DNA of 64,000 bases from Schmidtea polychroa. Lineage: Eukaryota. The stretch lies in contig CM097886.1 in the NCBI GenBank assembly GCA_044892525.1, positions 93,000,001 through 93,064,000 of the forward strand. Reading direction: 5' to 3'. Below the pieces are notes generated by a model that was not told the DNA's origin, did no database searches, and saw nothing but the letters and a program-made list of their open reading frames with translations. A program made the translations under genes and the position numbers. Positions 1-64,000 of the stretch are shown here, piece by piece. Every line of letters starts with the position of its first letter. Positions within the stretch are counted from its first letter, which is position 1.

Positions 1-619
1 AGGTTTAGATAATTAATTAATTTTGACAGCTTGTGACTTATAAATAAACAGCAGAGATAATGAAACTAAAACCTGAAAATTAATTGCTCACGAGATTAGA
101 GAACGTATCTCAACTAAATGTATTTTTAACTATAATTGTTATAAAGTAAAACCAAATTTTATTTCATTAACTTATCTTCAAGTTGTGAAACCACTGAAAT
201 AAAAGTATTTGCTAATATTTATTATGGCAAAATATATATGGTAGTACAAATACCATCCGTGATATTAACTGAAATTTAACTAAGCTAATTTTATTGGATC
301 CCATGGAAAGATTCAGGCAAGACGTAGCCCGCTATACGACCAGACGCTGCGTGTCAAGCAGTAAGAGGAGAATCAGTGGTTTGAAAATGTCATCGGATGA
401 GGCGGCATGATTCCGACTCGAGCAGGTAAGAAAACTCAACCAAATCGAAGATCAAGAAATCAATCACGATCTCAAAATAACGATCCGATAGCAGCAGATT
501 TTTTTTATTTTAAAATTAATAAAAAATAAAATAAAGTCAATTTTATTACAAAAAACAAAATATATACAACAATAATAAAAAGTATTAGAAATAATTATTT
601 AATAAATCTCTCTCTCTAT

Positions 620-1851
620 ATATTGAATACAACCTATCGCTTGCCAATGACAAATCCGGTTTCAAATTGATGGCATTTAATGGCAATGACAAATTCAGAG
701 ATCTGAATTTATGCTTCTTTGGATCAAAAAATTCCATGGGATCTGGTTCAGGAAGCCCATCCTAAATTGGATTTTAAATCATTGACAAAATTATACTACT
801 TATAAAATTTATAAATAATATTATTCAAACTGCTAAAGATATTTGGTTGCATTTTTCATATAGGTAACGGGAACGTGGGAACTTCTAGGCATTTGGCAAA
901 AAAAATAAAAAATAAATAGTAGTAGGAAGATGTGAGACCCTTACGCCACTATTAGTTACCATGCACTGGTTAGCAACAGAGCCCCTATCCCCACATTTTT
1001 TTTCAAGGACAGGTCGTGCTTATTGATTTTTATTATAATATCATTAATTATTATTTATTATTATTATTATTGTTATTAATATTATAATTTATTATTATTA
1101 ATTANNNNNNNNNNNNNNNNNNNNNNNNNNNNNNNNNNNNNNNNNNNNNNNNNNNNNNNNNNNNNNNNNNNNNNNNNNNNNNNNNNNNNNNNNNNNNNNN
1201 NNNNNNNNNNNNNNNNNNNNNNNNNNNNNNNNNNNNNNNNNNNNNNNNNNNNNNNNNNNNNNNNNNNNNNNNNNNNNNNNNNNNNNNNNNNNNNNNNNNN
1301 NNNNNNNNNNNNNNNNNNNNNNNNNNNNNNNNNNNNNNNNNNNNNNNNNNNNNNNGAATATTTTGATTCTGTGCTTCTTTTTTCAGCTTTTTTATATTTG
1401 AGGTTCCAGGATAATTTTTATATGACAACAAAAATGGATATTTTATTAAATTAGATAAATTGATGCATTTAAACAAATTGAATATTTAGACATTTAATTA
1501 ACATTTTGATAATAAAACAGAATTTAACAAACTTGAACTTTTCTTTTTGTCTTATCAACACCGACTCGATTTCTAATTGCTGCCAAGATTTTCTGTTGAC
1601 AACTCACAATCGACTCGTCACGGACACTAAGTTTAGTGAGATCGGGAAATTGTTCTGATTTGATATTCAACGGTTGGGTTAATTCGATTTGAGTTTCACA
1701 GACAAATGAGCTCGAGTTATCACTACTGAATTTCTCTTTAAAATTTAACTGATCTGCCAGCTTTTTTGCCGCTAATTCTTTTGCCGCCTCCGTCAATTTG
1801 GTCTGAAAACGTTTCAAATGACAAATTGATAATTCCAAACCGTCCAACACT

Positions 1852-1900
<49 letters not shown>

Positions 1901-3290
1901 TAATGATACAATAATAATAATAAATAATAATATTAAATTAATAATAAAATGATAATTTAAGCCTTTTGCTGTGAATAATATATTTAATACAATTGAATAT
2001 CTTTTCGACTATAACTGAAATTCCATATTCAAATAGAAAAATCAGATCCAAGTTTAACAGAATAATAGCAAGAACAGCAATCGCCAAAGCGCAACGGGGT
2101 TACAGAAATTGAGAGTTGACAGGAAATCTAACTCGAATAAAGATGTAGACATGAGCTGCCGAGCGAGACAAAGGGAGACTCGCGTGATTCATTGGAAGAA
2201 TGCGATATAAATATGCAACAAATGACAGAAAGGACATAAGTATACGAAGACCCGTACAAAATGTAGAAATTGAGTTATCAAGAAATCGAACTTGATCGCC
2301 AAGATTGTATAAAAGGAAAAACCATAGAATGACTGAAAGGGCAAAGATTTCGAAGAAATGATTTATACCGAATATTTAAATAATGATGAAATAACTCAGT
2401 GTTTCTTAACTTTTCAGTTTGATAGGCAGGTAAGCAAATATACTATTGCAACAGGCACCGTTGCAGTTTTATTAATTATTGTTCTTTTTATATATCATAA
2501 TTAAAATGAAGTTAATTATAGAATATTTTTAAATTGTAATTATTTTTATTGTAAAACTTTAAATTAAAAATCGTTTGTTTATAAATCTAAAATAAAAATA
2601 AAAAAATATTTTAAGATAAATTATTTCTTTCTTTTATTAAACTTAATAATTATTAATTAAATATATTACCTGTCTCTGTTGTAAATCTGTTTCTAAATAA
2701 TCGATTTGATCTTTCAGTTTCCTACTGGAATTTAAAACCGGCTTGGATAAATTATTGATGTTAGATTGACAATTTGTTACAAAATGCAAATTGTCGGGCT
2801 CTGAAACTTCATCGGAAATAACTGTTTCCACCGGACTCTATATAAATCACTGTCAGACAGTTCATAATCCAATTCATTTACATTAGATCCATTAGAAAAA
2901 CCACTGGATAAACCGTCAATTGTTTTAAAAAAACTTTCTCTTTTATTTGAAATACTTTTATTACTATTGACAGGATTGTCAGCCGATAATTCGGTATCGC
3001 TACTCCAAATTGATGTGTTATCGTTGTCATCATCATTTCTTGATTTGCTAGCTATTGTGGTCAAATCATCAGTGACTTCTGTATTGGGATTAATCACAAG
3101 AGAATTTATAAGTTTTGGTTTGTAACTATCAGCAAAATTATAAGATAAACAGTTATTATTATTATTTTGATAATTGGAATCAATTTCAGGACCGGCTTTC
3201 ATTTTAATAAATTTACTTTCTGATTCAAGCAAAGACGCATCTGATATAACAGAAGCATTTAAAAACGAATTATAGTTAACATCAGCATTA
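620..3290 (-). CDS. 3' exons of an unidentified multi-exon host gene (S/N/D-rich, coiled-coil segments); boundaries approximate, interrupted by an N gap
   Basis: ORFs 2777-3232 and 2643-2831 join in frame across a 44-nt GT-AG intron (2881-2838). A further exon follows an AG acceptor at ~1853, and an exon DGLPEPDPMEFFDPKKHKFRSLNL... lies at ~625-752 between AG and GT. No family motif recognised. Confidence 0.45.
1105..1355. other. Assembly gap; others at 17286-17440, 19977-20113, 23147-23455, 28227-28389 and 48668-48864
   Basis: Runs of N. Confidence 1.
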
Positions 3291-4064
3291 AATCGAACCT
3301 TAAATAAAGATTTTCAATTATTAAATAATTATTCAAATTTTTACAACTTGCTTATTAACAAAATTTTTTGAATTATTTGCCGCTTCAGCACTTATATCAG
3401 AAGCTTCACTTATTAAGCTAAAATCAGTAAATGATAAGTGCTTATCAATTATTTTATTAAAATTCAAAGACATAAGAATAAAGGAAGATTTGGATATGAC
3501 CGATTTCTAGCTCGTTGTTTAAGAAATTTTTGTTAATAAATTTGATATTATAAAATATTAATAAAAATTCAAAATTTCACTTAGAAACAACAATTTTAAA
3601 CAATTTAAAATATATAAATTTTTTTTAAAAAATTTAAAAAGAAACTTAAATATAATATAACAACAATATAATATAATCATCAATTTTTGTTCACCAATAT
3701 TATTAGAGATTTCAAAAGAATTTTTCGATAAAGAGCGTAAATATTATTTTATAATTATTTTATTTTTATTCTATTTACCTACGTTATTTAATTAATTTTT
3801 TTCTCGTTTGGTTTATGTTCTATCAAATTTTTACTTATTATCGATATTATTATTTTTTTTATTTATTAATATTTCATTATTAATACGAATTATTTTTTTT
3901 TATTTTTTTAATTAAATATTCAATTATTTTTATTTATTTATTATTATTACATTTATATTTAATATATTCTAACAAGCGCGTAAATTATAACAAAAGTATT
4001 TCAATTTGAACAAAATTTTAAGTAGTAATTATTCGATTTATTATAAAGTAACGCTGAGTTAATT

Positions 4065-5228
4065 TTATATAATAATTTGAAGTATCTAGGAGCCCATCGA
4101 CAATCATTTTTGGATATAGTTGTAAGCGTAAATCCACATTTTTACACTCTAGAAAGAAGAAATCTGTATCACCAGCTACGATATTAATTTGACAATTGAA
4201 TTCTTCTCTATAACTTTATAGTTCTTTATATTGAAACTGGTACATGCGAAGTTTAGATAAATCAAGTACAGTTTGTCCAATATACATTAGTCCACCCAAA
4301 CACACAATTTCCTTATCAAGCATAACAGCAGTGAGATCATCCGCAATCTTGATGCTACGACGAAACATAGGGTCACTACAATAACTCAAATTTATTCTAT
4401 TCTTCGGTTTTGCACGGTTTTACTGTAAAAACTATTGTTCTTTAATTTATAATAATCTCGCTGAAATGAATTTGTACTAGCTGCTCTAAATTGGGTATTG
4501 TAATCAATATGTCCTTTGAAAATAGTCACTTGCTTGAATTTTACAGCGCGATTAATTTTTGAGACAGTTACTGCGTAGCTCATACATTCTGTCAAAACTC
4601 TACCATTAACTACATAGTTATTCTTAGGCTCATGAGTTAACAACAGCTTTTCAACTTTACTACCAGGTGGATAGCAAAGTTCAGAAGCTTTAGGTAATAC
4701 ATCTAATTTAGCTTGTATACTATCATGAATGATTATGTCAACCTCCAAAACATATCAACGATCTCCATCAAACTCATCTCCATTCACACATCTTTTAATA
4801 ATACGATCCAGTTCAGTCTGTTCTTCTAACCACCTAAACTCACTAACAGGAAGTATCTGAAATAAAGCCCATCCATATAAATTATTAACATCTTGATACG
4901 TCAATTGAGTTAGCTTATCAGCCTCAACATGATGCTTGATGATAAATGTCATTCCACCCCGAATACTTGCCTCGAACAAGCGGTAGAGCTCTGAATCTTG
5001 AATAAGTTCTATTGGTTCAGTCAGCTGTTTTATAGCTGAAGGCCAACTCAATCATTAAATAGAAACAAAAGAGAGTGTTTCCAATCCATCTTCAACAAAT
5101 GTTTTGTCTCTGAAAGCTTCAAAAACATCGGCCAACAGCACAAAAATTCAACTTAAGGTACACTAGCAGATCTAACAGTGTCTCACAGTTGTACTGTTGC
5201 CATATTTGAAGAGCATGTAAATATTCTA
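4065..5228 (-). pseudogene. C-terminal half of an older, decayed Polinton protein-primed DNA polymerase B
   Basis: Translates to LLVYLKLNFVLLADVF, IRGGMTF, DVNNLYGW, YYKLKNNSFYSK, IVAGDTDFFF and MIVDGLLDTSNY, colinear with the PolB at 24325-28200. Contains stops and frameshifts. Confidence 0.9.
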
Positions 5229-5598
5229 TGTTGCCTTACTGAGACGAATCTTTTTATTGGGTGGTATGGAAGGTGTGGACATGCTGGGCCTGTCGATAAG
5301 CTCCGTCAGAGGCCGGATTTGGGTGATCGCGTCCTTGTCGATTTCTTTTTGGTTCACTTGTGCCTCCAACTCCCTGATTATCAGGCAAAGGGCTCGTAAT
5401 TCCAGTAGATCCTGAACGCTCTGAAGCTGTAATTGTTGGATCAGCTTCAGGCGCTTTTGCATTTCGACAGGGGAGAACCACGTACTCTCCAACTCGTGAC
5501 ATCGCCCCTTGAATTTCGATAATTTGGACACACACGCCTCTACCTACCGCTGTGCCCGTTCACGATCCTGGCGCATATTTTCCAAGTTTCACACTGAA
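5229..5598 (-). pseudogene. Truncated copy of the repeated coiled-coil ORF-B (ESTWFSP subfamily)
   Basis: KFKGRCHELESTWFSPVEMQKR aligns by eye to KLKGKCREFEGTWFSPEAMKRK at 50.6 kb. It has the same TTTCAG|TGT acceptor and an internal stop. Confidence 0.75.
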
Positions 5599-5994
5599 AT
5601 GAGAAAACCATTTAACAACGCTTTCTTTTATTAATTTGATTGATCCATCGCACCCAGCCCTTATAATTTATGTCAAAGGCGATTATCAACCTCGTGTCGC
5701 CTGCACCCCATTAGTGACTAGTAGGGTGTCGATGATTGTCCCTAGGTCATGCCTGGTGCTTTGTCTTTGGGAATCTCCGTCGGGTGCTTATTACTCTAGT
5801 CTCTGACTCCTAGTAAAGCTCTCAGTATTATAAGTAAACCTATAAGTAAACCTAGCGTCATTAATCCCGGATTCAACCAAACACATGCACATCAATAATT
5901 CAAAGAATGAACAAATTAAACAAAATAAATTGACATAAACAGATCGGTCAAGCCGATATAACGATGTCAGAGCAGTCCATAATGTACGGGCTAA

Positions 5995-6430
5995 TCACAG
6001 TGAGGTTGGTTTGCCGGGAGGATCTTCCGTTGGCGTCAACTTTCTTCTGGGAGCATTCGTTGTTGTCCCCGGTGTCGATGGTGGCAGTCTTTTCGGGGTA
6101 ACATTGAGACTTGGGTCTTCTAATTCGCCGGCTAAGGTTTCGTATCTAATCTGTGTAAGCGATCCATGGCTGCCTTGACATCATCAAAAGCCCCCATCAA
6201 CGCCTGCTTTGTGTGGTTAATATACGGTTCCACCTTTGGTTTCACCGGGGCCACGTTCTGGTAGGTTCAGTCATGGATGCAGTACCATATCCATCGCGTT
6301 CGCAGACGAGTGAGCGCTCTGGCTTCGTCGAAACTGGCCTGACCTTCGACCTTCACTTGGGCCGTTTTTGAGATGGACTTGATCGATGAAGTACTGGCCT
6401 GAGGGTTTCCTTGTTCTGTGCTGTTCATGT
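5995..6430 (-). pseudogene. Decayed copy of ORF-A (homologue of the AT-hook ORF at 49826-50191)
   Basis: RALTRLRTRWIWYCIHD matches QTITRLRTRYIWYHIHR. It lies upstream of ORF-B as in the 49.8-51.0 kb copy and has stops downstream. Confidence 0.7.
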
Positions 6431-6831
6431 CAATAGTAACAAGAAAACAATGGTAATGTATTCTTTGCCAGCTAATAAGATTTTTGTTCACCAATTCGGT
6501 GTTTATTTTACTAGACTTTTAACTTAAAATCAACAAAAAAATAATTTTTAGCTTCTAACTCAAAATTAGAATTAAATATGTTGGGGTTCAACAAGAGAGG
6601 CACAAAAATGAGGTGAAAACTGACAAAAACACCAAATTCAAAATAAAAATTTAAAGTACAAAATATTATTTAAAAATAAAAAATTTTTAAAAAATGAATA
6701 TTTTCTGAGGGAAACTGGTATGGGCGGATGCTAAATAATGAGACGAGTTCAGCTATAATAAAATAAAATCAATGGGGGGTCCCTAAAAGGAATAAATTAC
6801 AAAAAACAAAAATTAATTAAAAATTAATTAA

Positions 6832-7000
6832 CTAATGGAAAACCCGAGCTAATGGAAAACCCGAGCTAATGGAGAACCCGAGCTAATGGGAAACCCGATA
6901 CAATGGAAAACCCGAGCGAATTGATAAATCCAATTTTGGGAAGGCAATTAATCTAGCCGGAGAAACCCAATTTTGGAAAGGCAATTAATTTAGCCGGATA
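6832..7000. repeat. Tandem repeats: ~18-bp unit (CTAATGGAAAACCCGAG-like) about 5 times, then a ~36-bp unit twice
   Basis: Read directly from the sequence. Confidence 0.85.
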
Positions 7001-7989
7001 AAAAGTAATAAGCGCCGTCAAAGAAAATGAGCCAATTCCCTTCAATTGAATTAAACCTCCAAGAGGAAACCCGGGGGGAAATTGGACTAAAGATAATTGG
7101 CAAAAATAAAGTCAATTATTAAACGAGTATAAAAGCAACTGGCAAGAAAACAAAATGCCAGTTGGTCGAAGAAAAGAAAATAGAAGTTTGAAGAGAGCGA
7201 AAAGGGAAATATTAAAGTTAGTAGAAATTAAACCATTTAAAAATCGAACGTACCAGAAAGGGACATCTCCCGTTGGAAGATCTACCCCTGCGTGAGATTT
7301 GTTGGCAAATTGAAAAGTGCAGACAAAACCTGATTGTATCAAGTGTGAGTAAACTAATACAAGTGTAAAAGTGTAACTGCATCAGTGTCAATAAAGATTT
7401 TGTGTTGGGTTATTTATTTATTTGGAAAAGAACACAAAGGAGTCAGACCGCAGTACCGACTTACATTAAAAACCCAACAAATAGAAGAAATAATTTTTAT
7501 CTTTTACCTTAAAATTTAAAATCAATTTATTTATTATTAATTCAAAACTAATGTTAATAATTTGTCCTACTTTAAAAGATATTGTTGTACTAAATATTTG
7601 CCTTCAAAATTAAAATTGATTGCACCACCGGACTCAGCTATTATGGGAAGAAGGATAACGACACCGGTACCTCACTCGATGTTCCTTACTATTCTCTGGA
7701 TCATAGCTGTTACGGGTGGTTTAGTCGACCTCGTTGGTATCAGGTAATTACATTTTTTGTTCTTATTACACCATTCAATTTAGTCTGGAAATGGCGTAAT
7801 GTTTCGCGACTTCAGTCTCAATTATCTTACAATGTTAATCACTACCAAGTGTCGCTCATTGGTTCATATGGTTCTTCGGCAGGCGGCGCTTCTATTGACG
7901 GATGTGCTACCAATGTGTGATCGATTCCTTTCTCCTATTGGAATTTTAACGGCTTTTTGATATTATATTCTCGGTTTCTTGCTGTATTG

Positions 7990-10900
7990 TGTTGGGCTAG
8001 AAGGAAAGGTAATAATTTAAAAAGCATAAGAGGAAAACAACAAGAAATAAAATAAAAACCAAAAACAAATCGAAAATAAATTAAAAATACAGACAAATAA
8101 ACAATAAGAATAAATAATAACAAATTAGCCAAGAAGAATTAAAACAAAAAAATAAAAAATGAAAAATTAAGATAAGGAAACCGGAAAAAATAGTAAAATA
8201 ATAGAAATTAAATAATAAATAAGAAAATAAAGAAAAAATAAAGAAAACAGTAAGGAAACACTAAGAAAACCATGAAAAACAAAGAAACAGAATTAAAATA
8301 AAATTTTACATCGCGCTCAATTTTGATTGGCTCGCATAAACACAAAAATAAGTATTTAAGGGAAACACTGAATCAGAATTTTCAGTGTTAACCCAGAGCA
8401 TTGTTAAGGTAAAATTTTATTTTTGCATACAGCAGTGTTAACCCAGAGCATTGTTAAGATTTTCAAGGACAAACTCACGGACTATTCAAAAACTCTAGCC
8501 GATAATCAAGGACAAATTGTAGAAACTTCTAGCCACCTATCACTCGAGGATCCATTTTATTTTTCGACAGAGAGGATAATCAAGATTTCAAGTAAAATTT
8601 TTATTTATTGGAGGAATTTTAATAATTTAAAATGTTGAAAGTAACTGCAATTTGTTAGAAAATTAAATGTTTCAAAGTGACAGTGTTTTCCTTACTTACC
8701 CATTATTTGTAGTAAATTATTTTCAACTAGTAAAAATTTTTATGATTTTAAATGCAATCATGCTCAATAACCCTTATGATTTAGATATGAATTTTTATTT
8801 TTTTGTTTGCATATTATGTCGAAGGTTTGATGAGTAAATGAAATCATAATTTTATTACATTTTCCGTGAAGCTGAGGTTCAGCTGGTCACAGCTCGAGGG
8901 ACACTAGTTGTTCCTCTTGCCAGAAGGCCAGATGTTACATCAGCGGCGCAGTGGTTAAAAAAAGGGTCATCGTGGGGGGTTTCCTCAGTGATCGGTCACC
9001 ACAGGAGCGAATAGAGACTCGTGTCAATCAGTTGGCAAGTGGAAATTTGGTAAACATTTCTTGTGAATGGTTCTCGCAATGGCTGGGATGTCTGACTCGT
9101 TGTTCGTCGACGTTATTTCTAATCAAAACACTCTCCCGATCGGTTATTAGCCGTCGTCGAAACTAGGATCCTTCGTCAGATCATTACATCAGAAATCTTA
9201 ATGCCAGACTTCTGATCTTTCAAGCATTCAAGTGACCCAATATCACCGAATAGGAAAATTGGCAAACTGCGCTGCCATATGTCTTTGATTCAGTATCGTT
9301 GTTCTAATAACTGCACTATAGTGAACTTGAGCATTCAGATAGGTTGTCTCGATAAATTCGATTTTCAGAAACACCCGAGTAGGGGAGGTGACAGAATTTT
9401 CTCGCCCCAGTAAGAATAAACACTCCTAGCCAGGATAAACGAGTCTCTAACAGGATAAGATCATGATAGCAATTATTTACTACTCGTATCCGATCAGATT
9501 TCCTACTGTTGATATAAACATCATGAGAGTTTTTGATATCATTACGACCCGATAATAGGTTTTTGAAACAGGGTGGGAATTCACTTTTAAAATTCGGTAC
9601 ATCAGATTAATACCTACAGGCAAGGTTGCATACAGAATAAATTTTCGGCCACTGAGAACCAATAGCTGTATTTTAGCACAATCCACCAGCAGAGATGAAC
9701 CAATCCCCGAACCTGCCTCAGACAGATATTCACATAAGCACCAAAGACCGATTATAACTCGGATAACGACATCTGTCGGATAATATGGCCTGCGTAGTTC
9801 AATACTTCTGTCAGGATAACAAATATGACTACACATAATTACACGGGTGATATAATAATTCGAGTAGCCACACTAAATTTATGGTTAACTAATGTGATTG
9901 ATGAACTTTCAGCTAATTCCCACAATGAAATTTTCGCGATCAAGTGAAATCTCACTATACACACGAGATAAAATCGTACAATCATATTTAATAAAATTGC
10001 TAATTTAACCTAAATCGTCTCCCAGTAAGCAATGGGGACCCACTTAAGAAATCTAGATACTCCAATATCGTGCCAGTAAAGTTCTTTTCAGGGGCTACCA
10101 ATTTTATAAACTCAATTGATCAGTTATTTGTTCGGGATGCGTGAAACAAAATTAAATAAATAAAATAAATGGAAATTCTCTTCATTTGCTAAACGAACCC
10201 GAGCCCCGATTTTTCTCTAACGTGATGCTTGGGGAATTGACTGATTGTTGTTTAAGTTTATGATTTGTGGTATTAGTTAGGGTAATGATTATGACAAGTT
10301 ATGAGTGTTGCCCTGGTTGTTGTTAATGTTACACCTCTAATCTTAATTTTTACAATCACGATTTTTCTTAGTTGTTGTCTTTAATATGGTGATCATCATT
10401 ATTTCTTTTTCCTTGTAACGGATTGAATGGAGAATGGAGGATGTATTGAAATTCGAGAAAACTTGACGACGACATTTAATTAATTTACCTGTTCAGAATG
10501 TCTAAAACTCCCATATCAACCACTGTTCTACGCCCGTGCTTCTCTTACGCGGACAAGAACCTTCTCATAAAGACGCTCCAGACTCAAAATGGCCTCCTCA
10601 AGAAGAAAGTCGACCATTTGGAAGGAACCTACTTCTCCCCCGCATAGATGAAAGAGGTGAGAACAAGGCTCACCAGGGCAGAAAGATGTTGTAATGAATT
10701 GATCGAGGAGAGCCGTGCTTTACGAGCTCTGATCAAGGAAAAATCTGTGGCGCAGCACCAGGTTTACGTACAGGCGTCGGTTACGAAGAGAATAGTAGAT
10801 ATTCCAATTTCTGAAGAGGATAATCTATTTCCGTCCCATCACCTTCAACTAAAAGCCATCGTGACGTCTACCGATCAGGCCAGTGTCACTAGTTCAGTTG

Positions 10901-11746
10901 CCCCAAGACTAACAACCTCTTCTGACCCCGTTTACATGGGCACTAGTCGAGCTGCACCTATAGTGGTAGACCTAGTAAACCCGGTCACTCTTCCGGAGGC
11001 AAAGAAAGTCACCAAACGCCGGCAACCTTCTAGGGCCGAGCGCACGAAGAGGAGAAGGGCCCCCCAGGCCGAAAGAGAAGCGGCTCTGATCGCCGTCGTT
11101 CAACTATCAGCTCGCGGAATCTACACCTCAGTCTCTTCCTATATTCAGGGTAGTCCCGCCCACCAGTACAGCCTGGGAAGAAGATGATCGAGATTTTTTC
11201 GACCTTGATGAGTTATTTGCAGGAACTTCTCCAACCACCTTATGATTTGAAATCTATAATATCTAAAATGTTGATCATGCATGTATTTTTTTTGTCGTGT
11301 CTTATGAATATATCTTGTTGTTGTCGTTTGTAAATATGTTTTCCTGCTGTGGGGTAATTAATGAACTGATTGTGAGGGTTTGTCTGAGCATTGCATAGGG
11401 GTAGACTGGCGAATTGGATGTCGTAGTAGAGATTGGTCAATGACAGGAATGATGTATGAGATCTTTGAGTGATGAAAATGACGTAAGTCCTTCTAACGGC
11501 CGTCGAGTAACAGTTAAGTCGAGTTTCGATGAGGGAGTATTCCTAAGGCAGGGCTCACCTGCCTCATCGTGGCCCGCCGACATGGCACATCACCAACATG
11601 ATGCGAATCATGGGTCTCATGCTCGAAGTGTGATCGTGTGGGTTTTGGTTAAGGGTCCGTTGAAACGATGAAATACTGTGTGTGTATTTAGGACTATCAT
11701 CCCCTGGTATGTGAGAATATTTTCTGACCCGACCCAAGACCCAGCA
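7990..11746 (+). mobile_element. 3757-bp TG...CA element, probably a giant solo LTR, carrying ORF-B
   Basis: Starts TGTTGGGCTAG and ends GACCCAGCA, flanked by 4-bp direct repeat ATTG (7986-7989, 11747-11750). Homologous along its length to 39306-43389. Confidence 0.85.
10498..11245 (+). pseudogene. ORF-B copy with a premature TAG (10645) and a late frameshift
   Basis: TTCAG|A ATG start; PCFSYADK, DHLEGTYFSP, KRRQPSRAERTKRRR and FFDLDELF motifs shared with the intact copy at 39910-40668. Confidence 0.85.
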
Positions 11747-12889
11747 ATTGTCTAACTTCAACCTTTGGATTTACAACGCTGATAATTACTCGGATAATGG
11801 TGATTTATTGGTCGATATTACCTGGGGGTTTCTCCTCACTTATGCTAGGTTACTAGACTCTGGGTTACGATCTCCTTGGGGTCAATTATTTATTTTAAAT
11901 AAATTATGATGCGCTCGTTCGATTTTTAATTCTAACTAGCTACCTCATAAACTTTCGCAGCATTAAATTTTTAGACAGTTTACGTGTTCCTATAATATAT
12001 ATTTATTGATTTTCTTTAGATTATAGACAATGTTAACTTTTGTAGTTAGGTGTATTTTATAGTTAGCATCAGGCATGTCGGGTAAAGCCTATTTAGAGGA
12101 TTGACCGGATGGTTACTACTGGGTTCATATAGATATGAATATTTAGTGTGAGTTTTCCTTCGGATTCACGATGATTGGCCCGTTTGGAAGTCGGTGTGGG
12201 GTCTATTCCACTTACTTCAGCTCATTAATTAACATAACGTTAAGGATATGTTACTAATTGTCCTGTGCTCATTGGTCGAAATTCGACTCGAAAAAAAGCA
12301 AAGAAAAAATCAATAATCCAATTTTGAAATTTAATGAATAATATAAATCGATAATCTAATTTTTAATTTAACTAATCATCAATAATTTTAGGATTTTAAT
12401 TTTAGGATTTAATTAATAATGTATGTGGTTTAATTCTCAACCATCTTACGATTTTTTGCACTTTGACATTAGGGTTACTAGAGGGTTTGAAATATGGATA
12501 TTGGAAATAAAACAAAACTTAGGAAAAGAATGTAACTACATTAATTACGAATGACAATAAGCAAATTAATGTACATGAATTAAAACTTGGTAATTGATGT
12601 CAATATCTTGCATGAATAGATAAGTTAAGGGGGTTAAGGTATAATTCAAGGTAATACTAAGTGACCTAAATAAGGAGTTAAGGATATTAATACAGGAATT
12701 AAAGATAACAATAAATAGCCTAAAATGTATCAGGAATAATGATGAGTAGTATCGTATAATAACGGTTAAATTAAAATAACTCAATTGGAGAATAAAACTT
12801 AGCTGATTTAAGGATACTAGTAGACAAAATATTGGGCAACGTTGACCCGGACGATGGAACGAACAATGATCATAAAGGGCAGGTTAGAC

Positions 12890-13323
12890 CAGGGCCGTAA
12901 CAAGGCATTATTGCGCCCTGCGCGGTTCATATATCTGGTGCCTTTAAAACCCGAATTCAAATCAGCCTACTATAATAATTATAATATTCATGTTGAGATT
13001 GTTAACTATGTATTCATCTCCAGCTATTATAATAGGTAGTAATGCTCTTAAAATTCTGTTGCTAATTGAAAAAAAGGCAGGAGCCCATTTTGTGGACTAA
13101 CATTTTTTAAAATACACACGCTAATGGACCAGTCCAATCAGCAATGTTAAAGATAGGCTAGTTAGTATGTCGTTTATTTCGTGCAGGTCATTTGATAATT
13201 TCTTTTATTTATATTTTGTTATTTTTTGGTAACATTAAAAAATGTTACATTCCAATTTTGCGCCTCTTTGAGACGTGCGCACTGTGCGACTGCACCCCTT
13301 GCACCACCCTTGTTACGGCCCTG
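12890..13323. mobile_element. hAT-type MITE
   Basis: 16-bp TIR CAGGGCCGTAACAAGG / CCTTGTTACGGCCCTG and 8-bp TSD GGTTAGAC. Confidence 0.9.
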
Positions 13324-13520
13324 GGTTAGACGGAAAGCTTAGTGGCTGTAGGATAGATCTATTGCTACGTTCTGTAACTTTATGATGTTATAATATCAAC
13401 AATAATCTAGTATAAGGGTAAATTAATTGGAGAACTTAGGAGGTACAAGTGAGGGTAAATCTCGCAAGTTGGTAATTTTATAACCTGAGGTTTATATTCA
13501 ATTTCACGCATAATCATGGG

Positions 13521-34104: not shown

Positions 34105-34714
34105 TTAAAATAATAAATGAATTATCAAAATTTTACTGGTAACATCCGCCTGTTTTTCTCGACAAGGTTGAGTCCGTTCCACCCGAGTGCGGAATTTCCG
34201 TTTCGGTTTTTCAGGTGCGATTGTTGGAGCGGGGGCCACAACAGGCGTCATGGTAGCAGTTGGGGCCATGCTAGTGCCGATATAGATCACCTCAGAGGCG
34301 TTGACGTGACTGAACTCTCCCATGTACTCGAAACTTAGATTGTTTTGGTGCGCTGGGTCCTTTTGTCAAATGGTGACTGGGGAAAATGTTCACTCGGTCT
34401 TTAGCAGGACATTCCGCGATGCGTTTTCTGAGCTCGGAATTCTTATAGATTTGATGAAGAACTCTCGATTGCTCTCGAATGAGGATACGCTGCGACCAAT
34501 TTTCTTTCATCGGGCTATCCCTGCAGTGCTCTAGACGGAGCACTTTCTCATTGGTTTCTTTCATCTGGACGGGGGTGAATCAGGTCCCCTCCATATGATC
34601 AATACGCTTCTTCAAATGTCCGATTTCTGTTTGCATTGTGCACATTGACGCATTTTTATCTGCGCAACAGAAGCAAGGTAGCAGAGTTGATTTCGGGGCA
34701 TTTGGTCCTGTCAT
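34105..34714 (-). pseudogene. Decayed ORF-B copy
   Basis: TTTAG|AA ATG start; PCFCCADK, DHMEGT*FTP and NIFPSHHL motifs; contains a stop and a frameshift. Confidence 0.8.
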
Positions 34715-35011
34715 TTCTAAATCAAATTATTAAAAACTGTTGTTCGTATCAGTATAGGTTACAGATTCCAGCATTCAGAGAAAACCCTATCAACCCCATA
34801 CTCAATCATATTTAGACAAATCATTTTCCGCTAAAATCCTTTGGTGGGTGAATAAATTTAACCCGGGGATGACAACGAAATTTTATCGATTTATCAATAA
34901 TTGAGTAATGAATATTAATCTAATATTAAAGCGAAACACTATTATTTAATAAAATTTGAACAAACTGCAAGTTAACATTATTGTTTGGCAAAATTTAGAA
35001 TAACCTGCAAG

Positions 35012-35352
35012 CAGTGGCTTCGCTGGGGTTGATGCCACCCAGTGCGGTAAACTTTTGGTGTCACCCCTCTAGACTCGAATCACCATGGTCTTCCGAGTGT
35101 TCCTGTACTAGACCATATATAATCATTATAATGGAATATAGTAATGTTTGTAAAATAAAAGTTAAGTTATCGTTCTTTAACATTAATGTCATTAAACTTT
35201 ATTTTATTTAAAAGTTTCCCTTTCTAATCTTCAAGGCTGCAAAAAATAAATGTTTTTTTTTCATTTTGGTGACAAATTACGAAATTGGTGTCACCCCTTG
35301 ATGGTGTCACCCGGTGCGGCCTGCACCCCCGCACCCCCTAGTGACGCCCCTG
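35012..35352. mobile_element. hAT-type MITE
   Basis: Imperfect TIR CAGTGGCTTCGCTGGGG / CAGGGGCGTCACTAGGGG and 8-bp TSD CCTGCAAG. Confidence 0.85.
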
Positions 35353-36769
35353 CCTGCAAGTGAACATTATTGTTTAATAAAATTAAAACAAACTGCCATT
35401 ATTAGTTAAACATCTCCCATCAGGTGCGTGAATTCTCTATTTGATTATTTAATTTTAATTTCATGACAAGCAATCCCTAATCTTTGGACCCACTTAGTGA
35501 AAGTTGTGGAAACTATCATGTTTGAACTAACGGAAGTTGATGATGTATTCATTGTAGAATTAGATGAAATATATTCGCAAAAATCAATGTTTACTAAGAC
35601 GTTGTCAGATCGACCCGTACACTTGGTATGGTCGTCGGCTATTTCCGTTGTATATATCATTGATAATTATCTCAAAGTATACCATGAACCGGTTAATGTT
35701 CCGTGATGTAAGTATCGTTTAAGTCGGATGTTTATATTAGTGGTACTCTTGACATTTTGCTATGCAATATTCGAAATGGAATAATGGTCGACCATACGTT
35801 ATGTTGGGCTAAGAATAAGAAAAAATATTTTTCTCATTTTTAAAATCATAGTTTCCTTTTCTTTTAGCTAGGAACTAATAATCTAATTCTTCATAGAAAA
35901 GGTTTCCCGCATTGAGAAAACCGACTAAAATACCTAAATAGTAAATAAAAAGCAATAAGTCTATTTAAATAAAAAAACAACACCAAATAAAACAAAATAA
36001 ATATATCCAAAAAAACTAAATAAAAACAAAAATAAATAAAATCCAAGAAATGCAAGAAGTTGCACACGATACATAAAAACAGCAAAACGAATATAGAAGA
36101 ATAAAACATGCACAATATCCAACCAGGATGGAGAGAATTAATTAAATTATAAAATAATTAAATAATCAAAGGAAAATATAAAAAGAATAAAAAACCAGTA
36201 AAGCGGAATTTAAAAGCAAAAAATAAAAAATTACCAATTGTCACCCATACTCAATCCTGACTGGATAATAAACAAACGCGAACGGTATATATAGGTCCCT
36301 TTTAGTCAGTTTATTCAATGCTATTAGTTACTAATTCTTAGACTCTGGATTAGCGGACAAATTTTTAAATTATTCTACCGAACCGAACCGAAACTCAACT
36401 CATTACCGTTCTAACGTATTCAATTCAAGAACCAATTTTACATCTATAGTGTGAGCCGAATCTTTGGAAATCAGTAGTAAATTTTATTTGTAATTTCTAT
36501 GATGTATTTCTATTTTGTACTGTATGCTATAGTAATGTATAAAGTGATTGTAACAATATTTATTTAAAAATCAAAATAGTTTGGTCGGTGCATGGAGAGA
36601 TGGCGATGAAGTAAAATATATTAAATAAGGAATCTATAAGGTTTTAAATGTTATGTGCATAAAACTGCACAGAGGGTCTGAAGGGGTTAAAAAGATCGCT
36701 CTGCTTTTCCTCTCAAATGATAATTTCGAATCTGTAATTTTCATAATGAAATTCACAGTAGGAGTAATG

Positions 36770-37467
36770 TTTTGCAGACAAGAATGCAGCCAATAAATCT
36801 CTTCAGGCCGAAATCGGACATCTCAAAAAACGAATAGATTACATGGAGGGGACTTGGTCTGCCCTTAGCCAGATGAAAGAATCGACAAAGAAAGTCCTCC
36901 AGTTAGAATACTACAAGGACAGCATGCTGGAGGAGAACAGAGCACTGCGCGTACTCATTCGCGAGCAGGCTCAAGCCCTGCACCGAATATATTTCGGAAT
37001 TGGCAAAGCGCATTGTAGAACTGCCAATTTTAGAAAATAGTAACATTTTCCCAGCCTTGCATCAATCCGAGATTTCAAGCTCCCGCAAACGGACGATCTG
37101 TACGAATCACAACGAGCGTCCATCTTTCCACTCTACCCCAGATATCGTCTACAAGGGGACAGGTCTAGCCCCCGCCAAAATCACCCCTCTATAGGCAGCC
37201 TCAACATATGTAGTAGCAACGGCAAAACTGAAACGCCAGTCATTCACTCGAGCAGAGCGCACAAAACGACGCAAGAAAAGACAAGCAGAAGCCTTACTGA
37301 TCTCGTCTAATGCAAAAATGGCGGCGGAACTCATGGTCACCATGGATACCTCCAAAAAAAATTCTTACACCGTCGTCCCAGCCTCAGATACTCCTTGGAA
37401 TGAAGTAGACCACTCTGAGTTTGAATTGACCGAGCTACTCAAGGAAGCCGAAGGCAATAATTCCTGA
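36770..37467 (+). pseudogene. Decayed ORF-B copy, downstream of another TGTTGGGCT start at 35802
   Basis: DYMEGTWS, LEENRALRVLIREQ, SRAERTKRRKK and PWNEVDHSEFELTEL motifs. Confidence 0.8.
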
Positions 37468-39305
37468 ACTCAACCGGCCATGAACACGTCGTCGCAGCAT
37501 AAATAGAACATGTGACATTTGGACTTATGACCATCTGTTTTAGTATGACATGAATCGTGAATACGGTTTCTGTTATAGTCGGTTAGTCGATAGGCATGTC
37601 GTATCGGATGTTGTGTAGCTTTCATTTTGTCTGTTATATATAACTTTATGCTTTGATTTTATTTCATTATTAGAAGCTGCTAAAACATCTTCTAAATTGT
37701 TTTTTAAATCCGGTTCAAAAGTTAAAGACATAATTCCAAATATTTATTTTAATGAAATATTGTATAATTTCCAAACAATTTTTCCGCATTGAATAAAATA
37801 TTTTCAAAACCATTTATCAAAATATTTCAATATTTAAAACATAAAAAGTTTTCATTAATAAAACTTCTTTTTTAAAAAGCTTTTTTAATTTTTAATTAAA
37901 AATTTCTACTTAAAAAATCCAATTTAAAAATTATTTAAAAGTTATTTTAATAGTCAATTATTTACAATTTAAAATTATTTTGATAAACGATTGAAATATT
38001 TAACTCTCAGCTGAAAACACTTCACATCCCCCTTCTTTAAGAAATTTCTTCATCTTTTCAACATTTCTTTGAAGCATTTTCCCACTTTGGTCTTGTTGCA
38101 GATATCGGCGATCATGAATCTTCTGGATTATTCTGTATGGCACATCGTATCTTTCCTTGTCTTTCGTTCTTGATTCTACTTTTACCAGAACCTCATCTCC
38201 AATATTGAATGATCTCTTTGTCTGCGTTGTTTCTCTTGTATCTTCTTTTTGTGAAATCGTCGCTTTACTATGAAATTGTTCTCGAGCTATTTTTCTTCCA
38301 AATATTACTTCGTCCATTTGATTTCTGAAATGTTGCATTCATGGTAAATTCAATCTCTGGTATGATCTCTGCCCAATCTATTCTACTTTTTTCTTTTAAT
38401 GATGTATTTATATAGTCTCTTATTGTCCTGAATTGACGTTCTATTACACCATTTGTATTATGGTGATATGGACTTGAAAAGCATAGTGATTTTGTAATTG
38501 ATTTTGTAAACTCTTTCATCGTCTTAGATTCAAACACTTTTCCACAACCTGTGTGAATTTCCTTTGGTGCTCCAAATCTAAGAATCCATTTTTGTAGTAT
38601 TGTTTCCTTCCCCATTTCTTCATCCTATTTAGCGACAGCAGTAAGAGAGATATATTTGCTAACTTGATCAATCATTGCGACTATATATCTTTTTTTTCTG
38701 AATGTTTCCTGTAATGGGCCACATATATCAATGTACATTTTTACGGCTCCTCTGGTGTCAGCTTTATTGTCTCTTTCTTCATCTTTGTTGTCACAACTTT
38801 CGTTTTTTGACATGCCTCTCATTGCCCAATTGTTTCTTTTACTGATTCTTTTATGTCTTCCAAATCGTAATTGTCCGCTAAATATTTTGTCACCTTTTCT
38901 TCTCCTGTGTGTGATAGCAAAATATGCATACTCTTTATCATTTCTTGTCTTTTTCTCTAGGTATCCATATCTTACTCTCTATAGTTTTTATCACGTTGTC
39001 TACCAGTATAAATTTCCAACTTGAACCCTGTGCTATTTCTTTTTTTATATGTTCTATTTCTGTATTATCTTTTTGCCACTTATTATCTTCAGCTTTTTCC
39101 ATCGTGTTTATTCTTCGGATTTTCATTCTTTCCACTTTCGCGTCTTCGTGTGCCAATAAACATTGTGTGCATGTTCCACATGTACTCCTTGACAACATAT
39201 CTGCATTTGCATAATCAGTACCTTTTGTATACTCTATTTTAATATCCAGACTACTGAGGTAGTTAATCCATGTCTAAAATTGCGTTGTTATTGGTTTCTT
39301 TGTGG

Positions 39306-42300
39306 TGCTGGGTCTTGGGTCGGATCGAAATCGTACTCCACTCACACTAGGGGTGATAGTCCTAACTACACAATCAACTCATCATCATTCTACAGGACCC
39401 TTAACCAAAACCCACACGATCATACTCCGAACATGACACCCATGATTCACATCATGTTGGTACTGTGTCATGTCGGCGAGCTACGATGGAGCAGGTGAGC
39501 CCCTGCCTTAGGACTACTCCCCCATCGCAACTCGACTTCACCATCACTCGACTGCCGATAGAAGGACTTACGTCACCCTCATCATTCTAAGATCTCCTAC
39601 ATCATTTTTATTTGTCACCAAACTCTACTACAACATTCAACGCACAAATACTATCGTATTTAGCGTTCACCAACGAGCTTTACCACATTACTCTCATCTG
39701 TAACCTTACTACGTTCAGCCTTATCACATCCCTTCCACGTCTTAGTTCCATCACTCGTTATCGAATCCCCTAATCAATACTTCATCATACTCAAGCATTC
39801 AACATCGTTAAATCTGACGAGTCACAATAAAGAAAAATGTATTGACGAATTATTAAATTACAAGTGCATTGCTAGGTACCACAATTTTTGGAGAGTAAAG
39901 CAGATACCATCACAGGGTGCTTGGAGAAGCTCCAGCGAAGATCTCATCGAGATCGAAAAAATCTTTAGCATTTTCCTCCCAGGAGGAGTCGACGGGCGGA
40001 ACTACCCTGAAGATAGGGGGAGAATGCCGGGTGGATTCTACCGGAGGTACTGGAGCTGGCGGTTGCACAGAGGCGATCAGAGCCGCTTCTCTCTCGACCT
40101 GGAGGGCCCTTCTTCTTTTAGTACGCTCAGCCCTGGATGGCTGGCGACGCTTCTTGCTCTTCTTCACCTCCGGAAGAGTGACCGGGGTTGTTAAGTCCAC
40201 CGTCCTGGGTTCAGCTCGACTTATTCCGGTGTAGACGACTTCAACTGAAGCTGTCGGCTGAGAAATGCTCGTGTGGCTTAAGTTGGCCTGGCTTACTGGT
40301 TTCAGCAACGAGATACCTGAGAGGTGGTGAGACGGGAATAAATTGTCTTCCTCCGCGAGTGGGATATTGACTATTTTTCTTGTGACTGACGCTTGGACGA
40401 ACACTCTGTGTAGCGCCTCGGACTGCTCTTTAATGAGGGCACGCAAAGCGCGATTTTCTTCTAGTACGTCGTCGCGACATTTTTCCACTCGGGTGAGCCT
40501 CGTCCTCGCCTCTTTCATTTGAGTGGGGGAAAAATACGTTCCTTCTAGGTGATCTGACTTCTTCTTGAGGAGGCCAATTTGCGCTTGCAACGTCTGAATC
40601 ATCTGATTTTTATCAGAACACGAAAAACATGGGCGCAAAATCGTGGCACTGGTTGAAGCTTTCGACATTCTAGAAATGCAAATATTTTCGTTAACCCTAC
40701 TATTCCTCATTGTACCCAAACATCATTCCTCACGCCTCGTTCCATCAGTTCCCCATCATGCCAAGTATCCATCAATCGGTGTTGACGCTGTTAACCAACA
40801 AAGACGACACTCACGACCATCACATCAATCCCAATAACCACAGCAAAACCATAACAAGACTCATGATCATACTCATAACGAGAATTCCCAACTATAACAA
40901 TAATGACACCGACCATAGTAGCAACAACAACGAGAACAATTAATAACAACCACAACAACAATAGTAATGATCATAATAATAGTAATAATAATAATAATAA
41001 TCATGTTAATAACAAACCGACAGTCATATTACTAATTCTGATAATGATTATGTTAAGAATAATTACTAGACGCAGTAAAAATCACCGTTCATACACATTA
41101 TCTGCCTACGTCCGTTGCGCTAGGGAGAGGAAAACAGAGTTTATTTAATTTGCAGGGAAATAATACCTCCCCCTTCAAGAAAACACTTTAATTACTTTGA
41201 ATTTGTTGTAAAGGTCGTAATCTCAATATCAAGTAAGTGAGAATTTCAGATTTAGCTATTCCGATTGTTATCAGTGCAGGTGTTAACGTTAGTTGGATAT
41301 TAATTTTTGCACTCTCCATCTACTGAGTGTGATGTTCATGAATATTAGTGACAAATAGTTTAGCGGCAAGTAATGCATTACGCGTATGGTGGGAATGAGT
41401 CTTATGTGTATCTATCAGTTGAGATTAAATAATTCCCGGTGGTGTTCCTGTGTGTGTGATTATCAATGATGTGATTTTCGCGCATGGGGCATTTACTGTT
41501 GGAGTTCATCTAGACCATTGAGTCTCTCGTGCAAATAATCATCTGCGTTGATATAAAAAAATTTTTTTATCTCGGTGATCTACCCGTTGTGAATGAGTAG
41601 CCAAAGCGGCCTGCAATTTTTGTGATAGTGCTATCGCTAATACCGTACTGGAGTAAATGCGAAGTTTTATGGAAAAGTTTGACTCTGATCCGGAAAATTC
41701 GGTTTACGACGAGATGAGTTTGAGTGTGATTTAATTGTTCGAGTGGATCCCGTGAGGTGGATATACTTAATGCTATGTGGGTGTGACATGCGAATATCAA
41801 GATTTTTAGAACTCAGTTCTCGTTTAATTTTCAAATAATTATTGTTAGATGGAGATTCATGATTTAATTTGTGGAAACGGGATTTTGCTGCGAATTACCT
41901 ATTTCGCGATTTATACCGATTTCGGATCAATGGAGACGACAGTTTTACTGGTCAAGATTGGAACTAGACGTACTGAATTTCACGCAACGTACCAGAGTTA
42001 TAATTCGCGAAATTTTGAAAATAATTACTACATCTCAACTTAAGTCTAAGATTTTAGTAGCAAATTTCACATATCACTGATGTATTCAAGGTGATCTGAT
42101 AGACTCAGATTTACGAATTTTTTCATGAATATGGTGTTTTCATTTCCATTACTACTCGGGTGTTCTGTGAGAGCGTCGATTCTACGGTGGTAACCATCGA
42201 ATTTATGATGAAGAAACATAGTTGACACGACGTGTACATTTATCTGAATTGCGATACTGACAGTGAAGATCAAGATGTAGTATATTCTGATGATATTGAA

Positions 42301-43389
42301 TGAACGAAGATTGGATCGCCCTAGCCATTGCGAAGAGTCTTATTCAAATTTTCCGAAAATTTCCACTTCTTTACTTGCATCAATCTCCTTTACAAAATTT
42401 TAGTTCCACTCTTCCCGTAGCGACGGATCAGTGAAGAAGCCCCACGATGACCCGCTCAACTACCACGACGCTGATGTTGCACTTGACCTTCTGGCGAAAG
42501 GAACAACTCGTGTCCCTCAAGCGGTGGCTAGGTGAACCTCAGTGTCGTTTGATATCAACAATAAATAGCATATTAACATAATTTATAATAATAAAATTTC
42601 ATACTATTCCAAAATCTAAATAAGAAAGAATTATAAGAATTTCATTCAAAATTTATTGGTGAACAGGGGAAACTTCATTAACAAAATTTTGTTTAATTAA
42701 AACCATTATCATCATTACTATACGCTTATAATTACTATAATAATTACTATAACGGTTTATGATAAATAACAAAATTTACTTCGTATAACTTTAGAAAGGT
42801 TCTCCGAGTGATTTAGCTAGATTTAAATAGTCCTCCTGATGATTTGTCTAAATTTGAATAGTTCTCTGAGTGAGTTGTCTATCTGATCCTTGAATTAGTC
42901 CGGTATAGTAGTTGCGAAGTGCCTTAACAATTTGTTTTATTAACACTCCACATGTAGGTTTAATGCGCTTACCTTAACAATTTGTTTTATTAACACTGAA
43001 AATTCTGTTTCAGTGTTTTCCTTATATACTAATTTTGTGTTGATGCGAGCCAATCAGAATTGAATGCGCCGTAATGTTTTTATTTAATTCGTTTTCTTTG
43101 TTTTTCTTAGTTTTCTTGGTGTTTCCTTACTGTTTTATTTTATCTTTTGATTTATTTTCTTATTTATTATTTAATTTCTATTATTTTGCTATTTTTTCCG
43201 GTTTCCACATCTTAATTTTCATCTTTTATTTTGTGTTTTAATTCTCTTTGTTTAATTTTTATTATTTATTTCTATTGTTTATTTGTCTATGTTTTTAATT
43301 TATTTTCACTTTGTTCCCTAATTTTATTTTTATTTCTTATTGTTTTCCTCTTATATTTTTAAATTATTATTTTACTTTCTAGCCCAACA
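39306..43389 (-). mobile_element. 4084-bp TG...CA element (giant solo-LTR-like) with an intact ORF-B
   Basis: Minus-strand termini TGTTGGGCTAG...GACCCAGCA and 4-bp TSD GTGG (39302-39305, 43390-43393), inserted in the Gypsy RNase H region. Confidence 0.9.
39910..40668 (-). CDS. Intact ORF-B, 252 aa: CxxC, coiled coil, basic cluster and acidic-aromatic C-terminus; function unknown
   Basis: Open frame with ATG one base after a TTCTAG acceptor, as in the other copies. Confidence 0.75.
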   Translation of the reverse strand: MSKASTSATILRPCFSCSDKNQMIQTLQAQIGLLKKKSDHLEGTYFSPTQMKEARTRLTRVEKCRDDVLEENRALRALIKEQSEALHRVFVQASVTRKIVNIPLAEEDNLFPSHHLSGISLLKPVSQANLSHTSISQPTASVEVVYTGISRAEPRTVDLTTPVTLPEVKKSKKRRQPSRAERTKRRRALQVEREAALIASVQPPAPVPPVESTRHSPPIFRVVPPVDSSWEENAKDFFDLDEIFAGASPSTL

Positions 43390-45429
43390 GTGGATAACAT
43401 AAACGTGATAGCTTTATGGTCCGTTCTCAAAATGAACCGTTTTCCATATAAATAATGATTGAAGTGTTGACAAAAATAATAGATTGCCAACAGCTCTTTC
43501 CTTGTTATGCAATATCCCTTTTCATAATTCTCATTGCATGAGAACCGTATGATATAACCTTTTCGCACCCGTTGTCGTTTTTCTGCTCCAATCGTGTCAA
43601 AACTCGCACCAGTGTCCAGAATGAATTCTCTTTCGAAATCTGGAAACCCTAGAATAGGTAAGGACACTAAAGTATTTTTCATATTTTCGAATGCGATGTT
43701 GCATCCGTCAGTCCAAATTAATTTTTTGTTGTTTAACCCGCATAGCTCTTCTAAAACTCTTGTCTTTTTTGCGTATTCTTTTATAAATCTTCTGTAGTAA
43801 TTGCATATTCCTAGGAAGCTTTTCAGATTCTTAACACATTTTGGCTTTTCAAATGATTTAATCGCGTCTAGCTTTGATAGGTCTGTCTGTATTCCATCTT
43901 TGTTGATTATGTGACCTAAATATTTGACTTCTTCTTTAAGGATATGGCACTTTTTAGGGTTTATCCTAAGACCCGCCTTTCCCATTTTTTCCAGCACTTC
44001 ATTTAAAACTTCGTAGTGGTCATTGATCGTTTCTATAAATATCAAAATATCGTCTAGGTATACTGCTGCATATCTCGTACCCATTAATACTTTTCCCATC
44101 AGTTCCTGAAATGCACCTGGTGCCGCTGGTATTCTAAATGGCATTTTGTTAAAACAGTATTGCCCTGATTTGGTTGAAAACGCCATTTTTAGATTTGATT
44201 CATCTTCTAGTTCTACTTGATAATATGCATTTCCAAGATCTATCTAACTGAAATACTTTGCTCCACCCAATTTATCTAACATCTCTGCTATATTCGACAT
44301 AAGGAATGCCTGTCTCTCTGTTACTAGGTTTAATTGCCTGAAATCAAGACATAATCTGATATCTTGCTTTTCTTTCTTCCAGACACATATTAATGAAGTG
44401 TTCCATGGCGAATTACACTTTTTGATAGTATTGTTTTCCCATAAGTTTTTTATCGCTTCATCTATTTTACCTTCCAAGTTGACTGGTTGTCTCCAAGGTT
44501 TCATATTTATCGATTTTCCTTGAGTTTCTATTTTATGCTTCAACAACTTTGTGCAGCCAATGTCCCATTTATCAGCCATAAAAACATTTTGATTCTTTTT
44601 TATAAGGTTTAGTAGTATCGGGTTATTTATCTTTAAAGTATTCTTTGCTTTTTGAAATCGTTCCATCTCCATTATTGTCTTTCCAAATTTGGCTTCGATA
44701 CTGCATATGTGCTCTTGCTTCGTTTTCTCGATCTCTTCTACTGGCCATTTTAGTTGTATACCAAATTTGTTTTGCAACTCTATACCACCAATTACCTCTG
44801 GAGTCATATATCGTACTATCGTGAATTTTACCCTTCTTTTCCTGCAATTTATTAATATTTCTAATATTGCTTTACCTTTTGTTTCTAAAACACTATTATT
44901 TGCACATCTCAATGTAACAGTCGTTGTTGTTAGTTCTACATCTTTAAGTTTCGCAAATTTGCTCCAACTCATGACATTTACTGTAGCTCCTGTATCGAGC
45001 AAGCATTCTATCTTCTGGTCTTGTATTCTAATAGTTACACTTGGTCGGCCTTGCGCTTTATCATAACTGATAATATCCTTTTTCCATTCATCTAAGGTGA
45101 GTATTTGTATATTTTCTCGTTCTCTTTCTCTTTCTGCAACATCCTTTTTATGAATCTGTTCACTTTCCTTATTACATTATTTTTCTCTTCCGTTGCCTCT
45201 GTATCTTTCACATATTTTTCTATAATACGTGATATTTTACTTTTATTATAATCATTAATAATTTGGGAGTCAGCAGTCTCTGTATTTATCTTCTATTCTT
45301 TCATCACTTGGTTCGTTTATGAATGCTTGTTTCGAGGACCCCACCAGGGCAAATGCACTGGACCCTTTAAAATCCTTCGGCACAAAGAGAATAAAACCAC
45401 TCTCTCGAATAAAATCATGAAATCATTAA

Positions 45430-45432
<3 letters not shown>

Positions 45433-45506
<74 letters not shown>
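45433..45506. repeat. (TA)n microsatellite; another lies at ~56059-56114
   Basis: Read directly from the sequence. Confidence 0.95.
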
Positions 45507-45510
<4 letters not shown>

Positions 45511-47989
45511 TGTATATAATTTTAAATTGTTTCCATAATACTTATTTATTATTATAAATTATTATAAATTTGGTCTGTATATGACAACGAAATAAACGCC
45601 ATACCAAGAACTCAAATCAAATTAGAGCGTTGCCACAGAAGATGGCAAATATTGGTTGGAAAAAATCATCCTGGAATATTCTACATATTATTTTACGGTG
45701 AATAGCGTATAATTTAAGTTTATAGATTTTTATTGTGGAAATATTTTTCTGCATCTTTTTCTTTAAATTGTTTATTTATCATATAAAATTACTTTGTCGT
45801 CCTTTAAGCCTGTCAGCTATCTGTCCTCGTTGGCTTTTTGCCTATGTCAGCCTTTCGTCTATCGGCCTTTTGTCGTAGACCCTATATAACTAAGAGCCAC
45901 CAGAAATAGTTGAGATCTCACTCCAATTTATGGAGACCTCAACAGTTAGCAGTGTTTTACCAGGAACTAAGGAAATAAACATAGGTACAAACCAACAATT
46001 TCTGTTAACCAAGACACGCTTTGAAAGATATCAATAATTGTTAGTTTTACATTTCACTGAGAACACCAACAAATTCTAACTATTTATAAAAATAAATCTT
46101 AACTAAATATCGCTTAATTAAATAATTGCTTAATTAATTAATAAAATGTAATAAATTAAATAGAAGTGTTGGGCTAGAACTGATTCCTAGACCCAAACTT
46201 CTAATTGTGGCTGCAATGTGTAAGTACACAACATGCAAAAAGCAAAAAGTATAGTCAAATATTAAAAATACACCAAATAAACAATATTAATTAAAGGAGA
46301 AAACAACAAAAACATAAACACAGAAATTAAATAAAATTATACAAAAGCAAGAAGTGATGCAAAAATCGAACTCAAAAATAACCAAATAAACACAGAGTTA
46401 CAAAAAACAGACTCGAATAACTTAAAAGATGGTATAAACATTAAAAATTTCCAGAAAAACCCAGAACATTCCATAAAAATGGCGATGACCATCACAAAAG
46501 CCATCTAGAACAACAAAAGTTAGAGAAAATAAATAAATTAGTATTAAAAATAAAAAATCTTAAAAAGAAATTCATAAAACATCAGTTAAAATAAAAATTA
46601 AATTAAAAGTAATATAGAATGTTCTGGAACCGTTCCAAATCCATCATGGACGTAAAATTAATGAAAAATAATTAAAAAATAAAAATTTAAAAATAAAAAC
46701 AAAAATTATGGCACAAAAATTGCCATTAAAAATATCAAAATCGCTAAATAGAAAATTCTGGAATAAAAAGAATTCGAGTTTGTTTTAATGCATCAATACA
46801 TACACGTGTACAAAATAGGTATATATACTGACACGTTTCAGCCACAAATAATCATTATTTTATGCCAAAATTTTTTTGTCAACAAAATATCAACAGTGAG
46901 TACTATTGCTTCATTTTATTTATTATTATTTTATTTTATTATTATGTATCTATTGTTGACCCATCTATGTTAAACGATTAAAATGGTTTATATTTTGATT
47001 TTGTTTAATTAATTTTTTTTTGTGATGTACGAATGTTCAACGGCGTACCGGTATTCCTGCGTCGTTGTTCAGTCCTGCATCCAATTTAGTAAAAATCTCA
47101 TAGGACATGTAAACCTGCATTATTTATATTATATTAATCCATATTATACGGCTCTTTTTGTTCCGGTCAGCCGGAGGTCGAACTACTTCATGGTCCTGCC
47201 ATGGAGTTAGGTCGAGGAAACCCTCCGCCTGACTCTTTGTATTTATCTAAGGTCAACCGTAAATGGTTGACTCAGCACACAACACTAAGGTTTGTGGAAA
47301 TGGTCACAGTGGGGCCATGGAAGCAATACTCTTCCCGACCTTTTACGTAACACATATTTAAATTCAACATTTAAAATCAGTACAACAAAAAATACACTAA
47401 GGTCCTAAATTGAGTAGAACTCATACCTAAACTTACACAACTATACAAATCACACTAATGTAGCTGGTTGATCGATAATAATATTTTTGGTACACTTGGA
47501 CATATGCCGAATTAGGTTTGGTAATAGAATCTCATGGTAATTGGAATAATAGAAATGGTAAAATTATTCGGCCTATGTCTAAGTAGAGCTTAAATCTGGA
47601 TAGACCTGTGAATTAATCATCGACTTAATGGATCCAACGTAAGGGAAAAGGTTATAAATCTAAAAGAATTTCGAATCTAAGTTCTCACTGTAAAATATTC
47701 ATAAAGGTATAAATAATTAGTTATAACTTTTATAAATAATTATAATAGCTTAGAGATAATTCTATTGACCTTAAAAAGTAAAACGTTGACGGATAAATCC
47801 CGATTAGGAGTTATAGAGTCGGCGTATAAAATTTTGTTTTATGACTAAGTATATGTGAATGTGGAACTTCGGGAAATGTAACTTATAGACAGTTACCAAT
47901 AAACCTGAAAAATGTTATAAGACGATGTAGATCACATAAAAGTAATCTCATAAAAGGTCATATAAAGCTGACTAAAGGATCGTAAATCG

Positions 47990-48660
47990 TAAAGTACCAA
48001 AACTATAAATTATAAACCTAAAATCGTAAATTACTGAACATAAAACTATAAACTATAAATTAAAAACCTAAATTTCTAAATTGTAGACTATAAAAGTGTA
48101 AAGCATAATTATAAAGTCTAAAATATCGAATATAATATTATAAGTTATAAAACTATATAACTATGGGTTAAAAATCTAAATTCCTAAATTGTAGATTATA
48201 AAAGGACAAATCATAACTACAAAGTCTGAAATGTAAGATCGTAAAATGTTGAATATAAAATTATCACCTAAAAACTATATAACCATAAAGTAAAAATCTA
48301 AATTTCTAAATGGTAGACTATAACTGTATAAATCATAACCATCAAGTCTAAAATATAACATCGTAAAATATTGAATATAAAATTTAAACCATATAACCAT
48401 AAATTAAGAATCCAAATTCCTAAATGGTAGACTATGAAACTATAAATCTGAAAATATAAAATTAGGAAGTAGAAAATATAAAATTGTAAAATGTTAAATA
48501 AAAAATTTATAAATTATAAAGTGTATAACGAGAACTTATAAAGTATGAATTTATAAACTGTAAGATATAAAATTGGAAATTGTAGAACGAAAACCTGTAA
48601 AGTGCAAAATGTAACATTCTAACTCATAAAATATGAATCTCTAAATTCTGAAAGACAAAA
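47990..48660. repeat. Degenerate ~110-120-bp tandem repeat array running into an N gap
   Basis: Recurring AATTYCTAAATKGTAGAYTAT anchor at ~48071, 48179, 48301 and 48415. Confidence 0.75.
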
Positions 48661-49825
48661 TACGAATNNNNNNNNNNNNNNNNNNNNNNNNNNNNNNNNN
48701 NNNNNNNNNNNNNNNNNNNNNNNNNNNNNNNNNNNNNNNNNNNNNNNNNNNNNNNNNNNNNNNNNNNNNNNNNNNNNNNNNNNNNNNNNNNNNNNNNNNN
48801 NNNNNNNNNNNNNNNNNNNNNNNNNNNNNNNNNNNNNNNNNNNNNNNNNNNNNNNNNNNNNNNNTTGTTATCCTTGTTACCACCATTTTTACTGTTATGA
48901 TCATAATTAGTATTACTTACTAGGAAAGCAAAAATCAATTATTGATTTTTTTTTCTGATTTCCCATATCTAGATTTGGAGTCAATTCTTTTGCCCAATAA
49001 AAACGTTCCTAACCTAAAAAATCTATATTTAGCAACACCCCCCCCCAGAGAAACATTAAGGAAAAATTCAAGACTGGGATACGACCATCAAGAGTTTCCA
49101 GGAGACGGTGAGAATGACTCCGGCGAACCATGCAATTGAATAAATAAGCCATAATTCGCAGAGATTTACTTACGTACAGAATACAAATATTTCCGGAAAA
49201 TTTCCCAATTCTGCGAGTGATAAATTGCGGGTCCAAATCAAATATTGGGCATGAAATGACATTCCCTGGGAAGAATTATGGGAAGACTACTCCAAGCTAA
49301 CCTATTCCCTCTTACTCGATCAAGGTTCATAATAATATCACCTAAAAAAAAGGAATTAGAAAAATTAAATAAATTACTTGCATGTAGAGCAAACCACTCA
49401 TAACGAGCACAACTGAAGGAAAGGTAAGCAGACGAAGAGCTTAGTTCGTTGCTAGTACCTGTCGCTCCAGCGTGCCCCAATTTAGTGGCCTAGAAATGAC
49501 GATCTAAAAACCTCACATTTTATTAAAATATAAATTAAAATTCATAAATAGTAATTAAAATTACCACTTAGTGGTAAACAAAACTTTTGAATGTAAATGA
49601 TTAATTTAAACAAACGAATTTTGACGAAATTCCTTTTTTTGTTATCTAGTTGATAAAGTATGAGATCTTATTCTACTGTTCCTAGGATTATAAATGCTAG
49701 TTTTAAAATAAATGATTTTTTCTTTAACTTTGAATTTTTAAAAAAAGGAAAATGGATCAACAAAATCCCGTGTTTAACCTCGTAATACAATTTATATAAA
49801 GCGGCCTGATTGTTACTTTGTAGAA

Positions 49826-50191
49826 ATGTCCTACTCTGACAGCAGCAGCATCGAAGAAGACGATCGGCAGACGATCACCCGACTCCGTACCCGGTACATT
49901 TGGTACCACATCCATCGGTGGAGTCAGGGACGGGACCTGAATTGCGCAGATCGAGTGATCCGGCAAGGCCCCGAAGCAGATGCCCCGGCGTGGGTGAAGA
50001 CGGAGCCGGAGAACAACCGGTTGCAGGAAGCCCGCGATCAAGCGGCCTGGGACGTAGAAGCCGCTCAGATCCGGCTTAAGAAGATAGACTTGCAAATCAA
50101 GTCAGAAAGGGAGGGGGTGCCCCTAGAAGAGTTACAGGAAGCCGAGGTACCCCCGAGAAAGAGAGGGAGGCCCCGCAAGTATCAATTGTGA
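49826..50191 (+). CDS. ORF-A, 121 aa, acidic N-terminus and C-terminal AT-hook (PRKRGRPRK)
   Basis: Intact ORF with ATG two bases after a TTTGTAG acceptor; homologue at ~6.0-6.4 kb. Confidence 0.7.
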   Translation: MSYSDSSSIEEDDRQTITRLRTRYIWYHIHRWSQGRDLNCADRVIRQGPEADAPAWVKTEPENNRLQEARDQAAWDVEAAQIRLKKIDLQIKSEREGVPLEELQEAEVPPRKRGRPRKYQL

Positions 50192-50481
50192 TTAAGAGCC
50201 GACATTTGACTTACTTCAATAACTTCTTATTTATTGGGTGTGGCTTAATTAATGATCAATCTTGACTAATGTTTGTTGTTAAATAATAATTTCTTATTCA
50301 TTGGGTGTGTCTTAATTAATAACTACAATTGACTGGGGTTTATTATCAAATGAAGTGGTTTCTTTTTAAATTGAGTTGTAAGTAACAAGTATAACAATGT
50401 CCTAGCGACACATTATTAGTATTGATTAATCAGAAAACTCTTTTACCATGTGTAAAACTAATAACACCCTTTATGTTTTCA

Positions 50482-51003
50482 GTGTATAAGTTAATGGAAA
50501 ACCTGCGGAAGGATCGGGAGCAGGCCCAACAACAAGCAGACGAACTCCAGACCCGAGTAGATAAACTAAAAGGGAAATGTCGGGAGTTCGAGGGGACCTG
50601 GTTTAGTCCCGAAGCGATGAAAAGGAAAACCACCCAGATTCTCCAGCTGCAGACACAGGCCGCCCAGGATCAAATGGAGATTCGCGCCCTAAGATTGCAG
50701 GTGCGTGCGCTCGAAACCGAGCGGAACGAGCGGTTTGTGCAGGAATCCGCAGCAAGACAAATACGGCCGTTGACCGTTGAGCTCGCAACAATCTACCCGC
50801 CCGCCGCGGAAGGTAAACCCAAACGAAAGCGGCTCGGGCGGAACATTCGAGAAAAATTAAAGAAGGCCAGGCTGGCCGAGTACGAAAAGCAAGTGGACTC
50901 ATCGCAAACGTCTACGACGGGACTAATTGGCCCACCAACAAGCCGAGTTGAACTGTTATTCCGTTTTTGTAGTGTGTTTTGTATATTTGTAGTATTAAAA
51001 TAA
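50482..51003 (+). CDS. ORF-B (EGTWFSP subfamily) exon; 3' end probably not native
   Basis: TTTCAG|TGT acceptor conserved with the 5.6-kb copy; coiled coil followed by a basic KPKRKRLGR cluster. Confidence 0.6.
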   Translation: MYKLMENLRKDREQAQQQADELQTRVDKLKGKCREFEGTWFSPEAMKRKTTQILQLQTQAAQDQMEIRALRLQVRALETERNERFVQESAARQIRPLTVELATIYPPAAEGKPKRKRLGRNIREKLKKARLAEYEKQVDSSQTSTTGLIGPPTSRVELLFRFCSVFCIFVVLK

Positions 51004-51430
51004 TATTTTTTTTTGCTGATAAAATAATATATGTTTGGTAGCAGTAAAATGATGTCTGATATATTTATGATTGCCTGAGAAACGAGAGCTTGTGCGTAAG
51101 GTTGGGAAAACAATTTTGATAAGGGACCTAAGGAAATCGGACACAAACCTTCTAACGGTAGTCCGTGAACCCATGGAGTACTCGACGATTATAGTGCCTC
51201 GATGCGCTCACTTTTCGCGGGTACTCAACCCCTTGGTACAGTACCAACGTTGATTACTCAACGGGTACCAAGCGGAAACTAATGTTGTATTTTGGGTTAC
51301 GCTGGTAACAGCACTAAAGAGCAAAATATGTGATCATCAGTAACCCACCACTTGTTTTCACTTGAATCATTACTAATGAAGCATTTTTTTGGAAAAGCGC
51401 TTTTGCATTTGGTTAAAAACACTATAGAAA

Positions 51431-51699
51431 ATGGTTAAAGAAACTAAATATTATGATATTCTTGGAGTTCATCCTAATGTCTCAGAACAAGAATTAAAAA
51501 TTGCTTACCGTAAGCTTGCCCAAATACCACCCAGACAAAAACCCAGATACTGGTAATAAGTTCAAAGAAATATCACAAGTTTTGGATGATGCTAAGAATC
51601 GCCAGATTTACGACGAATGTGTAGGAACAAGCATTGAAAGAAGGTGGATGTGATTTTGGATTTCATAATCCAATGGAAATATTTGATGTGTTTTTTTGA
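51431..51699 (+). pseudogene. DNAJA: 5' fragment of a DnaJ class A (J-domain) gene, frameshifted
   Basis: [13 protein letters not shown]...AYRKLA...HPDKNP...FKEISQ; small deletions and stops; no intron seen. Confidence 0.85.
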
Positions 51700-51824
51700 T
51701 GTATGGACCTAGCAATTAGCTATACGTCATTAAACTCAACATCACCAAATCAATCTAATCAATTGAACATTGTGTGAATATTTACACTGTTATCTGATTA
51801 CTTAGTGTACAGAACTTTGTTTTA

Positions 51825-52061
51825 CCTCTTAAGTGGTTTATTTCGTCAAACGAAATGCGCTCATCAGCGCCGAGTTTTGTTATCCGCTAGCGTATATATA
51901 CGTCTTGGGCATAGTGTTACCAAAAATAAAATAATATCTTATTGGATGATATTTATTAAGATAATATGTTAACAAAAGTAATATTAATATTTTTAACATA
52001 TTTTCTCAATTTCGGTCAATTTAGTTGATGACGTATATATACGTCATAGCCACTTAAGAGG
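51825..52061. mobile_element. piggyBac-type MITE
   Basis: 12-bp TIR CCTCTTAAGTGG, with TTAA on the right and TTTA on the left. Confidence 0.6.
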
Positions 52062-53386
52062 TTAACATGATATAAAACTTTAACGATATTTTTCTATTTG
52101 TGCTTGTAATTCATGTTATCCGTTTTAGTTTTATTTTTTATTTTTATGGTTGCAAATGGTTTTTTGTTTGCCGCTTTAATTTTCGGAACGAAAATCTTGT
52201 TAGGAGTAAGACATGTTGGGGTTCTTTAGGAATCAGGGAAAAGAAGAATAATAGAAATAGGATTTTTTAGATAATAAGAATAATAAATTATAAATAGTAA
52301 TTAAATATTACTATTTATAGAAATAAAAAATTAAAATATTACTAAAACTAGAGTGGATATATATTATTGTAAATCGTTTACTTTTGAACCCTTCTGAGTT
52401 CTCAGACTAAGAAAACGTATTTTATAATCTGATTAGGTGCTATTCGTTTTTTTTACTTGGTACGGCCCAAATATTAATTGGATTTAATTTACCCGAACTA
52501 AAATCATTAATATTTCATTAATATTTAGTCTGTTCTTTAGATAAATAAAATAAAAAATAGTAAATAAAAATTACTATATTTAGAAAATAAATAAAAATAA
52601 GTATATATATAGTAATTAGACAATTACTATAGAATAAGTTATTATTGGATAAAATAAATATAGATAAGAATTTTAGTTAAATGACGACAATTGAGACAAA
52701 CATAGTGAGAAAACCAAATCGCATCGATACAAATATCAACCTATTAGAAAGGAAGAAAAATTAGTTTAAGAAAATTCTGTGGAAGAAGAAATTCCAGACA
52801 AGCAAAATCTAGATATATAATAGTAATCGATTTGAATTTATAGTGTTGCTAAATAGAACCATTTCGGGTTTATAGCGATATTTAGGAAGATTTATCGGAA
52901 TAATATAAGTTGGATATTTATTAACAATTGGAATTCACTGGAAAAGAGTAGCCGTAAATATTATAAATTTTTAAGCATACGTTATTGTAAAGAGTAATGA
53001 AAATTTTGCAATGGCACAAGCGTCAGCTTACGTTTCTTTTAAAATGTCATTTCTCACAAGTATCAACCAATTTTCTGGGTTGATACTATCGCGCAATATT
53101 CGGGAAAACTACCCTAATCTTTGTCTCTTCACCTATATCGGGCTGTTGCGCTTTTAGGGCCAACCTTGATTCTTAGAAATAACTTTTAGGGCGGTTTGTA
53201 TAACCGTTGTCTACTCTTTAGTAAGCAACCAGTTTTTGTTGAACAAGTTAAATAACTTTGTAAAAGTTATTTAATTAGAAAAATAAATATTTAAAACCAT
53301 ATTGTTATTTATTTATTTTGTTATCTAGACTCATTATTATTTGCAGTCAAAACGATAAAATTGTGTTAGTTCGAATAACAACGAAC

Positions 53387-56055
53387 CAGTGCTGGACTGG
53401 TCCACTAAGATACCGGGAATACAATCAAGTTCTTTATTTTTTTTAATGAAATTAAATTAAATTTTTACAATTGTTATTTCTTTCTATTTCTATTTAACTC
53501 AATGGTTGATTAACGAGACAACAGAATAAACATGTTGATGACGTGAGTAGAAGTGTTGAATTGTAAATGAGAAGTTTTGTCGTTTCTGTCGCAGCACCAC
53601 ATAATACATAAGTCTCAAGCAAAGAATTCTTCATTGACCATGAATCTGGCGTGTTTATGTGTTTTCGTATTATATGGCAGCGCTGTTTACATGGCAGTTA
53701 TGGTATCACAGCTCATTCAAGTTTCAACGGTAGAGTGGATATATATTATTGTAAATCGTTTAGTCTTGAACCCTTCTGAGTTCTCAGACTAAGAAAACGC
53801 ATTTTATAATCTGATTAGGTGCTATTCAACTATTTTTAAGGTTTTTATATATTCGTTTTTTTACTTGTTACGGCGGCTGGCCCTCGATTTATAGGCCCCT
53901 ACACGCTCAAGTATTAATTGGATTTAATTTACCCGAACTAAAATCATTAATATTTCAAATCAATACGATTTAGATGAGAACCTTTAAACATGAATACAGC
54001 ACTTCTCTTTTTATAATTATCAGAACAAACTGTATCAACTTTTCAGTATTTAGTGATCAACAAAATTTTGATCTCATTCTTGTTTAGTTTATGTGCATAG
54101 GTATTGGATTCGAATGTCCAGGTTATTTGCTCATTGCTGATTTAAAATAAAATTCCTAGTTATTATTCTTTGTTTATTATTCGTGGGCTGAAAATTATTA
54201 ATCAATTAATAAATTAAATATAGTAATATACAATACTCTTTATCCAGAATATCAACAAAACGAAAAAGTGGTTGGGATAAGATAAAAATTAAAAGGCAAA
54301 ATCTAATGAAAATTGAAGGAGAAAAATGTTACAAATTATCAGGCATGTTTGGAATTTAAAGTTCTAAAGAAACTTTGGAAGCCTTGCCAAGTACTTCCTA
54401 AAGTCATGATACCGATCAAACAGATAAATATGGTTAAATGCATGGTTAAATCAAGTTTCACAAAATCAAGTTCATACTTGGTGTTATGCACATTAATTTA
54501 AATTAGTTATTACGGATATCACACAAAAGACAAAAGAAACCATCTCACTATTTGATATCTTAAATACATGTGTGGTTTTTTTTAAAGAATCTTATAAACG
54601 ACTCAACGTATGGCGAGAATTTAGTAAATTTAAATTTATTTCTACTATTAGAGAAACACGTCGGTGGGCCAAAGATAAGACATTAAGTAAAATGTTTTGT
54701 ACATTTAATAGTACATCTGGAATTATATTTTTCGTCGATGTTCTGCAGATTTTCTATGTAATCTCTATATCCGAAAAGTTTAGCAACGAAATTAGACATC
54801 GAGTAAACACTTTTTGACCGCGTTTCTAAAATTTGATATTATTTTAACATGTCAAATATTTTTACGAATATTTGAAGAAACAACACCTTTGTCATCATAC
54901 TTTCAAACATCAGGTATAGATATTGCAATTGTATTTGGTATGGTAAAAAATAAAACTGAAAATCTTTTTAAAATACAAAGAGGTTTTGATACTGTATTTC
55001 AAGCAGAAGTAAATTTTGCATTGACTGCAAACAAAGAATTAGACAAAAGTAAAATCGAAATTCAAATTGAAACAATATTATGTCAAACAAATAAAAGAAA
55101 TAGAACGTATAATTCTAACGATAGATTTCGTATAAGTGAATATAATGTTATAATGGATGCAGTCACCAGTAACACGAATGAACGATTTTTAAAAAATGAT
55201 GATATATTCTATTTAGATCAAAATAATTTCCCAAAAATTTCAAGTATTAATATACCTAGTCACATTTTTGAACCTTTAACCAATTTAATAAATCAAAAAT
55301 TAAAAAAAATATAATGAAGGAAATTTTAAAAGCTGAACTAACAGATTTTCAAAATAAGTGGAAAATTGTTATAGAAGATAGAATTGAATTGTTTTGTGAT
55401 GAAGATGGTGAAGAGATTAATACAGTAAGATCATGCAAATCATGCAGAATTTGTACTGAATACTGTTATACAGTTTTGCAAAAATTTCATCTGGATACAC
55501 TAGCATACTCAAATTTATTTTTAGCGTACAAATTTTTTATTACTTTATCATTAACACAAGTATCTTTTTTTTTGTTTAAGTCAAAAACATTTGGAAGTAT
55601 TTATGCTCATGGTATGTGAAAAAGATATTCTAAATAACATTGACAATAATAGAGTAATTGATATAATGAGAGAAAAAAGTGAAATTTTAAAAAAACTTGT
55701 TTAATTAATAATATTTATTTAATTTATTAAAAAGTGCTTGAAGACTATAAATCAGTAAATATATCAAAAACATCGATATACTTACTGATTTATAGTCTTC
55801 AAGCTCTTTTTAATAAATTCAATGGAAAAAGAAATCAGTGGTGAAATTGGTAAAAAAAATCTTATAATTTATTTAATTATTTTTAATTACTTAATTTTGA
55901 TTTTTGTTGCAATTAATAAAAATTCTTTTTTTATTATTTTAATAAATATGTTTTGTAAATTATTAATGTACTTTTTTGAAATTTTCTTTTATAAAATTTA
56001 ATATTGTGGCCTACGTCATCGTTATTTTTTGGGTCTAAATGTGTTGCCAGTCAAG

Positions 56056-56060
<5 letters not shown>
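53387..56060 (+). mobile_element. Decayed hAT DNA transposon with transposase remnants at ~54300-55700
   Basis: HTWCYAH (CxxH motif), ETRRWAKD and FITLSLTQVS dimerisation-domain start; TIR-like CAGTGCTGGACTGG / TAGGGCTTGACTGG; no TSD found. A subterminal segment is duplicated at ~52350-52520. Confidence 0.75.
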
Positions 56061-56119
<59 letters not shown>

Positions 56120-56769
56120 AATTAAGAAATTAAATAATACATTTCTTATTATTGATTTAACTTCGTCCTAACGACAATACACAATAATGATTCAATAAAT
56201 TCCAGACTATTATCAAAACCAGCAACTTCACAACCACCAACCTCCAATACAACGACAAAAGCAAAGTGTTTTTAAGCATGTGTAGTGAGCAAAACAAACA
56301 CTATTTTAGGTTATATTAGATATGAACTAGCCAACTGTGCGTAAAAGTCCCAGTGGAGTGCTACGCAGCCGATCGGCGCCCCAAAAATCGATATTTTCGA
56401 GAGTTTTGAAGGGCATCGACACGGCGCCCACGAATAGAATAAATTAATTAATTCGTGTAGTAGCACGCTCTTTTCTCATGAGCATTCACACACGAGACAC
56501 ATTACCAACGTTGATTTCTCAATGATTGTCGGATGATAAAACAACTTTGTATTCTGTGTTAAACTGGAAATAGCTCGAAAAGGTAATGTGGACTACCTGA
56601 AACCACCAGAAATTCCACAACCATAAACATCATCTCGTAGCTTTTTAAGTCTTAATTCAAAAATTGCAAACCGTAAATTTTGTTCTTGATTTATTTTATT
56701 GCAGCCAACATGTTTTTGAAATTTTCTATTACAAATTCTTCATTCCAGAATAACTTGTAACACTAAAGT

Positions 56770-57210
56770 TGCTATAGTTTTTAATTTTTATTTGTTTCTT
56801 TAAAAAAATTTTTTTCTATTTAATTTTTCCTTTAAATTTTATATTTTCAATAATTGATTTATTTATTTAACGCCTCTGGGTGAAAATTTTTAAATTTTCG
56901 TTTTATTAATATTTTTGGGCTGCGTAGGAAATAATTTGAACAGTTATTATTTCAGTATCTTTAACATTTTTCGTGATAATATTTTTGTAGAACTCTTAAT
57001 TTAATTTTTAAAAATATTTATTTTCTGATTTGTACTTTATCAATTAAAAAAAAATTAATTAAAATAATTTTTAACATTGAATATTTTTATCATCACAAGG
57101 TTTTACCTAAACACTGTTGCTTTATACTATAAAATTCGTACCATTTAAATTTTACATGTTTACAATTTGTGATGCTGTGTACTTTGTTTTACTCAATGTG
57201 TTATTGTTGC
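56770..57210. repeat. Dispersed AT-rich repeat; a second copy at ~61850-62200 continues at ~63270-63340 after a ~1-kb insertion
   Basis: Shared TTAACGCCTCT..GAAAATTTTTAA...TGCGTAGGAAATAA...CAGTATCTTTAACATTTTTCGT blocks. Confidence 0.75.
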
Positions 57211-57627
57211 ATCAAAATTTCGTGTTTAGTCTTAACCTATTTTAAAAAATTCTATTTTTTTGACAATTTATATATATACTAAAACATAATTTAAGTAATG
57301 TGCTCTTAATGCTTATAATAACAGTTAATTTCCAATTTATTTTAAAAGAACTAGAAAACAATTCTAATTAAATTGCCACATAACATTGATAAAATGTTTT
57401 AAACTTAATGAAAGCCAGTCCTTAAAAATTTTAAATTATTGCAGTTTTTTAAAATAACTTTTAAAAATCTATCAATTGACAATGTTTTAGCACACAAATT
57501 ATCATCACTATTTAAATTTAAAACACATGAATTATATTTAAATTTATTTACTGAATTTGTTTACTAATTTATTGATTTTTTAAAAATAAAGTTTGTTTAA
57601 ATATCCAAGACTGTTGTCGATCGTAAA

Positions 57628-60274
57628 ATGAAATTTGTTGTCAGATCAATTCAATTAAAAAATTCTAATCCTGTAAAAAAATCAGCGAAACCTAAAGTTA
57701 GAATTGAAAGACAATTTTTAAAATATAATTTTTAAATAGGCTGTAAGTAAAAAAGTTAATAAAAAATTCGTCGGAGGAGTGAGAGATAATCGAAAGTATA
57801 TCAATGACAGTACTCTATCCGAAGCCGAAAAAATTTCTCGCCGAATAGCACTTGAAAAGATGGTAAAATTTTTAACTTGAACAAGTTTCTATTTAATTAT
57901 ATGTAGAAAAGAAATGGAAACCTTAATAAGAATAAAAAACAATTGTTCTTAAAAGATAATGAAAATGACAATTTAGAAGAAGATAACTTTTTTATAAAAG
58001 CCAAACAAATAGATGGTCTCGACGAAGGTTTAGATGAATCATCTGAAGATGAACCAACCGAACAAGACACAGAAAAGTATTTTTCCAACACCAAAAAAAC
58101 TTTAGCCGATAAAATTCACGAATCAAAAATCGAAAGAAACGAAAAAACCGAACAAAACACAGCTGATGTCGACTTTACCATTGAAGCTAATAAAAAATTC
58201 AGAGATGAAATTCGTTTCAAACTTCCTAAATTGGCGGCAAAACTCATTTCGAAAACTGTTCCCACAAATTCCAAGTTCGATTACAATTCAATTTTTCAAA
58301 AGAATTTCGAAACTTTGATATATGCCGAAAGACCGCAAAAAGTCGATTTGAAAACAATTAATGTGAAACCTCTCAGCGAGAAAGAAAATGACAAATTGGT
58401 GGAAATGAAAATCAAAAAATTAAGAGATCGTTTAGTTAAAGAAGGCATTCATAACAAGGATGAAAATGGTATTGAAACCGAGTCGGATTTAAGTAACAAA
58501 GAAGATGAAGAAGTATCGAATGAAGGAAGCGAAGGAGAAGAAATATCAAATGAAGAGAGTGATGGAGAAGAATTATCAAATGAAGAAAGCGATGGAGAAG
58601 AAATATCAAATGAAGGAAGCGATGGAGAAGAAATATCAAATGAAGAAAGCGAAGGAGAATCATCAGGCTTTGAGGGGGATATCAAAGAACCTGTAGATAA
58701 TAACGCGAATCCAAAGGAGGCTTTGGAGAGTTTAAAAGAGTAATTTTTGTGCTTAATAGAAAAAATGTAAATCAACAATTAAGGATAATAACGAAATCGA
58801 GCAAATGCAATAAGAGGAAACTGGAGGATGCAAATGAAGATAAAGATACGAAACGAATGCGATCTGAGATACGGAAAACTGAATACGACTGTTTTAGAGT
58901 CATTATGGAAATGCCAGAGTACAAAAAAGACGTATTGAACGTTTTATCGAATCAGATGAATCCATTTGGCGTGAAGGAAGATGATTACAAGAAGAAACTT
59001 ATATTGGCGATCCTGTTGCAAGAAGTACTGAAGAAAAATATACCAAATTGTTACTCGCCGGAATTAATCGTAATGATCAAATTCCTATGTGAATGTTCAA
59101 CGGCAGAATCAACAACTTGGCTATCGATTAAATCAGATCTTACGCGTGTAACCAGGTAATTAATTAGTTCATTTTAATTTATTTTATAATTAATCTTACT
59201 ATTTCGAATTTGATAAAAAAAATTAAAAAAAATCATTTATTAAAAATAATTAATTTTTTATTTAATTAATATAAATAATAAATTTAAAAAAATATAATCG
59301 AATTTATTTAAAAATTTATTAATGAAATTTTTAATTAGAAATATTTTATTTAATTAATTAAAATTATTTAATTTAATTTTAATAAAAAATTTATTTGGAA
59401 AATCATTTGTTATAAATAGTTAATTTTTTATTAAATTAATATAATTAATAATTATTATAAAAGAATATTCGAATTTATTTAACATATTTAATTAATATTT
59501 TTTTAAACTTTCTACGTTTTAAATTTATATTAAAGTTATTAATTAATTATTTATTAATTTTATTAAAAACAAAATTATTAAATAAATAATTATTTGTAAT
59601 TTTAATAATTATTAAAATTAAATCGAATTTATTTGAAAAAATATTATTTGAGCAATTTTTTATTAAAATTAATTAATTAATCAAATTTTATTTAAAAGTT
59701 ATTAATTAATAAATAAAATTTTAATTAATTAATAACAATTTAATTAGTTAATAAAAATAATTTCAGTGATAAAATAATAAGAATTTCTGACAGTCCAAAT
59801 AGTGAGAAATCTCTTGATGCAATTTCTATGTTGTATCATATTTTAAATCTCCTAATTTCCGTAATATTGATCAATAGAGATATTGCAAACAGACATTCTC
59901 TGTTTGGGAAATTTTTGCCTATTTTCCAGCAATTTCCCACTCAATTCTATCCGGATTGGTTGAGAGAGAAATTGAATGAAGTTACCCACCAAATTGAGGT
60001 TATCTTATCAGAACCGATTCCGATTTTGCGCATGAGGAAAAATATGAAAATAGTGGAACTACTGGAACCGGATCTCGAGGAAGATTTTGATCGGTCTAAG
60101 AATATTACAAAATCTTTGAAAAACAATATCAAAAAGGAAAGGAAATCGATTAAAAAGGTAATGAAGTTGAATGCCAAGGAGGCATTTGTGAGAGAAGTGG
60201 AAGAAGATAGGAAATTGTCGAAATTCAGAAATGAGAAAACAAAGGAAATATTGAATTCTATCAGGCAGAAATAA
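57628..60274 (+). CDS. NOP14: Divergent NOP14-like nucleolar protein, multi-exon host gene
   Basis: N-terminal GGVRDNR...LSEAEKISRRIALEK and C-terminal LEPDLEEDFD...IKKERK...KTKEI match NOP14 patterns by eye; acidic repeats; in-frame 44-nt introns at 57863-57906 and 58740-58783. Confidence 0.65.
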
Positions 60275-60789
60275 ATATTTGTTTTTTCCTTCTTGGCAAT
60301 TTATTATTTGTGTTGAGAATTTTTATTTAAACATATAAACTACTCATATTTTAATAAGTAGCCAAGTCAGGTGTTTTTTATCTGGCTTTTATTTGGGGGG
60401 CAAGTATATTTTGTGAATTATATTATCCTGCCACTTCCCGAATGAATGTATAACGCGAGTTTGGTAATTAATTAATGTTTTAATATTTAGGATCGATATT
60501 CTATTTTGTTTCCATTTTGGCAATTTATTATTTGTGTTGAGAATTTTTATTTAAACATATAAACTACTCATTTTAATAAGTAGCTAATTCAGGTGTTTAA
60601 TTCAGGCTTTTATTTTGGGGGCACCAAGTGTATTTTGTGTTTCAATAAATTGCTAACGTGGAATTATATTATCCTGCCACTTCCAGAATGCATGGATAAC
60701 GCGAGCTTGGAAAATTGTTTTGTTGTTTTAATATTTAGGATTGAAATTGGGATATAATTGCCCGATTTAGATCAAATTCCCAGTTAGCC

Positions 60790-61410
60790 GATGGGTACAA
60801 AATGCATAACATTTGAAAACTTCATAAATCACGATTTTATTAGGTTTAGCAATACGGATAATGAGAGAAGTATTCCTTGTATAATGGATGGATTGAAACC
60901 GAGTTAAAGAAAAGTGTTATTTGCTTGTTTAAAAAGGAACTTAGTGAAGGATTTAAAAGTTGACCAATTAGCTGGCTCAGTAGCTGAATTTTCAACATAT
61001 CATTATGGTTTATCATCTTTGATGTCAACAATAATTAATTTGGCTCAAGATTTCATCGGTAGCAACAACATCAATCTTTTGATGCCAAATGGTCTATTCG
61101 GTATTCGATTACATCTGTACTCAATTAAATAAATTTGACAAAATTAATATTCCACCATAAAGGTGAGGCTATTTTGAAACATCTGTCAGATGACAATCAA
61201 CTTATTGAACCAAAATGGTATGCGCCAATTATTCCAATGGTGTTAATTAATGGTTGTGACAGTATCGAGACGGGATGGAGTAGTAAAATTCCTAATTTCA
61301 ACCCCAAAGACGTAATAGATAATTTAAAGCTGATGATTAATGGTGAAACTCCAGTGAAAATGCATCCACGGTATCGTAATTTTACCGGCGCTTTTTGAGC
61401 AGATATTAAC
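60790..61410 (+). pseudogene. TOP2: Type II topoisomerase cleavage-core fragment
   Basis: SNTDNERSIPCIMDGLKPS*RKVLF, NLAQDFIGSNNINLL and IIPMVLING motifs; the segment carrying the catalytic Tyr is deleted. Confidence 0.9.
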
Positions 61411-61439
61411 CTCAACTAATTTCATAAAACAAACTACCT

Positions 61440-61710
61440 GTGGCAGCAATGGCTATGTGCTAAATTATGTAATATATTTAGTAAGGAATTTATCCTAGAA
61501 ACATCGAGTAAAGAGTATGGAAAAGTTTCAAACAGGTAATTCTTTATTTTTTATTAGACCTTTTTTATTATTTTTAATTAGATCTGGTAAAACAATATGG
61601 GTATTGCAAGTGAACCAAATATTAGTGATTGTGGGAATGATGAATTCACCTGCGTCACATTTTACCCAGATTTACAAAAATTTGGTATGAGAAATTTGGA
61701 TGATGACATT
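61440..61710 (+). pseudogene. TOP2: Type II topoisomerase ATPase-domain fragment with a retained intron
   Basis: GSNGY.AKLCNIFSKEF...KSFKQ, then GT-AG intron, then NNMG...TCVTFYPDLQKFGM. Confidence 0.85.
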
Positions 61711-64000
61711 CCTGTCTTTTTTACATCTATGATTACAACAAATTAATAACACTTTTCATCAAATTGCAACAAAGTAATAAAATATTTCGGTGACAGTGAA
61801 CCTGTCGAAAAATTCGACTATCAAGAACAATTTGTAACTCCAAAGTTTACTATAATTTTTATTTGTTTCTTTAAAAAATATTTATTTAATATTTCGTCTA
61901 AATTTAAAATACTTTCAATAATTGGCTTTTTAATTAATTAACGCCTCTTGGAGAAAATTTTTAAGTTTTCGTTTTAATAATTTTATTGGAATGCGTAGGA
62001 AATAAGTTAAATAGTTATTATTCCAGTATCTTTAACATTTTTCGTTATATTTTTGTAATCTTTATTAATTTTTAAAAATATTTATTTTTTGATTTGCACT
62101 TTATCAATTTAAAAAAAATTAATTAACATAATTTTTACTGAATTCTTTAACATTGAATATTTTCATAATTATTGGGTTTTACCTTAACACTTTTGCTTTA
62201 TATTGTTAGATGACAGGGGTCAATAAATCAACGAGTTCGAGTTAACCAAATATTACAGGAACTTCCCGAACAAAAATTAGAGGAACATCTACACGGAGGT
62301 CACACAACTTCTATAATTAGTAATTCGCATTCTCAGAAGTCTTCACTTCGTTGCAGTGCGAAATCAATGGACAATTTATTTTGATATACTCTGATATTGA
62401 AAATCTATCCATAATTGATTTTACATTGATATTAAATGTGTAATGGACAATTCATTTATTTGTAAATATTTCCTGAACGATTTATTGAGTGACATTGATT
62501 GGGGTGTAATTTATTTATTATTTAGTGTTGTAGAATTTTATTCATTGGTGTCTATTATGTTGTTATTTTAATTTCGTGCTACGTAAAATATTAATTACAC
62601 AAACTTGGGAAAAATGATAAAAACTAATTAAAATATTTGGAAATAAATTAAATTAAAATTTGAAATATTGAGAATCTAAAAAGATCAATTATGCAATCAA
62701 ATTTGAAACACTTAAAAATTAATAAGAAATATCTGTATAATTAAATATCACATTTGAATAGGAAAAACGCCTTATAAAGCAATCATGAAAAATAATAGAA
62801 TTATTATAATTAGAAAGCAGCTGTACAATATAAATTGTGATAGCACTAGAAATATAATAAAGTAATCAGGAACAATATAAAAATTATTTTATAAAAAAAC
62901 AGCTGTCCTAATTTTTAGATAAATAGCAGCGCAAAATCAGAATTTTTCGCCCAAAAAACTAACAACTCTTTTAATATCTAAGAAGGTGAATCCTCGTTAG
63001 ATTAAAAAATAAGAAGGATACAACAAAAAAGTCTAACTACTGCACGCAACACAGCAAGGATAATATAACATTCACACATACATAATTTGCCTACACAATT
63101 CTATTGCAGTTACTGGAAATTTTGAATCGAATAGCAAGAAATTGATTTAAGTTTTTGGCAAATCTTTTATTGTAAATATATATTTGAAAACAACCGTCTT
63201 TTGTTTATTTCATACTCAGTAGATATATAGGAACCAGTAAAGTTGAGAAAGCAGATAGCGAGTTCTCTACAATACCATTTAAATTTACTTACACTCAATT
63301 TGTGATGCGGCGTACATTGTTTTACTCAATATGTTATTGTTGTGTTGGATGATGAGGGTCTACCTATCACCATATTCATATTAAATAAATATTACAGAAT
63401 AGGGCTTAGAAGTTATAGAATTAACGTGTTTTCCAAAGAAAGACAATAAACTATAGTCCAAATATATATCCAAATCAAACACAATCAAACAATATATTCA
63501 ATTCAAATGCAATCCATTTTATCCTGTATATAATTGATAAAAATTACTTTAACATTCGGTGATTTGGTTATTTTATGTGACTATATTGAATTTAAACTGT
63601 TTCATCCAAGGTGACTATTAATTATTTATCAAAATTGATTCATCCTGTGTATATATTTATTTGACTCTATATTATTTCATTAATTGCGTATTTAAACTAA
63701 ATGTCTTGGGTATTTTATTTGTTGTATAATTGTTCTGGTATGTTAATAACAATAACATTTAACACAAAGGAAAATTATAAAAATTACTATGAAACTTATT
63801 ATATTAATTAAAAATAATATTAATCTATATTAGAAATTTCTTGAAATAAATATCAAGAAATATTATACTACAAAAAATATAATAATAATATTTAATGTAA
63901 ATGAAAGATAATGAGAAAATTGTAATTATTCGACGGGAAATTATATTTGAGTAGGTTGTCAAAATAAATAAATTGCCCAAGCCAATTAAGTCGACAAGGG

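What the first reader, a model, noticed from the sequence alone, without database searches (positions are those of the whole stretch)
39306..43389. 4-kb TG...CA elements that are complete transcription units: giant gene-bearing solo LTRs?
Seen: two diverged copies (7990-11746 and 39306-43389) each have an exact 4-bp TSD, only a 7-bp imperfect terminal repeat, and no transposase, RT or integrase. Both have a CCAAT and TATA-like box ~350 bp in, a tandemly duplicated block ending in a splice-donor-like TAAG|GTAA, and ORF-B directly after a splice acceptor. Known: TG...CA ends with a 4-bp TSD fit Gypsy LTRs, multi-kb LTRs exist in giant retroelements (plant Ogre, planarian Burro), and some retroviruses encode accessory genes in or near the LTR. 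Inference: solo LTRs that seed an expressible accessory gene across the genome, or a new non-autonomous element class.
Basis: partly seen in the sequence, partly recalled or inferred. Interest (0 to 1): 0.75.

Follow-up and report, generated by a model that had tools for sequence, protein, structure and literature searches.

The report
Gene-bearing LTRs with self-restoring intron
These two 4-kb elements are lone terminal repeats left by giant Burro-type retrotransposons; each repeat carries a conserved gene for a likely RNA-binding regulator and a 25-base duplication that likely lets the element splice out a tiny first intron and rebuild it at every copying round.

Summary
Observation confirmed. 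Both elements are solo LTRs of Burro-type giant Ty3/Gypsy elements. In sister subfamilies, ~30-kb parents have two 99.2-99.9% identical LTRs, 4-bp TSDs, a tRNA-Pro primer site and (one scanned) a 4,811-aa gag-env-pol-ankyrin frame. The window's own subfamily was found at 5' and 3' junctions, but not as one intact pair. ORF-B lies inside the LTRs, is under purifying selection (dN/dS mostly 0.04-0.19), occurs at 2,160 or more sites, and has no known family. It is a predicted coiled coil plus an Arg-rich helix; copy B is open, copy A broken. The 'duplicated block' is the surprise. It starts at the predicted cap site (24 of 30), ends at a donor, is identical within an LTR but differs between LTRs, and its second copy carries branch point, AG and a hypervariable, G-enriched 5' junction. 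This fits a ~50-nt intron spliced from the genomic RNA and restored at first strand transfer (inferred; no transcript shown). Two covarying RNA structures and no polypurine tract were also found. The scan noted Burro polyproteins in this genome before, not these LTR features. Two key Burro papers could not be read.

The parts
39306..43389 (-). Copy B: solo LTR of a Burro-type giant Gypsy element (4,084 bp), TSD at 39302-39305 and 43390-43393
   Evidence: homologous LTRs at 5' and 3' junctions of Burro internal regions
42998..43389 (-). Copy B: A-rich U3-like region with inverted CCAAT (43050-43054) and TATA box (43021-43028)
   Evidence: same layout in 37 LTR promoters
42973..42997 (-). Copy B: repeat copy 1 = predicted 25-nt first exon, from predicted cap site to donor D1 (GTAAG at 42968-42972)
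   Evidence: start 32 nt from first T of TATA; TSS inferred
42923..42972 (-). Copy B: predicted 50-nt mini-intron = spacer + repeat copy 2 (42923-42947), with branch-point-like TTAAT and terminal AG; G directly 5' of copy 2
   Evidence: splicing inferred
42413..42542 (-). Copy B: conserved structured RNA block 2 (two hairpins) inside the predicted ORF-B intron
   Evidence: 12 of 28 pairs with two-sided change; no Rfam match
39910..40668 (-). Copy B: ORF-B, 252 aa, open; acceptor AG at 40670-40671; CxxC motif, predicted coiled coil 17-100, Arg-rich helix 179-201, acidic-aromatic tail
39423..39574 (-). Copy B: second donor D2 (GTAAGT 39566-39571) followed by structured RNA block 4 (two long hairpins); AATAAA at 39607-39612 upstream
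   Evidence: (23 of 35 pairs with two-sided change)
7990..11746 (+). Copy A: solo LTR of the same subfamily group (3,757 bp), TSD at 7986-7989 and 11747-11750
8326..8360 (+). Copy A: inverted CCAAT (8326-8330) and TATA-like box (8353-8360)
8383..8458 (+). Copy A: repeat copy 1 (8383-8408), donor, predicted 50-nt mini-intron (8409-8458) ending in repeat copy 2 (8433-8458), G directly 5' of copy 2
8872..9006 (+). Copy A: structured RNA block 2
10498..11187 (+). Copy A: broken ORF-B (acceptor AG 10495-10496; stop at codon 50; frame lost before the C-terminus)
11480..11630 (+). Copy A: donor D2 and structured RNA block 4
38268..45176 (-). Host element: an ordinary decayed Gypsy pol (protease, RT, RNase H at 43359-45176; integrase remains at 38268-39273) into which copy B inserted
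   Evidence: empty-site joint

Best explanation
The two elements are solo LTRs of Burro-type giant Ty3/Gypsy retroelements, likely left by recombination between the two LTRs of a ~30-kb insertion, and the LTR is likely an alternatively spliced regulatory unit whose first intron is rebuilt during reverse transcription. SHOWN: LTR identity; ORF-B inside both LTRs of parents and under purifying selection; repeat geometry; covarying RNA structures; tRNA-Pro PBS. INFERRED mechanism: Pol II starts about 31 nt behind TATA at repeat copy 1, which is a 25-nt exon ending in donor D1. (b) Minus-strand strong-stop DNA, ending in the complement of exon 1 (often plus a base copied from the cap), anneals in register on copy 2 of the unspliced 3' LTR; extension recopies spacer, copy 1 and U3. 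The intron is restored and copy 2 is overwritten by copy 1 each cycle. (c) D1 joined to the acceptor before ORF-B removes ~2.3 kb and gives ORF-B mRNA, likely ending at an AATAAA between ORF-B and D2, so a solo LTR with an open frame could still express it. (d) D2 likely serves the downstream genes (a RING ORF follows an acceptor 270-480 nt behind the PBS). ORF-B protein is most likely an oligomeric Arg-rich RNA-binding regulator of the element's own intron-retaining RNA, Rev/Rex-like, acting on block 2 or block 4 (about 40%; a Tat/Tas-like activator about 30%). Odds: solo LTR 0.97; ORF-B a real selected gene 0.95; self-restoring intron 0.7.
For: Parents: C3:115101812-115131394 (LTRs 3,819/3,818 bp, 99.8%, TSD CAAA), C1:177111146-177139671 (99.2%, TSD CCTT), C1:53151213-53181720 (LTR 4,183 bp, 99.9%, TSD TTAC; 4,811-aa frame with gag, CCHC, fusion protein, PR, RT, RNase H, IN, ankyrin); ORF-B in both LTRs of each. 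Window subfamily: LTR end + PBS at C4:84433681 (followed by gag, 79% to a parent) and C1:26826084; LTR start behind Burro internal sequence at C1:212614054, C1:118363239, C1:251006921, C1:255159118, C2:29859730. PBS equals the 18-nt complement of the genome's tRNA-Pro(UGG)+CCA. dN/dS 0.08-0.19 whole frame, 0.04-0.11 in the core, for the 12 unsaturated pairs with dS of 0.3 or more. Repeat: present in 30 of 37 promoters; starts 30-32 nt from TATA in 24 of 30; copies identical in 25 of 30 although 25 different repeat sequences occur; period 45-52 nt; G directly 5' of copy 2 in 14 of 30 against 3.5 expected; branch-point-like YTRAY in 26 of 30 against 5.2 by shuffling. In the window's subfamily 9 different repeat sequences, 14 of 15 pairs identical; the 6 bases before copy 1 take 2 forms, those before copy 2 take 14; four copies 94-97% alike share the first 22 spacer bases and all differ in the last 3. 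Four copies have lost exactly one unit and one has gained one. Covariation 0/500 shuffles for both RNA blocks. AATAAA 139-185 nt before D2 in 10 of 10 LTRs of one sister clade.
Against: No transcript, splice joint, cap site or poly(A) site was shown; the one read-laying listed no D1 joint. No intact two-LTR copy of the window's exact subfamily was found. The proposed mini-intron acceptor is AAG, a weaker type, in 14 of 30 copies including both window copies. Copies are related, so the G and branch-point counts are not independent trials, and sequence before copy 1 is promoter and constrained for that reason. Single-unit and three-unit copies also fit plain slippage. Two short-LTR types (2 of 37) lack the repeat and a Burro1-type LTR in the window shows none at its donor. 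AATAAA before D2 is at the shared place in only 9 of 23 copies of the window's subfamily, 1 of 5 of the youngest clade has one, copy A has none. ORF-B has no Pfam, PDB, viral-fold or Atlas match; the model is weak (pTM 0.29); the only Rev hint is a sub-threshold hit in one distant homologue (E 0.0013); the acidic tail looks more like an activation domain than an export signal. The RNA structures were derived from the alignments they were scored on, which hold two main clades.
Confidence: 0.68

Rival explanations
1. Solo LTRs as above, but the 25-nt repeat is a promoter-proximal tandem duplication kept alike by slippage or gene conversion; there is no mini-intron and no restoration step.
For: Short close repeats can homogenise (general knowledge); single-unit and three-unit copies exist; AAG acceptor in 14 of 30; no RNA proof.
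Against: Does not explain why the repeat begins at the TATA+31 position and ends at the donor in clades with unrelated repeat sequences, nor the branch point, the fixed ~50-nt period, or the hypervariable G-rich junction before copy 2 only.
Confidence: 0.17
2. ORF-B is a transcriptional trans-activator of the LTR (Tat-, Tas- or Tax-like): coiled-coil dimer, basic helix binding DNA or a TAR-like hairpin, acidic activation tail; thousands of solo LTRs would then be both sources and targets.
For: Conserved acidic-aromatic C-terminal motif in the three main clades and in several database homologues; block 2 lies within 500 nt of the start; a sister LTR type adds an ORF with an AT-hook-like motif (sub-threshold).
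Against: The Burro1-type homologues lack the acidic tail but keep coiled coil and basic helix; the LTR's retained introns create a need for an export or splicing regulator.
Confidence: 0.3
3. ORF-B acts on the host, not on the element (like nef or the MMTV superantigen, or like Burro's apoptosis-related cargo), and sits in the LTR only for dosage or early expression.
For: Burro carries host-directed domains (PMC6431247 section 7); a Burro1 IAP is reported to protect stem cells (PMC13465017, passages citing Lee et al. 2026).
Against: No likeness to any host family; Arg-rich helix and neighbouring RNA structures point to nucleic-acid binding; short-LTR elements without ORF-B persist, as expected for a trans-acting factor of the element.
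Confidence: 0.2
4. The 4-kb units are a non-autonomous element class that moves as a unit.
For: Solo copies far outnumber PBS-linked copies in this subfamily (65 exact ends without PBS against 2 with).
Against: The same sequence flanks Burro internal regions on both sides; solo copies have no PBS; every feature is that of an LTR.
Confidence: 0.03

Closest known systems
Burro / GYPSM1 giant Gypsy-like LTR retrotransposons of planarians (Jurka 2007; Grohme et al. 2018, as described in PMC6431247 section 7)
   Same: About 30 kb, multi-kb LTRs, one ~4,800-aa frame with gag, CCHC knuckles, ubiquitin-like, fusion-type env between gag and pol, PR-RT-RH-IN, ankyrin; RING/TRAF/MATH accessory frame.
   Different: The review describes no gene, intron or RNA structure inside the LTR, no 7-nt spacer before the PBS and no missing PPT. 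The clade linked to the window has MATH in a separate downstream frame and showed no BIR hit; BIR was seen in another clade. The original papers could not be read.
Complex retroviruses with LTR-linked regulators: HTLV-1 Rex/RexRE, HIV Rev/RRE and Tat/TAR, MMTV sag and Rem, foamy Tas (Rex, Rev and U1-based poly(A) control from PMC12789967 passages; Tat, Tas, sag position recalled)
   Same: Spliced small regulator with Arg-rich segment; structured RNA in the LTR; donor near the poly(A) region; MMTV sag is encoded within the LTR (recalled).
   Different: No sequence or fold homology found. Here the gene lies downstream of the promoter inside the LTR (R or U5, not U3), so a solo LTR holds promoter, exon, acceptor and frame together.
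Penelope-like elements that retain a 5' intron in the pseudo-LTR (bioRxiv 10.1101/2021.04.23.441226, passages)
   Same: A retroelement keeps a small 5'-UTR intron in its terminal repeat despite an RNA phase.
   Different: Different class of element; mechanism stated there as unknown. Here an integrase-type LTR element, with an explicit exon duplication that would restore the intron at strand transfer.
Ogre elements of plants (PMC6431247 section 7)
   Same: LTRs of 1.9-6.5 kb and extra ORFs.
   Different: Extra ORFs lie in the internal region, not in the LTR, per that review.

Membership tests
Solo LTR of a Ty3/Gypsy element | TG...CA ends with 4-6 bp TSD and no internal region | tested here: met
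   Both window copies; 11 of 12 genomic copies with exact 4-bp TSD
Solo LTR of a Ty3/Gypsy element | Same sequence occurs as paired direct repeats around gag-pol | tested here: met
   Intact pairs in three sister subfamilies; the window's subfamily seen at 5' and 3' junctions in separate, interrupted copies
Solo LTR of a Ty3/Gypsy element | tRNA primer-binding site behind the 5' LTR | tested here: met
   18-nt match to tRNA-Pro(UGG), 7 nt behind CA; 191 exact junctions
Solo LTR of a Ty3/Gypsy element | Polypurine tract before the 3' LTR | tested here: not met
   Longest purine run 3-4 nt in the last 40 nt in 12 of 12 junction variants; a conserved GC-rich structured motif instead. This concerns the parent's priming, not the LTR status of the repeats
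Ty3/Gypsy | Domain order PR-RT-RH-IN | tested here: met
Burro | Total length about 30 kb with multi-kb LTRs | tested here: met
   28.5, 29.6 and 30.5 kb; LTRs 3.8-4.2 kb
Burro | Single ~4,800-5,100-aa frame with env-like fusion domain between gag and protease, ankyrin repeats | tested here: met
   4,811-aa frame with those domains; same order in a decayed copy
Burro | MATH/TRAF, RING, BIR, BCL2-like accessory domains | tested here: inconclusive
   RING and MATH met; BIR only in another clade; no BCL2 hit in Pfam scans
Burro | Sequence assignment to named Burro-1 to -4 / GYPSM1 | not testable with these tools
   No repeat library held; Grohme 2018 and Lee 2026 not held
Rev/Rex-like export factors | Arg-rich RNA-binding motif | tested here: inconclusive
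   Arg/Lys-rich predicted helix conserved in all clades; binding untested; Pfam REV sub-threshold in 1 of 19 homologues
Rev/Rex-like export factors | Leucine-rich nuclear export signal | tested here: inconclusive
   By eye on the alignment the C-terminal motif is acidic-aromatic, not a clear export signal; no predictor run
Rev/Rex-like export factors | Binds a structured response element and exports unspliced RNA | not testable with these tools
   Candidate structures exist
Rev/Rex/Tat/Tas protein families | Sequence or fold homology | tested here: not met
TIR DNA transposon or MITE-like element | Terminal inverted repeats and a transposase partner | tested here: not met
   Only a 6/7 terminal match; parent is an RT/IN element

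The most novel reading that the evidence does not exclude
Burro LTRs are self-contained regulatory genes with a self-restoring intron: an exon duplicated inside its own intron lets an LTR retroelement package spliced genomic RNA yet regenerate the intron at every first strand transfer, while alternative splicing from the same donor makes a new family of Rev/Rex- or Tat-like regulators from more than two thousand LTRs, many of them solo.
Probability: 0.55. Interest if true: 0.87.

Novelty: new variant of a known kind. Interest (0 to 1): 0.72.

Why it matters
Retroelements normally lose any intron that is spliced from their genomic RNA (general knowledge); Penelope-like elements keep one by a route called unknown in the paper read. 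These LTRs offer a concrete, testable solution written in the sequence, with a built-in record of cap sites and strand-transfer errors in hundreds of copies. They also show a complex-retrovirus-like design (LTR-encoded regulator, structured RNA elements, two donors) in an invertebrate Gypsy element. At least 2,160 ORF-B sites exist, so solo LTRs may supply the regulator in trans in stem cells, where Burro1 is reported to matter for regeneration. Automatic gene models already splice this frame into host genes, an annotation trap.

Tried and rejected
PBS search with a 0-4 nt gap missed the site because the spacer is 7 nt; the flank listing excluded PBS-linked copies by my own pattern design; one search corrected this. 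Idea that the LTR runs the other way and self-primes like Tf1 (note 1): rejected, the shared flank is the 3' end of the internal region. Idea of an antisense ORF-A at block 2: rejected, frames are not kept between clades and the block covaries as RNA. Ribozyme-like reading of blocks 2 and 4: no Rfam match at E up to 1 in five loci. Word-indexed protein search with ORF-B alone: no hit among 1,418 candidates. Atlas, viral fold and PDB sequence searches: nothing significant. Expression: no RNA holder listed; contigs of four runs guessed to be RNA touch ORF-B and the conserved blocks but cannot show strand, level, start or end, and no D1 joint was listed; a 25-nt first exon is shorter than the contig word and the mini-intron product is identical to unspliced sequence from copy 2 on, so this is no test. 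Splicing in the youngest subfamily remains unexamined. Start at copy 2 instead of copy 1: rejected, it would not overwrite copy 2 and TATA spacing fits copy 1. Literature: searches gave no description of an LTR-internal Burro gene or a strand-transfer-restored intron; cap copying by RT could not be confirmed from a held paper and is recalled. Grohme 2018 and Lee 2026, with figures and supplements, were not held and may show the LTR frame.
Full report
1. Observation. They share four blocks (85%, 76%, 69%, 81%). B interrupts a decayed ordinary Gypsy pol between RNase H and integrase, and contigs from three runs of two studies show that host sequence joined across 39301/43390 with four ambiguous letters. 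A DNA search of the own genome (G000, 781 Mb) gave 67 matches from 40 of 3,067 candidates scored; 11 of 12 distinct copies held with both ends have an exact 4-bp TSD. Promoter boxes, repeat, donor and acceptor are present. ORF-B is open in B (252 aa) and broken in A.

2. Parent. Among the first 100 of 122 listed left-end flanks, one sequence recurred five times. It is the 3' end of a Burro-type internal region: upstream, on the strand of ORF-B, lie gag, CCHC, ubiquitin-like, fusion-type env, protease, RT, RNase H, integrase, ankyrin, RING and MATH. Intact pairs were found in sister subfamilies: C3:115101812-115131394 (LTRs 99.8% alike, TSD CAAA), C1:177111146-177139671 (99.2%, TSD CCTT) and C1:53151213-53181720 (99.9%, TSD TTAC, one 4,811-aa frame with the Burro domain order). 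Both LTRs of each carry ORF-B. These LTRs share the 5' block, the 3' block and ORF-B with the window copies (65-76%). The window's own subfamily stands before a PBS at two places, once followed by 7.6 kb of leader and gag 72-83% like a parent, and behind Burro internal sequence at five places; all are interrupted or truncated, so no intact pair of this subfamily was seen. The PBS lies 7 nt behind CA (191 exact junctions) and is the 18-nt complement of the genome's tRNA-Pro(UGG) with CCA. No PPT precedes the 3' LTR in 12 of 12 junction variants. This matches Burro as described in PMC6431247 (section 7 read in full), which mentions nothing inside the LTR. Solo formation by LTR-LTR recombination is established knowledge.

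3. ORF-B. A codon-degenerate pattern for its N-terminal motif has 2,160 exact matches and 0 for the reversed control, against 771 3' junctions and 191 strict 5' junctions, so roughly 600-1,200 copies lie outside junction-marked LTRs (rough, my estimate). dN/dS is 0.08-0.19 over the frame and 0.04-0.11 in the core for the 12 unsaturated pairs with dS of 0.3 or more; most between-clade pairs are saturated; the two closest pairs give 0.54 and 0.27 on few changes. Selection therefore acts on replicating lineages, while inserted copies decay: 9 of 24 copies of the window's subfamily keep a full frame from Met (one search counted 10, one lacks Met in frame). An acceptor AG stands 0-9 nt before the ATG in the LTR types inspected. 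AlphaFold on an 18-row alignment predicts two long helices (17-100), an Arg-rich helix (179-201) and short C-terminal helices, with pTM 0.29. No Pfam, PDB, viral-fold or Atlas assignment. A profile search of 1.84 billion proteins gave 19 hits, most fused to unrelated host domains, probably gene-model artefacts; they keep the coiled coil and an Arg-rich run, and 1 of 19 has a sub-threshold Rev hit.

4. Structured RNA. Two non-coding blocks are kept in the long LTRs aligned. Block 4 starts with a second donor and forms two long hairpins: 23 of 35 pairs change on both sides, 96% of cells pair, 0/500 shuffles reach the score, slid controls 35-44%. Block 2: 12 of 28 pairs, 95%, 0/500 for the score but 138/500 for pair types. 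G-U cells outnumber A-C cells 78:5 and 49:4, which favours the sense strand but is biased by the way the structure was derived. The 14 rows fall into about two clades. No Rfam match.

5. The duplicated block. Of 37 LTR promoters held (2 of the 39 rows dropped as truncated or deleted, 1 as not a promoter, and L138 added), 30 have the pair by script, one more by eye, four have exactly one unit and two short-LTR types lack it. Copy 1 starts 30-32 nt from the first T of TATA in 24 of 30, the expected cap position (general knowledge), and ends at AG|GT. Copy 2 lies 45-52 nt on and ends in AG (AAG 14, CAG 11, TAG 5; the script required AG, and exact 12-mer matching gave the same geometry in 23 variants). 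A YTRAY motif lies 10-28 nt before that AG in 26 of 30 against 5.2 by shuffling. The two copies are identical in 25 of 30 although 25 different repeat sequences occur. In the window's subfamily 14 of 15 pairs are identical across 9 sequences; the six bases before copy 1 take 2 forms and those before copy 2 take 14. A G stands directly before copy 2 in 14 of 30 against 3.5 expected (nominal p 2e-6, copies not independent); both window copies have it. Minus-strand transfer joins cDNA made to the RNA's 5' end onto the 3' R copy (PMC5399748 and bioRxiv 10.1101/2022.12.06.519325, passages); that RT adds untemplated bases and can copy the cap there is recalled, not confirmed in a held paper. These marks put the transfer junction at copy 2 while the promoter puts the start at copy 1. 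The simplest reconciliation is that the 50 nt between are spliced from the 5' end of the packaged RNA and recopied from the 3' LTR. This is inference from DNA alone.

6. Rest of the transcription unit. AATAAA lies 139-185 nt before the second donor in 10 of 10 LTRs of one clade, 84-90 nt before it in 9 of 23 of the window's subfamily and in 1 of 5 of the youngest clade; B has one at -41, A none. A long R with ORF-B inside is thus likely but not settled. Donor-mediated suppression of a 5' poly(A) site is described for HIV-1 and foamy viruses (PMC12789967, passages). A RING frame follows an acceptor behind the PBS, a likely target of the second donor. Expression was not shown.

7. Function of ORF-B. 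The genomic RNA must retain a 2.3-kb potential intron and the second donor, the LTR holds two structured elements, and the features shared by all homologues are oligomerising helices and an Arg-rich helix. I therefore favour a Rev/Rex-like regulator (about 40%) over a Tat/Tas-like activator (30%, supported by the acidic tail) or a host-directed factor (20%). It works like such a factor at most; it is not a member of those families.

8. Novelty. The element family is known; solo LTRs are ordinary. An LTR-internal selected gene in a Gypsy element, and above all an intron restored by strand transfer, were not found in ten literature searches. The closest precedent read is intron retention in Penelope-like elements, called unexplained there (bioRxiv 10.1101/2021.04.23.441226, passages). 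PMC8532177, PMC13465017 and PMC11410931 (passages) mention Burro without LTR detail. Grohme 2018 and Lee 2026 and their supplements were not held and could show the LTR frame. Earlier scan notes report a Burro polyprotein and gene-bearing BEL/Pao LTRs in this genome, nothing on this ORF or repeat. Verdict: new variant of a known kind, interest 0.72.

Noticed in passing
window 46167-51350 (+): A 5,184-bp LTR of another Burro clade (82% to the 3' LTR of a BIR/TRAF-bearing element) with two frames behind acceptors: 49826-50191 with an AT-hook-like tail and 50494-51003, an ORF-B homologue without CxxC and acidic tail. Flanks GAAG/CTTG do not match. The same LTR type is followed by an 8-nt spacer and the tRNA-Pro PBS in L049 and L150.
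   Followed up: partly
window 4950-7479 (-), 30402-31140 (-), 34295-34579 (-), 36768-37037 (+): Further Burro LTR remnants and ORF-B fragments; at least four LTR-derived copies lie in this 64-kb window.
   Followed up: partly
3' junction of parents, e.g. L039:3870-3920, L101:9527-9576: No polypurine tract; a conserved GC-rich, self-complementary motif ending in GAGTGATT precedes the 3' LTR (771 exact junctions; 12 variants). TGATT also follows the 5' LTR. Plus-strand priming is unexplained.
   Followed up: partly
5' junction of parents, e.g. L099:7631-7655: Seven bases (eight in another clade) separate CA from the PBS, longer than the usual 0-3 (recalled); integrase would have to trim a long end.
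   Followed up: no
L130:6355-6849 and homologues: A ~160-aa coiled-coil plus RING frame lies between PBS and gag, directly behind an acceptor.
   Followed up: partly
G000 C1:130.90-130.95 Mb (L151): tRNA-Pro(UGG) genes, the predicted primer, in a 475-bp tandem array; 2,190 matches genome-wide.
   Followed up: no
window 17869-27849: Polinton/Maverick-like region: TBP-like frame (17869-18327, -), A32-like ATPase, integrase, adenain protease; capsid-like and polymerase-like frames by eye.
   Followed up: no
L138:5111-6963, L141 (-): Short LTRs (1.4-1.9 kb) with the same PBS but no ORF-B; some parents span only about 11 kb between junctions, likely non-autonomous derivatives.
   Followed up: no
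proteins P0002-P0019: Database homologues of ORF-B are mostly fused to unrelated host domains (SNF, GDC-P, CRAL-TRIO, PTP and others), likely gene models that absorbed an intronic solo LTR exon.
   Followed up: partly

Follow-up and report, generated by a model that had tools for sequence, protein, structure and literature searches.

Burro/GYPSM1 elements are giant gypsy-like LTR retrotransposons of planarians that carry accessory ORFs (PMC6431247), and errantiviruses with a GAG-ENV-POL arrangement occur in Platyhelminthes (PMC13524379). The elements described here resemble both, being 25-38 kb in length with long LTRs, a CCHC Gag, a fusion glycoprotein between Gag and protease, the order PR-RT-RH-IN, MATH/TRAF, RING, ankyrin and BIR domains, and accessory ORFs. 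However, the portion of the Burro report covered here refers to accessory ORFs without mentioning a gene within the LTR (PMC6431247), and in the portion covered of the errantivirus supplement the LTR and primer fields of the two Smed rows are empty, so the LTRs were not delimited there (PMC13524379). The literature covered on Burro elements describes no LTR-internal gene; Grohme et al. 2018, the Repbase entries and the figures lay outside this scope and may show such an ORF. Burro elements are already published, and a selected, relative-less gene inside an invertebrate Gypsy-type LTR is not described in the literature covered.

Genes borne in LTRs are known in vertebrate retroviruses, for example sag of MMTV. 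Like sag, the gene described here, ORF-B, is an accessory gene in an LTR, duplicated in each provirus and likely expressed by splicing, but the two share no sequence relation and the host of ORF-B is an invertebrate. Retroviral LTR genes sit in U3, whereas ORF-B lies downstream of the predicted LTR promoter. Foamy virus Tas, HTLV Tax, KSHV K-bZIP and geminivirus AC2/TrAP are small nuclear proteins that activate or de-silence the viral genome, and they combine a dimerization helix or Cys motif with a basic segment and an acidic C-terminal tail or SUMO-interacting motif. However, none of them matches ORF-B in sequence or fold, and the order of domains in bZIP proteins is different. Rev, Rex and Rem, in the part of the source covered, share with ORF-B an arginine-rich helix, multimerizing helices, a structured RNA at the LTR edge and a multiply spliced genome (PMC2661877). 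In contrast to these, ORF-B has no conserved leucine-rich export signal of the one canonical pattern searched, though atypical signals are possible. ORF-B is also about twice the size of Rev.

The window examined is a 64,000-nucleotide stretch of the Schmidtea polychroa genome (GCA_044892525.1, CM097886.1:93000001-93064000). A preliminary description of it proposed six copies of a transactivator-like protein, analogous to the accessory proteins of complex retroviruses. The analogy is supported, because the retroelement whose LTR holds ORF-B bears env, and the gene would make the giant planarian elements resemble complex retroviruses in gene regulation, beyond the envelope.

ORF-B and ORF-B' in the window

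Using the 39910-40668 protein and the 50.5-kb protein as queries, tblastn recovered six ORF-B places in the window, and a profile search also recovered 6/6, with a best E of 2e-13 or lower for each copy. The six copies in the preliminary description are therefore real (Table 1). The family is not confined to six, as genome searches indicate hundreds to thousands of copies: each protein search gave at least 150-152 scored matches, out of 6,472-7,132 first-look candidates in the 781-Mb genome.

Table 1. Positions of features in the window and of mapped elements elsewhere in the genome
Feature	Position	Strand	Details
Focal ORF-B	39910..40668	-	252 aa, open; tblastn, structure prediction
ORF-B copy	10498..11245	+	65 % identity, E 5e-85; broken by one in-frame stop and one frameshift
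ORF-B copy, decayed, 3'-truncated	34714-~34120	-	44 %, E 2e-32; stop, frameshift, no tail
ORF-B copy, decayed	~36750-37467	+	51 %/30 %, E 8e-30; stop, frameshifts
ORF-B' copy (50.7 kb)	50494-~50950	+	tblastn match 27-33 %, E 3e-6
ORF-B' exon	50483..51003	+	acceptor at 50482, ATG at 50494; coiled coil and basic helix
ORF-B' copy, decayed	5585-5304	-	45 % to 50.5-kb copy, E 5e-19; stop, cut short
ORF-A	49826..50191	+	121 aa, acidic N-terminal end, C-terminal AT-hook-like RKRGRPRK
ORF-A relic upstream of 5.4-kb ORF-B' copy	~6144-6329		tblastn
Solo LTR with focal ORF-B	39306..43389	-	4,084 bp, TGTTGGGCT...GACCCAGCA, TG...CA, ccac/ccac target duplication
Second solo LTR, focal subfamily, with 10.5-kb ORF-B	7990..11746	+	3,757 bp, attg/attg target duplication
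Truncated LTR with decayed ~36750-37467 ORF-B	35802..37600	+	starts TGTTGGGCT
Second-family LTR with ORF-A and ORF-B'	46167..51350	+	~5.2 kb, ends GTAACCCACCA; flanks gaag/cttg unmatched
Small Gypsy pol, unrelated	38000..45176	-	focal LTR inserted in RNase H region (target, not parent)
Predicted LTR promoter	42971..43054	-	ATTGG (CCAAT) box, TATA, initiator-like TCAGT 31 nt on, 25-nt first exon, GT donor
Exact second copy of 25-nt first exon	42923..42947	-	
Predicted splice acceptor	40669..40690	-	pyrimidine tract, AG one base before ATG; from sequence
Conserved structured RNA	39430..39574	-	downstream of ORF-B, near LTR 3' end
Two-LTR element	G000:C2 121.02-121.06 Mb		TGGGGGCTC primer site; LTRs 99.5 % over 884 bp
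Two-LTR element	C2 111.56-111.59 Mb		ORF-B in both LTRs, ataa duplication, TGGGGGCTC primer site
Two-LTR element for ORF-B'	C1 169.05-169.09 Mb		TGGGGGCTC primer site

Two types can be distinguished. The copies at 10.5, 34.4, 37.1 and 40.3 kb are of a long type, and those at 5.4 and 50.7 kb are of a short type, here called ORF-B'. The latter (152-aa exon) consists of the kinked coiled coil and basic helix common to both types, lacks the N-terminal PCFxCxDK, the DLT motif and the acidic tail, and is always paired with an upstream AT-hook gene, ORF-A (Pfam AT_hook E 0.006, just under the cut-off). The 50.7-kb exon extends to 169 aa, compared with 152 aa in most relatives. A quick tree, used descriptively, places ORF-B' apart from ORF-B on long branches. 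An open frame is retained only by the 40.3-kb copy and the 50.7-kb exon, and 4/6 copies are broken.

The motif (L/M/F)E(G/S)T(Y/W) was found in all six copies (LEGTY twice, MEGT*, MEGTW, FEGTW and LESTW), as had been described. Other motifs attributed to the family hold in part. PCFxCxDK, assigned to the longer copies, is exact in two of the six and degenerate in two, with no PCF in ORF-B'; the SRAERTKRRR cluster is exact in two and similar in two; and the C-terminal acidic-aromatic tail is present in three and missing from the ORF-B' type. The AG|A(A)ATG start was seen in 3/6 window copies and not in the remainder, and the genome-wide rule is looser, with an AG 0-10 nt before the ATG in 39/40 open copies.

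LTRs carrying ORF-B and their parent elements

The LTRs bearing ORF-B span 3.4-5.4 kb, with the TG...CA termini and short target-site duplication of LTRs. The duplication is an exact 4 bp in 20/22 units for which both ends could be read; one had one mismatch and one failed. The focal LTR is 96 % identical to another insertion over 4,103 bp, and its empty site (joint 39301-43390) was seen in 4/4 sequencing runs. LTR ends were also sought around the 34.4-kb and 5.4-kb copies and were not found. The window holds solo, nested and truncated LTRs with ORF-B, and its ORF-B copies are not a free gene family but represent an LTR-borne gene. Assignment of ORF-B as ORF3 of the neighbouring small Gypsy was rejected, as that element is the insertion target.

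The primer site was found at 0/68 listed 3' ends of the focal subfamily, which share no downstream sequence beyond duplicated loci. At the 5' ends, an upstream sequence was common to 2/67, and a search with this sequence found 20 loci, all of which end ...GGGTCCCCGAGTGATT directly before TGTTGGGCT. This junction with the 3' LTR is invariant in 20/20 loci, yet not purine-rich. It is followed by an LTR of the focal subfamily in 5/20 loci and by sister-subfamily LTRs in the rest, and upstream of the junction are ORFs for Gag, the fusion protein, protease, RT, RNase H, integrase, ankyrin, RING and MATH. For the focal subfamily the 3' LTR-internal junction was seen, and there was no two-LTR element among the loci examined. 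In a sister subfamily, 41 same-strand and no opposite-strand neighbour pairs lie 20-40 kb apart among the 150 matches listed, 32 of the 41 spaced 25.5-26.5 kb, giving an LTR-to-LTR period of mostly 26 kb.

Three elements, two with the long-type ORF-B and one with ORF-B' and ORF-A, were mapped from LTR to LTR. Their LTR pairs are 95-99.9 % alike and lie 23-38 kb apart, and the element lengths are 24.9 kb, ~38 kb and ~38 kb. In both families the primer site TGGGGGCTCAGCCGGGA is found 6-8 nt past the 5' LTR end; this site is putatively tRNA-Pro-like. A reversed element with a self-priming site was considered and rejected, as the direction of ORF-B is shared by the tRNA-type site and every internal ORF. 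From the target duplications, the junction, the mapped two-LTR elements and the same-strand pairs it follows that the ORF-B unit is an LTR. It is very improbable that it is instead an independent small mobile element, either a DNA transposon or a non-autonomous unit: most copies read are solo with target duplications and the primer site is missing from the listed focal-subfamily 3' ends, as such an element would have it, but the terminal inverted match is only ~7 bp, and the invariant internal-domain junction, the two-LTR structures with a primer site and above all the paired LTRs among the matches listed largely refute it.

In the internal regions of the parents, Pfam identified zf-CCHC, Retrotrans_gag, Monjiviricetes_fusion (E 1e-24 to 1e-44), RVP, RVT_1, RT_RNaseH and rve, in that order. 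MATH and RING were found in both families, ankyrin in one and BIR in the other. The BCL2-like, ubiquitin/SUMO-like and dUTPase-like domains of Burro, which were found with HHpred in the part of the report covered (PMC6431247), had no Pfam match at E 0.001 in the 23 ORFs scanned. ORF-B was absent from the internal regions scanned with the profile. In size (~25 to >30 kb for Burro/GYPSM1), Gag-env-pol order and MATH/TRAF, ankyrin, BIR and RING cargo the parents match Burro/GYPSM1. Burro/GYPSM1 has a single polyprotein of ~4,900 aa, and the copies read here are broken by stops and frameshifts. By these features the parents are Burro-type giant, envelope-bearing Gypsy retrotransposons. ORF-B was not found in a relative that shares the primer site and has an LTR of 1,557 bp, and hence the gene may not be universal.

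Selection on ORF-B

The preliminary description suggested past purifying selection, and this is borne out by dN/dS of 0.10-0.18; a value near 1, which would have spoken against it, did not occur. For the long type, dN/dS was 0.12 among 20 open copies, using the 64 pairs of 190 with dS <1.2 (82 of the 190 were saturated), and for ORF-B' it was 0.10 (153 pairs, 18 copies). One-ratio codon models gave 0.169 and 0.184, respectively. Frames with altered ends were left out (2/22 for ORF-B and 3/21 for ORF-B'). As these first sets were picked by protein likeness, the test was repeated on copies picked by the non-coding 3' end, and dN/dS was 0.127 in 23 copies, broken or intact (23 of 29 loci, 6 being left out as duplicates or with <60 codons).

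Shifted frames gave dN/dS of 1.2-2.4. The shadow antisense frame had values of 0.23 and 0.14, yet was closed in 40/40 copies, and was rejected as a true gene on this ground. Constraint is uneven along the protein, with dN/dS of 0.05 in residues 1-115, which include the coiled coil, 0.11 in the basic helix, 0.10 in the tail, and 0.32 and 0.59 in the linkers. Among the DNA-picked copies, the closest pairs gave 1.03 and 0.53, the 21 more distant of the 23 copies gave 0.09-0.24, and 19/25 indels shift the frame. Selection thus appears to have acted in the replicating lineage while inserted copies decay, and a rise towards 1 in the closest pairs is then expected. We regard both the location of ORF-B in the LTR and selection on the gene as almost certain.

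That ORF-B is a non-functional or structural relic, either a chance ORF or a piece of Gag or LINE ORF1, is scarcely credible: the four broken window copies, the frame-shifting indels and the ratios of the closest pairs would suit it, but breakage is expected from neutral decay after insertion, the low ratios of the more distant copies refute it, the Gag of the element lies elsewhere with no ORF-B in the internal regions scanned, and a Pfam search of 39 members for the Gag or LINE ORF1 match that would have overturned the earlier proposal found none. Neither a capsid/zinc-knuckle nor an RRM-CTD domain was present in these 39 members, and the ORF-B model contains only helices and disorder.

ORF-A is also constrained (dN/dS 0.26, 21 copies). 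Synonymous-only variation just before the ORF-B' ATG hinted at an upstream coding exon, which was searched for and not found.

Predicted protein, expression and role

ORF-B comprises a CxxC motif (residues 14-17), a coiled coil (18-43 and 48-96) kinked at EGTYFSP, VDLT (157-160), an Arg/Lys helix (169-199, with 13 K/R) and the tail (230-244). AlphaFold predicted helices at 18-43 and 48-96 with good confidence and a weaker helix at 179-199, the rest being disordered (mean pLDDT 60.8, pTM 0.32). Two copies of residues 10-115 were predicted as a parallel coiled coil, with a score of 0.51 versus 0.00 for the best of three controls, and the runs agree in at least 76 % of contacts with pLDDT of at least 78. 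Cys14 and Cys17 fall in the predicted interface, with the two CxxC motifs side by side. In calibration, the dimer mark was reached by 21/30 solved pairs and 0/23 single chains, and in the taxon sets by 17/29 eukaryotic pairs, 7/16 animal pairs and 0/30 single chains, but by just 1/7 eukaryotic pairs without an older relative, and coiled-coil dimers may score through likeness to solved structures. ORF-B is predicted to form a homodimer via a parallel coiled coil at residues 14-93, and this modelling favours the earlier proposal of a dimeric protein.

Homologue searches beyond the source genome found none in 747 candidates, none among 1.84 billion representatives, none in 7,997 candidates of an alignment-based search and none in PDB sequences. 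The best match in the ESM Atlas (0.84) was unnamed and of low recognition, Foldseek against viral structures returned nothing at E 0.001 (query model pTM 0.32), and Pfam gave sub-threshold coiled-coil matches only. As the libraries are poor in flatworm transposon proteins, missing homologues are a weak blank, and in the databases searched ORF-B seems to have no known relative outside the source genome.

The tail, WEENA(K/S)(D/E)FF(D/N)L(D/E)E(I/L), is almost invariant across groups that are ~40 % identical. Acidic-aromatic tails can activate transcription, and the ORF-B tail may be likened to acidic activation domains. The basic helix lies ~80 residues C-terminal of the coiled coil, whereas the basic region of bZIP proteins is directly N-terminal of the zipper, and DNA binding is therefore not implied. 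The motif [VI][DN]L[TA] precedes the basic helix in 14/15 copies of one group and trails it in 24/25 of the other (2.5 % in shuffles), meaning that the motif persisted as its position shifted. VIDLT belongs to the type B SUMO-interacting class in the part of the source covered (PMC4161520). ORF-B' lacks the tail, CxxC and DLT motif yet is constrained as strongly, and the shared core function therefore needs none of them; the acidic-activator argument is inapplicable to these tail-less copies.

LTR 5' ends were filtered for a TATA-like word together with a donor; 15 distinct sequences were retained, and the CCAAT box and the 31-nt TATA-to-initiator spacing were present in 15/15. The predicted first exon is 24-25 nt, with its GT donor ~2.3 kb upstream of the ORF-B acceptor; its second copy is exact within the LTR copy in 11/15, compared with ~78 % between copies. 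The promoter and splice sites are predictions from sequence. With the predicted start site upstream of it, ORF-B may belong to R/U5 and not to U3, or else to U3 if a second promoter drives it. Contigs of runs guessed to be RNA cover ORF-B relatives; in one low-depth contig ~49413 is joined to 49855, close to a GT donor and to the acceptor of ORF-A, and others pass acceptors unspliced, so neither expression nor splicing follows from this mixture. The structured RNA lies 125-270 nt before the LTR end, with 97.7 % of cells paired versus 33-42 % in slid controls. Two-sided change was seen in 15/43 pairs, but the 28 hairpin sequences represent a small number of related groups and such counts overstate independent events. 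Rfam gave no match in 39200-43500.

We propose, with the balance of probability about even, that ORF-B, encoded in the LTR and expressed by splicing, is a nuclear protein that activates its own element or relieves its silencing. Transcription would start from the promoter ~390 nt into the LTR, and the short first exon would be spliced to the acceptor just before the ORF-B ATG. The protein would form the parallel coiled-coil homodimer, the Arg/Lys helix would direct it to nucleic acid and to the nucleus, the (V/I)DLT motif would bind SUMO on silenced chromatin, and co-activators would be recruited by the acidic-aromatic tail. Overall, ORF-B would feed back positively on the LTR promoter, either by activating it or by relieving SUMO-linked silencing. 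With promoter, splice sites and gene all inside the LTR, a solo LTR would be an expression unit complete in itself. In favour of this role we count the constrained tail, the basic helix, the moved SUMO-type motif, the AT-hook-like sister gene ORF-A and the PIWI pressure on Burro elements; against it, no function follows from a homologue or fold, the layout is not that of bZIP, and ORF-B' lacks the tail and motif. Burro transcripts rise when SMEDWI-2, a nuclear PIWI protein, is lost, in the part of the report covered, and silencing pressure therefore exists in planarians (PMC8532177). A more specific version, in which a dimeric, SUMO-binding ORF-B encoded downstream of the start site (R/U5) counters nuclear PIWI and is supplied in trans by solo LTRs, seems rather unlikely. 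ORF-B is a small candidate, amenable to knock-down, to explain the continued expression of the most abundant planarian retroelements despite PIWI silencing.

The main rival, to which we give perhaps a minor chance, is a role like that of Rev, Rex or Rem, with the Arg helix binding the structured LTR RNA, the coiled coil multimerizing, and unspliced genomic RNA being exported or stabilized. The RAERTKRRR helix is under selection (dN/dS 0.11), the basic helix is kept in both ORF-B and ORF-B', and a covarying RNA structure lies 3' of ORF-B. The element also has many acceptor-led ORFs, so regulated splicing would be needed, and in the part of the source covered the MMTV response element likewise sits at the LTR edge, in all mRNAs (PMC2661877). 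However, no leucine-rich export signal of the canonical pattern is conserved (best position bin 15/40 copies), the covariation is overstated by the relatedness of the hairpin sequences, and chromatin is suggested by the SUMO-type motif and the AT-hook partner. The hairpin also adjoins the primer site, next to which packaging or dimerization signals are expected.

Improbable, too, is a host-directed effector or decoy that binds host SUMO, ubiquitin or antiviral or small-RNA proteins, or a Gag-packed virion accessory, with no action on the LTR promoter. Such a role would be in keeping with the RING/TRAF, MATH, BIR and ankyrin cargo of the parents, which makes tampering with host ubiquitin and apoptosis a theme of the elements, as in the portion of the Burro report covered (PMC6431247), and the moved DLT motif suits a linear-motif effector. 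Against it, the ORF-B sequence has no evident signal peptide or membrane segment, a location directly below the LTR promoter fits a self-regulator acting early, and the tail is constrained as a unit. Solo LTRs with ORF-B are in effect protein-coding cassettes, and annotations and transcriptomes could misidentify them as orphan genes of the host.

Repeats and conserved segments of the ORF-B LTR

The LTRs that carry ORF-B, the 252-aa accessory gene of Burro-type giant Gypsy retrotransposons, have a predicted first exon of 24-25 nt, and a second copy of it starts 24-30 nt past the donor. Within one LTR the two copies are exactly alike in 11 of 15 cases, compared with ~78 % identity between LTR copies, and this difference suggests that the repeat is rewritten in the course of reverse transcription. 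A second segment, GACGTAAG...TTCTATCGGCAGTC, is retained even in a relative with short LTRs. No covariation was found in this segment, which includes the CRE-like sequence TGACGTAA, and it could be a protein-binding site.

Features of the window and a related element of the same genome
Feature	Position	Remarks
LTR first exon and its second copy	42923-42997 and 8384-8460	24-25-nt exon, duplicated
Segment GACGTAAG...TTCTATCGGCAGTC	39547-39575 and 11480-11510	near-invariant
Solo LTR, another family	6579-7479	901 bp with a duplicated aata target; nested close to the 5.4-kb B' copy
Polinton-like element	13520-29327	terminal inverted repeats that match at 94 % across 633 bp
TBP-like ORF	17869-18327	in Polinton-like element; Pfam TBP, E 2e-16
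GIY-YIG (Penelope-like) fragment	20589-21497	within Polinton-like element
Capsid-like ORF	21491-22720	in Polinton-like element
Polymerase B-like ORF	24256-27849	in Polinton-like element
Nop14-like host gene fragments	57907-60274	Pfam, E 4e-7
Short-LTR relative	G000:C2 121062491-121082276 (L164-L166)	1,557-bp LTRs; tcat duplication

B' and the parent elements

In B', the short ORF-B type without the acidic tail, most changes in the 11 nt ahead of the ATG (50483-50493) are synonymous when read in frame with B', and Leu or Phe replaces the start Met in some copies. B' is therefore probably a second coding exon; a partner coding exon was looked for and not found. A natural 284-aa chimeric frame (L198:1501, G000:C3 56.82 Mb), with the B' start and the acidic tail end of B, apparently arose by recombination between LTR families.

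The short-LTR relative shares the primer site and junction of the ORF-B elements; no ORF-B was detected in it, nor any long forward ORF across most of its interior. In the stretch from the TRAF-like gene to the 3' LTR, the parent elements at L109, L157 and L181 contain several more acceptor-led ORFs, encoding coiled-coil proteins and one protein with a signal/membrane segment, none with a Pfam match.

Other elements in the window

The Polinton-like element also encodes an A32-type ATPase and an rve integrase, and its GIY-YIG fragment contains a 132-bp palindrome (21024-21155). A decayed stretch at ~51420-51700 resembles, as judged by eye, the start of DnaJ.
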